Origin: Patescibacteria group bacterium | GTDB taxonomy: Bacteria > Patescibacteriota > Patescibacteriia > Magasanikbacterales > GWA2-37-8 | Length of the DNA stretch: 64,000 nucleotides | Assembly: GCA_041649475.1 (NCBI GenBank) | Contig: JBAZNA010000001.1 | Location: 392,612-456,611, forward strand | Direction: 5' to 3' | Shown: piece after piece, positions 1 through 64,000 of the stretch | How the letters are laid out: every line of letters starts with the position of its first letter | How positions within the stretch are numbered: the stretch's first letter is position 1 | Program-made: the position numbers and the translations under genes | The notes under the pieces: generated by a model | Seen by the model: the letters and a program-made list of their open reading frames with translations, nothing else | What the model was told of the DNA's origin: nothing | Database searches by the model: none

Positions 1-2
1 TT

Positions 3-650
3 ATGGATTGCGGCGGACACAGCAAAAATATAGTGAGCGAGGACTCAAGGATTTTTTATCAGTGCTGGTTGAGGTATAATGGAGATTACGAGGTGACGCC
101 TTTGTATATTCCGGTTTCCTTGGATACGGTGCGTGACAACAATTGGCTGATGTCGCTAAAAAATTTATATTACCAGCAAAGACGCTGGGCTTGGGGGGCC
201 GAACATATTTCCTACTTGCTTTGGCAATATAGGACAAATAAAAATATCAGCTGGTGGAAGAAGGCCACGGTTTTATTTCATGAATGGGAAGGCAAGTGGA
301 GCTGGGCGGTGGTGGCCATTTTAATTACTTTAATCGGCAGATTGCCCTTGTGGGTGGCCGGTAACGAAGTCAGGCAAAGCGCGCTCTTTTTCAACGCTCC
401 GAACATTTTGGAAATTTTGATGACCTTGGCCATGTTGGGTTTATTTGTATCGGCGATATTAAGCATGTTAATTCTGCCGCGCCGGCCGGGCACTCATCCG
501 CGCTATCATTATTTGTTCATGCTTTTACAGTGGCTGCTCTTGCCGGTTTCCCTGATTCTTTTTTCAGCCATTCCCTGCATTGACGCGGTTACGCATTTAA
601 TGTTCGGCAAATATCTGGGTTTTAACGTTTCAGTCAAAAAAAGAATGTAA
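3..650 (+). CDS. C-terminal fragment of a processive family-2 glycosyltransferase (cellulose/chitin-synthase-like); the 5' end lies outside the window
   Basis: The ORF runs off the window start. It carries the QxxRW motif (YQQRRWAWG) followed by several predicted TM helices, typical of the C-terminal half of processive GT2 synthases. Confidence 0.5.
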   Translation: MDCGGHSKNIVSEDSRIFYQCWLRYNGDYEVTPLYIPVSLDTVRDNNWLMSLKNLYYQQRRWAWGAEHISYLLWQYRTNKNISWWKKATVLFHEWEGKWSWAVVAILITLIGRLPLWVAGNEVRQSALFFNAPNILEILMTLAMLGLFVSAILSMLILPRRPGTHPRYHYLFMLLQWLLLPVSLILFSAIPCIDAVTHLMFGKYLGFNVSVKKRM

Positions 651-739
651 CTAGAAATATAAACGCCTGCGGCTAGAAATTTCTGCAGGTTTCGCAAAAA
701 AGAAAATGCATTTTCTTTTTTGACTCAACCTTTGAAATT

Positions 740-2113
740 ATGAAAAAAATTGTAGTAGGGCTAGTTATAATAATACTCGCGCTTGGCGCCGCCACAGCCG
801 GTCTTTATTTTTGGTATAAATCCGGCGGTTTGGAAAAAACAATCATTAGAACCATGAGTGAACACGTCACTTCCAATAAATCGGAGGTGAATCTGATTCA
901 GGAAATTTTGGGTTATAACAATCCGCGCACTTATTTGCTGTTGTTTTTAAATAACACCGAACTGCGGCCCGGAGGCGGTTTTATCGGCGCTTACGCGGTG
1001 GTGCGAGTTGACAAAGGCATTCCGCAAATTTTAAAAGTTGAGGGCACGGAAATTTTAGATAATTACGCTCCCCAGGATAAATTGCCAATTCCGCCCGCCC
1101 CTTTGGCAAAATATTTATACATTAAGAAATGGGGGTTTAGAGACAGTAATTGGTCGCCGGATTTTGCCGAGTCATCTTTGAACTCCATGAATTTGTTTAA
1201 AATAGAAAATGGAACCGCCGCGGATTCCATTGATTCCGTGATTGGCTTTACCCCGACCGTTCTGGAAAACATTTTAAAAATCAGCGGGCCGATTACGGTT
1301 GACGGCGAAGAGTTTACACCGGAAAATTTTACCCAAAAATTGGAATATGAAGTTGAATATGGATACGCGCAAAAGGGTTTGGAATTTAATGATAGAAAAC
1401 AAATTTTAGCCAATTTGTCCCGTGTATTGTTGCAAAGATTGCGCACTGACGTGGTTCTGCACTGGGCTGATTATCTGAATTTGGCACAGCAAATGCTTAC
1501 CCAAAAGCAGATTGTGGCTTACTCGTCTTATCCGGAGGCCGAAAATGTTTTGCTCGCTAAAGATTGGGCCGGAGAAATCAAACAGGTGCCATCCGATTAT
1601 TTGATGTGGGTGGATGCCAATTTGGCCGCGCTTAAAACAGACAAAGCGATGGAGCGGACCTTGAGTTATTTGATAGCGCCATCACCGTCTTCCACGGACA
1701 AATTTATCGGCACCGTGAAAATGACCTACACCAACACCGGCCATTTTGATAAGTTTACGACCCGCTACCGCACTTACGCGCGCGTCTATTTGCCTCTGGG
1801 CAGTAAATTCATTTCCGTAGAGGGCAGTATGAGAAATGACCGCACCACCGATGTTGGGACAGTTGATCAGGGCATGGAAAACGGCAAGCAGTGGTTTGGT
1901 ACTTTCATAGCCATAGAACCGGGCCAGACCAAAGATTTGACTTGGCAGTTTGAGCTGGCGCCGAAGATTGTTTCACAAATCAATGCCAACACCTATCAGT
2001 TATTTGTGCAAAAGCAGATCGGCACCTTGGGACATAAATTGACTCTGCACCTGAATTTTGGTAAAACTGTATTTACCAAGGAGTCCGATTTAATCGTAGA
2101 TAGAGAATTCTAG
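740..2113 (+). CDS. Membrane-anchored hypothetical protein (DUF4012-like)
   Basis: A single N-terminal TM helix (VVGLVIIILALGAATAGLYFW) then a large soluble domain. The gene sits between GT2 and mreB, a context I recall for DUF4012 proteins, but this is from memory only. Confidence 0.4.
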   Translation: MKKIVVGLVIIILALGAATAGLYFWYKSGGLEKTIIRTMSEHVTSNKSEVNLIQEILGYNNPRTYLLLFLNNTELRPGGGFIGAYAVVRVDKGIPQILKVEGTEILDNYAPQDKLPIPPAPLAKYLYIKKWGFRDSNWSPDFAESSLNSMNLFKIENGTAADSIDSVIGFTPTVLENILKISGPITVDGEEFTPENFTQKLEYEVEYGYAQKGLEFNDRKQILANLSRVLLQRLRTDVVLHWADYLNLAQQMLTQKQIVAYSSYPEAENVLLAKDWAGEIKQVPSDYLMWVDANLAALKTDKAMERTLSYLIAPSPSSTDKFIGTVKMTYTNTGHFDKFTTRYRTYARVYLPLGSKFISVEGSMRNDRTTDVGTVDQGMENGKQWFGTFIAIEPGQTKDLTWQFELAPKIVSQINANTYQLFVQKQIGTLGHKLTLHLNFGKTVFTKESDLIVDREF

Positions 2114-2115
2114 TT

Positions 2116-3123
2116 ATGTTTATTAAAAAGTTAGGCATAGATTTAGGCACAACCAATGTTTTGGTTTATGTGCCAAAAAAGGGGATTGTGATAAACGAGC
2201 CCAGTGTTGTGGCTATCTCCAAAGCTGATGGAAAAATTTTGGCTGTCGGACTTGAGGCCAAAGATATGATCGGTCGTGCTCCGGATTCCATTCTGGCGGA
2301 GCGGCCTCTTAAAGACGGAGTGATTGCCAATTATCACACCACCGAAGCCATGCTCCGATATTTTATAAACAAGGCCTTGGGCGGAGTGCACTTGTTCCGA
2401 CCGGAGGTTATGGTGGCGGTGCCGGCCGGCATTACCTCTACTGAAAAACGCGCGGTAATTGACGCTACTATCGCGGCCGGCGCGCGCGCCGCTTATATTA
2501 TAAAAGAGCCGGTGGTGGCGGCCATTGGCGCCGACATACCAATTGGCGCGGCTTCGGGCCATATGATTATTGATGTTGGCGGCGGCACGTCCGAGATTGC
2601 CGTGATTTCTTTAGGCGGGATTGTTTCCTGGGGTTCGGCCCGTATTGGCGGCAGTAAGTTTGATATGGCTATTATTGAATATATACGCCACAAATATAAT
2701 CTGGCCATTGGCGAACGCACTGCCGAAGAAATTAAAATAAACATCGGTTCGGCCATGTTTATGGATAAGCCCCTCACTATGGATGTCAAAGGACGCGATA
2801 TGATTACCGGCTTGCCGAAAATTTTACAAGTTACTTCTGACGACACCACCGAGGCCTTAAAGCATGATTTGGAAAATTTAATAGATGCCATTAAAGAGGT
2901 TCTGCACAAGACCCCGCCCGAGCTGTCGGCGGACGTGATTGATAAAGGCATAATTTTAGCGGGCGGTTCGGCGCAACTGCGCAATCTTGATGAACTGGTG
3001 GCGCAATCAACCGGCGTGCCTACTTATGTGGCCGAAGAGCCGCTGTTGTGCGTGGCCAAAGGCACGGGTATTGCTTTGGATAATTTAGAAAGTTATAAAC
3101 GCAGTATTTTGGCGACGAAATAG
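2116..3123 (+). CDS. mreB: Rod-shape determining actin homolog MreB
   Basis: N-terminus GIDLGTTNVLVYV, phosphate-binding loops, DVGGGTSEIAVISLGGIV and a 335-aa length fit the MreB/Mbl family. Confidence 0.9.
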   Translation: MFIKKLGIDLGTTNVLVYVPKKGIVINEPSVVAISKADGKILAVGLEAKDMIGRAPDSILAERPLKDGVIANYHTTEAMLRYFINKALGGVHLFRPEVMVAVPAGITSTEKRAVIDATIAAGARAAYIIKEPVVAAIGADIPIGAASGHMIIDVGGGTSEIAVISLGGIVSWGSARIGGSKFDMAIIEYIRHKYNLAIGERTAEEIKINIGSAMFMDKPLTMDVKGRDMITGLPKILQVTSDDTTEALKHDLENLIDAIKEVLHKTPPELSADVIDKGIILAGGSAQLRNLDELVAQSTGVPTYVAEEPLLCVAKGTGIALDNLESYKRSILATK

Positions 3124-3124
3124 T

Positions 3125-4210
3125 ATGATCATTGGTATAGAAGCCGCGCATGCCAACAAACCGCAGAGAACCGGAGTGGAAAATTATTGCTGGCATGTGA
3201 TACAAGAACTTAAAAAACAAATACCCTCAACGGCGAGGGTGGTTTTGTATTCCAACACGCCTTTGCAAGGTGAGTTGGGTGTTTTGCCGCCGAACTGGGA
3301 GGCAAAAATTTTACGCTGGCCGCTAGAAAAACTTTGGAGTCAAATTCGGCTGTCTTGGGAGTTGTGGCGCAACCCGCCGGATGTTTTTTTTGCGCCCGGG
3401 CAATTGATTCCCTGGGTTTGTCCGGCGAAAATTGTGGCTACAATCCATGATAGCGCTTTTTTGGCGTTTCCTTCGGCCTATAATTTTTTAGGTAGAATTT
3501 ATTTAAAATGGATGAACCGTTTGATTGTTAAAAAAGCGGTGGTAATTTTGACGCCGTCGCAGTTTAGTAAAAACGAGTTAAAAAAATATTATAAAATTAA
3601 TGAAGAAAAAATAAAGGTGACGCCTCTGGGCTATGACAGTAATGTTTTTAAATCTTTGGGAATACCCAGAGAGCCGATGATAATGTCGCTGGGGCGTCTG
3701 GAAGAGAAAAAAAATACAATTGGCATTGTCAAAAGTTTTAATATTTTAAAAAAAACCCATCCGGATTTGAAATTAATACTGGTCGGCGCGCCCCGGGTCG
3801 GCTATGAAAAAATAAAACAGGAAATAGAGGCGTCGCCTTATAAATCAGATATAATTTTACCCGGTTGGATTAATGAACAGGAAATAGTCGGATTATTAAA
3901 CAAGGCCTCCGTGTTTTTGATTCCTTCTTTGTATGAAGGGTTCGGTCTGCCGGTTTTGGAAGCCATGGCCTGCGGTGCGCCGGTGGTGGCTTCAGCCGGA
4001 AATTCTTTGGCCGAAGTTGGGGGAGGCGCGGTTTTATATGCTGATCCGCAAAACATCAATGAAATTGCCGGGGCTGTGGATAAATTATTGGCAGATCATA
4101 ACTTGCGCGAAGAAAAAATAAAGGCCGGATTAGAAAGAGTTAAAAATTTTTCCTGGGAGAAAACCGGCGCCAACACCTGGGAAACCATCAGTAAAATTGT
4201 AAACGTCTGA
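3125..4210 (+). CDS. Glycosyltransferase family 1 (GT4-type)
   Basis: C-terminal EGFGLPVLEAMACGAPVVAS motif (the E-x7-E region of GT-B GT4 enzymes); 361 aa. Confidence 0.8.
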   Translation: MIIGIEAAHANKPQRTGVENYCWHVIQELKKQIPSTARVVLYSNTPLQGELGVLPPNWEAKILRWPLEKLWSQIRLSWELWRNPPDVFFAPGQLIPWVCPAKIVATIHDSAFLAFPSAYNFLGRIYLKWMNRLIVKKAVVILTPSQFSKNELKKYYKINEEKIKVTPLGYDSNVFKSLGIPREPMIMSLGRLEEKKNTIGIVKSFNILKKTHPDLKLILVGAPRVGYEKIKQEIEASPYKSDIILPGWINEQEIVGLLNKASVFLIPSLYEGFGLPVLEAMACGAPVVASAGNSLAEVGGGAVLYADPQNINEIAGAVDKLLADHNLREEKIKAGLERVKNFSWEKTGANTWETISKIVNV

Positions 4211-4213
4211 AAT

Positions 4214-5131
4214 ATGATTATCGGCCACAAAAAAATCCTGGATTATTTTGACAACGCGCTGGCCAACAAAAATTTGGCCCAGTCATATTGTTTTGTCGGC
4301 TATGACGAGGTCGGCAAAAGAACCGTGGCCAGAAATATTTGCGCGAAACTGTTAAGAGTGGATGAAGCAAAATTGGATTTATATCCGGATTTTTATTACG
4401 TCGCCCGCGAGGAAGACGAGAAAACCGGCAAACTGAAAAAAGACATATCCATCGCGCAGGCGCGCCAGATAAAAGACCGGGTGGGGCGCAAATCATGGCT
4501 AGGAGAGTATCAATCTGTTATAATAGATGAGGCCGAACTGCTTAATGAAGAATCCGGCAGCGCACTCTTAAAGATTTTGGAGGAAACAAAAGGACAGTGC
4601 GTGTTTTTTCTGCTGACAACCGACGACAACGCGCTCCTGCCAACCATCCGCTCCCGTTGTCAGATGTTTTATTTCCCTTTAATAGAAAAAGGAGAAATAG
4701 AAGCCGGTTTGAAGGAAATGGGTTTTGAACAAACCGCAGCCAGGGATTCGGCCAATTTGTCATGGGGCCGGCCGGGGAAAGCCATAAATTTGGCCCAAGA
4801 CGCGGTTCTGCGCAAAAGTTACGGCCAGGAAATTGAGCGGTGGAATACAATCATGAGCGTACCTTTTTATAAAAGGATGTCGGCGGTAAGCGATTTGTTC
4901 GGCGATAAAACCGACACCATCAGAAGCCGCGACAAGGTGCTCTCGGCCTTGGAAATTTGGATTATCCTCTGGCGAGAGGTGATGCTAAAAAATCTTTTTT
5001 TGCCGAATAATAATTTATCCGCCAAAGATGCCGCCCGCCTGATTGACGAATTTAAAAAAGCGCGGGTGCTGTTAAATCAAAATATAAATCCAAAATTAAT
5101 TATTGAACAAATTTTGTTAACATTTAGTTAA
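4214..5131 (+). CDS. holB: DNA polymerase III delta-prime subunit (clamp-loader AAA+)
   Basis: N-terminus HKKILDYFDNALANKNLAQSYCFVGYDEVGKRTVA is a degenerate Walker A as in HolB; a SRC-like motif TIRSRCQMF is present; 305 aa. Confidence 0.75.
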   Translation: MIIGHKKILDYFDNALANKNLAQSYCFVGYDEVGKRTVARNICAKLLRVDEAKLDLYPDFYYVAREEDEKTGKLKKDISIAQARQIKDRVGRKSWLGEYQSVIIDEAELLNEESGSALLKILEETKGQCVFFLLTTDDNALLPTIRSRCQMFYFPLIEKGEIEAGLKEMGFEQTAARDSANLSWGRPGKAINLAQDAVLRKSYGQEIERWNTIMSVPFYKRMSAVSDLFGDKTDTIRSRDKVLSALEIWIILWREVMLKNLFLPNNNLSAKDAARLIDEFKKARVLLNQNINPKLIIEQILLTFS

Positions 5132-5146
5132 AAATAAGTTAAAGAT

Positions 5147-6232
5147 ATGTCCAAAAATATATACATCCTATTGGTTCTAGCCGGTTCGTTGCTTTTGCTG
5201 GGCGCCAGCTGTATCCAAATAAACGGCAGCACGACCGGAGGCGGAGCCATGGGAATTTTCAGATCGGAAGACGGCGGAACGACGTGGGTGCAAAAGGCGG
5301 CTTTGCCGACCGCTAAGGGTGTACAAAGTATCGGCGGCGCCAAGGTCTATAGAATTTTTACGGATCCGAGCGACGCGAACGCTCTTTATATGGGCACCCG
5401 TGGCCAGGGTTTGTTTTACAGTTATGATAACGGCGATACCTGGACCGCGGTCTCCGCTATGGCCGGCAAATATATCTATGCTTTGGCCGTGGATCCGCGC
5501 GACAAGTGCACGATTTTTGTGAGTGATGGACCACATGTTTATAAAACCAATGATTGTTTGCGTACTTGGAGTTTGGCTTTTACCGAAGAGCGTCCGGATC
5601 AGCGGTTTACTTCTTTGATTGTTGATTATCAAAATTCCAGTATTGTTTATGGCGCAGAAATCGGCGGCGACATCCTGCGCAGTAAAGACGGCGGCTCAAG
5701 CTGGAGAATAGCCAAAAGATTTAATTTTGAAATTCGTTCTTTGGTTTTGGATCGGTTTACCGGCGGTCGTCTTTACGCGGCCGCGCTTACCAACGGTCTT
5801 TATAAGTCGGACGATGGCGGAGATAACTGGACGGACTTAAGCTCCGGGTTTAGCAGTTTTAGCGAAAGTAAAAATTTTTACAGAATGTATCCAAATCCCG
5901 CGCAAAAGGACAGTTTGTTTTGGGTTTCAAAGTATGGCATCCTGCGTTCTGATGACGCCGGCAAAACCTGGACTGATTTGAAACTGCTGACAGCGCCGGG
6001 CAGTGTGAATATTTACAGTTTGGCCGTAAATCCGAAGAATCAGTTGGAAATTTATTATACCGGCACGATTTTGAGCGACAGCAATGCCAATGTGCGATCC
6101 ACTCTGTATAAAACAACCGACGGCGGTAAAAATTGGGTGACTAAAAATTTGCCGACCAATACGATTCCGGTTGATATGTTGATTCAGCCGGCCAATGGCA
6201 AAATGCTCTTTGTCGGGTTTACTACTCCTTAA
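5147..6232 (+). CDS. BNR/Asp-box repeat beta-propeller protein (Ycf48/sialidase-like), probable lipoprotein
   Basis: Six S-x-D-x-G-x-T-W Asp-box repeats (SEDGGTTW, YDNGDTW, SKDGGSSW, SDDGGDNW, SDDAGKTW, TTDGGKNW). The N-terminal signal ends LLGASC, a possible lipobox. Confidence 0.7.
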   Translation: MSKNIYILLVLAGSLLLLGASCIQINGSTTGGGAMGIFRSEDGGTTWVQKAALPTAKGVQSIGGAKVYRIFTDPSDANALYMGTRGQGLFYSYDNGDTWTAVSAMAGKYIYALAVDPRDKCTIFVSDGPHVYKTNDCLRTWSLAFTEERPDQRFTSLIVDYQNSSIVYGAEIGGDILRSKDGGSSWRIAKRFNFEIRSLVLDRFTGGRLYAAALTNGLYKSDDGGDNWTDLSSGFSSFSESKNFYRMYPNPAQKDSLFWVSKYGILRSDDAGKTWTDLKLLTAPGSVNIYSLAVNPKNQLEIYYTGTILSDSNANVRSTLYKTTDGGKNWVTKNLPTNTIPVDMLIQPANGKMLFVGFTTP

Positions 6233-6242
6233 TCTAAAACTT

Positions 6243-6791
6243 ATGCAAATAAATGATTTTAAAGGGGACTTTGAGAAGGCGGTTGAATTTCTGAAAAATG
6301 ATATTTCCGGTCTGCGCACCGGCCGGGCGTCTTCGGCGATTGTTGAAGACGTCATGGTTGAGGCCTATGGCACCAAACAGACGCTCAAATCCGTGGCGTC
6401 CATAAACATTCCCGATTCCAAAACCGTAAACATTGACCCTTGGGACAAGGCGCTTTTGGCGGCAGTGGAAAAAGGCATCCGCGATTCCGGGCTGGGGTTA
6501 AATCCGGTCAATACCGGCAGTCAAATCAGGTTATTTTTACCGGAACTGACCACTGAACGCCGGCAGGAACTTATAAAAGTTTTACACCAAAAATTAGAAG
6601 CCGCCCGCATTTCCATACGTAAAAACAGGGAAGACGTGAAAGAAATGATTAAGGCCGCCGAAGACGGCGGTGAAATCGGCGAGGATGAAAAGTACCGCCT
6701 GCAGGAAGAGTTGGAAAAAATGGTGGGAGAATATAATGAAAAAGTTAAAGAAATTGGAGAAAAGAAAGAAGCGGAAATAAATGCGATATAA
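6243..6791 (+). CDS. frr: Ribosome recycling factor
   Basis: Full-length similarity to RRF (AVEFLKNDISGLRTGRASSAIVEDVMVEAYG...). I chose the in-frame ATG at 6243 (MQINDF) over the listed 6195 start, which would overlap the upstream gene. Confidence 0.9.
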   Translation: MQINDFKGDFEKAVEFLKNDISGLRTGRASSAIVEDVMVEAYGTKQTLKSVASINIPDSKTVNIDPWDKALLAAVEKGIRDSGLGLNPVNTGSQIRLFLPELTTERRQELIKVLHQKLEAARISIRKNREDVKEMIKAAEDGGEIGEDEKYRLQEELEKMVGEYNEKVKEIGEKKEAEINAI

Positions 6792-6806
6792 AGCGAAAAC
6801 CGAACA

Positions 6807-6836
6807 AACCCTCTTGACCAAAGAGGGTCTTAAATT
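6807..6836 (+). terminator. Rho-independent terminator-like hairpin after frr
   Basis: CCCTCTT-gacca-AAGAGGG stem-loop followed by a T/A-rich tract; a TATAAT-like -10 box for glyQS follows immediately. Confidence 0.4.
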
Positions 6837-6870
6837 TATAATGTATATACCTTCATAAAATATACCTACT

Positions 6871-8244
6871 ATGCCAAAAGACATGGAAAAAATTGTATCT
6901 CTAGCCAAGAGACGAGGTTTCGTGTTCCCGGGAAGCGAGATTTACGGCGGTTTGGCCAATAGCTGGGATTATGGCCCGGTTGGACACTTGCTAAAGCAAA
7001 ACATCAAAAAGGCCTGGTGGAAGTTTTTTGTACAGGAAAGAGAGGATATGGTGCCGCTTGACTCGGCCATTATTATGAACCCAAAGGCCTGGGAGGCCTC
7101 GGGTCATTTGCAGAATTTCAGCGATGAATTGGTGGAATGCAAAAAATGCCACCATCGTTTTAGGGCTGACCATTTGTTGGAGACAATTAGCGCCAAACCG
7201 GGTTATGATAAAGAAAAAATAAAAACCATATCAGAAGTGAAATGCCCTGATTGCGGGGGATCGCTCACTACTCCAAAAAGTTTTAATTTAATGTTTAAAA
7301 CATTTTTAGGCACCACCGAAGATAATTCTACCGTGGCCTATTTGCGTCCGGAAACCGCCGGCGGTATGTTTGTTAATTTTAAAAACATTCAATCAGTTAC
7401 CCGCCGCCGCTTGCCGTTTGGCATCGCCCAAATCGGCAAATGTTTCAGAAATGAAATCACTCCGGGCAATTTCATTTTTCGCACCCGCGAATTTGAAATC
7501 GGAGAATTTGAATATTTTATTAATCCCAAGGACTGGAAAAAAATATTTGAAATGTGGCTCAAAGAAATTGAACGCTGGTGGAAAGATGTGATGCAAATTA
7601 ATATGAAAAATTTGGTCTGGCATGAGATTCCGGACGGCGAAAGAGCCCATTACAGCAAACGCACGGTTGATATTGAATACAAATATCCGTTTGGCGTCAA
7701 AGAACTTCATGGCATTGCCTATCGCACTGATTTTGACTTATCCAGACATGAAGCTGTCAGCGGTCAGGATTTGCACTATACGGATCCGGAAACCAATGAA
7801 AGATTTTTACCCCATGTTATTGAGCCGACTTTTGGAATTGATCGGATGATGTTGGTTTGTTTGCTGGAAGCATACAATGAAGAAGAGGCCCCCACAGCCG
7901 AAAAAGGCGAGACAGAAAATCGCGTGGTCATGAAATTTCCCAAACATTTAGCGCCAATTCAGGTGGCAATTTTACCTCTTTCCAAAAAAGAAGAATTGTC
8001 AAAAATTGCCAAGCCCCTGGCTGACCAGCTGCGCAAGGATTTTATGATTGAATATGACGAGACCCAAAGTATTGGCAAGCGCTACCGCCGCCAGGACGAG
8101 ATCGGCACGCCTTATTGTGTCACTGTTGATTTTGAGTCCCTGGAAGACAAAAAAGTAACGGTGCGGGATCGCGACAGTATGAAGCAGGAAAGAATTAAGA
8201 TTGCCGAACTTAAAGATTATCTGGCGGAAAAATTCAAGGAATAA
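6871..8244 (+). CDS. glyQS: Glycyl-tRNA synthetase (dimeric class II, GlyQS-type)
   Basis: N-terminus IVSLAKRRGFVFPGSEIYGGLANSWDYGPVG and class II motifs; 457 aa. Confidence 0.9.
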   Translation: MPKDMEKIVSLAKRRGFVFPGSEIYGGLANSWDYGPVGHLLKQNIKKAWWKFFVQEREDMVPLDSAIIMNPKAWEASGHLQNFSDELVECKKCHHRFRADHLLETISAKPGYDKEKIKTISEVKCPDCGGSLTTPKSFNLMFKTFLGTTEDNSTVAYLRPETAGGMFVNFKNIQSVTRRRLPFGIAQIGKCFRNEITPGNFIFRTREFEIGEFEYFINPKDWKKIFEMWLKEIERWWKDVMQINMKNLVWHEIPDGERAHYSKRTVDIEYKYPFGVKELHGIAYRTDFDLSRHEAVSGQDLHYTDPETNERFLPHVIEPTFGIDRMMLVCLLEAYNEEEAPTAEKGETENRVVMKFPKHLAPIQVAILPLSKKEELSKIAKPLADQLRKDFMIEYDETQSIGKRYRRQDEIGTPYCVTVDFESLEDKKVTVRDRDSMKQERIKIAELKDYLAEKFKE

Positions 8245-8246
8245 TT

Positions 8247-9557
8247 ATGCACAAATTGTCAAAATTAAAAAATGGCATGAGCGTGATTACCATGCCTCTT
8301 GCCGGCACCAAAGCCGTCACGGTTTTGGCCATGTTTCCGGTTGGCTCCAGATATGAAGACAAAAAATTATCCGGCGCTTCGCATTTTGTGGAGCACATGA
8401 TGTTTAAAGGCACAACCAAACGGCCGGATTATCTGGAAATTTCCCGCGAGCTGGACGCGGCCGGAGCGGAATTTAACGCCTTCACCTATAAAGATTACAC
8501 CGGTTATTATATAAAAATTTCCAGCGCCAAATTGGACCTGGCCTTTGACCTTTTGGATGATATGGTATATCACTCGGTTTTTTCAGCCGAAGAAATTGAA
8601 AAAGAAAAGGGCGTGATTGTTGAAGAAATCAGAATGTATGAAGACAATCCGACTATGGCCGTTGATTTGCTGTTTGACAGGGTTATGTTTGGCAATCATC
8701 CATTGGGACGAGATATTGCCGGCACAGCTCAAAGCGTTCGCGCACTATCTAGAGCCGATTTATGGAATTATTATAAAAAACATTACGTACCCAAGAACAT
8801 GATTTTGGCGGTTGCCGGAAATTTTCAGCCGGCCGCGCTTAAAAAATATTTAAAATGTTTCGCCGATGAAAAAGCAACCGGCAGCAATGCTTTGGAATTT
8901 AAAAAATTTGCCTGGCCGGGCGCGGGCGGTACTGGCAGCGCCGGCGCTAAAATTCCATTGGCAAATAAAATTGAGCTTTCACAGAGAAAAGTAGATCAGG
9001 CGCACGTGATCTTAGGATTTCCCGGTTTAAAATATACTCATCCGGATCGTTATGCCGAGGCCGTGCTCTTAACTATTTTGGGCGGCGGCATGAGTTCAAG
9101 GTTATTTGTGGAGGTGCGCGAGAAGCGGGGGTTGGCCTACATGGTGCGCGCCGGTTCGGCATCATTTAAAGATGTGGGCGCGGTAGCGGTTCAGGCCGGT
9201 TTGGATCCGTCACGACTGCACGATGCCTTAAAGGTTATCAAATCAGAAATAATCAAAATTCAAAAGGACTTGGTTTCCGCCAAAGAACTCGCCGATGCCA
9301 AGACAAATATCGCCGGCAAACTTGATTTGGCTATGGAGGACTCAAGCGCCCAGAGCCAGTGGTTCGCGCGCCAGTTTTTGTTCGGCGACAAGATGGAAAC
9401 TTATGAAGAATTTATTAAGAATGTCAAAAAAGTAACAGCCGGCGAGGTGCGCCGCGTGGCTCAAAAAATTCTGGATTTAAAACAGATGAAAATGGCCATT
9501 GTCGGACCGGACGACAAAGCCAAAATCACTAAATTATTTGCCTATGTCTGTGAGTAA
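8247..9557 (+). CDS. Peptidase M16 family (pitrilysin/insulinase-like zinc protease)
   Basis: Inverted zinc-binding motif HxxEH (HFVEHMMFKGT) near the N-terminus; 436 aa. Confidence 0.8.
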   Translation: MHKLSKLKNGMSVITMPLAGTKAVTVLAMFPVGSRYEDKKLSGASHFVEHMMFKGTTKRPDYLEISRELDAAGAEFNAFTYKDYTGYYIKISSAKLDLAFDLLDDMVYHSVFSAEEIEKEKGVIVEEIRMYEDNPTMAVDLLFDRVMFGNHPLGRDIAGTAQSVRALSRADLWNYYKKHYVPKNMILAVAGNFQPAALKKYLKCFADEKATGSNALEFKKFAWPGAGGTGSAGAKIPLANKIELSQRKVDQAHVILGFPGLKYTHPDRYAEAVLLTILGGGMSSRLFVEVREKRGLAYMVRAGSASFKDVGAVAVQAGLDPSRLHDALKVIKSEIIKIQKDLVSAKELADAKTNIAGKLDLAMEDSSAQSQWFARQFLFGDKMETYEEFIKNVKKVTAGEVRRVAQKILDLKQMKMAIVGPDDKAKITKLFAYVCE

Positions 9558-10299
9558 ACCCGTATATTTATTTGCCAATTGGAAAATGTATTTGGATTTT
9601 GACGAGAGCAATATTTTGGCCAACGCCCTGGCCAATGAATCAAAAAATTTTCCTAAAAATGTAAAGATGGCGATTTTCCCAAGCGCCCTGGCTTTGTATC
9701 CGGTCGGGCAGGTGCTCGCAGATGTTGGTATCGGGCTCGGCGCGCAAAACACCTACTGGGTTGATAAGGGCGGTTACACCGGTGAAATTTCAGCACAGAT
9801 GTATAAAGACGCGGGTTGCTCTTATGCGCTCGCCGGACATTCGGAAAGAAGACATCAGTTTCATGAATCAAACCATGAGACCCGAGAAAAACTGGAAGCG
9901 ATTTTAGCGGCCGGTATGACAGCGGTGTTATGCGTTGGGGAAACCGCGGCTGAAAGAGAGAAAGGCCAAACCGATGAAGCGGTTGAGGTGCAACTTCGGG
10001 CGGCTTTTGATAACTTAACCTGGCCGGAGGGCAAAAATTTGTTTATTGCCTATGAGCCGGTCTGGGCAATAGGCACGGGCAAAAATTGTGACGCGAAAGA
10101 AGCGCAAAGAATGCACGCGCTGATTAAAAAATTAGTTTCCGGATTGGTTACGGGCGTTAATCCGATAATTTTATACGGCGGCAGTGTGCGGCCGGAAAAT
10201 GTCGACGAGTATTTGGGCCAGCCGGATATTGCCGGCGTCCTGGTCGGCGGCGCCTCCGCCAAACTTGACAGCTGGCTGGGGATTGTCAACAAAGTTTAA
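9544..10299 (+). CDS. tpiA: Triosephosphate isomerase
   Basis: Motifs FANWKMY, AYEPVWAIGTGK and YGGSVRPENV. I preferred the ATG at 9544 (MSVSKPVYLFANWK) to the upstream 9499 start; it overlaps the M16 gene by 14 nt. Confidence 0.9.
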   Translation: MSVSKPVYLFANWKMYLDFDESNILANALANESKNFPKNVKMAIFPSALALYPVGQVLADVGIGLGAQNTYWVDKGGYTGEISAQMYKDAGCSYALAGHSERRHQFHESNHETREKLEAILAAGMTAVLCVGETAAEREKGQTDEAVEVQLRAAFDNLTWPEGKNLFIAYEPVWAIGTGKNCDAKEAQRMHALIKKLVSGLVTGVNPIILYGGSVRPENVDEYLGQPDIAGVLVGGASAKLDSWLGIVNKV

Positions 10300-10312
10300 A
10301 CACGCGAAGTAT

Positions 10313-11236
10313 ATGTTTTATTTAATCCCATTGGGGGTTTTTCTTATCGGCCTGGGGGTGGTTGTGTTTGTTGTCTTTAAAAAATTCGCGCAGGTTTCCA
10401 ATCTTGATCTGACTAATTTTCAGGAAGAAAAAATATATAAAAAGAAAAGAGAAATCATCAACAGCCGCATTGCCAAAACCAGCGACGTTATTAAAACGCA
10501 GACCATCAGGGTGCTGTCGCCGATTAAAAAAATTTGGGGATTATCACAATTAAAGTTCAGAATTTACGTCGGCAAGATTGAACGTTTGTTGCACCACGAG
10601 CAGGTGCTCAAAACCAAAGCGGAAATAGCCACGCCGCAAGCCAGCGAGGAGCAGGAACAAAAATTAAATCAGTTGATTAATGACGGCGAACAGAATCTGC
10701 AATTGGGAAATTTTGATCAGGCCGAGAATTGTTTTATCACCGCCATTAAAATTAATCCCAAATCAGCGCCGGCTTACCGTGGGTTGGGGGATACCTATCT
10801 GGCCAAAAAATCTTTGGAAGAGGCCAGGCAAACCTACAAATTTTTATTACATCTGGAACCGGATGATGACAGCGTTTTGGTTAAGTTGGCGGAAGTGGCC
10901 GAGAGCCAGGGGGATATTGAAGAAGCGATCGGCTATTATCAGCAGGCGGTTTTGCTAAATGACGCCTTTTCACCGCGGTTTTATCACCTGGCCGAACTGC
11001 TCCTCAAGGTTGATCAGCCCAAGGTGGCCAAAGAGGCGGCGCTTCAAGCGGTGGAACTTGAACCGCAGAACCCGAAGTACCTTGACTTATTGATAGAAAT
11101 TGCTATAATATGCGGCGACAAGGACCTCGCGCTTAAGGCCTTTAATGATCTGCGTCTGGTGAACCCGGATAATCAAAAATTGGACAGCTTTAAGGAGAGG
11201 ATCTCTAAGATTACCGCCGCCTTAGCTCAGCGGTAG
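10313..11236 (+). CDS. TPR-repeat protein with N-terminal transmembrane anchor
   Basis: The start at MFYLIPLGVFLIGLGVVVFVVF precedes a TM helix. Several 34-aa TPR-like repeats follow (AENCFITAIKINPKSAPAYRGLGDTY, AIGYYQQAVLLNDAFSP, ...). The 3' end overlaps tRNA-Thr by about 21 nt. Confidence 0.65.
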   Translation: MFYLIPLGVFLIGLGVVVFVVFKKFAQVSNLDLTNFQEEKIYKKKREIINSRIAKTSDVIKTQTIRVLSPIKKIWGLSQLKFRIYVGKIERLLHHEQVLKTKAEIATPQASEEQEQKLNQLINDGEQNLQLGNFDQAENCFITAIKINPKSAPAYRGLGDTYLAKKSLEEARQTYKFLLHLEPDDDSVLVKLAEVAESQGDIEEAIGYYQQAVLLNDAFSPRFYHLAELLLKVDQPKVAKEAALQAVELEPQNPKYLDLLIEIAIICGDKDLALKAFNDLRLVNPDNQKLDSFKERISKITAALAQR

Positions 11237-11287
11237 AGCAACACTTTTGTAAAGTGAAGGTCCTGGGTTCGAATCCCTGAGGCGGCT
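11216..11287 (+). tRNA. tRNA-Thr(UGU)
   Basis: Manual cloverleaf: acceptor GCCGCCT/AGGCGGC, D-arm GCTC-AGCGGTA-GAGC, anticodon loop TTTGTAA (UGU), T-loop TTCGAAT; one mismatch in each of the anticodon and T stems. Confidence 0.8.
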
Positions 11288-11324
11288 CTTGGTTAGTTAT
11301 TAATTTAATTAAAAATGTAATAAT

Positions 11325-11608
11325 GGGTGGATTTCTGAGCGGTCAAAAGAGACAGACTGTAGTAAAATGCAGCTCTTAAGAGAAATCTTAAGATGAACTC
11401 TCTGGGATAACGGTGAAAGCTAAAACAAGTGTCATGCTAATACCGTGGGAACCCCGAAAAGGTCGGGGAGCGCCGTAGAGACTAGATACCAGAGTGCCTA
11501 AAATCTTAAAAAGATTATGGCAAAGATATAGTCCATGCCTTAAGGAAACTTAGGGGAAAGTGAAATCTGTTGGCTCTGCCTTCGTAGGTTCGAATCCTAC
11601 TCCACCCA
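11325..11608 (+). tRNA. tRNA-Tyr(GUA) interrupted by a ~202-nt intron in the anticodon loop
   Basis: The exons reassemble to GGGTGGATTTCTGAGCGGTCAAAAGAGACAGACTGT|AAATCTGTTGGCTCTGCCTTCGTAGGTTCGAATCCTACTCCACCCA. This is near-identical in architecture to E. coli tRNA-Tyr (anticodon loop CUGUAAA, long variable arm, T-arm GTAGG-TTCGAAT-CCTAC). Confidence 0.8.
11361..11562 (+). ncRNA. Probable group I (IC3-like) self-splicing intron inside tRNA-Tyr
   Basis: A U precedes the 5' splice site and a G ends the intron, the group I rule. Internal GTAGAGACTAGA ... GATATAGTCC are candidate P7 strands; from memory they resemble the Azoarcus tRNA-Ile intron core. GAAA-type loops are present. Length about 202 nt. 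Confidence 0.6.
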
Positions 11609-11690
11609 CTGATATTTGACAATTAGCTTACCTATATGGTGTTAGTTTGCTAAGAGTATATTTTTATGTTAGGATATTTGATGTAAAAAT

Positions 11691-12287
11691 ATGTTGCAAT
11701 TATCAAAAGATAAATTAGCAAAACTCTATTTAGGTAAAGGTCAATCGGCAAAAGAAATTGCTGATGCTTATAAATGTTCCATTAATAAGATTAGATACTG
11801 GATGGAAAAATATGGAATCAAATCAAGATCTATAGGCGAAGCAATTTATCAAAAGAATAATCCTAATGGGGATCCTTTTAAGGTTAAGTATCCGGGTACA
11901 ATAGAAGAAGCAATTTTGTTTGGTTTTGGTCTTGGTTTGTACTGGGGGGAAGGAACAAAAGCTGACAAAGGTTCAGTGAGGTTGGGGAATACCGATCGTG
12001 ATTTGATAAAAAAATTTATTGCGTTTCTGGTTACAGTATTTGGTATTAAAAAGAAAGATTTAAAATTTAGTTTGCAATTATTTAACGATATTGACGAGAC
12101 AGAGGCGGTAGAACATTGGTCAAATTATTTGAAAATTGGAAAAGAGCAATTTTATAAATGTACTATAACAAAGTCGGTGAGAAAAGGTACATATGGCAAG
12201 AAAAGCGAGTATGGAGTTCTAACAGTGTATTATCATAATACGAAAATGAGGAATGCCTTAGTGGCAATATTACAAAAAGAAAAATAG
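11691..12287 (+). CDS. AT-rich ORF with N-terminal HTH and a LAGLIDADG-like motif (candidate free-standing homing endonuclease)
   Basis: GFGLGLYWGEGTK resembles single-motif LAGLIDADG signatures (GL..GEG). The N-terminal segment AKEIADAYKCSINKIRYWMEKYGI looks like an HTH. The ORF lies between two intron-bearing tRNAs and is visibly more AT-rich than its neighbours. Confidence 0.4.
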   Translation: MLQLSKDKLAKLYLGKGQSAKEIADAYKCSINKIRYWMEKYGIKSRSIGEAIYQKNNPNGDPFKVKYPGTIEEAILFGFGLGLYWGEGTKADKGSVRLGNTDRDLIKKFIAFLVTVFGIKKKDLKFSLQLFNDIDETEAVEHWSNYLKIGKEQFYKCTITKSVRKGTYGKKSEYGVLTVYYHNTKMRNALVAILQKEK

Positions 12288-12292
12288 ATAAC

Positions 12293-12559
12293 GCCGTTGT
12301 AGCTCAGTTGGTAGAGCATTTCCATGGTGGTTCGCAAAAACCCCGCCCACTGGCAAGGAAACTTGTCGGTGAATCCCGAATAACGGTTAAAGGCCAGAAA
12401 TGGTTAAGACCGTGGCGAATAAAATCGCCCGAACGACTGACAAGGGGAGTTAAATCCCGACTAAGTCGGGACAAGCTCAAGATACAGTCTAGCCCTCTAA
12501 TAACAAAATAGAGGTGTAAGCGAAGGAAAAGGTCTCGGGTTCAAATCCCGACAACGGCT
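12293..12559 (+). tRNA. tRNA-Thr(GGU) interrupted by a ~194-nt intervening sequence after anticodon position 36
   Basis: Acceptor GCCGTTG/CAACGGC, D-arm GCTCAGTTGGTAGAGC (identical to E. coli thrT), anticodon stem TTTCC/GGAAA, T-arm TCGGG-TTCAAAT-CCCGA. With U-at-minus-1/G-at-end splice sites the mature loop is AUGGUAA, anticodon GGU. Confidence 0.6.
12329..12522 (+). ncRNA. Intervening sequence in tRNA-Thr(GGU), possible group I intron
   Basis: Bounded by the exon halves of a complete tRNA. Contains GAAA/GNRA-like loops and a CCCGACTAAGTCGGG hairpin. Core motifs are less clear than in the Tyr intron. Confidence 0.45.
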
Positions 12560-12605
12560 CGGATAAACATAAGGGCGCAAAGCCGCGCCGGAAAAATTTA
12601 ATAAT

Positions 12606-12761
12606 ATGTCGCAAGATAATCTTGTAAAAATGGAGTGCAAGGAGTGCAAACATACAAATTATTTTACCAGCAAAAACAAGAAGACCTTGAAGAACCGCTT
12701 GGAGTTGGAAAAGTTTTGTAAATTTTGCCGGAAACACACCGTGCACAAGGAAACAAAATAG
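12606..12761 (+). CDS. rpmG: Ribosomal protein L33 (51 aa; below the ORF-track length cutoff)
   Basis: Translation [51 protein letters not shown] has the two CxxC zinc-ribbon pairs and the length of L33. Confidence 0.85.
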
Positions 12762-12768
12762 ATAATTA

Positions 12769-12791
12769 TTCCTGCCGGCGCAGGAATTTTT
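12769..12791 (+). terminator. Rho-independent terminator after rpmG
   Basis: TTCCTGC-CGG-CGCAGGAA hairpin followed by TTTTTAT. Confidence 0.6.
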
Positions 12792-12793
12792 AT

Positions 12794-12864
12794 GGGGGCT
12801 TGGTGTAGTGGTAACATGCCTCTCTCCAAAAGAGGTGACGTGGGTCCGATTCCTACAGCCCCTG
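12794..12864 (+). tRNA. tRNA-Trp(CCA)
   Basis: Acceptor GGGGGCT/AGCCCCT, D-arm GTGT-AGTGGTA-ACAT, anticodon arm CCTCT-CTCCAAA-AGAGG (anticodon CCA), T-arm GTGGG-TCCGATT-CCTAC. Confidence 0.85.
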
Positions 12865-12916
12865 CAAAATTTTTACAGCTCTAGCCAAAATTTTTTGCCT
12901 GTTTTATAATACCCCC

Positions 12917-13879
12917 ATGCCAATAATTGAAACGAACAATCTGACCAAAAGATATGGTGAATTGGTGGCTGTGGATAACCTAAATTTACAGGTTGAAGAA
13001 GGGGAGATATTCGGGCTTTTAGGCCCAAACGGAGCCGGAAAAAGCACCACCTTACTAATGTTAACCACCTTAATCAAACCAACTTCGGGCACGGCCAGTG
13101 TCAATGCTTTTGATATTGTCAAAGAGTCCGGCAAGGTGCGAAAATCAATCGGCATTGTGTTTCAGGATCCGAGTTCCGATGACACCTTAACCGGCTACGA
13201 AAATCTGAAGCTGCATGGTATGCTTTATGGCATGCCCGCCGCCCACCGCGAAGAAAAAATAAAAGAGGTCTTGGAACTCGTTGATTTGACCGACAGAAAA
13301 GATGATACGGTAAAAAAATACTCCGGAGGTATGAGAAGGCGTTTGGAATTGGCGCGCGGGCTGATGCACCATCCGAAAGTTTTGTTTTTGGATGAACCGA
13401 CCCTTGGCCTTGATCCGCAATCACGCGAGCATCTCTGGCAATACATCCAAAAACTTGCCAAAGAAAAAGGCATGAGCGTGGTTATCACCACCCACTACAT
13501 GGAAGAAGCGGATTTACTGTGCAACCGATTGGCAATCATTGATCACGGCAAAATTGTGGCGCTGGACACTTCGGCAAATTTAAAATCAATTGTCGGCGGA
13601 GATAAAGTTTTGTTAAAAAGTCAAAACCCAAATTTGGACGCGCTCAAACAATTGGATTATGTAAAAAAGGTTGAACAAATAGACGGTCTGGTGTATTTAA
13701 CGGTTATAAATCCCAATGAACATCTGCCGCAGATTTTGCAGGTAGTAGGCAAGGTTGACTCGGTGGAAGTGCATTCGCCAACTCTAAATGACGTATTTCT
13801 GCACTATACTGGCCGGGAAATCAGAGAAGATTCAGCCGAGGGCGGCTGGGCGGAAAGGGTTATGCACTTAAAGAAATAA
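12917..13879 (+). CDS. ABC transporter ATP-binding protein (ABC-2/DrrA-like)
   Basis: Walker A GPNGAGKST, signature YSGGMRRRLELA, Walker B LFLDEPTLGLD, H-loop. Confidence 0.85.
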   Translation: MPIIETNNLTKRYGELVAVDNLNLQVEEGEIFGLLGPNGAGKSTTLLMLTTLIKPTSGTASVNAFDIVKESGKVRKSIGIVFQDPSSDDTLTGYENLKLHGMLYGMPAAHREEKIKEVLELVDLTDRKDDTVKKYSGGMRRRLELARGLMHHPKVLFLDEPTLGLDPQSREHLWQYIQKLAKEKGMSVVITTHYMEEADLLCNRLAIIDHGKIVALDTSANLKSIVGGDKVLLKSQNPNLDALKQLDYVKKVEQIDGLVYLTVINPNEHLPQILQVVGKVDSVEVHSPTLNDVFLHYTGREIREDSAEGGWAERVMHLKK

Positions 13880-13880
13880 T

Positions 13881-14651
13881 ATGAATGAATTAAGCGGCTT
13901 TTTAGCCATCTGGTACAGAGAATTTAAAGTATTTCTACGGGAAAAATCAAGAATTGTTTCGTCTTTGGTGACGCCGGTTCTTTGGCTACTCATTTTCGGC
14001 GGCGGGTTGGGATCAAGCGTTGCCGTTTCCGGCACCAGTTATCAGGTGTTTATTTTCCCCGGAATTTTGGCGCAGGCGGTTTTGTTTTCATCGATTTTTT
14101 TCGGTGTCTATATTGTCTGGGATAGAAAGATTGATTTTTTAAAAGAGGTCTTGGTGGCGCCGATTTCCCGCACTACAATATTTTTGGGCAAAGTTGTCGG
14201 CGGCGCGACTGACTCAATCATTCAATCAATCTTGTTATTAATTTTGGGCGTGATTTTTGGAGCCATAGGATTAATTCCGGGCTTGCATATAAATTTTACC
14301 GCCTTTATACTTTCTTTAGTAATTATACTTTTTACCACTGCGTCGTTTACCAGTTTGGGACTGATTATTGGTTCAATGATGGAAAGCCCGGAGGGCTTCC
14401 AATTTGTCATGAGCTTCCTGCTCTTGCCGGTTTTCCTTCTTTCCGGCGCTTTATTTCCAATTAATAACTTGCCGGTTTGGCTGGCGCCATTTACCTTCAT
14501 AAATCCGCTAACCTATGCGGTTGACGCGCTTAGGCATGTCATTTTAGGCGCTTCGCAATTTGGTCTGGCTTTTGACATGGGGATTTTAGTTTTGTTTATG
14601 GTTTTGGTGTTTGCCATCGGCACCTATGCCTTTGAAAAAATGAAAGTTTAA
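13881..14651 (+). CDS. ABC-2 type transporter permease
   Basis: Six predicted TM helices; 256 aa; translationally coupled to the preceding ATPase (2-nt gap). Confidence 0.75.
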   Translation: MNELSGFLAIWYREFKVFLREKSRIVSSLVTPVLWLLIFGGGLGSSVAVSGTSYQVFIFPGILAQAVLFSSIFFGVYIVWDRKIDFLKEVLVAPISRTTIFLGKVVGGATDSIIQSILLLILGVIFGAIGLIPGLHINFTAFILSLVIILFTTASFTSLGLIIGSMMESPEGFQFVMSFLLLPVFLLSGALFPINNLPVWLAPFTFINPLTYAVDALRHVILGASQFGLAFDMGILVLFMVLVFAIGTYAFEKMKV

Positions 14652-14655
14652 AAAT

Positions 14656-14886
14656 ATGACAACAAACATCGCACCGGAAAAATTTATCCGTGAATTATTA
14701 GACGAAGAAATGATTGAGGTTAATTTTATTAATTTATATATGTCGCTCTTGGATTTGCGTGTGGAGCAGTGTATTGACGCAAAAAAACAAAAAGAATTTA
14801 GAAAGGGTATGGAAATACTTCATTCGGATTCGCAGGAGCATAGGCGTATAATTGAAAATATAATCAGACATTATGAAAAAAAATAA
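14656..14886 (+). CDS. Small helical hypothetical protein (76 aa)
   Basis: ORF-only call. Paralogous to the next ORF: both end in an E..H..I..NII.HY-like motif. Confidence 0.35.
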   Translation: MTTNIAPEKFIRELLDEEMIEVNFINLYMSLLDLRVEQCIDAKKQKEFRKGMEILHSDSQEHRRIIENIIRHYEKK

Positions 14887-15115
14887 AGCCACACAGCTAC
14901 TAAAATGTTTGTTGGACAAAAAATCCCTTTTGTTTAATCTTAAACAAGGTCTGGAAATGGAATACCAGGCCAGGGATATTTGTAAAGACCTGTTAAAATA
15001 TTTGAAAAAACCGGATGAAAGAAAAAAAGTCGCGGCTATAGTGGAAGATGAAAAAGAACACATAGCCATTACAAAAAATTTGATAAAAATCGTCCAGAAG
15101 CACTATATTAAATAA
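14873..15115 (+). CDS. Small helical hypothetical protein (80 aa), paralog of the preceding ORF
   Basis: ORF-only call; overlaps the preceding ORF by 14 nt. Confidence 0.35.
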   Translation: MKKNKATQLLKCLLDKKSLLFNLKQGLEMEYQARDICKDLLKYLKKPDERKKVAAIVEDEKEHIAITKNLIKIVQKHYIK

Positions 15116-15118
15116 GTT

Positions 15119-15664
15119 ATGGATCTCACCCTCATTCTCGGCCCGATGAAAAGCGGGAAATCATTTGATCTTATCAGCTATTTTGCGCCGCTAAAATATA
15201 CCGACATCCCGCACGGCTTGTTTCAGTCAGCCAGAAATTTGCGGGATGAGCATATTTGTTCAAGAAACGGCGTAGTCATTGAAGCCAAAAAAGTTCAGAG
15301 TTTAGCGGAAATTTTGGATTCTGATTTAAAAGTAGTCGGCATTGACGAATTGCACATGTTTCAGCCGGAAGATGCGGGGGTCATTGATAAGTTATTGCGC
15401 AAAGGGGTCAAGGTGGTTGCTTCCGGGCTGGACACCGATTATAGAGGCAAAATGTTTGATATTATCAGGGCATTTTTGGAACTGGGGCCAAGAGAAGTGA
15501 AATACAAACGAGCGGTCTGTGAAATTTGCAAACAACCAATAGCCACTTATTCCCAGGTTCTAAATAAAGGCGTGCCCATAACCGAAGGCATGCCCTCGGT
15601 GCTTCCAGACGACGGCACGTTTACTTATGTGCCGGTGTGCCGGAATTGTTTCGTCCAAACATAA
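15119..15664 (+). CDS. tdk: Thymidine kinase
   Basis: P-loop ILGPMKSGKS and a C-terminal zinc ribbon (CEICKQP...CRNCF) typical of type II thymidine kinase; 181 aa. Confidence 0.85.
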   Translation: MDLTLILGPMKSGKSFDLISYFAPLKYTDIPHGLFQSARNLRDEHICSRNGVVIEAKKVQSLAEILDSDLKVVGIDELHMFQPEDAGVIDKLLRKGVKVVASGLDTDYRGKMFDIIRAFLELGPREVKYKRAVCEICKQPIATYSQVLNKGVPITEGMPSVLPDDGTFTYVPVCRNCFVQT

Positions 15665-15716
15665 TAAAAAACTTCTAAAGTTATCCACACAAAATCTTAA
15701 AGAAGTGGTGATTTTG

Positions 15717-15725
15717 TGGTATAAT
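15717..15725 (+). promoter_or_regulatory. Extended -10 promoter-like motif TGGTATAAT
   Basis: TGTGGTATAAT lies 38 nt upstream of the 15763 ATG. The same 9-mer recurs upstream of the giant gene, corA and pilM. Confidence 0.35.
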
Positions 15726-15762
15726 AAAAGCAAATTTAAAGTAGAGGGGTTAAAAATACCCT

Positions 15763-18039
15763 ATGATAAAGGGAGGAAAATTATTAGTAACACTACTACT
15801 GGTGGTGGGGACCGCTATTTTTGTTGTATCTCAAGCCAAAGCTTCCATAACCGACGGCACCATTGACCCCAACCATAAATATGCCTGGAGTTCAAAAATT
15901 GGCTGGATAAATTTTGGCGCCACCAACGGAAATGTTCGCATAACAGACACAGCCATCACCGGCTATGCCTGGAGCCAGGAATACGGTTGGATAAATTTGA
16001 GCCCGACCATGAGCGGGGTAAAAAACACTTCCGAAGGAGTTTTGTCCGGCTACGCCTGGGGTGAAAATATCGGCTGGATAAATTTTGCGGGCATAACAAT
16101 TAACAGTACCGGAGTTTTTCAAGGCCAGGCCATTGGCGGAGATAATTCCGGAACAATAAATTTTTCTTGCGCGAACTGTTCGGTTGAAACCGATTGGATA
16201 CCGGCCAGCGCGCGTCCAAATCCAAACCCGCCGGGCGGCACCCCTTTGCCTCCGGGCTCGGGAAATCCACCCACTTCGCCGTTTTCAATAACCATAAATA
16301 ACGGCAGTCCTTTAACCAATTCCACTACCGTACAAATTATCTTAAAGGGTGGAAATGATTCCAGCTATGTTTTTCTTTCCGATGATCCAGGGTTTATAAA
16401 CAACACCTATCGTTTGATTTTTATACCCGGCCAGACATCCACCGGTACGCCGTTTGTACTCTCAAACGACAATCCGGGTTTAAAAAATATTTACGCGAAA
16501 TTTTGTACGCAGTGGGGCCAGTGCAGTGAACTGATTTCAAACTCAATTGTTTTTGCGCCGACGCCAATTGTTCCGCCGGGTCAACAACCGCCACCAACCC
16601 AGCCGCCGGGTCAACAACATCCGCCCGCCGGCACAACCAGCACCACGCCCGCCGGCCAGATTTTTCAAGAATTGGGAAATTTGTTAAGTTCAATTCTTTC
16701 TGATGTTTTTAGTCCAAAAATGCCGGTTTTCAAGGTGCCGACCATTTCTTTGTCTAAGGTCTACAGCCAACTCAAACTCTGGGTGCCGTATTTGTTCAGG
16801 ACGCCGTCAATTATCCAGCCGAAAATTCCGATTGAGCGTTTTGTGGCTAAGATTACGCCAATTTCCATGAGAGGCGTGTGGGATTATCTTGACCCCAGAC
16901 CAATTCACGAATTTGTGTTTGCGCCTTTGCCAAAAGAATTTTTGGCGCTGGAAGCCAAGTTTCCGGCTGTGGAAAAAACATTTAACGATGTCGGCATCAA
17001 ACGCATGAAGGATGTGGAAAAATTAAAAACTGTGCAGATGTATCTGCCCAGTTTGACCCAGGCAGTAATGCCGGCGGCCAGCGGTACGATGTTGGCAGTT
17101 GACATAATGAACCAGATGAAAGGGGTGCCCTTAAGCGAACTGCCGACATATCTGAAAGAAAAAATTCCTTCGGATATAATTTTCGCGCGCACCGGCGGTC
17201 AATTGGTTGATTTTAAAGTGGCATTGTCTTTAAATAAATCCGGTAACCCGGAACAAAAAATTTCAACGATTTCCAACAAGCCACTGCACTTAACGATCAG
17301 ACCGGACAAGCCGGTAAAAAGCGTAGTGGGCTATTTGATGTTTAGATCAGCCAAGGCGCAAGCCAGAACGGAAATGAATTTGAAAGATTTAGTGGCTTCG
17401 GCATTTTTTGCGGAGCCGGTTTTCGCCAGCACGCAAGATGTGCCGGTGCCCACCGAAGAGAAATTGGTTTTAATGCAGTTTGATTATCTGCCGGATAAAT
17501 CCGACCCGGGCCTTTTTACTGCCGATATAATTTCTCCAATACCGGCCGGCGAATATGAAATCGTCACGGTCATGAACTATCAGGACCCGTCTTTTGGCTC
17601 AAAAATGGTGCGTTTGATTACCGTGGTTGATCCGGAGGGCTATGTTTTTGAGAAAATAGGGGATAAGGAGTTGCGCATTCCGGGCGCGATTGCCACTTTG
17701 TTTTTTTACAATCCGGACACGAAAAATTACCAGCAGTGGCCGGCAAAAGATTTCCAACAGGAAAATCCGCAGGTTACGGGTTTGGCCGGCACTTACTCAT
17801 ACCTCGTTCCGGGCGGGATGTATTATTTAACGGTTTCAGCTCCGGGTTACGAGCCGTATTCAGGCAAACCGTTTTCGGTTGAGAGCGGCTCCGGCGTGCA
17901 CTTAAATGTTGAACTCAAGACCAAATATTGGTGGTTAAAAAATATTGATTGGAAGACCGCGCTTCTGGTAGCCGTGGCCTTGCTGTTGGCATACAATTTT
18001 TACAAAGACAAAAAAAATAAAAATAAACAAACTAATTAA
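15763..18039 (+). CDS. Secreted, C-terminally membrane-anchored repeat protein (GYAW...GWINF repeats, Pro/Gln-rich linker)
   Basis: N-terminal signal peptide (LLVVGTAIFVVSQAKA). At least four repeats of the form [Y/S]AWS....IGWINF. Linker PPGQQPPPTQPPGQQHPPAG. C-terminal TM helix ALLVAVALLLAYNFY followed by a Lys-rich tail. Confidence 0.6.
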   Translation: MIKGGKLLVTLLLVVGTAIFVVSQAKASITDGTIDPNHKYAWSSKIGWINFGATNGNVRITDTAITGYAWSQEYGWINLSPTMSGVKNTSEGVLSGYAWGENIGWINFAGITINSTGVFQGQAIGGDNSGTINFSCANCSVETDWIPASARPNPNPPGGTPLPPGSGNPPTSPFSITINNGSPLTNSTTVQIILKGGNDSSYVFLSDDPGFINNTYRLIFIPGQTSTGTPFVLSNDNPGLKNIYAKFCTQWGQCSELISNSIVFAPTPIVPPGQQPPPTQPPGQQHPPAGTTSTTPAGQIFQELGNLLSSILSDVFSPKMPVFKVPTISLSKVYSQLKLWVPYLFRTPSIIQPKIPIERFVAKITPISMRGVWDYLDPRPIHEFVFAPLPKEFLALEAKFPAVEKTFNDVGIKRMKDVEKLKTVQMYLPSLTQAVMPAASGTMLAVDIMNQMKGVPLSELPTYLKEKIPSDIIFARTGGQLVDFKVALSLNKSGNPEQKISTISNKPLHLTIRPDKPVKSVVGYLMFRSAKAQARTEMNLKDLVASAFFAEPVFASTQDVPVPTEEKLVLMQFDYLPDKSDPGLFTADIISPIPAGEYEIVTVMNYQDPSFGSKMVRLITVVDPEGYVFEKIGDKELRIPGAIATLFFYNPDTKNYQQWPAKDFQQENPQVTGLAGTYSYLVPGGMYYLTVSAPGYEPYSGKPFSVESGSGVHLNVELKTKYWWLKNIDWKTALLVAVALLLAYNFYKDKKNKNKQTN

Positions 18040-18045
18040 TATCGT

Positions 18046-18408
18046 ATGAAGTCAAAAATATTTTGGGGGCTGATCATCTTAATTCTACTCGCGAGTAATG
18101 TGTTCTTGGGACTAATGTATTACAACGCGTCCAAAGAGCTTGAAGGCAGCCGGGACACGGTGGCGACACAACGCTACAATGGCCAGGTGCTGAATTTTTT
18201 GAAGATGTTTATCAAGCAGGTGATCAAATCCAAGACAGAGATTGATTTTGATACCCGCTTACAACTTGAAAATTCAGTACGTGGCCTTAATGACCCGGAG
18301 ATTCTGGCGCAATGGCAGAAGTTCGTTAATAGCACTACTCAAGATGAAGCGCAGGCAAATGTTAAAGATTTGCTTGAGTTGTTGGTTGGTAAAATCTATC
18401 TCAAATAA
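18046..18408 (+). CDS. Small membrane-anchored hypothetical protein (120 aa)
   Basis: N-terminal TM helix IFWGLIILILLASNVFLGLMYY; ORF-only call. Confidence 0.4.
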   Translation: MKSKIFWGLIILILLASNVFLGLMYYNASKELEGSRDTVATQRYNGQVLNFLKMFIKQVIKSKTEIDFDTRLQLENSVRGLNDPEILAQWQKFVNSTTQDEAQANVKDLLELLVGKIYLK

Positions 18409-18452
18409 CTGTGGATAAGTCCCCCCAAAATATCCAAAAGTTAGCGAAAATA

Positions 18453-18461
18453 TGGTATAAT
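18453..18461 (+). promoter_or_regulatory. Extended -10 promoter-like motif TGGTATAAT upstream of the giant ORF
   Basis: TATGGTATAATAAT lies 14 nt before the 18475 ATG, with a -35-like TTAGCG 16 nt upstream. Confidence 0.35.
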
Positions 18462-18474
18462 AATCAAAGAGAGA

Positions 18475-21400
18475 ATGCTTGTCACTATGGACAACGGAGA
18501 GAGGTATAAAAAATTCTCCAAAATATTAACTGGTGCTTCTTTAATAGTGGGCATATTTATGGCCCTCTATTATTTTGTTTATCCAGTTTTAGCCAATCCG
18601 CCGGGCAGTCCGTACGCGCCGGGCGCAACGCTTGATCCGGGTTGTTCTCCCGGAGATCCGAATTGCACGGTTTATCCACCGCTTACCACCACCCTTACCA
18701 CCTCCACCGCCATAACAATGGGCACGAGCACCTTGAATTTTGGCACCAGCACACTGTTTATAGACGCATACAACACCAGAGTCGGCATTGGCACTGCAAA
18801 CCCGACCTATACCTTGCATGTGGTGGGAAATACAAATTTGGGGGGAGATGTCACCACTACTGGCAATTTATATATTGCCGGAGTTACGAATTTTGGACAG
18901 ACCGTCATTACCAATCTTAATGTCACTTCTGTCACTTCCACCAATCTGTACATTTCAGGCCTGGCTAGTTTTAACACTATTGCCTCGGGCACCTGGGCCG
19001 GCAGTATTATTGCCAATACCCATGGCGGCACCGGACAAAATAGTTCGGGCTGGACAGGGTTTGCCTATGTAAACAATGGCACGTGGACAACTTCTACGAT
19101 AACAACCGGCACCGTTTCCGGTTTGCCTACTTTCAATGCCGGTACTGCAGGATGGATTCCGTATTATGCCGGTGCGACTTCAACACTGACTCCGACCTCG
19201 GCGATTTTTATCGCGGCAGATGGAAAAGTGGGGATAAATTCCACCAGTCCTATAGCGCAGTTCGCCATTAATCAGATGGCAGGCTCTGCCACTGACGCCG
19301 CTTTATTTGATGTTTCTTCTTCTACCGGGGGTAGTATGCTTCATGTTTCGGCGAATGGAAATGTTGGGGTTGGAACGGTGAGTCCGGCGGCAAATTTGTC
19401 AGTTATTTCAAATTTACGTATTTTCCGTCCTGGTTATGAAACAACAGCTTACGCGGAGTTTATAAGAAATCCTACCGGAGGTTTCATTTATTCAAGTAAT
19501 GCTTTATATGTCGGCGGGACAAATACTAAAACTTCGCTTGGCGGTGGTTCAATCGGAGGAATTGTCCAGGGTATATTTAATTCCGCGTCCAACCAGACAG
19601 CGGTGGATATACCAATCACGTTTTCTCCCGGAAGCGGCACGCCTACAGACATCGCTTTAAATATTAATCCGATTATCAATTGGGGTGGAACTCCGGGCGC
19701 GGGTTCGTATGAGGCGCTAAAGATAGCCGTTACAGAAACTTCGCTTCCCACCGGAAATAATTATTTGATAAGAGCTAGCGCGGGTGCGGCCGGAACAACG
19801 GATAGATTTGTAGTGACAAATAATGGTTATGTGGGGATTGGGACATCTTCTCCTGTTGGAGCATTATCTCTCGCCTCTGGTCAGGTGTTTGTTCCGGATG
19901 GAGCGGCAGCTACTCCATCATATTCTTTTGTTGGTGAACAAAATACTGGTTTTTATCGCCCCACGTCCGGATTATTAACGGTAGCTGTAAGGAATGCCCA
20001 GATAGCTGCCTTTAATGGTCAGGCGGGGACGAATTATGGTTTAGTGCTTGGAGGGACAAAATCTCTACAATGGAATGTTGATGATAATCCTGCAACTGGT
20101 TATAATGTTGACACGGCTTTGGCAAGAAGCGCGGTTGGAATGCTTGAAATAAATAATAGTAATTCAGGACAGTATAGAGATTTAATCCTAAGAAATTTGT
20201 TTGCTACAAGTAGTGTTGGCATCAACAGTTCATCTCCTATCGCCAAATTAGGAGTACAAGGTTCTGTAACCAATGGTAGTTTGCCCCTTTTAGACATCGC
20301 CTCTTCCACCGGGACCAGCTTGCTTCGTGTAACATCGGGCGGGAATGTGGGGGTTGGAACGGCGAGTCCTGGGTATAAAATGGATGTTAATTTGGGTTTG
20401 TTTGCCAGTAATGATACGTTTGGATATAACATTTATGGAAATGCAGGAAATGCTGTCGGTTATGCGGGTTATAACTTGCAATTAGATAATACAACAGGAA
20501 ATACTTCCGGTTATGTGAGATTAGCAAGAACACCTAGTACCGCTTACCTAGGGCTGGAAATCGGTTCACAATCACGTGATGGTATAAGGTTTTTAACAAA
20601 TACAATTACACCTGTTGAGGTAATGCGTATAACAAGTGCTGGCAACGTCGGTATCAACACCACCTCTCCCGCTTGGAAATTATCAGTAGCCGGTGATATC
20701 AACACCACCGGCACTTACAGGATAAATGACACACAAATTGCTTTAACTAACTTGGGTGACACTTCGCTTCCTGCACCCGTTGCCAATGACTGTCTAACTT
20801 ATAACGGTTCTTTCTGGGTGGCTGGCGCGTGCACTTCGCTTTCTGCCGGGCAGAGCGTGGACTATTATATTAATGATCAACTGTCGGCTGTTTCCACAAC
20901 TCTTCATTTATTAGAAAGAGCACCAATCACAGCAACCGAAGTGAGTGATGTTGTCAGTGTTCCGGCTGGAACTACGACTACGATTGATGCCTATATTTCG
21001 TCTTCTACGATAGGCGCGACGCAGGTGGATGCCGGAGCTTGGACATTTTCCGTCTTTGCGTCGTCAACCGGAGGAGCGGGACAGCAGACCATTGTGATAG
21101 AGGTCTATACTATTTCTGTTACAGGCACTACTCAATTGTTGTTTAGTGTCAGGACCGCGGATATTACCCAGACCACCCCCACCTTGATTGATGTTGAAAC
21201 AGTCCAGCCGGCTTTTCAGCTTGCTTCTTCAACCGACAGATTGTATGTGATTTTTAAAGGTTCTAACACTGGGGGGACAGCCCGAAATATTGGTTATACC
21301 GAAAATGGCACATCCAGATATACTCATTTTCATACGCCATTATTAACCAGACATAATAATTTAGCAGGAATTCAGGGCGGTTCCACAGCTGATCAGTATT

Positions 21401-24400
21401 ATCATCTCACCGCTGCCGAATACGCGGGCACTGGTTCGGGTATTTTTGTAAAACAAACTTCTCCGACTTTTTTGACTAATATTTCAATTGGCGGTGGCAC
21501 CGCTACCACAACTATCTATGGCAGCGCAACTTCTACCTTTCCGTATGGCGCGACGTTTGCGACTACAGGAGGAAGTGTGGGGATTGGAACATCAACCCCA
21601 ACTATGCCTCTGCATGTTTATTCTTCTACGGCAGGAGTTTGGGGAAACCCCACTAATTTAGCAATTTTGGAGCAAGCTAGTGCTGATGCCAACCCTTTCC
21701 TCGTCTTAAGAAGAACCAACACTGCTTATAATGACAGTGCGGGCGGCGGAATAACCGTACAAGAAGGAAGACCTGATGGCAGTACACTTGCAACTTTGGG
21801 TCAATTAAGGTTTGCTCAAGACGACAACTTTGCCGCAACTCCAAAGACCTCATTTATTTTGAATCTGAACAATGGTAGCGCTTTAACTGAAGTTTTGAGA
21901 GTTAAAGGAAATGGAAGTATTGGGATAAATTCTACTTCTCCTATCGCCAAATTAGGAATACAAGGTTCTGTGACTAACGGCAGTTTGCCGCTTCTAGACA
22001 TCGCCTCTTCCACTGGTTCTAGTTTGCTTCGGGTTTTGGCGAATGGGAATGTAGCTTTGTCTTTGGGGTCATACCTTTGTTTTGATGGAAGCGGCTGTTC
22101 GGCGGGCATAAATTATACCGGAGGAGGAGCTATGCAGTTTAATGGCTCTAACATGATATTCTATAGTAGTAATATTGATGTTCAGGGTAATGCAATTTAT
22201 AACAGTGGTTCTGGAAACGGCGGAGGCATTTATATAAACGATAATGTCGGTATCGGCACCTCCACTCCCGACGCTCGCCTCACGGTTTTGTCCGCCACCA
22301 TCGCTACCTCCTCTAACGCCCTCACAGTTTACAACGCCAGTTCAACAAAACTTTTTAAAATCGCGGACAGTGGAGATGTTTCTTTTGCCAACGACGGCCT
22401 GTATTATGAGGCGTCAAGTTCGGTTTTATACGCAAACAGCATTGAAACCGGCGCGATGAATTTTGATGAAGATGCCGGACAAGTGACATGGGTGAATCTT
22501 CCAATCACCACCACCACAGCCGGGTTGGTTGAAAGTTATAGCGCGCAGGTGGGTGATAATAATATATTAACAGTATACGGTGTAACAGATGGCGCCGGTG
22601 GAGTTTCACAATTACGCGTTGGCATAAATACCAGCACTCCATTATCTGATTTGGATGTATTTGGCAGTATGGTTTTATCCGGCTCAAACAGATATCTAAA
22701 CTTCGGCAATACCACCGGCACCACCGGTTATGGTATTTATGATAATGGGGGAGTCATGCAATTTAAAAATTCAAGTGGCGCGTGGACAAATATTTCCACT
22801 TCAACTGTTGCCTATGGCACAGCCGGGTATATTCCATATTATGCGACAACCGGTAATGCACTTACCGCCACTTCGGCTGTGTTTATCAAAACAGATGGAA
22901 AAGTGGGGATTGGGACGACTTCTCCCAGTGCGAAGTTACAGATTACTCCAAATGCTAATACTACCGTTGGATTGATTGTGCAGGGAGACAATAATCAAAC
23001 TGCAGATATTCAGCAATGGCAAACCAGTACTGGTACACTCCTGGCGTCAATCATAGGTTCCGGATCTTATCAGGGCGGCTGGCTTTTTTATGGGCTAAAT
23101 AATTATATAGATGCTTCTAATTACTCTAGGTTAAGGATATCACCTAATGGTAATGAATACCGTTTAATTACTGAATCTGCGGGGAGTGGTACCGCGAGAG
23201 ATTTAAGTTTGGTAGCAGACACAGGAAGGGCTCTATACTTTGGTGCTAATGGGACAGCTTATCAAGCATACCTAAACGCTCTTGGTAATTTTATTGTTAA
23301 TGGCGGAAAACTCGGTGTTAGTACCAGTACCCCAATCGCAAAATTAGGAGTGCAAGGTCTAGCCACTGAAGGCAGCTTGCCATTGTTAGACATCGCCTCT
23401 TCCACTGGCTCCAGTTTACTGCGAGTAACATCAGGAGGAAATGTGGGGATTGGGACGGCGAGTCCGGATACGACATTACACGTAAATGGAAATATAACAT
23501 TAGGAACAGGATCAAGTTCAAACGATCATCTTATATTTAACTACATTTCAGGGTTGGGAGAAGATTACGCAAGAATTAGGTTGGGAGCTAGTGGATACGA
23601 GCGTGTGAAATTAAGTCTTGGCATTGATCCTTTGGCTACCGGGCGTGGTCTTTTCAAAATAAGTACGGGTGATGGGGGGTCAGCTCCCACTGAAAGATTT
23701 AGAATAACCCCGAGTGGCTATATTGGTATAAATAGTTCTACACCAATGGCTCAGCTCGCCGTTCAGGGGTATGCTACTTCCACTCCTCTTTTAGACATCG
23801 CCTCTTCCACTGGCTCCAGTTTACTGCGAGTAACATCAGGAGGAAATGTGGGGATTGGAACGGAGAGTCCTTATGCACCCCTTCAAGTGGGAGCAGGCAT
23901 ACCATTGTATTCCACCGGACAACTTGATGTGTGGCAAGCAAGTAAGCCGGTCACTAGTATTGGTAATGTGAATATTTATTCAAATGATTCTGCGACAATA
24001 AACACTGGTGGGAGTATTGGTTTTGGTGGAGCCAATGGGAGTAACACGTATGTCTTTGGAAAAGTAGCCGGGCGTTTAGAAAATGCATCAGGTTATGCTG
24101 GCTATCTTCAATTTTCAACAACTCTTGCTAGTTCTGAAATTTCGGAAAAAATGAGGATAACAAGTGCTGGTAACGTCGGCATCGGCACCACCAGCCCTTA
24201 CGCCCGACTAAGCATAACGAGCGCCGGTATAACCAGTTCCACCCTCGCTTTTGCAGTTGACAATGCCAGTTCCACTCAACTGATGAGGATAGATGACGCC
24301 GGCAACATTTCTATGGGCGGGGATGGTTTTTATTACGACGCTTCAACCACTGTTTCGCATCTAAACGCCGAGTTTGGCAGTATGAGTTTTGACGAGGATG

Positions 24401-27033
24401 CGGGCATTGTCTCGTGGATAAATTTGCCGTTCGTTTCCACCACCATACCGCAAGGCACAATAATGTCTTATTCAGCGCAAATTAACAATACAGATATTTT
24501 AACAATTTATGGCGAGACCAACGGCTCGGGCGGTTTGCAGAATCCGCGGGTGGGTGTTGGCACCACCACGCCAAATGCAAAGCTTACTATTTATAGTGAT
24601 ACTATAGCCACTTCCTCTAATGCTCTCACCGTTTATAACACTTCCTCCACGCGGTTGTTAAAAGTTGCCGACAGTGGAGATATTAGTTTTGGAAATGCCG
24701 ATGGTTTGTATTATGAGGCCTCAAGTTCGGTTACATATGTAAACAGTTTGCAAACCGGCCCGCAGAGTTTTGACGAGGACGCGGGCATAGTTTCATGGAT
24801 CAATTTACCGATTACCACTACCACGGCCGGAATAGTGAACAGCTACAGCGCTCAAATTGCCAGTAATGATATTTTGACAATTTACGGTGAGACCGATGGA
24901 AGCGGAGGTATATTAAATACAAAAGTCGGTATCAACAGCAACACTCCGATGGCAACTTTGGCAGTGCAGGGTTACGCCAGCAGTTTGCCAATTTTTGACG
25001 TGGCTTCTTCAAGCGGTGCCAGCTTCTTGAGGGTCCTAGCGAATGGAAAAGTGGGGATTGGGACAACGACACCGAGGAATCCATTGGATGTGCGTGCAGT
25101 CGGGGGAACTGAAGAAGTTTTGAGAATTGGTGGTGGAAGTACGAACGATACTTATGGTTTCGGCGTGGGAGGTGGGTCACACGCGGCTGGAGGATATTTT
25201 GGCTTGTGGCATTTTAGCGCTACTACCAATGATTGGGATACAAACGTATTTTTAGTAACTCCAACAGGTGATTTTTATCCACAGCACAATATACAAATTG
25301 CTCCTCCCAGTGGATATACAAATGGAAACAATTTGGGATTATTTCCACAAACAGACGCCACACTAGAAAATGCCGTCTTGAAGTTATACGGTGCAAATGC
25401 ATTGCAGTTTGATGTGCGACCGTACACAGGTACTTGGGGAACGCAAGTTACTGCTATGTATATAAATGGTGTTGGCAACGTTGGCATCGCTACCACCACA
25501 CCTTTAGCTAGACTTACTATTGCCGGCGCTACCATCGCCACTTCCTCCAATGCTCTCACTGTCTATAACGCTTCAACCACCCGTTTATTTAAAGTTGCCG
25601 ATTCCGGTGACATCTCCATGGGTTCTGCGGACGGCTTCTACTATGAGGCATCCACCAGTATTTCATATGTCAATTCTCTACAAACCGGTGGCTTAAATTT
25701 TGATGATAATGCCGGTCTGGTAAGCTGGGTGGATATGACCATTGATAACAATGCTACCACTGGCACACCGGAAGGATACACTGCCTCGCTCAACGGCAAT
25801 CCGATGATACTTGTCTATGGCGACAGCGTCGGTGACGGCACAGTCACCAATATGACTGTCTCCATTGGCACCAGCACCACCAGCACTTACAAGCTATATA
25901 TAGACGCGGGTGGAAGCGCCAATGCTGGTTTAGGTGTCAACGGTTATATCAAATCATCCGGGTTTATCGCCGGCACCACCACTTTGGACTTGGCCGAAAC
26001 CTACCCGCTTGATCCGAATTGTTCGGCTCTTGGAAATTGTCCGGCAGTGGGCGATGTGGTTTGCGCGAACGAGAAAAATGTTAATATACAAATTCCGGAT
26101 CCGTCCAACCCATCTTCAACCATTGATACCGTAAACACTTTGTTTGTCATAGAAAAATGTTCAGCCACTTCAACCGACAACGCGATTGGTGTGGTTTCCG
26201 CCAATCCGGGCTTTGTCCTCGGTGGCTATGACTTGAACGATACTTTGAAATCCAAAAATCCGGGTTTGTATCCGTCAACTTATCAGCCGGTGGCCTTGTC
26301 CGGACGCGTGCCGGTTAATGTTTCACTGGAAAACGGTCCGATTAAAGCAGGGGACTTGCTTACTTCATCTGTCCAGCCGGGCGTGGCTGTGAAAGCGGTT
26401 GAACCGGGTCGTGTGATCGGTGTGGCTTTGGAATCTGCCAGCGCCACCAGCTCTGTGCCGACAATAAAAATGTTTGTCAACCCGCATTGGTCAGTTGGAT
26501 CGCTCACCGAAGAACAGATCAGTAACGAATTGCCTGACTTCAGTGTACAAGGAATATTAGACAGCTTCACTGTGGCTGTGGAAAATAGTTTACGGAAATT
26601 GGGAATGCTGTTAAAGAATGGCGTAGCCACAGTCAAACAATTATTTGCCGATAAAGTGCAGACCAATCAACTGTGCGTTGGCGCTACTTGCGTAAACGAA
26701 CAGCAATTGCAGGATTTATTAAACAAAACAAATACCCAGCCGGCCGCACCCGTGATTGAGACCCCGACAACAACTGAACCACCAGCTAGTACAACAACCC
26801 CTGTCGTTGAGACCCCGACAACAACCCCGCCAGTCACCGAACCTGTCGCGCCGGTCGTTGAGACCCCTCCGACTACAGAACCGGCTCCGCCAACAGAAGT
26901 AACTCCGCCACCGACCGAAGTAACTCCGCCACCAGCGGAACCAGCTCCAGTTGTGGTTGAACCCGCTCCAGCACCAGAACCTGCTCCTACTCCAGCCCCG
27001 GCCCCAGCTGATACCGGAACAGTAACTCCATAG
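18475..27033 (+). CDS. Giant (2852 aa) repetitive Thr/Gly/Ser-rich surface protein with N-terminal TM anchor and Pro/Thr/Glu-rich C-terminal tail
   Basis: A single uninterrupted ORF. N-terminal TM helix (ILTGASLIVGIFMALYYFVY). Dozens of GNVG[IV]GT.SP-type motifs. About five copies of a ...SSSPIAKLGVQGSVTNGSLPLLDIASSTGSSLLRVTSGGNVGIGT... module and about four copies of an ~100-aa ATIATSSNALTVYNASST...FDEDAGIVSWINLPITTTTAG... module. C-terminal Cys-containing domain, then a PTTTEPP.../APAPEPAPTPAP low-complexity tail. Confidence 0.7.
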   Translation: MLVTMDNGERYKKFSKILTGASLIVGIFMALYYFVYPVLANPPGSPYAPGATLDPGCSPGDPNCTVYPPLTTTLTTSTAITMGTSTLNFGTSTLFIDAYNTRVGIGTANPTYTLHVVGNTNLGGDVTTTGNLYIAGVTNFGQTVITNLNVTSVTSTNLYISGLASFNTIASGTWAGSIIANTHGGTGQNSSGWTGFAYVNNGTWTTSTITTGTVSGLPTFNAGTAGWIPYYAGATSTLTPTSAIFIAADGKVGINSTSPIAQFAINQMAGSATDAALFDVSSSTGGSMLHVSANGNVGVGTVSPAANLSVISNLRIFRPGYETTAYAEFIRNPTGGFIYSSNALYVGGTNTKTSLGGGSIGGIVQGIFNSASNQTAVDIPITFSPGSGTPTDIALNINPIINWGGTPGAGSYEALKIAVTETSLPTGNNYLIRASAGAAGTTDRFVVTNNGYVGIGTSSPVGALSLASGQVFVPDGAAATPSYSFVGEQNTGFYRPTSGLLTVAVRNAQIAAFNGQAGTNYGLVLGGTKSLQWNVDDNPATGYNVDTALARSAVGMLEINNSNSGQYRDLILRNLFATSSVGINSSSPIAKLGVQGSVTNGSLPLLDIASSTGTSLLRVTSGGNVGVGTASPGYKMDVNLGLFASNDTFGYNIYGNAGNAVGYAGYNLQLDNTTGNTSGYVRLARTPSTAYLGLEIGSQSRDGIRFLTNTITPVEVMRITSAGNVGINTTSPAWKLSVAGDINTTGTYRINDTQIALTNLGDTSLPAPVANDCLTYNGSFWVAGACTSLSAGQSVDYYINDQLSAVSTTLHLLERAPITATEVSDVVSVPAGTTTTIDAYISSSTIGATQVDAGAWTFSVFASSTGGAGQQTIVIEVYTISVTGTTQLLFSVRTADITQTTPTLIDVETVQPAFQLASSTDRLYVIFKGSNTGGTARNIGYTENGTSRYTHFHTPLLTRHNNLAGIQGGSTADQYYHLTAAEYAGTGSGIFVKQTSPTFLTNISIGGGTATTTIYGSATSTFPYGATFATTGGSVGIGTSTPTMPLHVYSSTAGVWGNPTNLAILEQASADANPFLVLRRTNTAYNDSAGGGITVQEGRPDGSTLATLGQLRFAQDDNFAATPKTSFILNLNNGSALTEVLRVKGNGSIGINSTSPIAKLGIQGSVTNGSLPLLDIASSTGSSLLRVLANGNVALSLGSYLCFDGSGCSAGINYTGGGAMQFNGSNMIFYSSNIDVQGNAIYNSGSGNGGGIYINDNVGIGTSTPDARLTVLSATIATSSNALTVYNASSTKLFKIADSGDVSFANDGLYYEASSSVLYANSIETGAMNFDEDAGQVTWVNLPITTTTAGLVESYSAQVGDNNILTVYGVTDGAGGVSQLRVGINTSTPLSDLDVFGSMVLSGSNRYLNFGNTTGTTGYGIYDNGGVMQFKNSSGAWTNISTSTVAYGTAGYIPYYATTGNALTATSAVFIKTDGKVGIGTTSPSAKLQITPNANTTVGLIVQGDNNQTADIQQWQTSTGTLLASIIGSGSYQGGWLFYGLNNYIDASNYSRLRISPNGNEYRLITESAGSGTARDLSLVADTGRALYFGANGTAYQAYLNALGNFIVNGGKLGVSTSTPIAKLGVQGLATEGSLPLLDIASSTGSSLLRVTSGGNVGIGTASPDTTLHVNGNITLGTGSSSNDHLIFNYISGLGEDYARIRLGASGYERVKLSLGIDPLATGRGLFKISTGDGGSAPTERFRITPSGYIGINSSTPMAQLAVQGYATSTPLLDIASSTGSSLLRVTSGGNVGIGTESPYAPLQVGAGIPLYSTGQLDVWQASKPVTSIGNVNIYSNDSATINTGGSIGFGGANGSNTYVFGKVAGRLENASGYAGYLQFSTTLASSEISEKMRITSAGNVGIGTTSPYARLSITSAGITSSTLAFAVDNASSTQLMRIDDAGNISMGGDGFYYDASTTVSHLNAEFGSMSFDEDAGIVSWINLPFVSTTIPQGTIMSYSAQINNTDILTIYGETNGSGGLQNPRVGVGTTTPNAKLTIYSDTIATSSNALTVYNTSSTRLLKVADSGDISFGNADGLYYEASSSVTYVNSLQTGPQSFDEDAGIVSWINLPITTTTAGIVNSYSAQIASNDILTIYGETDGSGGILNTKVGINSNTPMATLAVQGYASSLPIFDVASSSGASFLRVLANGKVGIGTTTPRNPLDVRAVGGTEEVLRIGGGSTNDTYGFGVGGGSHAAGGYFGLWHFSATTNDWDTNVFLVTPTGDFYPQHNIQIAPPSGYTNGNNLGLFPQTDATLENAVLKLYGANALQFDVRPYTGTWGTQVTAMYINGVGNVGIATTTPLARLTIAGATIATSSNALTVYNASTTRLFKVADSGDISMGSADGFYYEASTSISYVNSLQTGGLNFDDNAGLVSWVDMTIDNNATTGTPEGYTASLNGNPMILVYGDSVGDGTVTNMTVSIGTSTTSTYKLYIDAGGSANAGLGVNGYIKSSGFIAGTTTLDLAETYPLDPNCSALGNCPAVGDVVCANEKNVNIQIPDPSNPSSTIDTVNTLFVIEKCSATSTDNAIGVVSANPGFVLGGYDLNDTLKSKNPGLYPSTYQPVALSGRVPVNVSLENGPIKAGDLLTSSVQPGVAVKAVEPGRVIGVALESASATSSVPTIKMFVNPHWSVGSLTEEQISNELPDFSVQGILDSFTVAVENSLRKLGMLLKNGVATVKQLFADKVQTNQLCVGATCVNEQQLQDLLNKTNTQPAAPVIETPTTTEPPASTTTPVVETPTTTPPVTEPVAPVVETPPTTEPAPPTEVTPPPTEVTPPPAEPAPVVVEPAPAPEPAPTPAPAPADTGTVTP

Positions 27034-27034
27034 C

Positions 27035-29065
27035 ATGAAAAAATTATTCACAATTATTTCAATTTTTACCTTCATTCTAGCGATAGGCATAATTTTTGTG
27101 GTACTCAAGCCCGCCTCTGCCACAGTTCTCAACACACCTACCGTTAATTCCACCCTATCCAACGGCCTTGTCGGCTGGTGGACAATGGATGGAAAAGATT
27201 CCGATGCTGCAGCTTTTTTTGACAAAAGTGGAAGTGGAAATGTAGGAGTAAAAAACGGCGGAGTGGGAAGCGTTTCCGGTCAAATTGGGCAGGCGGCAGG
27301 TAGTTTTAATGGATCAAATTATCTTAATGCCGGTAATTCCTCCACTCTTAATCCTTCAATTATTACCATCACGGCGTGGATAAAAATAAAAACCATCGCC
27401 GCTAATAATAATACTATTTTAGTAAGAGGAGGCGCCGATTATTCGTTTGAAACAAATAATATCGGTGGTGGAAATGAAACATTGGCATTCTATCTCAACG
27501 GTTATAATGCTTTTCGTGGAAATACCGGTCTCACCAGAAATAAATGGAATTTTGTGGCCGTTTCTTATGATCCAAATTTGGCCAGTCAGAATATAAAGTT
27601 TTATCTTAATGGTGTTCCGGATGGAACCTCTGTAACCAGCAGTCCCATGGTTTCTACTGCCAATTATATTACTATTGGCGCCCGCGGTGGCGGTGCCGCT
27701 AATTTTAATTTGGATGACGTCCGTGTCTACAACCGCGCCCTATCCGCTTCCGAAATCCAGCAATTATATACACAAGGCGGTGGAAAGATAAATACAGCTG
27801 ATTTGGTTAATGCCCAGCTTCGCAACGGGCTGGTTGGTTGGTGGACAATGGATGGAAAGGATGGTTCAACCGACAAAAGCGGACACAATCTTAATGGAAC
27901 GAATACGGCGATAACAAAAGTGGCGGGCAAAATCGGCCAGGCGTATAAGTTTGATGGAACGACTTCTGCCGTAACTTTGCCGAGTTTTACCAATACCGCT
28001 GTAATCTCACGAACCGCTTGGATTAAAACAACCAGCACCGCTCAACAGGGCGTGTTAGACAATTATTCTAATGGCGCTGGAATATATTTTGGGTTAACCT
28101 CCGGAGTGGTATTTGTTTATCAAAATAGTGGGAACCCAACGGGAACAAGTGGAACTAGAACAGTCACTGATGGTAAATGGCATCATATCGCCTTTACTAA
28201 TGATGGGACAGTATCTTCATTTTATTTAGACGGGATCTTTGATAGATCTACACCGCAAACATTAACAGCGCAGGCAAGCGTTGGCAGTATTGGATATGGC
28301 AGCGGTGCCGGCGGTTTTGCCGGCTCATTAGATGATATTAGAGAATATAACCGTGTTTTGTCCGCCACCGAAATTCAAGAACTATACAAACAAGGCGGGG
28401 GAAAGATAAACAAAACAGATTTGATCACAGCGCAACTGCGCAACGGGCTTGTTGGTTATTGGACCATGGATGGGAAAGATATTGACGCCGGTTCGGTTTT
28501 TGATAAAAGCGGGTTAGGAAATATTGGCACCAGAACTGGTGGCACAAAACTTGTTTCAGGTAAAATTGGGCAGGCGATGAACTTTAATGCTTCTGATACG
28601 GGGGTCAGTGTTGCCGGGTCATCAATAACGGGAACAAACGTCAGTCGCTTTGCCTGGATTAAAATTAAAAATACGGACCCTGCTACTTGTGGCGGAGGCC
28701 GTTGTGAAATTATAGGTGGAGTAGGATCGCCGTACAGTTTGCTTGAGTGGGATGGAAGTTTGTCGGTTTATGGGTATGGGTTTGACACGCCTGCGTGGGT
28801 GAGTGTTGCAACCACCCTGGTCGCCAACAGATGGTATCATGTTGGTTTTACTTATGACGGAACTCGTTTACGGATTTTCAAAAATGGCGTGGATATTGGC
28901 GGTAATAATAATGCCCCCGGAGCTATGGCGGCGATGGGATCTTTGTCTGTCGGTTATCTAAGTGGTGTTGGCAGATATTTTAATGGTTCTATTGATGATG
29001 TGCGCGCTTACAGTCGCGCCCTGTCCGCCACCGAAGTAATGCAGTTATATAAAATGGGAAAATAA
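27035..29065 (+). CDS. Secreted triple LamG/ConA-like (Laminin_G_3-type) domain protein, paralog 1 of 6
   Basis: Signal peptide. Three ~220-aa units each start GLVGWWTMDGKD...DKSG.GN.G....G.......GKIGQA..F[DN]G and end LDDVRVYNRALSA.EIQQLY. Start codon is 2 nt after the giant ORF's stop. Confidence 0.75.
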   Translation: MKKLFTIISIFTFILAIGIIFVVLKPASATVLNTPTVNSTLSNGLVGWWTMDGKDSDAAAFFDKSGSGNVGVKNGGVGSVSGQIGQAAGSFNGSNYLNAGNSSTLNPSIITITAWIKIKTIAANNNTILVRGGADYSFETNNIGGGNETLAFYLNGYNAFRGNTGLTRNKWNFVAVSYDPNLASQNIKFYLNGVPDGTSVTSSPMVSTANYITIGARGGGAANFNLDDVRVYNRALSASEIQQLYTQGGGKINTADLVNAQLRNGLVGWWTMDGKDGSTDKSGHNLNGTNTAITKVAGKIGQAYKFDGTTSAVTLPSFTNTAVISRTAWIKTTSTAQQGVLDNYSNGAGIYFGLTSGVVFVYQNSGNPTGTSGTRTVTDGKWHHIAFTNDGTVSSFYLDGIFDRSTPQTLTAQASVGSIGYGSGAGGFAGSLDDIREYNRVLSATEIQELYKQGGGKINKTDLITAQLRNGLVGYWTMDGKDIDAGSVFDKSGLGNIGTRTGGTKLVSGKIGQAMNFNASDTGVSVAGSSITGTNVSRFAWIKIKNTDPATCGGGRCEIIGGVGSPYSLLEWDGSLSVYGYGFDTPAWVSVATTLVANRWYHVGFTYDGTRLRIFKNGVDIGGNNNAPGAMAAMGSLSVGYLSGVGRYFNGSIDDVRAYSRALSATEVMQLYKMGK

Positions 29066-29078
29066 TTAGCCGAACAGC

Positions 29079-31088
29079 ATGAAAAAAATAAGTTTTACAA
29101 TTTTGGGTTTATCCTTTCTCGCCGTTGGCCTATTGTTTTCGCACAGCGTTTTTTCCGCGACCGTGAACACATCGGGGAGTGTTTCTTTGCCCAATCTAAA
29201 TAAGGGTTTGGTGGGGTGGTGGACGTTTGATGGTAAAGATTTTCTTGATCCGACACATATAAAAGATACTTCCACAAATGGAAATATTGGCACCGTATCT
29301 AGTGGAATTAGAAAATTAACCGGGAAATTAGGGCAAGCGTTAAGTGGAAGTGGGACATCCGCCTGGGTTAATACCGGAAATGCGGCCTCCTTACAGGTTG
29401 ATACGGGAACCTTATCACTTTGGTTAAAGGGCAGTAGTTTAAATGATGATGGACAACATAATCTTATTCAGAAAGCTAACGCTTATGGCATTTTTATGTT
29501 GGGTGGATTGTTGGAAACATATAGCTGGGGAGGTAGTGCAGGATTTAGAAATACTAATATTAATATAAGAGATAATAAGTGGCACCATATTGTAATGTCA
29601 TTTCAAAGCGGAGTTACAAACGGAACGATATTTTATGTTGATGGTGTGCAGAGGTATTTAACAACTATTACAATTTCGGACCAGCTCGGCAGTTTTGATA
29701 TTGGAGGTGCAAATTTGCTTGGTTCTCTTGATGACGTCCGCGTCTACAGTCGTGTCTTGTCTGTTTCCGAAGTCCAACAACTATACAAACAAGGCGGGGG
29801 GGTGATAGTAAATAAACCTGAAACCGCCAAACCAAATTTAAATTCGGGATTGGTGGGGTGGTGGACTTTTGATGGAAAGGAAACAACCGCTGTAACCACA
29901 ACGGATAAAAGTAGAAATGGGATTGATGGAACGAGAATATCGGTTACTTCTGTTGCTGGCAAAATTGGCCAGGCGATGAAGTTTAACGGGACGACATCAA
30001 AAATAACTTTACCATCTTTTACGACTGGCGCCACACTTACACTGGCAGGGTGGTTTAAAACAACCAGCAATGACCAGCAATCAATTGTTAATAATTATTG
30101 GGACTCGAGGGGTTTGTATTTTGGCACAGTTGGCGGGAAGATGTTTTCTTACTCAACTTATAATAGTCCAGAAGCTTTTCAGGGTAATGCAATTATCAAA
30201 GACAATAAATGGCACCTTGGTGTTTATACGCTTAATGGGACTAAGGGTAGGTTTTATGTAGATGGAATTCTGGATAAAGAGATAGATCAAACAAGAACAA
30301 CGTTTACCTTGGCAGGGGCAATTGGTTTTGGTATGGGTTCACCGGATTATTTTAACGGTCTTATTGACGACGTTCGTGTCTACAACCGCGCTTTGTCCGC
30401 GCAGGAAGTCCAACAATTATACAAACAGGGCGGAGGCATCATAACCAGCAAATCCGAAACTACCAAGCCGAATTTGAATTCCGGTTTGGTTGGGCATTGG
30501 ACCTTTGACGGAAAAGATTGGGCTTCGCCCACGGTTGTATTGGACAAGAGTGTGAATAAAAATAATGGAACTCTAAACGGAGGGGTGACCAGAGTGAGTG
30601 GCAAATTTGGGCAGGCGATGAAGCTTAATGGAACAAATGGATTTATAACTTCAGCAACGACGGGATTTCCGACTTCCAGTGCCGCCATTTCTTTCTGGGC
30701 TAAAGTTGTTAATCCGGCTTCAAATACATCAATTATATATTCCGGTCCTCTTTTTAATATTCACTTTCCCGGGTGGGGAGGTATTTATTGGGACTTTGGT
30801 TCCACTGCTAGTGGAGGCAGGCTTTCTATTGCTTGGGATGCAAGCTGGACTAATAAATGGGCTTTTTGGACGTTTACTTCGCAAGACGGTGTCGGGCAAA
30901 AAATTTTTAGAAATGGAATAGTTATTGCGAGCGACAACGATACCGCCACTTCTTCATACGGCGCGACATTTTGGATAGGCGACCTGCCGGGCTATGATTC
31001 TTGGGATGGAACTCTGGATGATCTTCGCATCTACAACCGCGCCCTGTCCACTGCTGAAGTAACGCAGTTGTATAAAATGGGAAAATAA
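29079..31088 (+). CDS. Secreted triple LamG/ConA-like domain protein, paralog 2 of 6
   Basis: Signal peptide ending VFS/AT; same three-unit architecture and the same LDDVRVY.R.LS..EVQQLYKQGGG junction motifs. Confidence 0.75.
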   Translation: MKKISFTILGLSFLAVGLLFSHSVFSATVNTSGSVSLPNLNKGLVGWWTFDGKDFLDPTHIKDTSTNGNIGTVSSGIRKLTGKLGQALSGSGTSAWVNTGNAASLQVDTGTLSLWLKGSSLNDDGQHNLIQKANAYGIFMLGGLLETYSWGGSAGFRNTNINIRDNKWHHIVMSFQSGVTNGTIFYVDGVQRYLTTITISDQLGSFDIGGANLLGSLDDVRVYSRVLSVSEVQQLYKQGGGVIVNKPETAKPNLNSGLVGWWTFDGKETTAVTTTDKSRNGIDGTRISVTSVAGKIGQAMKFNGTTSKITLPSFTTGATLTLAGWFKTTSNDQQSIVNNYWDSRGLYFGTVGGKMFSYSTYNSPEAFQGNAIIKDNKWHLGVYTLNGTKGRFYVDGILDKEIDQTRTTFTLAGAIGFGMGSPDYFNGLIDDVRVYNRALSAQEVQQLYKQGGGIITSKSETTKPNLNSGLVGHWTFDGKDWASPTVVLDKSVNKNNGTLNGGVTRVSGKFGQAMKLNGTNGFITSATTGFPTSSAAISFWAKVVNPASNTSIIYSGPLFNIHFPGWGGIYWDFGSTASGGRLSIAWDASWTNKWAFWTFTSQDGVGQKIFRNGIVIASDNDTATSSYGATFWIGDLPGYDSWDGTLDDLRIYNRALSTAEVTQLYKMGK

Positions 31089-31089
31089 T

Positions 31090-33201
31090 ATGAAACGCGT
31101 TTTGTTCACAGTTCCTTTCTTACTGATAATACTCGCCGCGGGCTTGTTTTTGCGTTCCCGTTTTGCAAATGCCATGGTTGTCAATCAAAGCGTTAACAAT
31201 AGCAACTTAACTTTTGGTTTGGTGGGCTGGTGGACAATGGATGGAGCGGATACCAATGCCACACAGGCCTTGGATAAAAGCGGAAATGGAAATACCGGCG
31301 CTAGAAATGGCGGGACTAAACTTGTTTCGGGCAAAATTGGGCAGGCGATGAAGTTTGATGGGAGTAGCGGGAATATTGCTACAACTCCAGGTGTTACTGC
31401 CTTGACTTCTACATCTACTTTTACAATGTCGGTTTGGGTTTATTGGAATGATACCACCGCAAACGCACCCGCGACGGAATGTCCTTTTTATAATGGAGGC
31501 AGTTATGGTTTTTGTATAAATACTGGAGGTAATAAAATGGGTATTTATTATAATAATATTAACGCGACTGTTATAGTCGCGAGTGTATTACCAAAAAAAA
31601 CCTGGAGACATTATGTGATGACAAGGGCTAATGGGGTAAGTTCTTTGTATGAAAATGGAGTATTTAAGGACTCTCAAAATACCGATGTCCCCCAAGATGT
31701 GAATACGTTTTATGCCACGCATGTTGGAGAATTGTGGGCTGGTCCTACCTTTCCTTTTAACGGTTCAGTTGACGATGCCCGCATTTACTCCCGCGCCCTG
31801 TCCGCCACAGAGGTCCAGCAATTATACAAACTCGGCGGCGGAAAGATAAATCAAACTCCGACAATAAATTTAAGCAACGGCCTGGTGGGCTGGTGGACAA
31901 TGGATGGAGCGGATACAAACGCCACACAGGCGTTGGACAAATCAGGGTATAATAACACGGGGACAAGAACGACAGTTACACCAGTGGTAGGGGAAATAGG
32001 TCAGGCAATGAGTTTTAATGGGACGAGCGGATATGTTAATGTTCCAGTAAGTCAAGGATCTGTTTTGGATATAGCCACTAGTACATATTCGGTTTGGATT
32101 TATCCAACTGTGAGTGGTGTTGGAGCACAAAGTGGGCTTAGAGGTATAATCACTCGTGATTCTGGGAGTATGCCAATGGCGTGGAGATATGCCAATGATA
32201 ATATCATATTTAGCTTTAACGATACGATTATTATTACGGTCGCAGGTCCGGCTTTGAATAAATGGACCCTGGCTACTGTAACATACGATGGTACGAACGT
32301 GAGAATGTATTATAACGGCGTTCTTGTTGCTGGCCCCACCGCTTCTTCGCCGCCGGCTGTTTCAAGCGATCCTTTAAAAATTGGATTGGACTACACTGGT
32401 CAGTATAGTAGATATTTTAGTGGGAAAATGGATGACGTTCGCATCTACAGCCGCGCCCTGTCTGTCGCCGAAGTAAAAGCCCTGTATCAAATGTCACTTC
32501 CCGCAAAATCCAATTCCTCCAATGCGGGCAAAGGCGGATCTTTAACGGATTCCAGTTTGGTGGGCTGGTGGACTTTTGATGGCGCCTATACAAATACCAC
32601 ACAGGCCCTGGACAAAAGTAGAAATAGTAATACCGGTACCAGAACTGGTGGAACAAAACTTGTTTCAGGCAAACTCGGTCAGGCGATGAAGTTTGATGGG
32701 AGCAGTGCATACGTTGGAATGGCGGCTTCTGCGGGAAATAATTCAAGTGCCATAGGTCATACGTATGCCGTCTGGGTTTACAGAACAAAAGATTATAGCA
32801 GCGGACTCGGATGGGTTATAGAGAATGGCGGGACATGGGGGGAAGCGGGTGGCTCTAATTTGACGATCAGCGGAAACAGAATTTGTTATTATTATAACAA
32901 TGCTAATGTTTCGGTTTTAAGCAATAGTACCGTTTCAGCCAATGCCTGGCACCATATCGTGGTTTCGTATAATGCAAATACCAATAAAGCTACGTTTTAT
33001 TTGGATGGAAGAGCAGATGGAACCAGTGCAGCCCTGGGAAGCTGGGATGCTTCAACAAATTTAGTTAGAATCGGAAATTGGATTTCAGGAGGGGGTGGGC
33101 ATAATGAATACTATTTTGAAGGTTCCATTGACGACGCCCGCATCTATTCCCGCGCCCTCTCGGCCGCCGAAGTAATGCAGTTATATAAAATGGGAAAGTA
33201 A
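31090..33201 (+). CDS. Secreted triple LamG/ConA-like domain protein, paralog 3 of 6
   Basis: Signal peptide; three LamG-like units; start codon 2 nt after the previous stop. Confidence 0.75.
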   Translation: MKRVLFTVPFLLIILAAGLFLRSRFANAMVVNQSVNNSNLTFGLVGWWTMDGADTNATQALDKSGNGNTGARNGGTKLVSGKIGQAMKFDGSSGNIATTPGVTALTSTSTFTMSVWVYWNDTTANAPATECPFYNGGSYGFCINTGGNKMGIYYNNINATVIVASVLPKKTWRHYVMTRANGVSSLYENGVFKDSQNTDVPQDVNTFYATHVGELWAGPTFPFNGSVDDARIYSRALSATEVQQLYKLGGGKINQTPTINLSNGLVGWWTMDGADTNATQALDKSGYNNTGTRTTVTPVVGEIGQAMSFNGTSGYVNVPVSQGSVLDIATSTYSVWIYPTVSGVGAQSGLRGIITRDSGSMPMAWRYANDNIIFSFNDTIIITVAGPALNKWTLATVTYDGTNVRMYYNGVLVAGPTASSPPAVSSDPLKIGLDYTGQYSRYFSGKMDDVRIYSRALSVAEVKALYQMSLPAKSNSSNAGKGGSLTDSSLVGWWTFDGAYTNTTQALDKSRNSNTGTRTGGTKLVSGKLGQAMKFDGSSAYVGMAASAGNNSSAIGHTYAVWVYRTKDYSSGLGWVIENGGTWGEAGGSNLTISGNRICYYYNNANVSVLSNSTVSANAWHHIVVSYNANTNKATFYLDGRADGTSAALGSWDASTNLVRIGNWISGGGGHNEYYFEGSIDDARIYSRALSAAEVMQLYKMGK

Positions 33202-33204
33202 AAT

Positions 33205-35304
33205 ATGAAACGATTTTTATTCACAATTTCCATAATAATATTCCTATGGCTGGTAGCGCCGGCAAGCGCCGCCACTATCTCCACATCTAACACCAGCGCC
33301 CCGAATTTAAAAACAGGTCTCGTTGGCTGGTGGACGTTTGATGGGGTATCAGTCACCAGCACCGGCGTTCTTGATAAAAGCGGACAAAATAATAATGGCG
33401 GTAGAATGGGTGGGACTTCCGTGGCTACCGGAAAGGTTGGACAGGGAATTAAACTAAATGGAACTACCGGCTACATTTCGGGCGCCAATTCAACAGATAT
33501 CGCGTCTACACCGGTGACTGTTTCTGTGTGGGTAAAATTTTTAACCATTGCTCCTGGTAATAATTATCCAAGAATAATTGATGTGCAGGATAGTAATTAT
33601 TCAGTCCAAATAGTTTGGGACTATGGAACGGGTGGCAGTGGTCAATTTGTAACCAAGCATAGTGAGTGGCAAGCCGCAGGTGACGGTACACAGTGGGGTG
33701 TAACACCGGTTCTAAATAAATGGTATCATCTTGTGGCAGTTTGGGATGCGTCTGCAAACTCAACCAAATTTTATGTTAATGGTATTGAACAGTCAGGTTC
33801 GGCAAATAGTAATATTGGTGAGGGAGCATCAAGAAACAAATATTTTTTTGGAGTCAGAGGCGACCTTTTAGCAAGTCCAAATACTTTTGGTAACGAGGTG
33901 CTTGACGACGTTCGTATTTACAGTCGTACTCTGTCCGCTACCGAAGTTCAGGCATTATATAAACAAGGCGGAGGAGTGATAAGCAAAACCGATTTAATCA
34001 CGGCACAACTGCGAAACGGATTGGGAGGTTTGTGGACTTTTGACGGAAAAGATACAACCTCGGTAACGACCACCGATAAAAGCGGAAATGGGAATGACGG
34101 AACAAGAAGTGGTTTAACAAAAGTGATAATCGGCAAAATTGGACAGGGGATGAATTTTGATGCGGTTCATGGAAGCGGTCAGATAACCATAACATCGTCT
34201 CCGTCTGTCCATCCAACAGGGAGCTTTACCCTATCAGCTTGGGTTAATCGTGCCAATGCACAAAATGCGGAAATTATTCAAAAAGGTACTGGGGCTTTTA
34301 GCGGAGCAGCGGCGGGTACCGACTTTGAATTCGGTTTTGTTTCTCTTTTATATTTTCAATTTCACGGCAGTGACGGTTCAGCCAACAGTTTGGCTGTTTC
34401 TGCGCCAATATTGAATCAATGGCAGTTACTTACAGCGGTTTTTGATTCAGGAAGAACAATGAAAATTTATATCAATGGAGTAGAAAAAGCCACCAAAGAT
34501 GTCACGGTCACGAGCACTGAAGATTCCACCGGTAATTTACATATTGGCGGGTTTGTTTATTTTTTTCATGGTTCTATAGACGACGCCCGCATCTACAACC
34601 GCGCTCTTTCGGCCACGGAAATTCAACAATTATATACACAAGGTGGAGGTAAAATCAGCAAGACCGATTTAATCACAGCGCAACTGCGAAACGGATTGGT
34701 TGGCCATTGGACTTTTGATGGAACGTCAGTCACCACCACGGGCGTTATTGATAAGAGCGGACAAAATAACAACGGGGTCAGGGTGGGCGGGACAAAAGTG
34801 GCAACCGGTAAAATCGGGCAGGCGATGAAGTTTGATGGGGCGGACGGAAGAATATATTCTTCCTGCACCGGTTTTTCTAATACAGCGATCAGTATTGCTT
34901 TTTGGGCCAAACAATTGGCCGCGCCTTCTAATTATTCTCTGGTGGTTGGTGACCAAGGCGGCCTGGGCGCTGTTTTTGTCTTTCCATCCGATGGTAGGTT
35001 TTTCGGTCAGCTTTCCTTGACTTCTGCCGGAAACGTTTATTCAGGGTATGTTGCCCCAGGAACAGGTTGGAATCACTGGGTGTTTACTTGGAAAAGTGGC
35101 GATAAATTAAAACTTTATAAAAACGGTGTTTTAGCCAGCCAGAGCGGAGACGCATATACTGATACGATTCAAAATTTTATAGGAATTTATATTGGTTATT
35201 ACAGTGGTGTAAATTATTTTAACGGTTATATAGACGACGCCCGTGTCTACTCCCGCGCCCTGTCCGCGGCCGAAATCCAGCAGTTATATAGGATGGGGAA
35301 ATAA
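33205..35304 (+). CDS. Secreted triple LamG/ConA-like domain protein, paralog 4 of 6
   Basis: Signal peptide ending APASA/AT; three LamG-like units. Confidence 0.75.
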   Translation: MKRFLFTISIIIFLWLVAPASAATISTSNTSAPNLKTGLVGWWTFDGVSVTSTGVLDKSGQNNNGGRMGGTSVATGKVGQGIKLNGTTGYISGANSTDIASTPVTVSVWVKFLTIAPGNNYPRIIDVQDSNYSVQIVWDYGTGGSGQFVTKHSEWQAAGDGTQWGVTPVLNKWYHLVAVWDASANSTKFYVNGIEQSGSANSNIGEGASRNKYFFGVRGDLLASPNTFGNEVLDDVRIYSRTLSATEVQALYKQGGGVISKTDLITAQLRNGLGGLWTFDGKDTTSVTTTDKSGNGNDGTRSGLTKVIIGKIGQGMNFDAVHGSGQITITSSPSVHPTGSFTLSAWVNRANAQNAEIIQKGTGAFSGAAAGTDFEFGFVSLLYFQFHGSDGSANSLAVSAPILNQWQLLTAVFDSGRTMKIYINGVEKATKDVTVTSTEDSTGNLHIGGFVYFFHGSIDDARIYNRALSATEIQQLYTQGGGKISKTDLITAQLRNGLVGHWTFDGTSVTTTGVIDKSGQNNNGVRVGGTKVATGKIGQAMKFDGADGRIYSSCTGFSNTAISIAFWAKQLAAPSNYSLVVGDQGGLGAVFVFPSDGRFFGQLSLTSAGNVYSGYVAPGTGWNHWVFTWKSGDKLKLYKNGVLASQSGDAYTDTIQNFIGIYIGYYSGVNYFNGYIDDARVYSRALSAAEIQQLYRMGK

Positions 35305-35319
35305 ATCCATATAGATTTT

Positions 35320-37362
35320 ATGAAGCGCATTTCGTTCGCAATTGCCGCAATAATATTCCTATGGCTGATGGCACCAGCAAACGCTATTGTTGTCAATTCT
35401 TCTCCGGCCAAAAGTTTGACAAATGGTTTGGTGGGCTGGTGGACGTTTGATGGGATGGATACGACGGCAAGCACTGCTAATGCTAAAAATGGGTTAGGAA
35501 ATAACGGAACAAGGATGGGAACGACGTCGCTAGTGAGGGGCAAGATTGGCCAGGCAATAAAACTTGATGGGTTAAGCGGACAAATAAACGCCGGTTCGGC
35601 TAGCGGTTTTGGAAGTACAGAAAGTCATACTTTTTCTGCTTGGATAAATGCCAAAGCTCTTGGTGCTGATGCTGATTGGCCGTGTATCATTAGCAGAGAC
35701 AACACTGGTGTAGGTACAGACCTGCTTATTTACAATCAGAAAATCTCTTTTTTATATAACGGAGGAGCGGCGGCAGTTTTTGGCAATTCACCTCTTTCTT
35801 TAAATAAATGGTATTTTATTTCTGTAGTTTATGATGCCTCCACCAATAAAGCTACTTTTTATGTAAATGGTTTACTAGATGTAACTTCAAATGCTCTTGG
35901 TTCATGGAATTCCGGTTCGGCCCCATTATATATTGGTTCATATCAGGGAAGTACTCATTTTTTTAATGGTTCTATTGATGATGCGCGCATCTATAGCCGA
36001 GCCCTGTCCGCTACCGAAATTCAGCAACTATACAAACAAGGCGGGGGAGTGATAAACAAAACTGATTTAATTAAAGCGCAACTGCGCACCGGACTCGTAG
36101 GCCAGTGGACCTTTGACGGATTGTCAGTCACCAGTACCGGCGTTCTTGATCAAAGCGGACTAGGAAATAACGGTGGCAGGCAAGGCGGAACTTCTCTGGT
36201 GAGAGGCAAAATCGGCCAGGCGATGAAGTTTGATGGAACAAATGACTTTATTGACGTAGGGCATAGTAATACAAGTTTGGATTTAGAAGACAGATTAACT
36301 CTTTCTACATGGGTTAAGTTTAATGTTTTAACCGGAACTTTTGAAGAAATGATTGTTAAATCCGGGGGTTATTATTGGATAGGTATCACTCAAGATGGTG
36401 CAGACTACAAACCGTATTTCCTTATCTATAATGGTACTAATCGAACTGTCACAGGAGTGACTTCCATTAAGACAGGGGTCTGGTACCATATTGTTGGTAC
36501 TTGGGATAAAAATGAAGGAACCATGAGGTTATATCTCAATGGGATTTTTGAAAATTCATTACCTAATATCACCACTTCTATTTTTGCGCAGACAGCCAAT
36601 GTTTATTTGGGCGGAGATGTCACTGTAAGAATCAATGGACTTATTGACGACGCCCGTATCTACAACCGCGCCCTGTCCGCGACAGAAATCCAGGAACTTT
36701 ATAAAATGGGCGGGGGGGTGATAAACAAAACTGATTTGATTAAGGCACAGCTCCGCACCGGGCTCGTCGGCCAGTGGACCTTTGACGGATTATCAGTCAC
36801 CAGTACCGGCGTTCTTGATCAAAGCGGACAAAATAACAATGGTGGCAGGCAAGGTGGAACTTCTCTGATGAGAGGAAAAATCGGGCAGGCGATGAAGTTT
36901 GATGGCGTGGATGGCAAAGTTTCGGCGACAGGTTATGAGACCACGATATTTACAATCAGCGCGTGGGTAAAAACTAATGATGCTAGAGACGACAAACATT
37001 TTGTCGAGTTTACCGACAGTTCTGGCTACAGACACGGGATAGGACTGTACCCGGCAGGCAGACCGGTTATGACTTACGGCGTGGCAAAATGGAAAAACAG
37101 CACCGGTTCCTTAATAAACGATTCAAAATGGCATCATTTTGTCGGCACTTACGACGGAATTAGCGCAAAAATATATATTGATGGCATTTCCCAAGGCCTC
37201 TCTGGCGAAAATTCATGTGGCGCATCAGCAGCAAGTGTCCTAGTGATTGGAAGAGCCGTGGATAACGGTTCCCAAGTTAATTCTTTAATTGACGACGCTC
37301 GTGTCTACTCCCGCGCCCTGTCCGCGCAGGAGGTTTACCAATTGTATAAAATGGGAAAATAG
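35320..37362 (+). CDS. Secreted triple LamG/ConA-like domain protein, paralog 5 of 6
   Basis: Signal peptide ending APANA/IV; three LamG-like units. The starts of units 2 and 3 are near-identical at the nucleotide level (about 36046-36240 vs 36706-36900). Confidence 0.75.
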   Translation: MKRISFAIAAIIFLWLMAPANAIVVNSSPAKSLTNGLVGWWTFDGMDTTASTANAKNGLGNNGTRMGTTSLVRGKIGQAIKLDGLSGQINAGSASGFGSTESHTFSAWINAKALGADADWPCIISRDNTGVGTDLLIYNQKISFLYNGGAAAVFGNSPLSLNKWYFISVVYDASTNKATFYVNGLLDVTSNALGSWNSGSAPLYIGSYQGSTHFFNGSIDDARIYSRALSATEIQQLYKQGGGVINKTDLIKAQLRTGLVGQWTFDGLSVTSTGVLDQSGLGNNGGRQGGTSLVRGKIGQAMKFDGTNDFIDVGHSNTSLDLEDRLTLSTWVKFNVLTGTFEEMIVKSGGYYWIGITQDGADYKPYFLIYNGTNRTVTGVTSIKTGVWYHIVGTWDKNEGTMRLYLNGIFENSLPNITTSIFAQTANVYLGGDVTVRINGLIDDARIYNRALSATEIQELYKMGGGVINKTDLIKAQLRTGLVGQWTFDGLSVTSTGVLDQSGQNNNGGRQGGTSLMRGKIGQAMKFDGVDGKVSATGYETTIFTISAWVKTNDARDDKHFVEFTDSSGYRHGIGLYPAGRPVMTYGVAKWKNSTGSLINDSKWHHFVGTYDGISAKIYIDGISQGLSGENSCGASAASVLVIGRAVDNGSQVNSLIDDARVYSRALSAQEVYQLYKMGK

Positions 37363-37375
37363 GAGCTACGCCCAT

Positions 37376-39601
37376 ATGAAAATAGTTATGTATAAATTCC
37401 GTTTTACAATTTTGTCTGTATTGGTCGCTCTTGTCTGGGTATTTTTGCCGCTCAAAACTTCTGCCCTCGTTATTTCTAAAACTCCGGCCAACAGTTTGCA
37501 AACCGGCCTGGTGGGCTGGTGGACTTTTGATGGAAAGGATTGGGCGTCTTCCCTGATTACTAAGGATAAAAGTGTGTTTAATAATAACGGAACTTTGATC
37601 GGAGGAGTGGCAAAAGTGAATGGAAAAATCGGGCAGGCCATTAATTTTACAGGTACTGGCACAGATTACATGTCTTTAGGTGCAACCACACCATCATCAT
37701 TGCAAAATTTGCCATTAGGAGATTTTACTGCTTGTGCGTGGGTGTATCCCAAATCACAAGGAAAAAACAATCTGGGAACCATATTTGATAATTATATTAC
37801 TCCAAATGGCGGATGGGCTTTGTTGTTGGTTCCTAATTATGCTCTTCAACTATCAATTGATTATCAGGGTGGTACCGGAAATGTTTATGCCCATAGTTTG
37901 GATAATGCTATAACACCAAGGGTGTGGCAACATCTTTGTATGGTTTTTAATATAAGCACTAAACGTGGACGGTTATTTAAAAATGGCATACAACTATCAT
38001 TGAATGGTGACGTTGCCGGTGGAACCAGCTATGCGAACGACGCGACCCATGAGTTCCGCATCGGTAATCAATCAAATACAACAGACCGTACCTTTGACGG
38101 GAAAATGGATGATGTCCGCATCTACTCTCGCGCCCTGTCCACAACGGAAATCCAAGAACTATATAAACAAGGCGGGGGAGTGATAAACAAAACCGATTTG
38201 ATTAAAGCGCAACTTCGCACTGGGTTGGTTGGCCAATTGACTTTTGATGGTAAGGATTTTTCTGATGCAACTCATGCCATTGATAAGAGTGGAAGAGGCA
38301 ATACAGGCACGCTGAATGGCACTTTGAGGAAAGTTAATGGAAAAATTGGACAAGCGTTAAGTTTTCCCGGACTGGCCACGGCCAATATTACAATGGCCGA
38401 TTCTGCAATCCTTAATCCCGGAAGTGGTGATTACACTGTAAGTACGTGGTTTAAATATTACGGAATAGTTGATACTGCTCACCCTGCTTTTATTTATAAT
38501 GATTACGGTAGTAATACAAATAATTTAGTGAATTTGTCAATTGAGTATCCCAGTAATCAACTTAGAGCAACTTATAGAGACGGAAGCGGAAACGACATTC
38601 TTGTTCTCGGTGTTGGTCCAACAGTAAATGACAGCAAGTGGCATCATGTTGTCTGGACAAAAAATAACAAAACCGGTTATCTGTATCTTGATGGAGTGTT
38701 TATAACATCCGACACTGACAGTTTAGTTGGGACAATTACCACCAACGACGCCAACCCGCCGATGGTCGGTCGCTACTCGCAAGATGCTAATAATATAGGG
38801 ATGTTTTGGGGTTTGATGGATGACTTTCGCATCTACTCCCGTGCTCTGTCCGCCTCTGAAGTTCAAGAACTATACAAACAAGGCGGAGGAAAGATAAACA
38901 AAACCGACTTGGTTAAGGCGCAACTGCGCACTGGGTTGGTTGGCCACTGGACTTTTGATGGAAAAGATTGGGCTTCAAATATTTTAACTTTGGATAAAAG
39001 CGGGTCCAATAATAACGGCATTTTGAATGGGGGAGTTACAAAAGTTAATGGCAAAATCGGACAGGCGGTGAAGTTTGATGGGAGTACCGGATATATAAAT
39101 GGTGGTGCTACCGGAATAATTGCAAACAATAACTACACTTATGCGACCTGGGTTAAATTTAAAACTCTTCCGGCGGACGGTACTTACTATACGGTAATTG
39201 GCGTAACCGAAGGTGATCAAAATTTTTTAATGGCAAATAATTATAATGTCACCTGGCATTACACCGGATTTGGCTGTGGCAGTTACTACAACGCCAGCTT
39301 CGGCGACCAAGCCGGGTATAATGGAGTACTGCCGAGCATTAACAAATGGTATCATGTTGCGTGCGTTAGAAATACAGCCACCAATAAAATAAGTTTATAT
39401 ATCAATGGCGTGCTTTCTAGTTCTACTACTCTTTCCAGCCCAACCGCGTATTATGGCGCCACGCAAGCAGTTTATATTGGTCGCAGAATAGCCGGGCCGG
39501 GGTATGAGGGGTACTTTAATGGTTGGTTTGATGATGCCCGCATCTACAACCGCGCCCTGTCCGCTACCGAGGTTTATGAGTTATATAGGATGGGGAAATA
39601 A
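37376..39601 (+). CDS. Secreted triple LamG/ConA-like domain protein, paralog 6 of 6
   Basis: I chose the ATG at 37376 (MKIVMYKFRFTILSVLVALVW) over the listed 37289 start. An AGGAG sequence sits 10 nt upstream. Three LamG-like units. Confidence 0.7.
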   Translation: MKIVMYKFRFTILSVLVALVWVFLPLKTSALVISKTPANSLQTGLVGWWTFDGKDWASSLITKDKSVFNNNGTLIGGVAKVNGKIGQAINFTGTGTDYMSLGATTPSSLQNLPLGDFTACAWVYPKSQGKNNLGTIFDNYITPNGGWALLLVPNYALQLSIDYQGGTGNVYAHSLDNAITPRVWQHLCMVFNISTKRGRLFKNGIQLSLNGDVAGGTSYANDATHEFRIGNQSNTTDRTFDGKMDDVRIYSRALSTTEIQELYKQGGGVINKTDLIKAQLRTGLVGQLTFDGKDFSDATHAIDKSGRGNTGTLNGTLRKVNGKIGQALSFPGLATANITMADSAILNPGSGDYTVSTWFKYYGIVDTAHPAFIYNDYGSNTNNLVNLSIEYPSNQLRATYRDGSGNDILVLGVGPTVNDSKWHHVVWTKNNKTGYLYLDGVFITSDTDSLVGTITTNDANPPMVGRYSQDANNIGMFWGLMDDFRIYSRALSASEVQELYKQGGGKINKTDLVKAQLRTGLVGHWTFDGKDWASNILTLDKSGSNNNGILNGGVTKVNGKIGQAVKFDGSTGYINGGATGIIANNNYTYATWVKFKTLPADGTYYTVIGVTEGDQNFLMANNYNVTWHYTGFGCGSYYNASFGDQAGYNGVLPSINKWYHVACVRNTATNKISLYINGVLSSSTTLSSPTAYYGATQAVYIGRRIAGPGYEGYFNGWFDDARIYNRALSATEVYELYRMGK

Positions 39602-39623
39602 GTTGAATTAAATTATCTTGAAG

Positions 39624-39662
39624 TAGCCAAGTTACATCGCTTGGCTATTTTATTTTTCTTTT
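39624..39662 (+). terminator. Strong rho-independent terminator closing the giant-protein/LamG gene block
   Basis: TAGCCAAG-ttacatcg-CTTGGCTA hairpin followed by TTTATTTTTCTTTT. Confidence 0.65.
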
Positions 39663-39743
39663 ATCCAAATTTTAGTTTTTCTTTACCTAAATTTTATCTG
39701 GGGTATGTTAAAGTATTTTTGTTATTTTTAATCATTTAGTAAT

Positions 39744-40010
39744 ATGTCTAAAGTATCATATTGTGATGTGTGTCATAGAAAACAAAATGCGGAAGCGGAT
39801 GAGAATAAGTGGTTATCACTAACCATGTTTTGTTATGGAGCTGATTTAAAGGAATTTGGCATAAGGTCTGTTCAGAGATTAGAGTTTTGTCCGCGCTGTA
39901 TCGTCAAAATAGTTCCCAAAATAGTTAAAATTTTAAAAACCATCCATGGCCCAGAATCTTCAAATTTTTCAGGCAAAAACAAAAGGAGTACCCGGAACAA
40001 ATTACGCTGA
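39744..40010 (+). CDS. Small Cys4 zinc-ribbon hypothetical protein (AT-rich islet)
   Basis: CDVC...CPRC pairs. The ORF overlaps the next one; the true 3' end is uncertain. Confidence 0.3.
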   Translation: MSKVSYCDVCHRKQNAEADENKWLSLTMFCYGADLKEFGIRSVQRLEFCPRCIVKIVPKIVKILKTIHGPESSNFSGKNKRSTRNKLR

Positions 40011-40377
40011 AGTTTATAAGAAGTCTTTTTCTGTTTATCAAGAGATATGTAGGAGGACTAAAAGGCGACCTTACGTAAGGTCGGCCTATTTTAATAAAGA
40101 GAAGATATTTTTAGGACTTTTCTGGGGTCATTTGCACAGCAAACTAAATTACCGTGACAAAACACGACGAGTTAAGTTATTTCCATGTGCCATAGAACTA
40201 ATAGAAAGGGGACAATGCCATCCAATTCTGACTAAACAAAGTCTAGAGCAACCGAACACGATATTATATCGTTTTGTTGGCAAAACTCCAGATGGAAAAT
40301 TATTTTTTGTTCAAATCAAAAAAGATATGCACTCTAATCAGAAATGGCTAATTTCTGCGTTTCCGTGTGAGAATTAA
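39946..40377 (+). CDS. Hypothetical protein; the C-terminal ~70 aa weakly recall a DUF4258/RelE-like fold
   Basis: ORF-only call. The C-terminus CAIELIERGQ...KLFFVQIKKD...KWLISAFP loosely matches my memory of DUF4258. Very tentative; the start is ambiguous. Confidence 0.25.
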   Translation: MAQNLQIFQAKTKGVPGTNYAEVYKKSFSVYQEICRRTKRRPYVRSAYFNKEKIFLGLFWGHLHSKLNYRDKTRRVKLFPCAIELIERGQCHPILTKQSLEQPNTILYRFVGKTPDGKLFFVQIKKDMHSNQKWLISAFPCEN

Positions 40378-40767
40378 GCAAATAAAAAAGACCTTCCGCC
40401 AATTTGTGCCGTAACGCGTATAGCACGGCCGAAAGTCCTTTTTCTAGAATTATTATAATATATCTTGAAAATATGTCAAGAGGATCATTGGGGATATCTT
40501 ATAATTTTGAAACTAATTTATTTTATTTTTTCTTTATCCAAGTTTCATGTGAGATATGATATGGTAGTTTACAATTATGAAAATTATTAGTGCCTGATAT
40601 GTATCATTATTCTTCTTTGTTGAGGGCATTTAATGAAGATGTGGCTTTTCTAAATAATTTAAATAAAAAATTGGCTAAAACAAAAGAGGGGCATTACCCT
40701 TCGGACGAAACCTTAGGTGTGTCCCCTCATCGTGATTCTGAATGAATAATAATACATTGAGTTCTAT

Positions 40768-41196
40768 TTGTCAAGAGGTTTAATTCTATATTTTATGTCC
40801 GAGTATTCAATGGTCCCAAGTGAAAGAATAGTTAGCAAAATTTATATTATCCGCAATCGTAAGGTGATGCTGGATCGTGATCTGGCGGAGCTTTATGGAG
40901 TAAAAACCATGGTTTTGAATCAGGCGGTAAAAAGAAATATCAAGCGTTTTCCGCCGGATTTTATGTTTCAGCTCACTAAAGAAGAGATGGAAAATTGGAA
41001 GTCACAATTTGTGACTTCCAATTTAGACGAATCTTTAAGATCACAAATTGTGATCTTAAAGAGACGAGGCAAACATTCAAAATATCTACCTTATGTTTTC
41101 ACCGAACAAGGCGTGGCCATGCTTTCCAGTGTTTTAAATAGTGATAGAGCCGTAGAAGTCAACATCCAAATAAAAGCGTGGAGAAATCGGGTTTAA
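40768..41196 (+). CDS. ORF6N-domain (KilA-N/antirepressor-like DNA-binding) protein
   Basis: [46 protein letters not shown]...[25 protein letters not shown] matches the ORF6N domain common in phage and mobile-element genes. The true start may be an internal Met. Confidence 0.55.
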
Positions 41197-41282
41197 AGCC
41201 AAATAATTTAGTTTTGGTTTGATAGACACACCCTCTATTTTGTGTTATTATATTTCTTGTTAGATAATAACCCAAATTAAGT

Positions 41283-41735
41283 ATGTCTCCAATTGTGATC
41301 CAGAGGAAAAATCCCAAGCGGTTTATCTGGGCTGTGGTTATTTTACTAGTAGTCGGAGTCATCTTTGCCTGGGTTTATTACAGATATGACTTGGCCGCCA
41401 GAGGCGCGGCTAATTACGCCAATCCGGTTTTAGATCAACAAAAGCAGAACGCGCAAAAAGAATTGCAGGACACCATCGCCAAAGTCGGCAAACACATAGT
41501 TTTGCCAACCGGAGAAACCCCGGCCTTGGCCATAGTCAATGATGCGGCCAAACTGGCTCAAACTCAGCCGTTTTACAAAGACGCGCAAAACGGCGATAAG
41601 GTTTTGGTATATTTTCAGGCCAAAAAGGCATTTATCTATGACCCAAACCGGGATATTGTCGTCAATGTCGGGCCGGTGATTACCCAAAAAGATAATAAAA
41701 CTGAAGTTAAAACAGGGACATCAACTCCATTATGA
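41283..41735 (+). CDS. Membrane-anchored hypothetical protein (150 aa)
   Basis: N-terminal TM helix FIWAVVILLVVGVIFAWVYY; overlaps the downstream glycosyltransferase start by 4 nt (operon). Confidence 0.45.
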   Translation: MSPIVIQRKNPKRFIWAVVILLVVGVIFAWVYYRYDLAARGAANYANPVLDQQKQNAQKELQDTIAKVGKHIVLPTGETPALAIVNDAAKLAQTQPFYKDAQNGDKVLVYFQAKKAFIYDPNRDIVVNVGPVITQKDNKTEVKTGTSTPL

Positions 41736-42874
41736 AAATAGCCATGATCGGCCAAAAGGGGATTCCCTTTGATAAAGACGGAGGCGGAATTGAAAGGCAT
41801 GTGGAGGAACTTTCGGTGCGTCTGGCCGCAGCCGGGCATTCTGTTTCCGCATATATCCGGCCGAGATTTTTAAAACAGGAAATCAAAGAATATAAAGGCG
41901 TCAAATTGATTCCACTCCCGTCCATTCCGACCAAAAATTTTGACACCATCACTTATACCCTGTTCGCCAGCATCCATGTTTTGTTTCAAAAAGTTGATGT
42001 GATTCATTATCACGGCGTGGGCCCATCCACTTTGGCTTGGATACCAAGATTGTTCAAGCCCAAAGCCAGGGTGATAGTCACCTTCCACAGCATTGACCGC
42101 TTTCATAAAAAATGGGGGTGGTTTGCGCGCTTGTATTTGGGCTGGGGCGAGTGGACCGCCTGTCACTATCCGCATAAAACCATCGTGGTTTCGCATTCCC
42201 TCCACGAATATTGTTTGGATAGATTTAAAAAAGAAACGGTTTATATCCCGAACGGTGTCAGCGTTTCCAAAGTAAACACCAATGAAAAAATCCAAAAATT
42301 CGGTTTGGGCTATGAAGATTATATTCTAACAGTCGCGCGGTTGGTCAAACATAAAGGCATACATTATTTAATTGAGGCCTATAAAAAAATAGAACAGCAT
42401 TTCGGCACTGACGCGAATAATTGGCCGGGCGGGCAGATTAAAAAATTGGTCATTGTGGGCGCCCCCAGTTTTACCCAGGATTATTTCCAGTATTTGAAAA
42501 AGCTGTCCGCCGGCAATCCCAATATTATTTTTGTCGGCTTTCAAACTGGTGTCACTCTGGCCCAGTTATACGCCAATGCCTACTTATACGTTCATCCTTC
42601 AGAGGCCGAAGGTCTGTCCGTGTCCATTTTGGAAGCCATGAGCCATGGCCGTTGTGTTTTAACCAGCAATATCCCCGAGAATTTGGAGATTATTGATCAT
42701 GGCGGATATTCATTTGAATCAAAAAACATTGATGATTTGTATGAAAAATTGGCTTATTTGCTGGATTTTGATGAAGCAGTGAAGCGCCGTGGCGAGCATG
42801 GACTTGAGTTTATCAGGGAAAATTTTGACTGGGATGACATAACCAAAGAGGTACAGAATGTGTACTCTTGCTAA
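41732..42874 (+). CDS. Glycosyltransferase family 1 (GT4-type)
   Basis: C-terminal EGLSVSILEAMSHGRCVLTSNIPE motif; 380 aa. Confidence 0.8.
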   Translation: MKIAMIGQKGIPFDKDGGGIERHVEELSVRLAAAGHSVSAYIRPRFLKQEIKEYKGVKLIPLPSIPTKNFDTITYTLFASIHVLFQKVDVIHYHGVGPSTLAWIPRLFKPKARVIVTFHSIDRFHKKWGWFARLYLGWGEWTACHYPHKTIVVSHSLHEYCLDRFKKETVYIPNGVSVSKVNTNEKIQKFGLGYEDYILTVARLVKHKGIHYLIEAYKKIEQHFGTDANNWPGGQIKKLVIVGAPSFTQDYFQYLKKLSAGNPNIIFVGFQTGVTLAQLYANAYLYVHPSEAEGLSVSILEAMSHGRCVLTSNIPENLEIIDHGGYSFESKNIDDLYEKLAYLLDFDEAVKRRGEHGLEFIRENFDWDDITKEVQNVYSC

Positions 42875-42904
42875 TGGCATACTTTTGTGATAAAATCATA
42901 GGGT

Positions 42905-45667
42905 ATGTCATTTTTGTCTAAAATTTTTGGCGATCCGAACGCGGCGGTTATCAAAGAAATCCAGCCGATTGTTGAAAAGATAAATTCTTTGGAAGCGGAG
43001 GTTTCCAAGTTGAGTTTGGATGGGCTGAAGGCCAAAACCGATGAATTTAAGGCCCGTTTGGTCAAAGGCGAGACCCTGGACGATATTTTACCGGAGGCGT
43101 TTGCCGTTGTCCGGGAAACTTCAAAGCGTTTGACCGGCATGCGCCATTTTGACGTGCAGTTAATTGGCGGCATTGTTTTGCATCGCGGCCAGATTTCGGA
43201 AATGGCCACCGGTGAAGGAAAAACTTTGGTGGCCACTTTGCCAGTGTATTTGAATGCCTTAACCGGTAAGGGCGTGCATCTGGTGACTGTCAACGATTAT
43301 TTGGCCAAACGCGACGCGGTTTGGATGGGACAGATTTATGACGCGCTTGGGCTTTCCGTGGGCATAATTCAACAGCAATTGATTTCATATAAATACAGTT
43401 CCACGCCGATTCATAGCGCCGAAGCTTTGGCCGAGGGCAGTGCGGCTGATAAAGAGCGGGATAAAAAAGGCGCTTTTAAAGTTGAATCAGAATATTTACA
43501 GCCCTGTTCGCGCCAGGAAGCATACCGGTGCGACATTACTTATGGCACCAATAATGAATTTGGTTTTGATTATTTGCGCGACAACATGGTGCAGAATTTA
43601 AGCGAAATGTCGCAGAGACCGTTTTATTATGCCATCGTTGATGAAGTTGACTCCATTTTAATAGATGAAGCGCGCACGCCGCTTATTATTTCCGCGCCGG
43701 CCGAAGAAGCGGCTGATATGTATTACAAATTCGCGGGCTTGGTGCGCCGTTTGACCTTGGATGAGGACTATAACGTTGATGAAAAAATGCGGTCTGCCAC
43801 TTTGACCGAAGCCGGTTTGGCCAAAATGGAAAAATGGCTGGGCATTCCAAACATTTACGCCGAAGGCGGCATGAGCATGGTCCATCATTTGGAGCAGGCC
43901 CTGCGCGCCCATGCTTTGTTTGTGCGCGACCGCGATTACATCGTTGAAAACGGCGAAGTGATTATCGTTGATGAATTTACCGGCCGCAAAATGCCCGGAC
44001 GTAGATATAGCGAGGGCTTGCATCAGGCCATTGAAGCGCAGGAAAATGTGAGGATCCAGAATGAGAGCCAGACCATGGCCACGATTACTTTTCAAAATTA
44101 TTTCCGCTTGTACGAGAAATTGTCCGGTATGACCGGCACGGCCGTGACCGAAGCCGAAGAATTCGGCAAGATTTATAAACTGGAAGTGGTGGTTATTCCG
44201 CAAAACAAACCCAGTCGCCGATTAAATAATCCGGATAGAATATACAGAACCGCGGATGCGAAATATAAAGCGATTGCCATGAAAGTGAAAGAATTGCAGG
44301 CCAAGGGCCAGCCGGTTTTAATCGGTACGGTTTCGGTTGATAAAAATGAGGAATTGAGTTTGTATCTGGAGAGAGAGGGGATTACACATGAAATTTTAAA
44401 CGCCAAAAACCATGAACGTGAAGGAGAAATTATCGCCCAGGCCGGCAAACCGGGTCGGGTAACTTTAGCCACGAACATGGCCGGCCGCGGCGTTGATATT
44501 ATTTTAGGCGGCAACCCTCCGGATGCCGGTGATGCCGAGAAGGTGAAAGCTGCCGGCGGTTTGTTTGTTTTGGGCACCGAGCGCCATGAGAGCCGGCGTA
44601 TTGACAACCAGTTGCGCGGACGCGCCGGACGCCAAGGGGACCCGGGCGAGTCGCAATTTTTCTTATGCACCGAAGATGATCTGATGAGAATTTTTGCCGG
44701 CGATCGCATAAAATCGGTGATGACCACTTTGAAAGTGCCGGAGGATATGCCGATTGAACAGGGGATGATCACCCGTATTATTGAATCCGCCCAGAAAAAA
44801 GTTGAGGGTCTGCATTTTGACACCCGCAAACATTTATTGGAATATGACGACGTTTTAAACCGCCACCGCGAGGTGATCTACGGCAAGCGCCGCGAGATCT
44901 TGCAAGTTTTTGATACTGAAAAATCCGGCACAATGGCTGCAGGCATGAAAACCTTGCAGGATTTGATTCTGGAAATGGTTGAACAGGAAATTGAACAGGT
45001 GGTTTCTTTCCACACCAATACTGAAGACAGGAAAGATTGGAATATAAAAGAAATTATTGAAACCGCTTCCACGATTTTTGCGCTTTCCGGTGAAGAGCAA
45101 AATAAAATTGAGGAGTTGTCCGGCGCGCGCGGAGAAGCCAAGCTTGATGATGTGCAAACCCGCACCAATATAATTGAATACCTTACCGATTTAGCCAAGC
45201 AAAAATATGAAACCCAACTGATCAAAGCCGTGCCTGACAAACAGATGCTTTATGAAATTGAAAAGCAGGTTTTGCTTCGCGGAATTGATAATTTGTGGGT
45301 GGAGCATTTGGTGGCGGTTGATTATCTGCGCACCGGCATCGGCCTGCGCGGTTACGGCCAGCACGATCCGCTGGTGGAATACAAAAAAGAGACCTTCCAC
45401 ATGTTTAATGAGCTTCTGAATTTAATCCAGAAAGAAGTTGTTTATTTGATTTACAAAGTTAATTTTGGCATCCAGATGGCGCCGTCGGTGATGAACAGGC
45501 GCAATAATTTGATTTTGAGCGGTGCCGAAACCGAATCTGTGCCCGTGGCCGCCGGAAAAATGAAAGATGACGCAGGCAAGGTTATTGGTCGAAATGATCC
45601 GTGTCCGTGTGGCAAAAAAAATTCTGACGGAAAACCGATAAAATATAAGCACTGCCACGGAGCATAG
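42905..45667 (+). CDS. secA: Preprotein translocase ATPase SecA
   Basis: N-terminus DPNAAVIKEIQPIVEKIN, DEAD-like motor motifs, and a C-terminal zinc-binding tail CPCGKK...KHCHG; 920 aa. Confidence 0.95.
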   Translation: MSFLSKIFGDPNAAVIKEIQPIVEKINSLEAEVSKLSLDGLKAKTDEFKARLVKGETLDDILPEAFAVVRETSKRLTGMRHFDVQLIGGIVLHRGQISEMATGEGKTLVATLPVYLNALTGKGVHLVTVNDYLAKRDAVWMGQIYDALGLSVGIIQQQLISYKYSSTPIHSAEALAEGSAADKERDKKGAFKVESEYLQPCSRQEAYRCDITYGTNNEFGFDYLRDNMVQNLSEMSQRPFYYAIVDEVDSILIDEARTPLIISAPAEEAADMYYKFAGLVRRLTLDEDYNVDEKMRSATLTEAGLAKMEKWLGIPNIYAEGGMSMVHHLEQALRAHALFVRDRDYIVENGEVIIVDEFTGRKMPGRRYSEGLHQAIEAQENVRIQNESQTMATITFQNYFRLYEKLSGMTGTAVTEAEEFGKIYKLEVVVIPQNKPSRRLNNPDRIYRTADAKYKAIAMKVKELQAKGQPVLIGTVSVDKNEELSLYLEREGITHEILNAKNHEREGEIIAQAGKPGRVTLATNMAGRGVDIILGGNPPDAGDAEKVKAAGGLFVLGTERHESRRIDNQLRGRAGRQGDPGESQFFLCTEDDLMRIFAGDRIKSVMTTLKVPEDMPIEQGMITRIIESAQKKVEGLHFDTRKHLLEYDDVLNRHREVIYGKRREILQVFDTEKSGTMAAGMKTLQDLILEMVEQEIEQVVSFHTNTEDRKDWNIKEIIETASTIFALSGEEQNKIEELSGARGEAKLDDVQTRTNIIEYLTDLAKQKYETQLIKAVPDKQMLYEIEKQVLLRGIDNLWVEHLVAVDYLRTGIGLRGYGQHDPLVEYKKETFHMFNELLNLIQKEVVYLIYKVNFGIQMAPSVMNRRNNLILSGAETESVPVAAGKMKDDAGKVIGRNDPCPCGKKNSDGKPIKYKHCHGA

Positions 45668-45869
45668 TTGTTAGCGTGTTTAAAACAAAAAGGCCTCCCT
45701 TGCGGGAGCCTTGGGATCTGATTACGGCTATCGGTGCTGCAACTAGAATTGCCATTCATTTACAAATATATCATAATAAATATTTTTGTCAAGGTGGTTG
45801 GTAAAATAATTATCAAAAAATAATCAAATTCAGATAAAAATCAAACCAAAACTCGCCTTTGGGGCGAGT

Positions 45870-45938
45870 TGGTGCCAATAGTTGACCGGAGGGGGGATCG
45901 AACCCCAAAAGCTGATTAGCAGGTCAGCTTGTGGCACC
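45870..45938 (-). other. Non-canonical tRNA-like element (acceptor-like stem plus T-arm-like hairpin) with a downstream terminator
   Basis: The minus-strand RNA GGTGCCA...TTGGGGTTCGATCCCCCC...TGGCACCA has a perfect 7-bp acceptor-like pairing with discriminator A and a GGGG-TTCGATC-CCCC T-arm-like hairpin, but lacks a canonical D-arm and anticodon arm. It is followed on the minus strand by an ACTCGCC-ccaaa-GGCGAGT hairpin plus a T-run. Confidence 0.3.
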
Positions 45939-46007
45939 AGCCACACTCCGCCCCCGCAACCGGCGAAAATATTTTAACAAGAGGTAGGTGAAATAAAATT
46001 AAAAAAT

Positions 46008-46274
46008 ATGTCCACAATAAATAAAAAAATTTGGCCGGAATATTTTGACGCAGTGGCTTCAGGTAAAAAGAAATTTGAGCTTCGTCTTAATGATTTTGAT
46101 GTCAATGAAGGAGATACACTAATTTTGGAAGAATGGAATCCTGAAACAAAAGAATATACCGGTAGAAAAATTGAGAAAAAAGTAACCTATGTTGGAAAAT
46201 TCAAAATAGATAAATTATTTTGGCCGGAAGAAGAAATAAAAGAGAAGGGGATACAAATTATTTCATTAGAATAA
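46008..46274 (+). CDS. Small ASCH/DUF3850-like protein (88 aa)
   Basis: KKKFELRLNDFDVNEGDTLILEEWNPETKEYTGRKIEKKVTYV resembles DUF3850/ASCH beta-barrel proteins (from memory). Confidence 0.45.
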   Translation: MSTINKKIWPEYFDAVASGKKKFELRLNDFDVNEGDTLILEEWNPETKEYTGRKIEKKVTYVGKFKIDKLFWPEEEIKEKGIQIISLE

Positions 46275-46475
46275 ACCAAAGCCCGCCTTTTGAGCGAGCA
46301 ATTGATTTGGGACCAGCTTGGGGAACTTACCCCCTCCATCCACCAGCATTAATGCTCTTGTCAACACAGCACTAACACGTAAATGATTGTAGCATACACC
46401 TGGTAAAGAAAATTTAAAGAAAAAATCAAATCCAGATGAATTTTATATAAAATTTAACCAAAAAACCTAACGTTT

Positions 46476-46778
46476 ATGAAATACAACAAACTCGTCCGGG
46501 ACAAAATCCCCGAATACATCAAAAGCAAAGGGGGAGTGCCTGTTACCCACATTGCCAACAACGAAGAATACTGGACAAAATTGAAAGAAAAACTGATAGA
46601 GGAAACAAGTGAATTTTTAACTTCAGAGACCCCGGGGGAATTGGCTGACATTTACGAGGTTTTGGATGCCATCCGCGAATTTAAGGATTTTAAAAAAGAA
46701 GATGTTCTGGAATTACAAAAACGCAAACATACAGAAAAGGGCGGTTTTAAGGAAAAAATCATCCTTGACGAATCATAG
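46476..46778 (+). CDS. MazG-like nucleoside triphosphate pyrophosphohydrolase (HisE/PRA-PH-like all-alpha NTP-PPase)
   Basis: Start KLVRDKIPE; acidic EE..E...ELADIYEVLDAI; C-terminus KRKHTEKGGFKEKIIL, typical of small MazG/HisE-like NTP pyrophosphatases. Confidence 0.6.
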   Translation: MKYNKLVRDKIPEYIKSKGGVPVTHIANNEEYWTKLKEKLIEETSEFLTSETPGELADIYEVLDAIREFKDFKKEDVLELQKRKHTEKGGFKEKIILDES

Positions 46779-46824
46779 AATATAATGTAAAATCGGCGTG
46801 AACTCTTAATCAATTTTTTGATCT

Positions 46825-48567
46825 ATGGCCGTAAAAAATCAACCAAAAAAGCAGGTTTCCAAAACCAGTTTAAGGTGGCGCGTTTTCGGTATTTTTATTC
46901 TGGTAGTTGTTTGTTTGTTAATTGTTTTGCCAACCTATGCCAATAAAGGGCTAAATTGGATAAATAAAAACGCCAATTTGGGTTTGCCCACTCTGTCGGA
47001 AAAGGGCTTTAATCTTGGTTTGGATCTGCAGGGCGGCGCGCATCTGATTTATCAGGCCGACACTTCAATTTTACCGGCCGGACAAGACAAAACCGCAGCC
47101 GTGGAAGGCGTCAGGGATGTGATTGAAAGGCGCGTGCGCGGCGGACTGGGCGTGTCCGAACCACTGGTGCAAACCACCAAAGTCGGCAATGATTTTAGAA
47201 TTATAGTTGATTTGCCGGGCGTCACCGATGTCAATCAGGCCATAAAAATGATCGGTGAAACTCCGATTTTGGAATTTAAAGAACAAAGCAATGAGCCACA
47301 AAGAAAACTAACCGTGGCCGAGCAAAAACAACTGACTGACTATAATGCTGCGGCGCAAAAAAAGGCCCAGCAAGCGCTTAACGATTTAAATAAGGGCTTG
47401 AGTTTTACTGATGCGGTGACCAAGTATTCCGAAGACGTCACTACCACGCTTGAAAGAGGCGGTGAGGGTTTAATAAGTTCCCAAACTTTACCCGAACTAT
47501 ACACCTGGGCCGATACGCATAAAAACGGAGAAATAAGCAAAACAATCATCAAGACCGCTGACGGGCTAAATATTGTAAAATTAATTTCCCCAACCACGAC
47601 CATAGAGAATGGCACTTCTACAAAAGTATTTGATATTGCCAGAGTATTTATTAGAACAAAAACTGAATCTGACATTGTTCCGCCGTCTGACCAATGGAAA
47701 GGCACTGGCTTGTCCGGAAAACAATTGAGCAAAGCGGCGGTGGTGCAAGACCCCAACACCAGCCAGGTTCAGGTGAGTTTACAGTTTAACAGCGAGGGAA
47801 CCAAATTGTTTGCCGACATCACCAAAAAAAATGTCGGTAAGCCGGTGGCGATATTTTTAGACGGAGAGCCGATCAGCACTCCGGTAGTAAACGAGCCGAT
47901 TTTAAATGGCAATGCCGTGATTTCCGGAAATTTTACTTTGCAAGACGCTAAATTATTGGCCCAAAGGTTAAACTCCGGCGCTCTGCCCGTGCCGGTTCAA
48001 CTTATCAGTCAGGAAACAGTTGACGCGACCCTGGGTGTGAGTTCTTTGAATAAAAGTTTTTACGCGGGCATTATCGGCTTGATTGCGGTTTTGATGTTTA
48101 TGGTAATTTATTACCGTTTCCCTGGGGTGTTGGCCGCGCTGGCTCTTGGCGTCTATGCTCTTTTGAGTTTAGCTATTTTCAAACTCATCGGGGTTACTTT
48201 GACGCTTTCCGGTATTGCCGGTTTTATCTTGTCCATAGGCATGGCCGTAGATGCGAATGTGCTGATTTTTGAACGTCTTAAAGAAGAACTCCGGATGGGT
48301 AAAAGTTTAAGGCCGGCAATGGAGGAGGCGTTCATTAGAGCTTGGCCGTCAATTCGTGATAGTAACATAACTACATTGTTGAGTTGCGTATTTTTGATAT
48401 GGATGGGTACGGGTTTTGTTCAGGGGTTCGCGGTGGTACTGGCGATCGGTATTTTAGCAAGTATGTTTTCAGCCATAACCGTTACGCGCACGTTAATGAG
48501 ATTTGTCGCGCCCTGGTTTAAAGAAGAAGGAAACAGATTATTTTTGGGTTATAAAAAATCTATATGA
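46825..48567 (+). CDS. secD: Protein-export membrane protein SecD
   Basis: N-terminal TM, large periplasmic domain, C-terminal 6-TM bundle with GIAGFILSIGMAVDANVLIFERLKEE. Confidence 0.9.
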   Translation: MAVKNQPKKQVSKTSLRWRVFGIFILVVVCLLIVLPTYANKGLNWINKNANLGLPTLSEKGFNLGLDLQGGAHLIYQADTSILPAGQDKTAAVEGVRDVIERRVRGGLGVSEPLVQTTKVGNDFRIIVDLPGVTDVNQAIKMIGETPILEFKEQSNEPQRKLTVAEQKQLTDYNAAAQKKAQQALNDLNKGLSFTDAVTKYSEDVTTTLERGGEGLISSQTLPELYTWADTHKNGEISKTIIKTADGLNIVKLISPTTTIENGTSTKVFDIARVFIRTKTESDIVPPSDQWKGTGLSGKQLSKAAVVQDPNTSQVQVSLQFNSEGTKLFADITKKNVGKPVAIFLDGEPISTPVVNEPILNGNAVISGNFTLQDAKLLAQRLNSGALPVPVQLISQETVDATLGVSSLNKSFYAGIIGLIAVLMFMVIYYRFPGVLAALALGVYALLSLAIFKLIGVTLTLSGIAGFILSIGMAVDANVLIFERLKEELRMGKSLRPAMEEAFIRAWPSIRDSNITTLLSCVFLIWMGTGFVQGFAVVLAIGILASMFSAITVTRTLMRFVAPWFKEEGNRLFLGYKKSI

Positions 48568-49478
48568 TTCCATTTATAAAATATTCCAAAATTTGGCTGG
48601 CGATTAGCGGCCTAGTCGCTCTGGTTTGTATTGTATTTTTATTCATGTGGCAATTGAAGCTGGGAATTGATTTTACCGGCGGGTCACTGATGCAGGTTTC
48701 TTTCAGTCAAAATACGCCGCCAATGGAAGATTTGCAGAAAAGTTTGGAAGCAATGGGGTTGCATAATTCCGTCATTCAAACCGTAGGGGACAAGGGTGTG
48801 TTGTTTAGAACGAATTTTTTAAGCGAAGATGAACATCAGAATGTTTTGAAGACCTTGAGAACCGAATATCAAAAAGAGGGGAATACGCTTACTGAAGTCA
48901 GCTTTGAAACCATCGGTTCTTCGGTTAGCCAACAGTTGAGATCAAGAGCGGTTTGGGCTATTATCTTTGTTAATATCGGTATAATCCTTTACGTGGCTTA
49001 CGCCTTTAGAAAGGTGTCTCGACCCGTCGCCAGTTGGAAATACGGCTTGTTGGCCATCGTGGCTCTGCTCCATGATGTTTTGCTCGTTATGGGCGTCTTC
49101 GCTCTCCTGGGTCATTTACAGGGTGTTGAAATAGATGTGGCTTTTGTGGTCGCTATTCTTACGGTTTTGGGGTATTCCGTAAATGACACTATAGTCGTTT
49201 ACGACAGAATCAGAGAAAATTTAATTCGCAAGAGTTCCGCGGATTTTGCCGAAACCGTTAATACCGGTTTGAATGAAACCCTGATGAGGTCTATAAACAC
49301 AACTCTAAAGACAATGTTGCCTTTATTTGCTTTGTATTTCTTGGGCGGTTCCACTTTACATAACTTTACCCTTGCCTTACTCATCGGCATTGCCAGCGGG
49401 GCCTATTCTTCAATCTTTATTGCCAGTCCGCTTCTGGTCATAGTTCATAAGTGGCAATTACGCAGACAAGTCGCCTAA
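48564..49478 (+). CDS. secF: Protein-export membrane protein SecF
   Basis: GIDFTGG motif, 6 TM helices, VNDTIVVYDRIRENL; start overlaps the secD stop (coupled). Confidence 0.9.
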   Translation: MIPFIKYSKIWLAISGLVALVCIVFLFMWQLKLGIDFTGGSLMQVSFSQNTPPMEDLQKSLEAMGLHNSVIQTVGDKGVLFRTNFLSEDEHQNVLKTLRTEYQKEGNTLTEVSFETIGSSVSQQLRSRAVWAIIFVNIGIILYVAYAFRKVSRPVASWKYGLLAIVALLHDVLLVMGVFALLGHLQGVEIDVAFVVAILTVLGYSVNDTIVVYDRIRENLIRKSSADFAETVNTGLNETLMRSINTTLKTMLPLFALYFLGGSTLHNFTLALLIGIASGAYSSIFIASPLLVIVHKWQLRRQVA

Positions 49479-49532
49479 AATGTGCTATACTAGTCATTAG
49501 TTCCGCCGATTGGCGGATAGAATTTTAAGCAT

Positions 49533-49694
49533 ATGTCTGATAGCGCCATGCGTCATCTCGTTTGTATAATTGCAAGCGTGATTTGCTTATTGGCCTACTA
49601 TGCCGGCTGGTTATCCGGCCAATTTGGCTGGTGGTGGACGGCTTTCGCTATTCTTATAGTTTACGGCGGCGTATACAGAATTTTAAACAAGTAA
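49533..49694 (+). CDS. Possible small membrane protein (53 aa; below ORF-track cutoff)
   Basis: ATG at 49533. The product MSDSAMRHLVCIIASVICLLAYYAGWLSGQFGWWWTAFAILIVYGGVYRILNK would form two hydrophobic helices. It fills the secF-to-next-gene gap and is preceded by a CCGCC-gatt-GGCGG hairpin. ORF-only call. Confidence 0.25.
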   Translation: MSDSAMRHLVCIIASVICLLAYYAGWLSGQFGWWWTAFAILIVYGGVYRILNK

Positions 49695-49695
49695 T

Positions 49696-51093
49696 ATGCC
49701 GATTTTAGAATTGCCGTTTGGAATCAGCGTTGATTTCTCATTTTGGTCTGAAGTTTTAAATTGGCCCACGCCTCTACTAATCCGGGCGGTTTTTGCGATT
49801 GTGGGCTGGGCGATTTTGATTTTGGTTTTCTTTTACATGGGTTCGGAATTGTGGCTGGATCTTAAGCAAAGTAAATTTAGTAAGAATTGGAAATGGATTT
49901 TGTTGGCCATTGATATCCCGCCCGAACAAATCCAGAGTCCAAAGGCCGTGGAGCAGATTTTTGCCCAGCTTTCCGGAGCTTTGCTGGTGCCGAATTTCGG
50001 TGAAAAATACTGGCAGGGAGTCAAACAAAAATGGTTTAGTTTTGAAATTATCAGCATTGAGGGGTACACGCAATTTTTAATTTATACGGAATCGCAATTT
50101 CGGGATTTGGTTGAGGCCGCCATTTACGCGCAATACACCACCGCTGAAATTACGGAAGTTGAAGATTATATCAGCAATGTGTCCAGTAAATTTCCCAACG
50201 ATACAGACGATGTTTTGGGCGTTGAATTTGGATTGGTAAGCCCCGATTCGTACCCAATCCGCACTTATCAGGATTTTGAGCACAGCGTAACCCTAGACGC
50301 CACCTTTAACGATCCGATGGCTGCCATTTTGGAAACATTTTCCCGAATCGGAGCCGGAGAATATTTCTGGACGCAGATTATTATTCAGCCCAGCCCGAAC
50401 AATTGGAAAGAGACCGGCATAAAATTAATCAAAGATATTATCGCTCAAAAATCAGGCGCTAAAGGACCGTCGGTCTTATCGCAAGTGGCGGCGCTTCCGG
50501 TCGGCGTTGTGGCCGAATTTGCAAAATCAATTACCAGCAGTCCCGATGCCAAACCGGTTATCAAAAAAGAACCGCCGACTCCGAAGATTTCCGACTTGAC
50601 CCCGGGTATAAAAGATACGGTGGCCGCCATTGAAGAAAAAATTGCCAAGATCGGTTTTTTTACAAAAATCAGAGCGCTATACGCGGCGCGCAAAGAGGTG
50701 TTTAATCCCAGCAAATGTTTGGAAGGATTTATCGGCGGTTTAAATCAATTTCATATCCAGGGCCGCAACGGTTTTGTACCCAAAAAGTTCACCTCGGCGC
50801 ATTATGCCTTTAAACATTACCGCACCGCCGAAGAAAAAAGAAAATTTGTGGCCGCTTATAAAAAACGCAAACTTAAGGTTGGCAGAAAACCGTATATTTT
50901 AAACATTGAAGAACTGGCCACCATCTGGCACTTCCCATTGCCTCTGGTGAAGACGCCGTCACTGCAGAAGAGTTCAATTAAGAGATCTGAACCGCCGATT
51001 AATTTACCGGTTGAGTCCTTTGCAACGCCTTTAAAACACAAGACAGAAGAAACTAAAGACGAGCTTCCGCCCGAAGAGCCAATGTACGGATAA
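49696..51093 (+). CDS. Membrane protein homologous to the N-terminal (non-ATPase) half of the 839-aa VirD4/HerA-like ATPase at 56348-58867
   Basis: Two N-terminal TM helices. The region FEIISIEGYTQFLIYTESQFRDLVEAAIYAQYTTAEITEVEDY aligns by eye with ELVVKDSKISYYVAVPDKIKGFVEQQIHAQYPHAEITEEPDY of the minus-strand ATPase. No P-loop is present. Confidence 0.5.
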   Translation: MPILELPFGISVDFSFWSEVLNWPTPLLIRAVFAIVGWAILILVFFYMGSELWLDLKQSKFSKNWKWILLAIDIPPEQIQSPKAVEQIFAQLSGALLVPNFGEKYWQGVKQKWFSFEIISIEGYTQFLIYTESQFRDLVEAAIYAQYTTAEITEVEDYISNVSSKFPNDTDDVLGVEFGLVSPDSYPIRTYQDFEHSVTLDATFNDPMAAILETFSRIGAGEYFWTQIIIQPSPNNWKETGIKLIKDIIAQKSGAKGPSVLSQVAALPVGVVAEFAKSITSSPDAKPVIKKEPPTPKISDLTPGIKDTVAAIEEKIAKIGFFTKIRALYAARKEVFNPSKCLEGFIGGLNQFHIQGRNGFVPKKFTSAHYAFKHYRTAEEKRKFVAAYKKRKLKVGRKPYILNIEELATIWHFPLPLVKTPSLQKSSIKRSEPPINLPVESFATPLKHKTEETKDELPPEEPMYG

Positions 51094-51568
51094 CAAGCTC
51101 CATGCCGCCAACCAAGACCCCAGTATAGAACAGATCGCCGGCCAAACTGTTTCTGAAGAAGGGGAGAGCCATATAAAAGCATTGGAAAAGTCCGTTGAGG
51201 TTGTGCGCGTACATTGTGCCGAATATCCAGACCGCCAGATTGGTGAAGATAAAGAATATAACACTGCCGAGCAAAGTTCCGCCCAGTATGGTGCGGAATT
51301 TTTTGTTTTTGCTGACCCAAATGCCGATTAAGGCGGAAACTATAAAGCAAGCATAAACCGTGGCCATTGTTGGCAGGTTGTAGAAACCGATAAAAATGTC
51401 GCTGATGAACATACCAACGAGCGGCACAACTAGCGCCCATTTTTTGGGCAGATAAATTCCGGCAAACAAAGCAATGGCCGCGATGGGGGTAAAATTGGCC
51501 GGATGCGGGATTAAACGGGCGGCTATGGCCAGAATTATTAATATATAGATTGGTATGTATTTTTTCAT
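51053..51568 (-). CDS. Polytopic membrane protein (ECF-transporter S-component-like)
   Basis: About five TM helices; small size; start chosen at MKKYIPIY. Adjacent to the DUF4430-like gene. The family assignment is tentative. Confidence 0.4.
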   Translation of the reverse strand: MKKYIPIYILIILAIAARLIPHPANFTPIAAIALFAGIYLPKKWALVVPLVGMFISDIFIGFYNLPTMATVYACFIVSALIGIWVSKNKKFRTILGGTLLGSVIFFIFTNLAVWIFGTMYAHNLNGLFQCFYMALPFFRNSLAGDLFYTGVLVGGMELVIRTLALRAEARL

Positions 51569-51569
51569 G

Positions 51570-51995
51570 TTAAAAAGTTGATTTTTCATATTTCCAAGTG
51601 ATGGTGTCTCCTTGTTTCAGCTTATATTGCGAGATGCCGACTTGAGCACTCTCTCCGTTTATGTAGTATATCCAATAGGTTTGGGTTTTGTCATCTCCGG
51701 CCACATTCATGATTTGTTGCACCAAAAGTCCCATGCTTGGGTAATCCTTTGTTTGCAGGTCAATGCCGTTGTCCGCGGCCACTTTGGTGATTAGATCAGC
51801 GGCCGTGCTGCCCTCCGGCATGGTGCTGGGGTAAGAGTAGGTTTTGCCGTTTAATTCAATGGTGGTGGTAACGGTTAAGTTTTGCACCTGGTTTACAGCT
51901 GGATTTACGGTTGGGTTGGCAGTACGATTTGTGGCCAAGTAATACGCGCCGCCGGCTAATATGACCAGAACCAATAACCAAAGGATTTTTTTCAT
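51570..51995 (-). CDS. Secreted DUF4430-like protein (candidate extracytoplasmic vitamin/cofactor-binding protein)
   Basis: Signal peptide/TM. The C-terminal WIYYINGE...QYKLKQGDTITWKY motif resembles DUF4430 (from memory). Confidence 0.4.
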   Translation of the reverse strand: MKKILWLLVLVILAGGAYYLATNRTANPTVNPAVNQVQNLTVTTTIELNGKTYSYPSTMPEGSTAADLITKVAADNGIDLQTKDYPSMGLLVQQIMNVAGDDKTQTYWIYYINGESAQVGISQYKLKQGDTITWKYEKSTF

Positions 51996-52104
51996 AAAAT
52001 ATTAAGATAAGTTAATGAAAATAGTATACCAGCCCGGCCGGGTTCAGTCAACTTGAGTTTTTGGTTTGAAAAAGGTATTCTATGCTGGTATGTGGTTTGA
52101 TAAT

Positions 52105-53019
52105 ATGCCGATTATTGCCTTGGCGCCAATGGCTGATTTAACTGACAGCCCGTTTTGCCGTATCTGCCGAGAGGTGGCTGGAACGGATTTTGTAATTTTT
52201 AGGGAGATGGTGAGCACTGAAGCGATTGTACGGGGTAATGCCAAGACCTTGAAAATGTGCGAGTTTGAAAAAATTGAGAGACCGATTGTTTTACAACTGT
52301 TTGGGTCGGATGCGGATGTGGTGCGAAAGGCGGCGCGGATTGTGGTTGATAAATTTAAGCCGGATGGAATTGATATAAACATGGGCTGTCCGGTGCCAAA
52401 GATTGTCGGCAAGTCCGACTCCGGCGCGGCTTTGATGAAAGATCACGATCGGGCCGTGCGAATTGTGGGGGCGCTTAAAAGCGAAAATTTGGGTGTGCCT
52501 ATTTCTGTAAAAACCCGGCTGGGCTGGAGCAAAGATGATGAAATTTTGGAGTTTGCGCCGCGCCTCGCGGCGGCCGGTGCGGATTTGATTTCCATCCATG
52601 GCCGGACTAAAGCGCAAGGGTATTCCGGTTTTGCCAACTGGAGTATGATCGGCCAGGTCAAAAAATTAATTTCCATTCCGGTTATTGCCAATGGCGATAT
52701 TACTTGCTGGGAAGATATTGATAAGTGTTTGAAAATCACCGGCGCTGATGGCGTGATGATCGGCCGTGCCGCCATCGGCAACCCCTGGATATTTAAAAAT
52801 TTAAAACCAACTTCAGAAGAGTTGGTTGCCACGGTTTTGCGCCACGCGCGTTTACATATTGAACGCTACGGCGCCAAGAGCATGGTCACTTTTCGCAAAC
52901 ATTTGGCTTGGTATTTTAAGGGCACCAGGGGCACAAAAGATTTAAGAAGTCGGTTGGTATTGATAAAATCAATTTCCGAATTGGAAGAAATACTTAATTT
53001 AAATTTTCCGCGCAAATAA
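52105..53019 (+). CDS. dus: tRNA-dihydrouridine synthase
   Basis: Start MPIIALAPMADLTDSPFCRICRE, then DINMGCPVPK and KTRLGW motifs of the Dus family; start chosen at 52105. Confidence 0.85.
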   Translation: MPIIALAPMADLTDSPFCRICREVAGTDFVIFREMVSTEAIVRGNAKTLKMCEFEKIERPIVLQLFGSDADVVRKAARIVVDKFKPDGIDINMGCPVPKIVGKSDSGAALMKDHDRAVRIVGALKSENLGVPISVKTRLGWSKDDEILEFAPRLAAAGADLISIHGRTKAQGYSGFANWSMIGQVKKLISIPVIANGDITCWEDIDKCLKITGADGVMIGRAAIGNPWIFKNLKPTSEELVATVLRHARLHIERYGAKSMVTFRKHLAWYFKGTRGTKDLRSRLVLIKSISELEEILNLNFPRK

Positions 53020-53836
53020 CCGTGTTGAGCAAGAGTTTTGCCACTGTAATCGGTCCGATGCCGCCGGGAGTTGGGGTGATGAAACTGGCTTTTCGGGAAA
53101 CGTTTTTATAATCAACGTCTCCATACATTTTGCCGTCAATATAGACAATGCCGGTGTCAATTATAATGGCATCTTTTTTTATCATGCCCGCGGTCAGCAA
53201 ATTTTTTTTGCCAACGGCCGTGATAATAACATCTGCCTGTAAGCATTTGGCTTTAATGTTTTGGGTGTGTTTGTTGCAGGTGGTGATACTGGCTTTTTCA
53301 TTGGCCAGCATAATCGCCAGGGGTTTGCCCACCAAGGCGCCCATGCCGATTATAGTGATATTTTTACCCTCCAACTTGGCGCCAATCTCCTTTAAAACGT
53401 GTATAACGGCCCAGGGAGTGGGGGGTTCAATGCGATTGGTGTTCATGACCAGTTTGCCGATATTGGCGTCTGTCAGGCAATCTACGTCAATTGCCGGATT
53501 TATGGAGTTTAATACCCTTGAATTGTATAATCTCTCCGGCAGAGGCAATTGGATGATTAGTCCGGCCAAATTTTTTTGTTGCTGGATTTTTTCTAAAGAT
53601 TTTATCAAGTTTGATTCCTTTACAGTGGTTGGAAATTCATATAGCTCAAATTTTATACCCACTCTTTCGGCGGCTTCTTGTTTTCTTCTGATATAAGTGC
53701 GAGAAGGTTTATGATCGCCGACTAAAACCACGGCCAGCTTGGGAGTGATGCCTTTTTGTTTTAAAATTTGCACCCGGCGCGCAACCTGTTTTTCAATTTT
53801 CGCGGCAATTGATTTGCCGTCTATTATTGTGGCCAT
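52994..53836 (-). CDS. folD: Bifunctional methylenetetrahydrofolate dehydrogenase/cyclohydrolase
   Basis: ATIIDGKSIA...; GKNITIIGMGALVGKPLA; PTPGGIGPITVAKLL. Confidence 0.9.
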   Translation of the reverse strand: MATIIDGKSIAAKIEKQVARRVQILKQKGITPKLAVVLVGDHKPSRTYIRRKQEAAERVGIKFELYEFPTTVKESNLIKSLEKIQQQKNLAGLIIQLPLPERLYNSRVLNSINPAIDVDCLTDANIGKLVMNTNRIEPPTPWAVIHVLKEIGAKLEGKNITIIGMGALVGKPLAIMLANEKASITTCNKHTQNIKAKCLQADVIITAVGKKNLLTAGMIKKDAIIIDTGIVYIDGKMYGDVDYKNVSRKASFITPTPGGIGPITVAKLLLNTVICAENLN

Positions 53837-53844
53837 AAAAATTG

Positions 53845-53915
53845 TTCCGAGGCTTGGATTCGAACCAAGATAAGCAGATTCAGAGTCTGCTGGCCTGCCG
53901 TTAGCCGACCTCGGA
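53845..53915 (-). tRNA. tRNA-Gln(CUG)
   Basis: Minus-strand cloverleaf: acceptor TCCGAGG/CCTCGGA, D-arm GGCT-AACGGCA-GGCC, anticodon arm GCAGA-CTCTGAA-TCTGC, T-arm CTTGG-TTCGAAT-CCAAG; 71 nt. Confidence 0.8.
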
Positions 53916-53918
53916 GTT

Positions 53919-54758
53919 TTATTGTGTTACTGCTGTTCCGGCCGGAAAGCTATTTAACCAATTTTTATCAACAGTTTGCACCAAGCTCCATTTCCAACCG
54001 CGAGTTTTGAAAACGGACGGCGCAGTGATGTATTGCCGTGTGTTGTTACTGATCAAATAAATCCGGTTGCTGCCTTTGGCTTTAGCCAGAATTCTTTGAC
54101 TGGTAAAAATCACTGTTGGTGGCCCATCTGTGCGCTTGGTAGTGTGGTTATAATCATGCAAAGCGCCTAAAACTATATCATATTTATAACGTAAGTCAAG
54201 ACCTTGTCTTAAATCGCCAACATCATTGACTATGAATTCGTTGGTGTTGTTATCATAGCCGACAATCACAAAGGTGTGATAATATGAACCACCGACCAAG
54301 AAATCAATTCTGGGGTTTAAACCCTTGCCATATATCAAAGCTATTACTGGTCGGCCGGTATTAAGTTCGTCTTTAATTTGGTCTAAGGTCGGATTTTGCA
54401 CAATTGTAGCCGCTGAACTGGTGGAGTATTGGTTCATCAATTGCGCAATTTGTTTGGCGTTTTCATTGGCATTGCCGCCAAAGATTTTATTGGCGATACC
54501 AAAGTACCTGTTCATCAAATTCTTGGCTTGGGTAGTCGGTAGTTTTGTAGTTGTGTTGCCGGCGTAAAACTGTTCAATCATGACAATTGATGCCTCTTCA
54601 CAGGCATTTTTCCAGTTGCCAACCATCAAACCATCGGGCGCTTCGGAAGTGAAGGGGACATTTAAATTTACGGTTTGCGGTTCAGTTTGAGCATTAGCTG
54701 CGAACTCGGGCGCCAATAAGGCAACAAGAAGTAATAAAGTTAAGATATTTTTTTTCAT
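53919..54758 (-). CDS. Secreted papain-like (C39-like) cysteine peptidase domain protein
   Basis: Signal peptide MKKNILTLLLLVALLAPEFAANA. A candidate catalytic Cys lies in GNWKNACEEASIVM, with a downstream His in YYHTFVIVGYD, as in C39-like peptidases. Start chosen at the internal Met. Confidence 0.45.
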   Translation of the reverse strand: MKKNILTLLLLVALLAPEFAANAQTEPQTVNLNVPFTSEAPDGLMVGNWKNACEEASIVMIEQFYAGNTTTKLPTTQAKNLMNRYFGIANKIFGGNANENAKQIAQLMNQYSTSSAATIVQNPTLDQIKDELNTGRPVIALIYGKGLNPRIDFLVGGSYYHTFVIVGYDNNTNEFIVNDVGDLRQGLDLRYKYDIVLGALHDYNHTTKRTDGPPTVIFTSQRILAKAKGSNRIYLISNNTRQYITAPSVFKTRGWKWSLVQTVDKNWLNSFPAGTAVTQ

Positions 54759-54843
54759 ATTATTAAACTTTTTATTAAACTTTAAAACAACAAAATCAGG
54801 GTTACTTTTGTACTCTAGCATTTATAAGTGAAGTGTCAACGGT

Positions 54844-56346
54844 TCAGACAACAACTTCACCGCCGAAGTCCGCGGCTAAAGTATTTAATTCCTGGTTCTC
54901 TTCTGCAGTTTGACCGGGAGCCACTTCACAACAAAGCAGGATCTTTTCGCCAAAGGCGTTGGCTAAAAAGCCCTCAATAATTTTTTTGGCTTTGTGTTCG
55001 TCCAACTTATCTTTATGAAAAGAGTAGGGAACTGATATGTGCAGTCCGGCGTCGTCAATTGATTCCAAGTTGCACATTTTTAAAATAAAAGTCAGGGCGT
55101 GATTTTCTTTGGAAATTTCTTCAACTATTTCATTCCATTTATCTTTGATTTGATCAATGGTTGTATTGGTTGGTTGAGCGGGTTTTTTTGCCGGTGTTGG
55201 CGTTTGAATTGGCGACTCTTCCGTTTTTGGTTCGGTCGTCTCGGTCGTTTTTGGTTCGGTCGCAGAAAAATTTACTATGAACAATTCCAAAGGTAATTGG
55301 GGCATGGGCGAGGATTTAATTTCACGCCGTCTGATTATCAAAGATTCCAGCATTTGAATCAATCGCGTGGACTCAATTTTGCTTGCCAGTTTTTTAATAA
55401 TTTTTAAATTGGCTTCACTGTAATCGGTGGCCAGATTTTTTTCCTGATGATTGGCTTGCATAATCATAATCACGCGCAAAACCTCAATGGTGTCATAACA
55501 AAATTGTTCCAGATTAACGCCGTCTGACACCAATTCATCCACTAGTGTGATGGCTTTATCTGTTTCTTGACTAATGGTGTGTTCAATAAATTGAATAACG
55601 GTTTGCACGTTGGAAGTCGGCAGAATCATCTCGGCGTCTTCAGGACCAATATTTTTTAAATTTAAACTCAAGATTTGCCCGAGCAAACTTTCGGCGTCGC
55701 GCATACAGCCGTCGCTTTTATTAATCACGCGTTCCAAAACCTTTTTATCGATTTTGACTTTTTCTTCTTTGGAAATGCGTTCTAACCGCTCCAGCATCTG
55801 GTCGTAACCGACTTTTTTGAAATTAAAACGCTGACAGCGGGAAATAATCGTGGCCGGTAGTTTGTGCGGTTCGGTAGTGGCCAGAATAAAAATCACGTGG
55901 GCTGGTGGTTCTTCCAGGGTCTTGAGCAGCGCGTTAAAAGCACTAGTTGAGAGCATGTGCACTTCGTCTATGATAAAGACCTTGTATTTGGACTTGGTCG
56001 GTTTGAATTGCGCGTTGTCTATGATATTTTCGCGCACGTTGTCCACGCCGGTATTGCTGGCCGCGTCAATTTCAATGACGTCAATATTGTGGCCGGCGGT
56101 TATCTCCACGCAGGAAGAGCATTCTTTGCACGGTTCAAAGTCCTTTTCCTTTCTATTTTCGCAATTTATGGATTTGGCAAACAGACGGGCCAAAGTGGTT
56201 TTGCCGATGCCGCGCGGTCCGGAAAACAAATAAGCATGGGCGATTTTGCCCGTGGCGATTTCATTGGTGATGGTCTTTATTATATGATCCTGACCGGTAA
56301 CATCAGAAAAACTTTGCGGCCGGTATTTTCTGTAGATTGTAGACAT
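54844..56346 (-). CDS. dnaX: DNA polymerase III subunit gamma/tau
   Basis: YRPQSFSDVTGQDH, GPRGIGKTT, a Cys4 zinc module (CENRKEKDFEPCKECSSC), and the SRC motif ISRCQRF. Confidence 0.9.
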   Translation of the reverse strand: MSTIYRKYRPQSFSDVTGQDHIIKTITNEIATGKIAHAYLFSGPRGIGKTTLARLFAKSINCENRKEKDFEPCKECSSCVEITAGHNIDVIEIDAASNTGVDNVRENIIDNAQFKPTKSKYKVFIIDEVHMLSTSAFNALLKTLEEPPAHVIFILATTEPHKLPATIISRCQRFNFKKVGYDQMLERLERISKEEKVKIDKKVLERVINKSDGCMRDAESLLGQILSLNLKNIGPEDAEMILPTSNVQTVIQFIEHTISQETDKAITLVDELVSDGVNLEQFCYDTIEVLRVIMIMQANHQEKNLATDYSEANLKIIKKLASKIESTRLIQMLESLIIRRREIKSSPMPQLPLELFIVNFSATEPKTTETTEPKTEESPIQTPTPAKKPAQPTNTTIDQIKDKWNEIVEEISKENHALTFILKMCNLESIDDAGLHISVPYSFHKDKLDEHKAKKIIEGFLANAFGEKILLCCEVAPGQTAEENQELNTLAADFGGEVVV

Positions 56347-56347
56347 A

Positions 56348-58867
56348 TTAAAGTGAGGTTTCGGTTACTTCGCTGTCTCCGGCTCCTATCGCCGACAGTT
56401 GGGCGCGTTCCATTATTTCCGCTTCAACGATTTCCCGCGGTCGGCCGTATTTCAGCCGTGATAATTCTTTGATGGCCGCGGCCAATTCCTTGTTGCCCGG
56501 CTTGGGCGGGTAGGTGAACATATTAAACGGCTTGGCGGCGGTGTTGTCAATAAGCAGTTTCACGTAAGCCGTGTATTGTTCAACATTGATCAAGTCATAA
56601 GCATTAAACACCGGTGCGAATTCTTTTTGCAATATTTCCGCGTCTTCAACGCCAATGCGGAAACTGACAATCGTGCCGGCATTGCCCAAGACCGCGTCGC
56701 GCACCGACGTTTTGCCTTTGTTGTCTTCAAGTTGCTTCATGTATTGGTGGGCGATGATAAGCTCCAAACGATATTTGCGGGCTTCGGATAAAATGGTGGC
56801 GATTGAATCGGTGATAAAGTTTTGAAATTCATCAATGTATAAATAAAAATCATTGCGTTCTTCTTCGGGAAGCGAGGCGCGCTCAAGGGCGGCCATCTGC
56901 AGTTTGGAAACAATAATCAAACCCAAAAGGTTTGAGTTTATCTCGCCGACCAAGCCCTTGGCCAAATTTACCAGCAGTATTTTTTTCTGATTCATTATTT
57001 CGCTGAAACTAAAACCGGAATGCGATTGGCCGATGATGTTTCTGATCATTGCGTTTTCCACGAAGCGGCCGACTTTGGAAATGAGATACCCAAGCATTTC
57101 TGATTTATGAAAATCAGAGGTCTTGGCCATTTCTTTGTCCCAGAAAGCCAAAACCATCGGATCGGTTAATTTTTTCTTCCATTCTTTAACGAATTCGTCG
57201 TCGGTAAACATGCGCGGAATCTCGGCAATCGTGCCCGGATTTTCCATGTCAGACATCAGGGTGAGCATGACGTTTCGCATGTTGTGCTCAAACATCGGGC
57301 CGATCATTGAAGGGTCGGTGACCAACTTATAGAAAATGGAAATCATTTCCTGGGTGGCAAAATCCTTTTGCCCTTCGGACTTTACCTCCAACATATTCAA
57401 GCCGATTGGCCTTTCCGTGTCAGAAGGATTGAAATATATGACATCGTCGGCTCTTTCTTTGGGCACGTGCTGTAAAACATATTCCACAAAATCGCCATGC
57501 GGATCAATGACACAGATGCCTTCTCCGTTTTGTACATCCTGAATGGCCATGTTTTGAATGAAGACCGATTTGCCGCCGCCGGATTTACCGATGGTGTATA
57601 AGTGCCGGCGCCGGTCAGCTGTTTTCATTTTAACAATTGTTTCTTCGCCTCGGTAAACCGCTCGGCCCAAAACAATGCCTTCTTTGGGCATGTTGACCGG
57701 TGGCGGCGCTTTACGCGCCCCCAGCCAGTTGATGTTTGGCGTTTCCGTGTTATGCAGAGGCATGTGCCAAAAACTGGCCATCTCTTCGGTATTGATAACC
57801 ATGTGTCTGTCTTCGCGCATTGACCGGTAAATTGAATCCCTGATCAGGGTGTTTGGTTTTTTGGGAATAGCCGCGCCCAAAGTATTTCCGTAGCGGTAAA
57901 TATTATATTGGCTGAAGGAATTGATGATGTTTTCCAAATTCAGAGTGGCCTTTTCTTTGCTGTCTGCCGAGCTGACCAGACGAATGGTGATTTCCAATCC
58001 GCCTTTGCTAAGTTTTTCTTCCATGTTTTTTACCATCTCTTCTTCCATTTGGGTTAGCTGATAAGGCGCGTCCTGATGTTGCTTGCTCGGATCCTTGCTT
58101 TTTGTAAAAAGTAATTTTTTCCAGCCGCTCCAAGCGCGCGCCAAAGCGCCGCGGCGCATCACGTATTCAAATTTTTCTCCCTTTTTAATGTCGCGGATCA
58201 TGTGCACGCCCTGCCGGCGCCACTTTGGTCCGGCCGGTCTAACTACATATTGAACCAAGGCGCCTTCTTCCTCCGCTATTTTGCTAAGCGGATTGAGCAG
58301 GGCCGCCAAAGGATCACTGTCGGCTTTTTTATATGACTTTAAAGGAAAGGCCGAACGATGTTTGAGCCACAAGTACGCGCCGACAATATGGCTTTGTGGT
58401 TTGAAAATATTATAGTCCGGTTCTTCGGTGATTTCGGCGTGCGGGTATTGAGCATGGATTTGTTGCTCCACAAACCCCTTTATTTTGTCCGGCACAGCCA
58501 CATAGTAGGAAATTTTACTGTCCTTGACGACCAATTCAAAAGATACATGGTCATTTCTGCCTCTTAACCAGGCCAAAAGTCCGCTTTCCCGGTGCAAACC
58601 GGCGATGGCGGAAAAAAGGCCTTCAGTGGTGGCGATTTCTTCGCGGGTTTGGTTGATATTTTCTTCAACATTGGCCGACTCCGGTTTTTCACCCTTTTTT
58701 TCTTTCGGGACTTTTATGAGCAGTATGGTTTTGTGGAAGGCCTTGCCCTCACGACCACGTACCGTTAGCATCGCTTTTAAGATATACAACAGAGCAATAA
58801 AAAATATTACTAGAAGGATAGGGGAGAGTAGTAATAGCAATTGAGTATTTATATTTATTATAAACAT
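56348..58867 (-). CDS. Membrane-anchored FtsK/HerA/VirD4-superfamily P-loop ATPase (type IV secretion/DNA-translocation-like)
   Basis: N-terminal TM. The N-domain is paralogous to ORF 49696-51093. Walker A IGKSGGGKS, Walker B-like YLYIDEFQNF, and SEARKYRLELIIAHQ typical of HerA/VirD4-type ATPases; 839 aa. Confidence 0.6.
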   Translation of the reverse strand: MFIININTQLLLLLSPILLVIFFIALLYILKAMLTVRGREGKAFHKTILLIKVPKEKKGEKPESANVEENINQTREEIATTEGLFSAIAGLHRESGLLAWLRGRNDHVSFELVVKDSKISYYVAVPDKIKGFVEQQIHAQYPHAEITEEPDYNIFKPQSHIVGAYLWLKHRSAFPLKSYKKADSDPLAALLNPLSKIAEEEGALVQYVVRPAGPKWRRQGVHMIRDIKKGEKFEYVMRRGALARAWSGWKKLLFTKSKDPSKQHQDAPYQLTQMEEEMVKNMEEKLSKGGLEITIRLVSSADSKEKATLNLENIINSFSQYNIYRYGNTLGAAIPKKPNTLIRDSIYRSMREDRHMVINTEEMASFWHMPLHNTETPNINWLGARKAPPPVNMPKEGIVLGRAVYRGEETIVKMKTADRRRHLYTIGKSGGGKSVFIQNMAIQDVQNGEGICVIDPHGDFVEYVLQHVPKERADDVIYFNPSDTERPIGLNMLEVKSEGQKDFATQEMISIFYKLVTDPSMIGPMFEHNMRNVMLTLMSDMENPGTIAEIPRMFTDDEFVKEWKKKLTDPMVLAFWDKEMAKTSDFHKSEMLGYLISKVGRFVENAMIRNIIGQSHSGFSFSEIMNQKKILLVNLAKGLVGEINSNLLGLIIVSKLQMAALERASLPEEERNDFYLYIDEFQNFITDSIATILSEARKYRLELIIAHQYMKQLEDNKGKTSVRDAVLGNAGTIVSFRIGVEDAEILQKEFAPVFNAYDLINVEQYTAYVKLLIDNTAAKPFNMFTYPPKPGNKELAAAIKELSRLKYGRPREIVEAEIMERAQLSAIGAGDSEVTETSL

Positions 58868-58885
58868 AGTAACTAGATATCGGTG

Positions 58886-58937
58886 AGTAAGGAATCTTTT
58901 TTCGCCAAGCTTCGCTAGTGCTCAAAAAGTTTCCTTA
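58886..58937. repeat. Hairpin (GTAAGGAA/TTCCTTAC stem) carrying copy 1 of a ~22-nt conserved loop motif CGCCAAGCT(a)TCGCTAGTGCTC
   Basis: Perfect 8-bp stem. The loop matches the reverse complement of the loop of the 59544-59602 hairpin apart from a 1-nt indel. Confidence 0.4.
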
Positions 58938-58952
58938 CCCACCAATAAGTTG

Positions 58953-59453
58953 TTATATCTTATTTTTTAAGGCAATAATCCTGTCCGTTTTTATTTTTGC
59001 CTCCTGTTCCAAAAAGAATCTATTAATACCCGGTAACATTTTTAGCCACTCTAAAATTAATCTAAAGATTTTTTTTGCCTGAACATGAGCTGATTTAAGC
59101 AGTTCTCTAATTTTACCGGCTGTCTGTTCGCCTTTTAGCTTAAATTCCTGCTGGGCAACCGGGGATAAGCGTGAAAATGAGTCCTTTAAACCCTCTTCCA
59201 GTATTTTTTCCACCTTAACAGCCATTTCATCGCGCAGCAAAGGGACAAAGGTCTTGTGGATTTTAGGAAACGTTGCCGGTTTGGCAATTGTTTTTTCCGA
59301 CTCTCTTGGTGTTTGTTCCGGTGCCGACGTTTCCTGTTCGTTTTGTCCTTCTGTTTCTAGTGCTTCTTCGGTTGGAGCAGCTTGGTTTTCGGTTGGCTTA
59401 ATTTCTGGTGTAATCTCTGTGGACGGCATCTCTTCGGCTTGGTTATCTGTCAT
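58953..59453 (-). CDS. Hypothetical protein (acidic/Pro-rich N-terminus, helical C-terminus)
   Basis: ORF-only call; start chosen at MTDNQAEE. Flanked by the two inverted motif copies. Confidence 0.35.
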   Translation of the reverse strand: MTDNQAEEMPSTEITPEIKPTENQAAPTEEALETEGQNEQETSAPEQTPRESEKTIAKPATFPKIHKTFVPLLRDEMAVKVEKILEEGLKDSFSRLSPVAQQEFKLKGEQTAGKIRELLKSAHVQAKKIFRLILEWLKMLPGINRFFLEQEAKIKTDRIIALKNKI

Positions 59454-59521
59454 AGTTTTTGTATATTTTAGACGAGAATAGTATACCATATTTTAAAGGT
59501 TTCGGAAAATGTGGTATAATG

Positions 59522-59530
59522 TTTCTATAA
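59522..59530 (+). promoter_or_regulatory. Extended -10 promoter-like motif TGGTATAAT upstream of corA
   Basis: AAATGTGGTATAATG lies 79 nt upstream of the corA ATG; the leader hairpin lies between it and the start codon. Confidence 0.35.
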
Positions 59531-59543
59531 AGTAGGTTGGTAA

Positions 59544-59602
59544 GCAATTTTGAGCACTAGCGATAGCTTGGCGAAAAATTGCTTACCAACCTAATTCTCT
59601 AA
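59544..59602 (+). promoter_or_regulatory. 18-bp perfect-stem hairpin in the corA leader carrying copy 2 (inverted) of the conserved 22-nt motif
   Basis: AGGTTGGTAAGCAATTTT / AAAATTGCTTACCAACCT arms around the loop GAGCACTAGCGATAGCTTGGCG. It ends 6 nt before the corA ATG, so it could occlude the ribosome-binding region. Confidence 0.45.
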
Positions 59603-59608
59603 AAAATT

Positions 59609-60535
59609 ATGAAACACCTCTACGAAATTCAACACGATGGTTTACTTTGGGTAAATATAACTAAACCGGAAGAAAAAGTTTTACGAATAGCGCAAAAGCG
59701 TTTTAAATTTGACGATCAGGATATTTTAGAAAGTTTGCCGCCATTCCAGCGCCCGAAAATCGTAAAAAAACCGGAATATTACTTTATGGTTCTGCATTTT
59801 CCGGTTTTTGACCGCGTCAGCAAACGGCTTAGTTTTACCGAAGTTGACTTCTTTTTAAGCGCCAACCATCTCATCACCGTGCATGAAAGCAAATTGCCGG
59901 TAATTGATAAATTTTTTACTGATTGCCAAAAAAATCTGGCTACGCGCGGTCAGTTTTTCAAGGGCACGGCCGTGAATTTATTATTTGAACTGTTAAGCCG
60001 TCTTTTAGATGCCATTTTTCCGATTTTACTTCACGTCAATGATGATATCAACTCGGTGGATAAGAAATTATTCGCGCGTATGCCTGACCGGGCCATGGCT
60101 GAAGAGATTTTGCGCCTGAAAACCAACATTGTTACTTTTAGGCGCACTATGCAAGGCCACCGCACGGTTTTGGAGCGGCTGATAATGTACAGCGGCCGCG
60201 AATTGGATCTGGTGTCGTGTCAAGGGTATATAAATTCGTTGCGCGAGTTTACCAATGAAATCTGGCACATGCTGGACAGCCAGCAGGAAAGTATCAATGC
60301 CCTGCACGAAGCCAATGAGTCGCTGGTTGGTTTGCGCATGAATGAAACCATGAGAACTTTGACGATAATTTCGGTAATCACTTTCCCGTTAACTCTGCTG
60401 GCCACTTTGTTTGGTGTAAAAGCAAAAGGTACCCCGTTTATTGATGATCAGTGGGGTTTTTGGATGATTTTTGGCCTCATCGCCCTTGGCGCTTTGTTGT
60501 TGATTTTGATTTTTAGGAGAAAGAGATGGCTTTAG
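59609..60535 (+). CDS. corA: CorA-family divalent cation (Mg2+/Co2+) transporter
   Basis: Typical N-terminal cytoplasmic domain ([27 protein letters not shown]) and two C-terminal TM helices. The loop between the helices is FGVKAKG rather than the canonical YGMNF; 308 aa. Confidence 0.7.
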
Positions 60536-61910
60536 TTCCATCTTTTGTATCTTCAACTTTATAACCCATTTCTTCCAGTTTTTTTCTTATCTGGTCGCTT
60601 TCGGCCCAGTTTTTTTGTTTACGCGCCTCGTCGCGGGCGTGCAGAAGTTTTTTTACTTCATCGGACAGTTCAGCGGCTGGGGTGTCTTTGAATTCTGCTA
60701 AATTTAATCCAAAAATTTCGTCAAATTTAAATAACTGTTCCTTGGAAATTCTTCGGTCGCGCACCGCCTGCCAGACCAGGGCCAGCGCGGCCGGCACATC
60801 CAGGTCATTATTAATTTTTTCCAAAAATTGTTGGGACAAAGTTTTATCTTCATCTTTTTCAGGTAACTGCGCCAGTGATCGGTATAAATGATCCAAACCG
60901 TTTTGCGCTCCTTCCAGTGCCTCCCAAGTAAAATTCAATTGTTTCCGATAATGAGTTTGTAATAAGAAATAGCGATAAGCAAGAGGGGAGAATCCCTTTT
61001 CTTTCAAAACCCCCATAGTGATAAAGTTTTCGCCAGATTTAGCCATTTTTTCACTTCCGGTGATCAAAAACTCCCCATGCATCCAGTAATTTGCCAGGGG
61101 TTTGCCGTTAGCCGCTTCGCTTTGGGCGATTTCATTGGTGTGGTGAACAGAAACATGATCAATGCCGCCGCAGTGAATATCAAACGGCTGGCCCAAATAT
61201 TTTTCCGACATTGCCGAGCATTCTATGTGCCAACCGGGGAAACCGACACCCCACGGGCTTGGCCATTCCATTTGGCGTTGTTGTCCGGCTGGAGAAAATT
61301 TCCACAACGCGAAGTCGGTGAGATGTTTCTTTTCTCCCATTTCCACTCTGGCGCCGGCTTGCAGTTTCTGGTTTTGCAAATTAGCCAGTTTGCCGTAGTC
61401 CTTTAATTTTGAAGTGTCAAAATAGATGCCGTCCGAGGTTTTGTAGGTATATTTCTTTTTTTCCAGTTTTTTGATCAGTTTAATTTGTTCCTTTATATGA
61501 TCTGTTGCTTTTGGCATTTCGTCCGGCGGTAAAATATTTAAGTCCTTTAAATCATTAATAAAAGCGTTGGTATAAAATTTGGCGATCTCCCAGGCGGTTT
61601 TGCCTTCACGCTTGGCGCCTTTTTCCATTTTATCTTCGCCTTCATCAGCATCGCTGGTCAGATGGCCGACATCAGTAATATTCATCACGTGTTTAACCTT
61701 CAAACCGTTATATTCCAAAACCCTTTTTAAAATATCTTCAAAAACAAAAGACCGCAAATTGCCAATATGCGCGTAGTTATAGACCGTGGGTCCGCAGGCA
61801 TACATTCCGACTTTGCCCTTTTTGATCGGCTTAAATTCTTCTGTTTTTCGGGTGAGGGTATTAAAAAGTTTGAGAGACATATGAATATAGTTTACCTCAT
61901 TTATCCCCAC
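60513..61910 (-). CDS. cysS: Cysteinyl-tRNA synthetase
   Basis: HIGH-type motif [13 protein letters not shown]-type motif KMAKSGENF, and zinc-binding Cys residues; 465 aa. Convergent with corA and overlapping it by 23 nt. Confidence 0.9.
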
Positions 61911-61946
61911 TTATCAACACAGGCACTGTCCTTGCTTTTGTTTTTC

Positions 61947-61955
61947 TGGTATAAT
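61947..61955 (+). promoter_or_regulatory. Extended -10 promoter-like motif TGGTATAAT upstream of pilM
   Basis: TTCTGGTATAATTTAG lies 22 nt before the pilM ATG. Confidence 0.3.
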
Positions 61956-61976
61956 TTAGTTGACATTAATTAATCT

Positions 61977-63128
61977 ATGCCATTTTTTAAGCCAAAGTCC
62001 TATCTGGGAATTGACATCGGCGCGGGTGGGGTCAAACTGGTGGAGTTGCGCCATGAGAAAAATCGGCCTGTTTTATTTACTTACGGGCTTACCTCTGACC
62101 GGCAAGATGTGCATAAGTTAGTTGTAAAAAACGACCTCACCGTTAAAGATTTATTAAAAAAAGATACTGTCCAAGCGTCTCCAGCGCCAATTGCAAGCGA
62201 AGATCAAAATAAATTGAGCGACCAGCAGGTGCAGAAATACGCCAATTTAATCAGAACGGTGTGCAAAACCGCCAAAACAACGTCAAAGACGGCCGTGGTC
62301 AGCTTGCCGGTTTCTTCGGTTTTCCACGCTATTGTAACTTTGCCGGTTGTTAAAAAAGAAGAACTTGACCATTTAGTGAAAGCCGAGGTAAAAAAGCTGT
62401 TGCCTATGCCGCTTGAAGAAATGGCTCTGGATTATCAGGTGGTGCAGACGGTCGAGGGCGACAGGGCCCAGAAAATACTCGTTAATGCCGTGCCGCACAA
62501 TTTGATTGCATTTTATTCAAAAATATTTCAAAAAGCCGGTTTAACACTAGATGCGCTTGAACCGGAGTCAACGGCCTTAACCAGATGTTTGGTTGGTAAA
62601 GATCAGGGGGTCTCCATGATTATTGACATCGGCGCCGAGAGAACCAATTTTTGTATTATTGATAATGGCACCCCGGTAACACACCAAAGCATTGAATCGG
62701 GCGGCAACAAGGCGGATAAAATTTTACAGAACATATTGGGCGTTCCCCATGAGCAGGTTGAGCAAGTTAAATATGATTTGTTTGAGAACCTGGCCCTGCC
62801 AAACAACAAAATAATTTCCGAACAGAAGTTTTTGGATATTTTTATGCCGGTTATTGATCCGATTGTTAAAGAAATTGAAGTCAGTTTGGAAATCTTTTTA
62901 AGACAGAGCGGAAATGAAGGCAAACGGCCGGAAAAAATTATTTTAACCGGCGGTATGGGATTTGTTCCGTATTTTTCCAAGTACATTTCCGATAAATTCA
63001 AGGTTAAATCATATTTGGGCGATCCTTGGGCAAGAATTGTTTATCAGGAGGGACTTAAACCGATTTTAAGCCAAATTGGGCCAAGAATGTCAGTGGCCAT
63101 CGGTCTGGCTCTAAAAAACTTAGTATAA
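61977..63128 (+). CDS. pilM: Type IV pilus assembly ATPase-like protein PilM (actin/FtsA fold)
   Basis: N-terminus KSYLGIDIGAGGVKLVEL and a second actin-like motif IIDIGAERTNFCII; 383 aa. Confidence 0.8.
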   Translation: MPFFKPKSYLGIDIGAGGVKLVELRHEKNRPVLFTYGLTSDRQDVHKLVVKNDLTVKDLLKKDTVQASPAPIASEDQNKLSDQQVQKYANLIRTVCKTAKTTSKTAVVSLPVSSVFHAIVTLPVVKKEELDHLVKAEVKKLLPMPLEEMALDYQVVQTVEGDRAQKILVNAVPHNLIAFYSKIFQKAGLTLDALEPESTALTRCLVGKDQGVSMIIDIGAERTNFCIIDNGTPVTHQSIESGGNKADKILQNILGVPHEQVEQVKYDLFENLALPNNKIISEQKFLDIFMPVIDPIVKEIEVSLEIFLRQSGNEGKRPEKIILTGGMGFVPYFSKYISDKFKVKSYLGDPWARIVYQEGLKPILSQIGPRMSVAIGLALKNLV

Positions 63129-63136
63129 AATATTAT

Positions 63137-63529
63137 ATGGCAAAAAAAGAAACCGCCAACCAAACACACGTTTTAATAGTGGAGGATGATAATTTTTTGG
63201 CTGAAATCTATCAGAAGAAATTTGAGATGGAGGGCTTTAAAGTGAGCGTGGCCGGTAACGGTGAGCTGGGCCTCTCCGATGCCAAAAAGAAAAAGCCGGA
63301 TATTATTCTTTTAGACATTCTTCTGCCCAAGCTTGACGGCTTCGCGGTTTTGGAAGCGCTTAAAAAAGATGCGTCAATGAAAAATATACCCATAATTTTA
63401 CTCACCAATCTTGGCCAAAAAGATGATGTTGAGCGCGGTTTGAAGGAAGGCGCGAATGATTACCTGATCAAGACCCATTTCAAGCCGTCGGAGGTTGTGG
63501 ATAAAGTCCGGAAAGTATTAAGACAATAA
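63137..63529 (+). CDS. CheY-like response regulator receiver domain protein
   Basis: [15 protein letters not shown], phospho-acceptor Asp in ILLDILLP, and the conserved Thr/Lys ([16 protein letters not shown]); 130 aa with no output domain. Confidence 0.8.
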
Positions 63530-63602
63530 TCTAAAAAAGTGGTATACTATTGTAATTAAGCATTTAAAGTATGTTATCTACAATTGGAAAGGGGGTGAGA
63601 AT

Positions 63603-64000
63603 ATGAATAAGAAAGGTTTTACTTTGATTGAATTGTTGGTGGTTATCGCCATCATTGGTTTACTCTCCACCTTAGCCGTCGTGGCTTTGGGTAACGCCAG
63701 AGTTAAAGCTCGCGATGCCAAACGTCTGTCGGATTTGAAACAACTGCAAACTGCATTAGAGCTTTATTATACTGATAATAATATGTATCCGGCCGGATCA
63801 AGCGTAGCGTTGGGAGATTCCAACCATGCTTGTTTGAACTCTGCTGCTGGTTTCACAACCACAGGTTGTACAAATCCATACATGGGTCAAGTACCAACCG
63901 ATCCACAGACAGGCAACTATACCTACTCCGGTTCAACCAGCACGTATACAGTGTCAGCCAGTTTAGAAGGCACTATGAATGGTTTAACTGGCGCTATCAC
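63603..64000 (+). CDS. Type IV pilin/pseudopilin (prepilin); the 3' end lies outside the window
   Basis: Translation [60 protein letters not shown]... has the classic G/FTLIE prepilin peptidase site and hydrophobic helix. The ORF runs off the window end. Confidence 0.75.

Follow-up and report, generated by a model that had tools for sequence, protein, structure and literature searches.

The locus described here raises the question of what an uncultivated, ultra-small Patescibacteria bacterium encodes in a single gene of 2852 codons. For Patescibacteria, type IV pili and a small number of unnamed adhesins are nearly all that is known of host finding and attachment (PMC11665869, PMC10633639). 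The gene lies in the window (the whole stretch of 64,000 nucleotides that was analysed; Table 1), and its product is most likely a cell-anchored, phage-tail-fibre-like trimeric fibre. Homology, motif conservation, a predicted fold, synteny and mosaicism are documented below; trimerisation and cleavage are what we infer from sequence and models, and a role as an adhesin is suggested by analogy and by gene neighbourhood.

The giant ORF reported in the first-pass annotation (18475-27033, + strand) has an intact reading frame, with no internal stops. Pfam and NCBIfam give no match to the protein, searched whole and in five pieces. At E<1e-10 it has 109 homologues, nearly all of 1600-4900 aa and from Patescibacteria MAGs. 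Self-BLASTP (E 1e-20 to 1e-51) and HMM searches (domain E 1e-31 to 1e-68) resolve six copies of a module A and four of a module B; the five A and four B positions given earlier are all recovered, and a sixth, more diverged A copy (19180-19440) had been missed. Tandem Repeats Finder detects only trivial short arrays, located in the Pro/Thr tail, and in the DNA the modules lie scattered along the gene instead of in tandem.

Table 1. Features of the fibre locus, in window coordinates.
Feature	Position (nt)	Residues (aa)	Strand	Basis
Two conserved upstream envelope genes: 758-aa secreted, C-terminally anchored protein and 120-aa membrane protein	15763..18408		+	
Giant fibre gene, 2852 aa	18475..27033		+	Single ORF, 2852 codons
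N-terminal hydrophobic helix, Sec signal peptide or signal anchor, ends VLA↓NPP	18523..18594	~17-40	+	Hydropathy
Conserved N-terminal (proximal) domain, presumed envelope-attachment end	18595..19194	41-240	+	N-terminal homology
Module A copy 1, diverged double capping-loop unit	19180..19440	236-322	+	HMM E 4e-35
Module A copy 2	20182..20418	570-648	+	Self-BLASTP/HMM
Unique insert between capping loops 310 residues apart, carries Cys773/Cys786 pair	20740..21600	756-1042	+	
Module A copy 3, second capping loop degenerate	21856..22074	1128-1200	+	Self-BLASTP/HMM
Module B copy 1	22282..22671	1270-1399	+	HMM E 1e-67
Module A copy 4, carries conversion patch 23386-23465	23272..23514	1600-1680	+	
Module A copy 5, carries conversion patch 23791-23870	23677..23919	1735-1815	+	
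Module B copy 2	24211..24603	1913-2043	+	HMM
Module B copy 3, copy used for modelling	24586..24978	2038-2168	+	AF2 monomer
Module A copy 6	24892..25110	2140-2212	+	HMM
Module B copy 4, predicted distal tip of mature fibre	25516..25908	2348-2478	+	Directly N-terminal to chaperone
Putative G2-type intramolecular chaperone core	25987..26499	2505-2675	+	Profile vs PDB, AF2, Foldseek, BFVD
DLAE, predicted autocleavage site L2504↓D2505	25987..25998	2505-2508	+	Alignment to phi29 gp12 DFAE
Conserved extension lacking in gp12: helix, hairpins with LCVGATC (Cys2734/2739), helix	26500..26739		+	Conserved columns of profile A1
Pro/Thr/Glu/Ala-rich tail, 97 aa	26740..27030	2756-2852	+	Composition
Six tandem genes, secreted proteins with three Laminin_G_3 domains each	27035..39601		+	Pfam E 1e-56 to 1e-77
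Terminator-like hairpin closing putative operon	39619..39652		+	14-pair stem, then T-run

An identity of about 70 nt between 23396-23465 and 23801-23870 had been ascribed to recent duplication or conversion. It amounts to 68/70, not 70/70; the exact run is one of 68 nt (23386-23453 and 23791-23858), or 78/80 when extended to 23465/23870. The edges of the patch are sharp, with 68/69 nt identical inside it against 78/186 (42%) in the protein-aligned flanks, and in other module-A pairs ~40-60% of the identical-residue codons differ in the codon used. These differences indicate a short conversion tract and no recent whole-module duplication, so that of the two earlier proposals conversion stands: the patch fits micro gene conversion.

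The shaft carries 21 copies of the motif [VIL][GA][IVLA][GNSA][TSLN]xx[PST]xxx[LFMVI] (VGIGTxxPxxxL type), against 0.38 +/- 0.62 (maximum 4) in 2000 shuffles of the protein. The motif matches the capping-loop consensus of trimeric beta-helix fibres, V-G-G/N-pi-x-x-P-x-x-x-L (PMC10769870), whose counterparts occur in the mosaic adhesive trimeric (MAT) fibres of Bdellovibrio and in phages T5 and K1F; the trimeric beta-helix itself is predicted. Two PHROG tail-fibre families match the protein, 9942 over six stretches (E 3.3e-34) and 18345 over four (E 5e-31); since these matches fall on repeated shaft units, they indicate a building block in common and do not imply orthology. The sole PDB sequence match is the Bdellovibrio fibre Bd2133, on the GNVGIGT motif (E 0.005), to which HMMER aligns three motif copies. 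The PHROG matches, Bd2133 and the capping-loop consensus support the beta-helical or fibrous, tail-fibre-like fold originally proposed for the protein. The unique insert (aa 756-1042) matches no family, and related segments are found in two proteins only (P0106 and P0218). An AF2 monomer of module B copy 3 is all-beta at medium confidence (pLDDT 72.9, pTM 0.39); Foldseek finds nothing significant for it, the best match being the Bd3182 fibre (E 0.1), and a module-B profile finds no match among PDB sequences. Module B seems to resemble a stretched-out chain of a fibre more than a globular knob.

The distinct Cys-containing C-terminal domain already noted in the first-pass annotation is evident, six of the 12 Cys of the protein lying in the last 348 residues, from DLAE on. 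The comparison with tail-fibre chaperones suggested there leads to the phi29 gp12/Peptidase_G2 type. Profile A1, an alignment of 28 homologues, matches the phi29 pre-neck appendage gp12 in the PDB (6QZ9, E 3.3e-9; 3SUC, 1.5e-8; 3GQH, 2e-6), and the alignment is in register with the gp12 cleavage site, DLAE standing opposite DFAE. In 3GQH, a C-terminal fragment of gp12, the first residue is the D of DFAE; in 3SUC, the 'pre-mature', uncleaved gp12, Q replaces the E. DxAE is retained in 310 of 336 sampled family domains (92%), that of the window protein included. PF11962 matches four of the 28 close homologues (E down to 2e-5); with the threshold relaxed to E<=1, it still does not match the window protein, whether whole or as its last 452 aa. 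PF13884 (S74) gives no match in the window protein, in which the SDxxxK catalytic motif is absent. In the AF2 model of the core, pLDDT is mostly ~90 (71-74 at model residues 121-140). Foldseek relates this model to 3SUC (probability 1.0, E 5e-3) and 3GQH (probability 0.94) with modest TM-scores of 0.3-0.6, and in BFVD it matches a 'preneck appendage protein' (E 8e-10) and other preneck appendage and tail-fibre proteins (E 1e-10 to 1e-8). By profile and model, aa 2505-2675 are identified as an intramolecular chaperone of the phi29 gp12/Peptidase_G2 type, for which cleavage is predicted.

In the extension that follows the core, pLDDT is ~50-68 for the initial helix and for the hairpins that precede the Cys pair, and reaches 81-93 in the last ~24 residues only. 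The tail beyond it is indeed the Pro/Thr low-complexity segment described earlier (34% Pro, 24% Thr); its DNA contains short tandem repeats of 18-21 nt, and similar tails terminate most homologues. At the opposite end, the N-terminal helix is the only stretch with a Kyte-Doolittle value >1.6 over 19 residues. The helix, its A↓S/N-PP site and the PYAPGxTxDPxCxPGDxNCTV motif that follows are conserved in the proteins P0030-P0034; this export signal was overlooked in the first-pass annotation. The proximal domain shares 38-69% identity with the N-termini of P0030-P0034 and P0139-P0142, and has a weak match to phrog_5906. All 12 Cys fall into six local pairs. The lone N-terminal hydrophobic helix, the paired Cys and the exported or anchored neighbours suggest that the fibre is extracellular.

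All neighbours of the fibre gene encode signal-peptide or anchored proteins. The lectin-domain array expected downstream is present as six ORFs (27035-39601), whose products carry signal peptides and share 33-41% mutual identity; the probable start of the sixth is ATG 37376. The gap between the fibre stop and the first LamG ATG is 1 nt, and the fibre and LamG lectin genes are probably co-transcribed. Four loci of Magasanikbacteria-like genomes (L001-L004, L003 being a duplicate assembly of L002) keep one gene order: thymidine kinase, envelope genes, fibre, LamG, SecA and SecDF. Both upstream envelope genes are present in L001 and L004 at 54-59% identity; L002 has the 120-aa protein (66%) and lacks the 758-aa one. 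SecA is ~77% identical in these loci, and the lectin gene, a single copy there, is present in six copies in the window. The fibre gene is chromosomal and most likely not part of a prophage. This conserved synteny had escaped earlier notice. An ORF6N-domain gene lies at 40768.

When the window fibre is compared with its positional orthologues, only aa ~1-260 and ~2334-2838 can be aligned, and the closest matches of the shaft segments fall in different proteins. By these alignments, the shaft is mosaic and the two fibre ends are conserved in Magasanikbacteria-like genomes. The unit formed by a B module, 'SIGTSTTSTYKLYIDA' and the chaperone is also found in P0030-P0033. The C-terminal cassette occurs in 29,149 protein clusters at E<=1e-3, a family size not appreciated at first. 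Searches of genomes and viral contigs with a trimmed 52-aa core (A3) place it in at least 467 species genomes, many Saccharibacteria among them, and in 81 viral contigs; the viral relatives (44-60%) are less close than those in cellular Patescibacteria (60-81%). In the literature available to the search, no earlier description of tail-fibre-like giant proteins in Patescibacteria was found. A bAvd-like gene near the P0031 fibre prompted the idea of a diversity-generating retroelement, which was rejected because the scanned window ORFs yielded no match to a reverse transcriptase, the window showed no pair of template and variable repeats, and the gene calls of L002/L003 list no RT family.

The systems most similar to the fibre each share part of its build. 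The C-terminal domain is homologous at the profile level (E 3e-9) to that of phi29 gp12 (MEROPS G2/PF11962; 3SUC, 3GQH, 6QZ9), and has in common with it D-x-A-E at the cleavage position, a beta-rich fold and a C-terminal place on a beta-structured fibre or spike. Identity is, however, ~16% (Foldseek alignment), and the Pfam model misses the window protein. The window protein has two C-terminal additions over gp12, a conserved extension (~80 residues, with a Cys pair) and a Pro/Thr tail (97 residues); it is cell-encoded and predicted to be exported, whereas gp12 folds in the cytoplasm, and its body is a 2500-residue mosaic fibre rather than a pectate-lyase-like spike. MAT fibres of Bdellovibrio bacteriovorus, such as Bd2133 and Bd3182 (PMC10769870; 8OND, 8ONC), are likewise cell-encoded, carry a signal peptide and are phage-like; common to both are the capping-loop motif, a mosaic shaft and variable tips, one MAT subgroup carries a self-cleaving chaperone, and their owner lives on other bacteria (PMC10769870). 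The likeness is at the motif level only (E 0.005). MAT fibres are ~1000 aa long, stand on a diderm surface and have an S74 chaperone or none, whereas the window protein has 2852 aa and a G2-type terminus that is neither an S74 chaperone nor a described non-S74 MAT tip. A search with aa 1-260 of the window protein returned only four proteins, from metagenomes or Patescibacteria and none from Bdellovibrio, and in it no similarity to a MAT N-terminal domain was detected.

Closer in phylum and giant size are the Patescibacteria Peptidase_S74 proteins annotated 'tail fiber domain-containing protein' (P0078, P0035, P0036), which build their shafts from the module-A units seen here, with as many as 24 in one protein, and in some cases have a triple-LamG gene downstream. 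They end in an S74 domain, whereas the window protein has neither this domain nor SDxxxK; several of them carry G2-like and S74 domains in tandem. The same logic applies to viral fibre proteins in which folding of a triple beta-helix is nucleated at a C-terminal chaperone, whose removal then exposes the binding tip, although that chaperone is of another family with a Ser-Lys catalytic mechanism (PMC4690869). The fibre is an uncharacterised variant of a known fibre type, from a very large uncurated family.

In the mechanism that we propose, the N-terminal hydrophobic signal or anchor would direct the chain through the Sec system, and the ~200-residue conserved proximal domain would anchor it at the envelope. 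Some 2300 residues would form a trimeric beta-structured shaft of 21 capping-loop motifs, shuffled A and B modules and unique inserts. The C-terminal chaperone (aa 2505-2675) would trimerise first, template shaft folding from the C- to the N-terminus, and may then cut L2504↓D2505 through D-x-A-E, freeing a fragment of 348 residues that comprises the chaperone, the conserved extension and the Pro/Thr tail. The cut would leave the last B module as the exposed distal tip of the fibre, for which scaling from Bd2133 (370 residues over ~145 A; PMC10769870) gives a rough length of 100 nm. The fibre, probably co-transcribed with the secreted triple-LamG lectins, would most likely attach to or recognise a host cell or another surface for the episymbiont. 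A more elaborate scheme, which we consider rather doubtful, is a two-part phage-like recognition apparatus, in which a docking tip would be uncovered by ATP-independent G2 self-cleavage outside the cell, the LamG lectins would serve as exchangeable receptor-binding subunits, and their amplification from one to six diverged paralogues would broaden or switch the host range.

The overall explanation that we regard as likely is a cellular, non-viral surface fibre of phage-tail-fibre build, with a C-terminal chaperone predicted to be self-cleaving, that serves in attachment to a host or surface. It could be argued that the gene encodes the tail fibre of a phage, a prophage or a tailocin and lies in the chromosome by chance, given the PHROG tail-fibre matches, the cassette relatives in viral contigs and the ORF6N-domain gene. 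This is very unlikely: no capsid, portal, terminase or tail genes are found among the scanned window ORFs, the protein has an N-terminal export signal, cellular relatives are closer than viral ones, and the gene sits among housekeeping genes conserved in L001, L002 (with its duplicate L003) and L004. It is less likely still that misassembly accounts for the length of the ORF or the number of its repeats, as the repetitive architecture and the lack of an identical protein copy in the public collection might suggest. All repeats of the gene and window share 60-87% DNA identity, the lone 68-nt patch excepted, which is shorter than a read; the frame is intact, and both fibre ends match positional orthologues. 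Judged from the sequence, collapse of repeats is thus unlikely.

The alternatives that concern function differ in what they make of the tip. The best Foldseek PDB matches of the chaperone model are capsid decoration or cement trimers (BB1, Pam3, HFTV1 and the phi29 gp8.5 base), and since these do not cleave, the C-terminal domain could be a permanent, cement-like trimerisation cap, with the Pro/Thr tail as a functional stalk on the mature fibre. DxAE is missing in some family members, e.g., in P0013 after its S74 domain. Release of the gp12 chaperone has also been reported to involve ATP, which is not known to be available outside the cell. We nonetheless consider a permanent cap unlikely, as DxAE stands exactly at the gp12 cleavage position and is so widely kept, in the window protein as well. 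A structural envelope fibre without partner recognition (be it a spacer, a component of an S-layer-like coat, or the matrix of a biofilm or holdfast) would be compatible with the presence of module B inside the shaft as well as at the tip, where no receptor-binding domain is identifiable. This is quite improbable in view of the mosaic, fast-evolving shaft and tip beside a SecA that is 77% identical, and of the conservation of the fibre next to lectin genes that are amplified in the window. Rapid mosaic evolution and the adjacency and amplification of lectin genes are typical of recognition proteins.

An attachment fibre with a self-cleaving chaperone, the reading favoured here, offers a concrete and testable maturation step, cleavage at L↓DLAE, and identifies the triple-LamG lectins as a conserved genetic partner of the fibre. 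Some Saccharibacteria are culturable and genetically tractable. The analysis suggests that giant phage-tail-fibre-like fibres form a very large, uncurated family in Patescibacteria, and it extends the phi29-type (G2) chaperone beyond phage spikes, showing it to be widespread, and often in tandem, on cell-encoded proteins with an export signal. Through a profile built from the cassette and modules A and B, thousands of giant proteins now labelled 'hypothetical' would receive a name.

The window is chromosomal DNA and carries housekeeping genes for MreB, DUF4012, a tRNA synthetase, an ABC transporter, thymidine kinase, SecA and SecDF. Its giant ORF (18475-27033, +) has an intact reading frame of 2852 residues. 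As judged from sequence, the product is a cell-encoded, exported, phage-tail-fibre-like fibre with a phi29-type chaperone that is predicted to be self-cleaving. Its sole strongly hydrophobic stretch (residues ~17-40) is followed by VLA|NPP and the conserved motif PYAPGxTxDPxCxPGDxNC. Each of the 12 cysteines has a nearby partner, giving six local pairs, as expected if the protein is extracellular, and the genes flanking it on both sides encode products with signal peptides or anchors.

Protein self-comparison recovered both module families where the first-pass annotation had placed them, together with a module A copy that it had overlooked (see table). Pairwise E-values between copies range from 1e-20 to 1e-51. 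Module A (~70 aa) is a double unit, with two VG(I/V)(G/N)(T/S)xxPxxxL motifs on either side of ...LPLLDIASSTGSSLLRVTSGGN..., and module B spans ~130 aa. About 70 nt at 23396-23465 had been described as identical to 23801-23870 and attributed to recent intragenic duplication or conversion. These segments are near-identical rather than identical (68/70); the exact match is 23386-23453 with 23791-23858 (68 nt), or 78/80 if extended to 23465/23870. Aligned bases are identical at 68/69 positions within the patch vs 78/186 in the protein-aligned flanks, and other module A copies use different codons for roughly 40-60% of identical residues. The sharp patch, set in diverged flanks and codons, thus points to gene conversion over a short tract in two repeats that are themselves old, and not to a recent duplication. 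Apart from the patch, comparison of the whole window found no near-identical repeats; the repeats are 60-87% identical, which argues against assembly collapse.

Features of the giant fibre and its surroundings
Feature	Location	Remarks
Module A copies	aa 570-648, 1128-1200, 1600-1680, 1735-1815, 2140-2212	self-comparison
Module A, sixth copy	aa 236-322	self-comparison; more diverged
Module B copies	aa 1270-1399, 1913-2043, 2038-2168, 2348-2478	self-comparison
758-aa protein	window 15763-18039	signal peptide, three 'YAWSxxxGWINF' repeats, Pro-rich linker, CarboxypepD_reg-like domain, C-terminal membrane helix
120-aa membrane protein	window 18046-18408	after the 758-aa gene
Antisense ORF, 168 aa	window 26719-27225 (-)	over the Pro/Thr-rich tail
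LamG array, six genes	window 27035-39601	six paralogues, 18 LamG domains, 33-41% mutual identity
Terminator-like hairpin	window 39619-39652	14-bp stem, 3' of the LamG array
ORF6N-domain protein	window 40768-41196	amid small unannotated ORFs between lectin array and glycosyltransferase
Triple-Laminin_G_3 secreted protein, syntenic loci	L001 14931-17078; L002 15494-17581; L004 13050-15191	directly after the fibre
bAvd / 23S_rRNA_IVP four-helix protein	L002 9147-9527 (also L003)	second gene upstream of P0031, the orthologous fibre

Searches of the giant protein against Pfam and NCBIfam gave no match. In PHROGs, two 'tail fiber protein' families (E 3e-34 and 5e-31) aligned to the repeated units, and the sole PDB chain found by sequence was the Bdellovibrio fibre Bd2133 (8OND, E 0.005), through three copies of GNVGIGT..P...L. 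The motif V-G-G/N-pi-x-x-P-x-x-x-L is the 'capping loop' at the edges of trimeric beta-helix fibres, and is present in the mosaic adhesive trimeric (MAT) family, phage T5 pb1, K1F endosialidase and MyRF (Caulton et al., 2024; PMC10769870). In the giant protein we count 21 motifs of this type, vs 0.38 +/- 0.62 in shuffles (n=2000), spaced 42-45 residues within module A and 93-156 elsewhere, except for a single 310-residue gap that contains a unique insert (aa 756-1042). These matches support the earlier suggestion of a fibrous, phage-tail-fibre-like fold. The module B profile had no match in the PDB; its AF2 monomer model is all-beta (pLDDT 72.9, pTM 0.39), with only non-significant Foldseek matches, headed by the Bd3182 fibre, T5 tail tip and T4 gp34.

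The C-terminal domain is distinct from the shaft, as proposed. Its last ~290 structured residues retrieved 29 relatives, the majority of them partial sequences from metagenomes of Patescibacteria. A profile from the alignment of relatives (A1) matched the phi29 pre-neck appendage gp12 (6QZ9, E 3.3e-9; 3SUC, 1.5e-8; 3GQH, 2e-6), in register with the gp12 processing site. In gp12, the released C-terminal fragment (3GQH) has the D of DFAEYFE as its first residue, and DFAQYFE is found in the 'pre-mature' structure (3SUC); the window protein has DLAETYP at this register (aa 2505). PF11962 (Peptidase_G2, IMC autoproteolytic cleavage domain) is matched by 4/28 relatives and not by the window protein. 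The AF2 model, which takes A1 as its alignment, has pLDDT 78.3 overall, ~90 in most of aa 2505-2675, and a dip to 71-74 at model residues 121-140. Foldseek matched it in the PDB to trimeric phage capsid cement/decoration proteins and gp12 (probability 1.0 for 3SUC, 0.94 for 3GQH). Among its 38 matches in predicted viral structures (E<=1e-3), a 'Preneck appendage protein' ranks second (E 8e-10); the other top named match is a 'Major tropism determinant N-terminal domain-containing protein', and named tail and tail-fibre proteins rank lower (E 7e-7 to 3.5e-4). D..E occupies the aligned position in 310/336 domain instances (92%) from 207 sampled family proteins. From the in-register match, the fold and this conservation we interpret aa 2505-2675 as an intramolecular chaperone of the G2 type, whose cleavage site is predicted to be L2504|D2505. 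Unlike gp12, the giant protein continues into a ~80-residue conserved extension (helix, hairpins bearing LCVGATC, helix) and a 97-residue Pro/Thr-rich tail, which would depart together with the cleaved chaperone. One idea is that they might act as a leash, holding the C-terminus by the translocon until three chaperone domains meet. The antisense ORF over the tail is most likely a by-product of low-complexity, stop-poor sequence.

The order ABC transporter, thymidine kinase, CarboxypepD_reg-like envelope protein, ~120-aa membrane protein, fibre, triple-LamG, SecA, SecDF is conserved in the Candidatus Magasanikbacteria MAG GCA_016182085.1 (L001) and in GCA_964619625.1 (L004). A single locus from a groundwater metagenome, present in two assemblies (L002/L003), shares it without the CarboxypepD_reg-like gene, its sequence ending before SecDF. 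SecA identity across loci is about 77%. In L001 and L004, too, the 758-aa and 120-aa genes immediately precede the fibre (54-59% identity); L002 has the 120-aa protein (66%) without the 758-aa one. bAvd is an accessory protein of diversity-generating retroelements; no RT family was recorded among the called genes of L002/L003. ORF6N is a KilA-N-related DNA-binding domain, often phage-associated.

At this position the fibre has 1639, 1669, 1825 or, in the window, 2852 aa. Only aa ~1-260 (37-69% identity) and ~2334-2838 (41-61%) align among positional orthologues. The middle differs per locus (beta-propeller/LVIVD or pectate-lyase-like elsewhere, A/B modules in the window), and separate shaft segments find their best matches in different proteins. 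The architecture is thus a mosaic shaft between conserved ends.

The lectin-domain array noted downstream is present as six triple-LamG paralogues, each with a signal peptide, separated by 1-15 nt. The relatives have one copy. The mechanical ORF of the sixth begins at TTG 37289, overlapping the fifth gene; ATG 37376 is the likelier start, because the signal peptide begins there. The fibre-then-triple-LamG pair also occurs in another context, beside a distant 4613-aa relative of S74 type (P0036); a second fibre of GCA_016182085.1 has no adjoining triple-LamG gene. By gene order, the fibre is genetically coupled to secreted lectins.

Whole-protein search gave 109 relatives of giant size (1600-4900 aa), almost all of them patescibacterial. 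Each of the 109 contains module A units (<=24 per protein), and 21 contain module B; about 40 have Peptidase_S74 at the C-terminus, and one bears the name 'tail fiber domain-containing protein'. Among 1.84 billion representatives, the C-terminal cassette profile matched 29,149 clusters at E<=1e-3, 6,167 of them at E<=1e-30. A 52-residue core occurs in the genomes of at least 467 species; the 80 best matches are mostly Patescibacteria (many Saccharibacteria), with Elusimicrobia and one Pseudobdellovibrionaceae MAG; 81 more distant relatives are on viral contigs. In many members the DxAE domain is repeated in tandem, two or three times, or S74 comes after a G2-like domain. Of 207 sampled proteins, 127 have such G2-like tandems of two or three domains, with a DxAE in every domain; examples outside the window are P0049, P0054, P0046, P0069, P0052 and P0143-P0167. 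In P0078 and P0138 a G2 core (DVAE) is followed by an S74 motif (SDERLK) and then by the shared C-terminal extension. A contig of an uncultured Pseudobdellovibrionaceae (CAZWVK010000139.1) encodes a G2-like core with 69% identity over 48 residues. This match in a Bdellovibrio-like MAG is a hint that fibres with G2-type chaperones may exist in predatory bacteria too, beyond the described S74 and non-S74 MATs.

The first-pass finding is real and its interpretation sound. No prior account of such fibres in Patescibacteria was found in the searchable literature. We infer that the giant fibre trimerises, is cleaved and functions in attachment. The family is common, yet without a Pfam name, and the fibre belongs beside phage fibres and the Bdellovibrio MAT fibres rather than in a new category.

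Follow-up and report, generated by a model that had tools for sequence, protein, structure and literature searches.

The repeated segments at the domain boundaries of a tandem gene array in the genome of a Patescibacterium, an ultra-small bacterium, are probably the coding sequence of a conserved structural frame, that of a LamG (Laminin_G_3) subfamily abundant in Patescibacteria, and their DNA is alike mainly because it encodes this frame. Purifying selection on the frame accounts for the greater part of this similarity, to which occasional copying from one boundary to another makes a small further contribution; the array is a real but fairly ordinary case of mosaic surface-protein evolution. 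The best explanation, which we hold to be likely as a whole, combines constraint on the frame with occasional gene conversion at the boundaries and relocation of LamG units at boundary breakpoints.

The array lies in the window (the whole 64,000-nt stretch of DNA analysed) and consists of six adjoining genes (Table 1), whose products each contain a signal peptide and three LamG domains of the sugar-binding type (three PF13385 matches per gene). All of them are complete, start codon and signal peptide being present in 6 of 6 (gene 6 has an alternative ATG at 37388), and they are spaced by 1-15 nt. No terminator-like site comparable to the hairpin past gene 6 was found between the six genes, and, as judged from the sequence, this hairpin is likely to be the operon end. 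The giant ORF upstream of the array has no match in Pfam or NCBIfam, and in at least 25 related loci a homologue directly precedes the LamG genes (41% identity over 805 aa in locus L003 and 53% over 299 aa in L001), which makes it a conserved neighbour of genes coding for three LamG domains. The six genes behind this giant surface-protein gene probably form one operon, and their products are most likely secreted lectin-like proteins with a predicted role in adhesion or recognition by an episymbiotic cell.

Table 1. Features of the LamG array and its flanks (all on the + strand; the motif start is the first nucleotide of DDxRxY[SN]R; gNJ1 and gNJ2 are the two internal boundaries of gene N)
Feature	Coordinates	Motif start	Remarks
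Giant ORF	18475..27033		2852 aa; TM segment at N-terminus, C-terminus rich in Pro/Thr; immediately precedes array
LamG gene 1	27035..29065		676 aa; signal peptide and 3 Laminin_G_3 units; PF13385 E 6.9e-64, 3 stretches
LamG gene 2	29079..31088		669 aa; PF13385 E 2.6e-56
LamG gene 3	31090..33201		703 aa; PF13385 E 2.7e-65
LamG gene 4	33205..35304		699 aa; P0004; also found in ENA and Logan assemblies
LamG gene 5	35320..37362		680 aa; P0001, 'LamG domain-containing protein [Patescibacteria group bacterium]'
LamG gene 6	37376..39601		741 aa from ATG 37376; AGGAG 10 nt upstream
Boundary module g1J1	27701..27972 (end approximate)	27713	C motif unit 1, linker, N segment unit 2
Boundary module g1J2	28319..28590	28331	motif and nt self-match
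Boundary module g2J1	29718..29992	29730	gene-2-specific linker ...NKPETAKPNLNS
Boundary module g2J2	30354..30628	30366	linker ...SKSETTKPNLNS common only to g2J1; 73.4% over 154 nt vs g2J1
Boundary module g3J1	31759..32024	31771	31220-31278 vs 31883-31941, 93.2% over 59 nt
Boundary module g3J2	32419..32699	32431	divergent linker; N segment 82.8% identical to that of gene 3 unit 1
Boundary module g4J1	33892..34163	33904	motif and nt self-match
Boundary module g4J2	34567..34838	34579	76.1% over 280 nt vs g5J1
Boundary module g5J1	35965..36236	35977	best conversion tract, partner of g5J2
Boundary module g5J2	36634..36905	36646	best conversion tract, partner of g5J1; 37-nt exact repeat 36124/36793
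Boundary module g6J1	38096..38367	38108	38105-38258 vs 38816-38969, 84.4% over 154 nt
Boundary module g6J2	38807..39078	38819	nt self-match with g6J1
Terminal C motif gene 1	28982..29065	28994	ends ...DDVRAYSRALSATEVMQLYKMGK (stop)
Terminal C motif gene 2	31005..31088	31017	motif and nt self-match
Terminal C motif gene 3	33118..33201	33130	31-nt exact repeat at 29031/33167
Terminal C motif gene 4	35221..35304	35233	motif and self-match; exact-repeat analysis
Terminal C motif gene 5	37279..37362	37291	27-nt repeat at 35242/37300
Terminal C motif gene 6	39518..39601	39530	motif and nt self-match
N segment, first unit gene 1	27164..27309		GLVGWWTMDG...GQIGQA
N segment, first unit gene 2	29205..29350		nt self-match
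N segment, first unit gene 3	31216..31361		82.8% vs N segment of unit 3; 93% over 59 nt vs that of unit 2
N segment, first unit gene 4	33316..33461		groups with g4u3, g5u2, g5u3 at 71-75%
N segment, first unit gene 5	35425..35570		nt self-match
N segment, first unit gene 6	37505..37650		groups with g6u3, g2u3 at 70-73%
Terminator-like hairpin	39619..39662		14 pairs and T-run, just past gene 6 stop codon

An earlier note on this DNA had reported eighteen repeated segments, and eighteen DDxRxY[SN]RxLS motifs were indeed found at those sites, 12 of them internal and 6 at gene ends, with no further DDxRxY[SN]R copy elsewhere in the window, whatever the reading frame, and no extra fragments. The segments had been sized at 120-150 nt, but the conserved module is about 270 nt long, starts some 12 nt ahead of DD, reaches as far as the GKIGQAxKFDG motif in the following unit and comprises the C motif of one unit, a linker and the N segment of the next. 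In the protein, this frame begins with the last beta-strand of a domain (DDxRIYxRALS) and continues through a short helix (xxEIxQLY) and a flexible linker into roughly the first four strands of the domain that follows (GLVGWWTFDG...DKSGxGNxGT...GKIGQAxKFDG). In the AF2 model of the gene 5 product (pLDDT 85.8) a boundary appears as a strand (216-225), a helix (231-240), a low-confidence linker and a strand (259-263), and the Foldseek matches of the modelled protein are multi-LG proteins. The linkers are similar within one gene and different between genes and between genomes. The antisense ORFs of the region overlap with boundaries in sense genes whose coding nature is clear and, as already proposed, are therefore very likely spurious.

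This frame is shared well beyond the array. The LamG subfamily gave 1,196 protein-database matches at E <= 1e-20, a 65-protein consensus carries the same framework motifs, and the subfamily was found at 76 genome loci and in 148 viral stretches (viral contigs); the idea of a constant junction layer special to the array has thus to be abandoned. The proteins of the family contain 2, 3, 4 or 5 units and tandem LamG arrays recur in other genomes. No variant of the array proteins at >=90% identity was found in the protein database.

How much of the boundary identity follows from the protein was estimated by resampling synonymous codons while keeping the amino acids. The mean pairwise nucleotide identity was 0.599 for the N segment (0.568 under this null model), 0.671 for the C motif (0.601) and 0.58 for the linker (0.534), i.e. 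about 90% of the boundary identity was reproduced by the null and the synonymous excess within the window was small (3-7 identity points). The DNA is accordingly less conserved than the words 'highly conserved' had implied, but its excess over chance and amino-acid constraint is real, as shown by the exact repeats of >=20 nt (39 observed versus 3.4 +/- 1.9 expected), >=23 nt (18 versus 0.94) and >=26 nt (6 versus 0.27). Identical codons were used at identical residues in 0.48-0.52 of the cases at boundaries versus 0.43 in cores, with about 0.40 expected. Codon sharing in the C motif was 0.511 within the window versus 0.385 against 20 loci of similar GC3 (expected 0.376), and the boundary codon excess appears to be specific to this genome rather than a family-wide codon habit. 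The C motif codons mostly end in C (TAC, CGC, GCC, CTG, TCC) versus TAT/TTT/CAT in the cores; CGC and TAC are preferred there throughout the family, which is a real position-specific codon effect, and the GCC/CTG/TCC choices are particular to the window's genome. Since anchored core columns were also slightly in excess (0.498 versus 0.432), part of the signal could be local codon preference. Synonymous sites were at or near saturation in the domain cores but not at the boundaries, although cores with only about 20% of their amino acids in common cannot be aligned reliably and the saturation is therefore partly an alignment effect.

The all-versus-all nucleotide comparison that had been proposed as a check gave, within 27000-39700, self-matches that all centre on domain boundaries and none in the cores. 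The longest perfect match in the array is the 37-nt exact repeat at 36124/36793, which contains the 33-mer (36127 and 36796) quoted earlier as a long identical run. The best tract pairs g5J1 with g5J2 (272 nt, 86.0% identical, dS about 0.62, dN 0.055), and the adjoining core shows a pS of 0.76 and a dN of about 1. Units 2 and 3 of gene 5, described in the earlier note as near-identical over about 190 nt and recently converted, have an identity of 90% when 100 nt from their start are compared, of 89% with 150 nt and of only 77% with the full 190 nt, and with a dS of about 0.6 in the best tract the exchange is old, not recent. The conversion events of the window are old (dS about 0.5-0.8), with no recent unit transfer visible. 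Two boundaries of one gene are closer to each other than boundaries of different genes (0.705 versus 0.628 nucleotide identity; window-only permutation, p = 1e-4 for nucleotide identity and 0.038 for codons). Junction identities in the array are mostly 60-80%, and 60-80% identity with perfect matches of at most 37 nt makes a poor substrate for frequent RecA-dependent homologous recombination. The closest cores of the window share only 37-41% amino-acid identity, which argues against recent shuffling there. Three assemblies of the locus, including those of ENA and Logan, are 100% identical, and the array sequence is therefore no assembly artefact.

Among 129 boundaries in 62 related loci, boundaries of the same gene shared a nucleotide identity of 0.78 and the same codon in 0.60 of the cases, values that fell to 0.65 and 0.47 for another gene of the same locus and to 0.57 and 0.38 for another locus. 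Boundary modules of 267-317 nt at 89-95.5% identity were found in relatives, with no nucleotide match between the cores beside them in 7 of the 8 relatives' genes examined, and boundary stretches of about 150 nt reached up to 100% identity. Unit 3 of the L021 gene at 12193 matches unit 2 of the L022 gene at 5599 of the same MAG over 772 nt at 93.8%, with breakpoints in boundary motifs (at FNGxLDD and after LYN) and 100% identity along some 360 nt of the core, although in this short-read MAG a chimeric assembly is possible. In addition, unit 2 of L001 matches unit 1 of L002 (79% over 774 nt) and unit 1 of L021 matches unit 2 of L040, and no position-specific orthology was found among the cores of the window and the relatives compared. 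In the relatives, whole LamG units are thus located at differing positions in differing genes, with breakpoints within boundary motifs. Taken together, the boundary excess, the similarity gradient and the mosaics and relocated units of the relatives support gene conversion and evolutionary unit relocation; the junction recombination and domain shuffling proposed earlier are supported to this extent, but a programmed cassette system is not.

Mechanistically, a homology-dependent gene conversion, presumably of the RecA type, would now and then replace one boundary module (about 150-320 nt) by a copy of another, most often between two boundaries of one gene, and would halt at the unrelated cores, either for lack of homology or through selection against converted cores. 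Duplications of whole LamG units, and their moves between positions or genes, would have their breakpoints in these conserved modules too. By such conversions and unit moves the family would, over evolutionary time, bring its variable cores, which presumably bind ligands, into new combinations while the scaffold stays constant.

That the genes of the array are ancient paralogs, with boundaries alike only through the LamG frame and without any DNA exchange, is unlikely. The identity regained by synonymous resampling, the same motifs in hundreds of other-genome proteins and viral contigs, the family-wide preference for CGC and TAC and a dS of about 0.6 even in the best tract are all as expected from constraint alone, but long exact repeats are 10-20 times commoner than under the amino-acid-constrained null, codon sharing inside the genome exceeds that with other genomes of similar GC3, similarity declines from the same gene to the same locus to other genomes, linkers not conserved across genomes nevertheless match within genes, and the relatives' modules are 89-95.5% and their stretches of about 150 nt up to 100% identical; this reading seems already largely refuted. 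A nucleotide-level element at each boundary that conserves synonymous sites (mRNA structure, a translational pause for co-translational folding or a regulatory site) would fit the run of C-ending codons and the CGC and TAC preference across genomes, but is very improbable, since codon sharing between genomes is at expectation, the GCC/CTG/TCC choices are confined to the window's genome, linkers differ wholly between genomes and no Rfam family matched within the array.

Taken to its strong form, the idea of the earlier note becomes a programmed cassette-type diversification, an evolved system whose junctions drive frequent recombination and yield new domain combinations or copy-number variants in a population, as at antigenic-variation loci. 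Such diversification requires silent donors and variants in the population. Variable cores between conserved, co-oriented, in-frame junctions are the layout expected of such a system, and the varying unit numbers, the relocated units with junction breakpoints and the tandem arrays of other genomes agree with it; we nevertheless consider it improbable, because all 18 motifs lie inside six complete genes without silent or truncated donor cassettes, the junctions are poor substrates for frequent exchange, the cores show no recent shuffling, and neither the three assemblies nor the protein database (at >=90% identity) contain a variant. Least probable of all is a recent duplication of units followed by accelerated divergence of the cores through diversifying selection or targeted hypermutation, e.g. 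by a diversity-generating retroelement. Cores with about 20% amino-acid identity beside conserved boundaries, in surface lectin-like proteins that are typical targets of diversification, would suit this idea, but faster amino-acid change alone would not saturate synonymous positions in cores and spare those of boundaries, the cores are without any nucleotide self-match, and no reverse transcriptase or template repeat occurs among the annotated ORFs of the window.

Constraint on the frame with occasional conversion and unit relocation can be compared with several known systems. In vlsE/vls of Borrelia (PMC3828179) and MgPa/MgPar of Mycoplasma genitalium (PMC2169797), one expression site is served by silent partial donors and switching is frequent and visible within populations. 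The LamG array resembles them in its alternating conserved and variable segments, in recombination templated by the conserved parts and in a predicted surface-exposed, host-interacting product, but its six genes are all complete, silent copies are absent, the junctions are of low identity and the three assemblies do not differ. A LamG-like domain has been proposed as the adhesive tip of haloarchaeal Tat-fimbriae in the tip adhesin TafC (PMC11821415). TafC is the sole NCBIfam model matched by the LamG proteins, with 127 bits versus a cut-off of 410 and only in its LamG part (profile positions 188-362), and unlike TafC they have neither a TafA-like donor-strand domain nor a Tat signal. With neurexin LNS1-6, laminin LG1-5 and the LamG-type lectin modules of sialidases and clostridial neurotoxins the array proteins share the fold and the tandem LamG domains in one secreted protein; at a sequence identity of only 9-15% they differ from these in lacking EGF spacers, in their framework motifs (GLVGWWTFDG, DDVRIYNRALS) and in their context, a probable operon of bacterial genes that follows the one for a giant surface protein. 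As in general concerted evolution of tandem repeats and paralogs, silent-site similarity is higher within than between genomes and depends on proximity, and tracts stop where homology stops (segmental gene conversion limited by divergence), but here homogenisation is limited to a module of about 270-320 nt straddling each boundary, the cores diverge to saturation, and this boundary-only pattern repeats independently in many genomes. In Helicobacter pylori, the outer-membrane adhesin paralogs of the babA/babB/Hop family, whose ends are conserved and whose middles vary, undergo gene conversion. As in that family, the array has only full-length copies that are expressed or could be, its conserved segments lie on either side of divergent predicted ligand-binding regions, and exchange between the conserved segments would make chimeras and keep these segments similar within a genome. 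Unlike in H. pylori, chimeras are not observed in a population, the conserved segments of the array are internal domain boundaries, three per gene and 18 per array, and the exchanged unit in the LamG family would be a whole LamG domain, in an uncultured Patescibacterium.

The six genes of the array, which are separated by gaps of 1-15 nt and followed 3' of gene 6 by a strong terminator-like hairpin, encode proteins in which three Laminin_G_3 domains (three stretches per protein matched the PF13385 profile at 190-257 bits, against a Pfam gathering cut-off of 27.6) follow an N-terminal signal peptide whose cleavage site is of the AxA type, and we infer that the array genes form a single operon. 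The window belongs to a Patescibacteria (CPR) genome, and the product of gene 5 is 100% identical to the database entry 'LamG domain-containing protein [Patescibacteria group bacterium]', encoded on a contig of 963 kb. The 18 DDxRxY[SN]R sites (the C motif) claimed for the domain ends of the array were all recovered, and a six-frame motif search found none elsewhere in the window. In all-vs-all self-comparisons of the array by repeat search and blastn, each nucleotide match was centred on a domain boundary, and the cores, i.e. the divergent parts of the LamG domains between boundaries, gave no match. The repeated module starts about 12 nt before DD, takes in the helix-coding xxEIQQLY and the linker, and reaches the GKIGQAxKFDG motif of the next unit, whose opening part is called the N segment; it is about 270 nt long rather than the 120-150 nt given by the earlier note. 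The 33-mer quoted there is present twice, within a 37-nt exact repeat, but the DNA described as highly conserved shows a mean pairwise identity of just 0.60 in the N segment, 0.67 in the C motif and 0.58 in the linker, and the identity between the second and third units of gene 5, said to be near-identical over about 190 nt, drops from 90% across 100 nt to 89% across 150 nt and 77% across 190 nt. Four antisense ORFs all overlap boundary modules on the sense strand; as had been proposed, they very likely mirror these modules and do not code for protein.

Positions of the features discussed (window positions unless a related locus is named)
Feature	Position	Strand	Remark
tRNA-Tyr(GTA) gene	11325-11609	+	class II with long variable arm; anticodon loop split by a 202-nt group I intron
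Giant ORF	18475-27033	+	2852 aa; stops 1 nt before gene 1
Six three-LamG genes	27035-39601	+	co-oriented
C motif, one copy	27713-27750	
Antisense ORFs	27727-28038, 29744-30070, 30380-30688, 32417-32788	-	102-123 aa
31-nt exact junction repeat	29031, 33167	
Ends of Logan contig L078	33168, 36153		k=31
Best boundary pair, gene 5	35965-36236, 36634-36905		272 nt, 86.0% identical
37-nt exact junction repeat	36124, 36793	
33-mer	36127, 36796	
AT-rich stretch 3' of the array	39650-41300		GC ~0.38; small ORFs with no family match
-35/-10 consensus hexamers	40479-40452	-	both perfect
ORF6N-domain gene	40768-41196		in the AT-rich stretch
Peptidase_C39-like, DNA polymerase III tau/gamma, 839-aa TrwB/TraG-like coupling ATPase and PilM genes	53919-58867; 61977-63128	-; +	
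Shared unit, locus L021	13538-14309	
Shared unit, locus L022	6290-7061	

As a null model, the six protein sequences were held fixed and all codons were redrawn from the codon usage of these genes, which gave mean identities of 0.568 for the N segment, 0.601 for the C motif, 0.534 for the linker and 0.375 for the cores (observed for the cores, 0.387). The observed boundary identity was close to these values, and therefore about nine-tenths of it is accounted for by protein constraint. The main reason for the conservation of the boundaries is that they encode the frame of the fold, and most of the DNA conservation in the window is ordinary protein constraint. A junction conservation beyond what the amino acids demand, on which the earlier reading depended, thus survives only as a residual, albeit significant, excess. 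Exact repeats of at least 20 nt numbered 39 against 3.4 +/- 1.9 under the null, those of at least 23 nt 18 against 0.94, and those of at least 26 nt 6 against 0.27. At residues shared by pairs of units, the median fraction with the same codon was 0.48 in the N segment, 0.52 in the C motif and 0.43 in the cores, whose alignments at about 20% identity are unreliable, with 0.40-0.42 expected; the cores are therefore saturated at silent sites and the boundaries not quite. Well-anchored core columns had a small excess of their own (0.498 versus 0.432), chiefly in TAT, TTT and CAT. The ratio dN/dS, proposed earlier for comparing cores with junctions, was about 0.09-0.13 in the junction tracts and not estimable for the cores, where dS is saturated.

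The excess might be explained by a codon bias tied to particular positions of the motif, and some of the codons do behave in this way, CGC for Arg and TAC for Tyr being preferred family-wide. However, when 259 C motifs were extracted from 76 related loci of other genomes, codon sharing at this motif was 0.511 inside the window and 0.385 when the window was compared with 20 loci close to it in GC3 (expected, 0.376), so that such a bias was ruled out as the whole explanation; the use of GCC-CTG-TCC for the Ala-Leu-Ser of the motif is particular to this genome. Among the Tyr and Arg codons of DDxRxYxR here and in other genomes, TAC was counted 155 times versus 84 for TAT, and CGC in 131 of 241; the core Tyr of FYxNG is TAT in 15 of 15 copies, the opposite of the C-ending preference at the C motif. 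An RNA element at the boundaries was also considered and rejected, an Rfam search of the array giving no match. Because the codon excess exists within the window and not against other genomes, it is mainly genome-specific and points to a history that the boundaries of this genome have in common, and because the adjacent cores are saturated, this history must be one of exchange confined to the boundaries, that is, gene conversion.

In the window alone, boundary pairs of the same gene were more similar than other pairs, both in nucleotide identity (0.705 versus 0.628, p = 1e-4) and in codon sharing (0.552 versus 0.502, p = 0.038), and beyond this same-gene effect there was no added gradient with gene distance. 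Across 129 boundaries of 62 loci, nucleotide identity was 0.78 within the same gene, 0.65 between genes of the same locus and 0.57 between loci, with same-codon fractions of 0.60, 0.47 and 0.38, respectively. Boundary similarity thus depends on proximity in the window and family-wide, and silent-site similarity is higher within than between genomes, as in concerted evolution. Gene 5 of the window and genes of related loci contain mosaic tracts with sharp ends beside unrelated sequence. In seven related loci (L002, L071, L023, L018, L035, L022 and L005), one gene has two internal modules that match each other at 89-95.5% identity over 267-317 nt, and the cores of these same genes give no nucleotide match; relative to the unit start, the module edges in these loci and in the gene 5 tract fall at common places, about -37 to -49 and +46 to +57 aa. 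Linkers are unconserved between genomes, and the two linkers of one gene are often almost identical. These patterns support past exchange of boundary DNA through gene conversion. For gene 5, where a recent conversion had been proposed, conversion stands and its recency does not. The tract dS values are 0.62 for the 272-nt tract of gene 5, 0.63 for gene 6, and 0.83 and 0.46 for the N segments of gene 3, with dN/dS of about 0.1, and the core beside a converted tract has a pS of 0.76 and a dN of about 1. The exchange tracts of the window are ancient.

The LamG family offers evidence of whole units being moved. Its commonest architecture is a three-unit protein of about 700-770 aa, with 2-, 4- and 5-unit variants, its genes frequently stand in tandem arrays of 2-5, and a consensus of 65 family proteins has the same framework motifs as the window array. 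Orthology of cores by position (unit 1 with unit 1, and so on) was not found between genomes, the three-by-three table being flat with same-position best matches no more frequent than chance, and the three strongest core matches between genes all join different positions. The clearest case links unit 3 of the gene at 12193 of L021 to unit 2 of the gene at 5599 of L022, two loci of one MAG (CAYOER01), over 772 nt with 93.8% identity, about 360 nt being 100% identical; its left breakpoint lies at FNGxLDD and its right one just after LYN, where one gene stops (MGR*) and the other enters the linker. The contig flanks of the two loci are unrelated, so the genes are paralogs, and the idea that L022 is an allele of the L021 locus was ruled out. 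Of two explanations for the shared unit, a very recent transfer is likelier than a chimera of the assembly. Between genomes, L001 unit 2 is 79% identical to L002 unit 1 over 774 nt, and unit 1 of the gene at 3562 of L021 is 71.5% identical to L040 unit 2 over 516 nt. Unit relocation with the conserved modules as its limits is therefore a real evolutionary process in the LamG family, and family-wide the boundaries are the places at which domains are cut and pasted. No recent relocation was seen in the window array, where the closest cores (unit 2 of genes 1 and 2, 41% aa identity) occupy the same position, and pairs at different positions reach 37% (gene 3 unit 3 with gene 5 unit 1) and 32% (gene 4 unit 1 with gene 6 unit 3). 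At least 148 stretches in IMG/VR viral contigs (including L079-L158) encode LamG proteins with GLVGWWT and DDxRxYxR motifs at 24-39% identity; phage proteins therefore share the framework, and they are possible partners for unit exchange.

A cassette-type diversification, as put forward in the earlier note, has in its favour that conserved segments flank variable ones in the array. Silent, truncated or promoterless donor cassettes were nevertheless absent from the 64-kb window, which holds six complete genes with start codon and signal peptide and no extra motif copies in any frame, and junction identity is not high, so this reading was not borne out. Diversity-generating retroelements or other hypermutation were rejected as well, because no reverse transcriptase occurs among the window ORFs and the cores have no repeat partner in the 64 kb of genome covered. 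That the array might be a misassembly was ruled out by two further assemblies, a 633-kb ENA contig and a Logan contig, that match the window at 100% identity over 22,100 and 2,986 nt, respectively. The Logan contig L078, from an independent assembly of the same population, ends exactly on the 31-nt and 37-nt exact junction repeats. No variant proteins at 90% identity or more were present in the protein database, where the nearest relative of the gene 5 protein besides itself is its own paralog (41%); exact-protein look-ups found nothing for gene 5 and its protein entry P0001, and for the gene 4 protein only the identical sequence. The window gives no sign of ongoing rearrangement, and the assemblies lend structural variation no support, although all three may come from one sample.

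The array is flanked by ordinary housekeeping genes (MreB, RRF, ProRS-like, TIM, thymidine kinase, SecA, SecDF and CysRS). The giant ORF had no Pfam, NCBIfam or PDB sequence match. Its homologues lie immediately 5' of the three-LamG genes at 25 or more further loci of Patescibacteria (including L003, L001, L044, L046 and L029), and identity in their C-terminal third reaches 53%. The giant-protein and LamG genes therefore form a conserved neighbourhood, and this recurrence suggests that they are a functional pair. Elsewhere in the window, the intron of the tRNA-Tyr gene matched the full-length Rfam model RF00028 (55.1 bits); the gene was overlooked by a default tRNA scan and recovered by ARAGORN with the intron option, and an alternative splice register would yield tRNA-Ser(TGA). 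The C39-like, tau/gamma, TrwB/TraG-like and PilM genes are ordinary for Patescibacteria and bear on surface and uptake machinery.

In the AlphaFold model (pLDDT 85.8), the protein consists of three all-beta, beta-sandwich domains of jelly-roll fold, and at the boundary the last strand of one domain leads into a helix of 10 residues and then, by way of a linker modelled with low confidence, into the first strands of the domain that follows. Foldseek gave a probability of 1.00 to neurexin LNS, laminin LG, trans-sialidase lectin and neurotoxin Hc domains, and sequence search, in which 5hon_A matched at E 2.3e-9, pointed to an S-layer protein and to the LamG-like module of an arabinanase. The only NCBIfam match, TafC family fimbrial protein (NF052521), was discarded because it scored 127 bits against a cut-off of 410 and covered only the LamG part (profile positions 188-362 of 373); an N-terminal TafA-like domain was not found in the array protein. 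Patescibacteria are ultra-small bacteria thought to be attached to other microbes. Lectin-like surface proteins are the usual suspects for partner recognition among them, and an adhesive role is only a suggestion of the Patescibacteria literature (PMC12911398). From fold, secretion and this lectin literature, the LamG proteins may serve in adhesion or recognition.

Taken together, the observation of repeated boundaries is real, its strength had been overstated, and its interpretation was right in part. The family evolves as variable cores in a constant scaffold; the DNA encoding this scaffold is kept similar by gene conversion and marks the breakpoints of moved domains. A bolder proposal, which we regard as unlikely, is that the module of about 270-320 nt is a 'recombination joint' under selection, part of a lectin toolkit of Patescibacteria at large, and that conversion keeps it homogeneous inside each gene for in-frame swaps of cores between positions, genes and perhaps phages; if so, genome-reduced episymbionts would gain combinatorial change of host or ligand specificity without a dedicated diversification enzyme. 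The pattern of moved cores in a constant scaffold, in a very common three-LamG family typically encoded beside a giant surface protein, gives a concrete and testable picture of the way in which Patescibacteria may diversify their recognition repertoires, and it bears on assembly too, such arrays fragmenting short-read assemblies, as in the k=31 contig. A literature search found no description of such a boundary pattern in Patescibacteria LamG proteins. The evolutionary mechanism itself is a known one, and the array adds a fresh example of it from a lineage that is uncultured and a protein family that is new.
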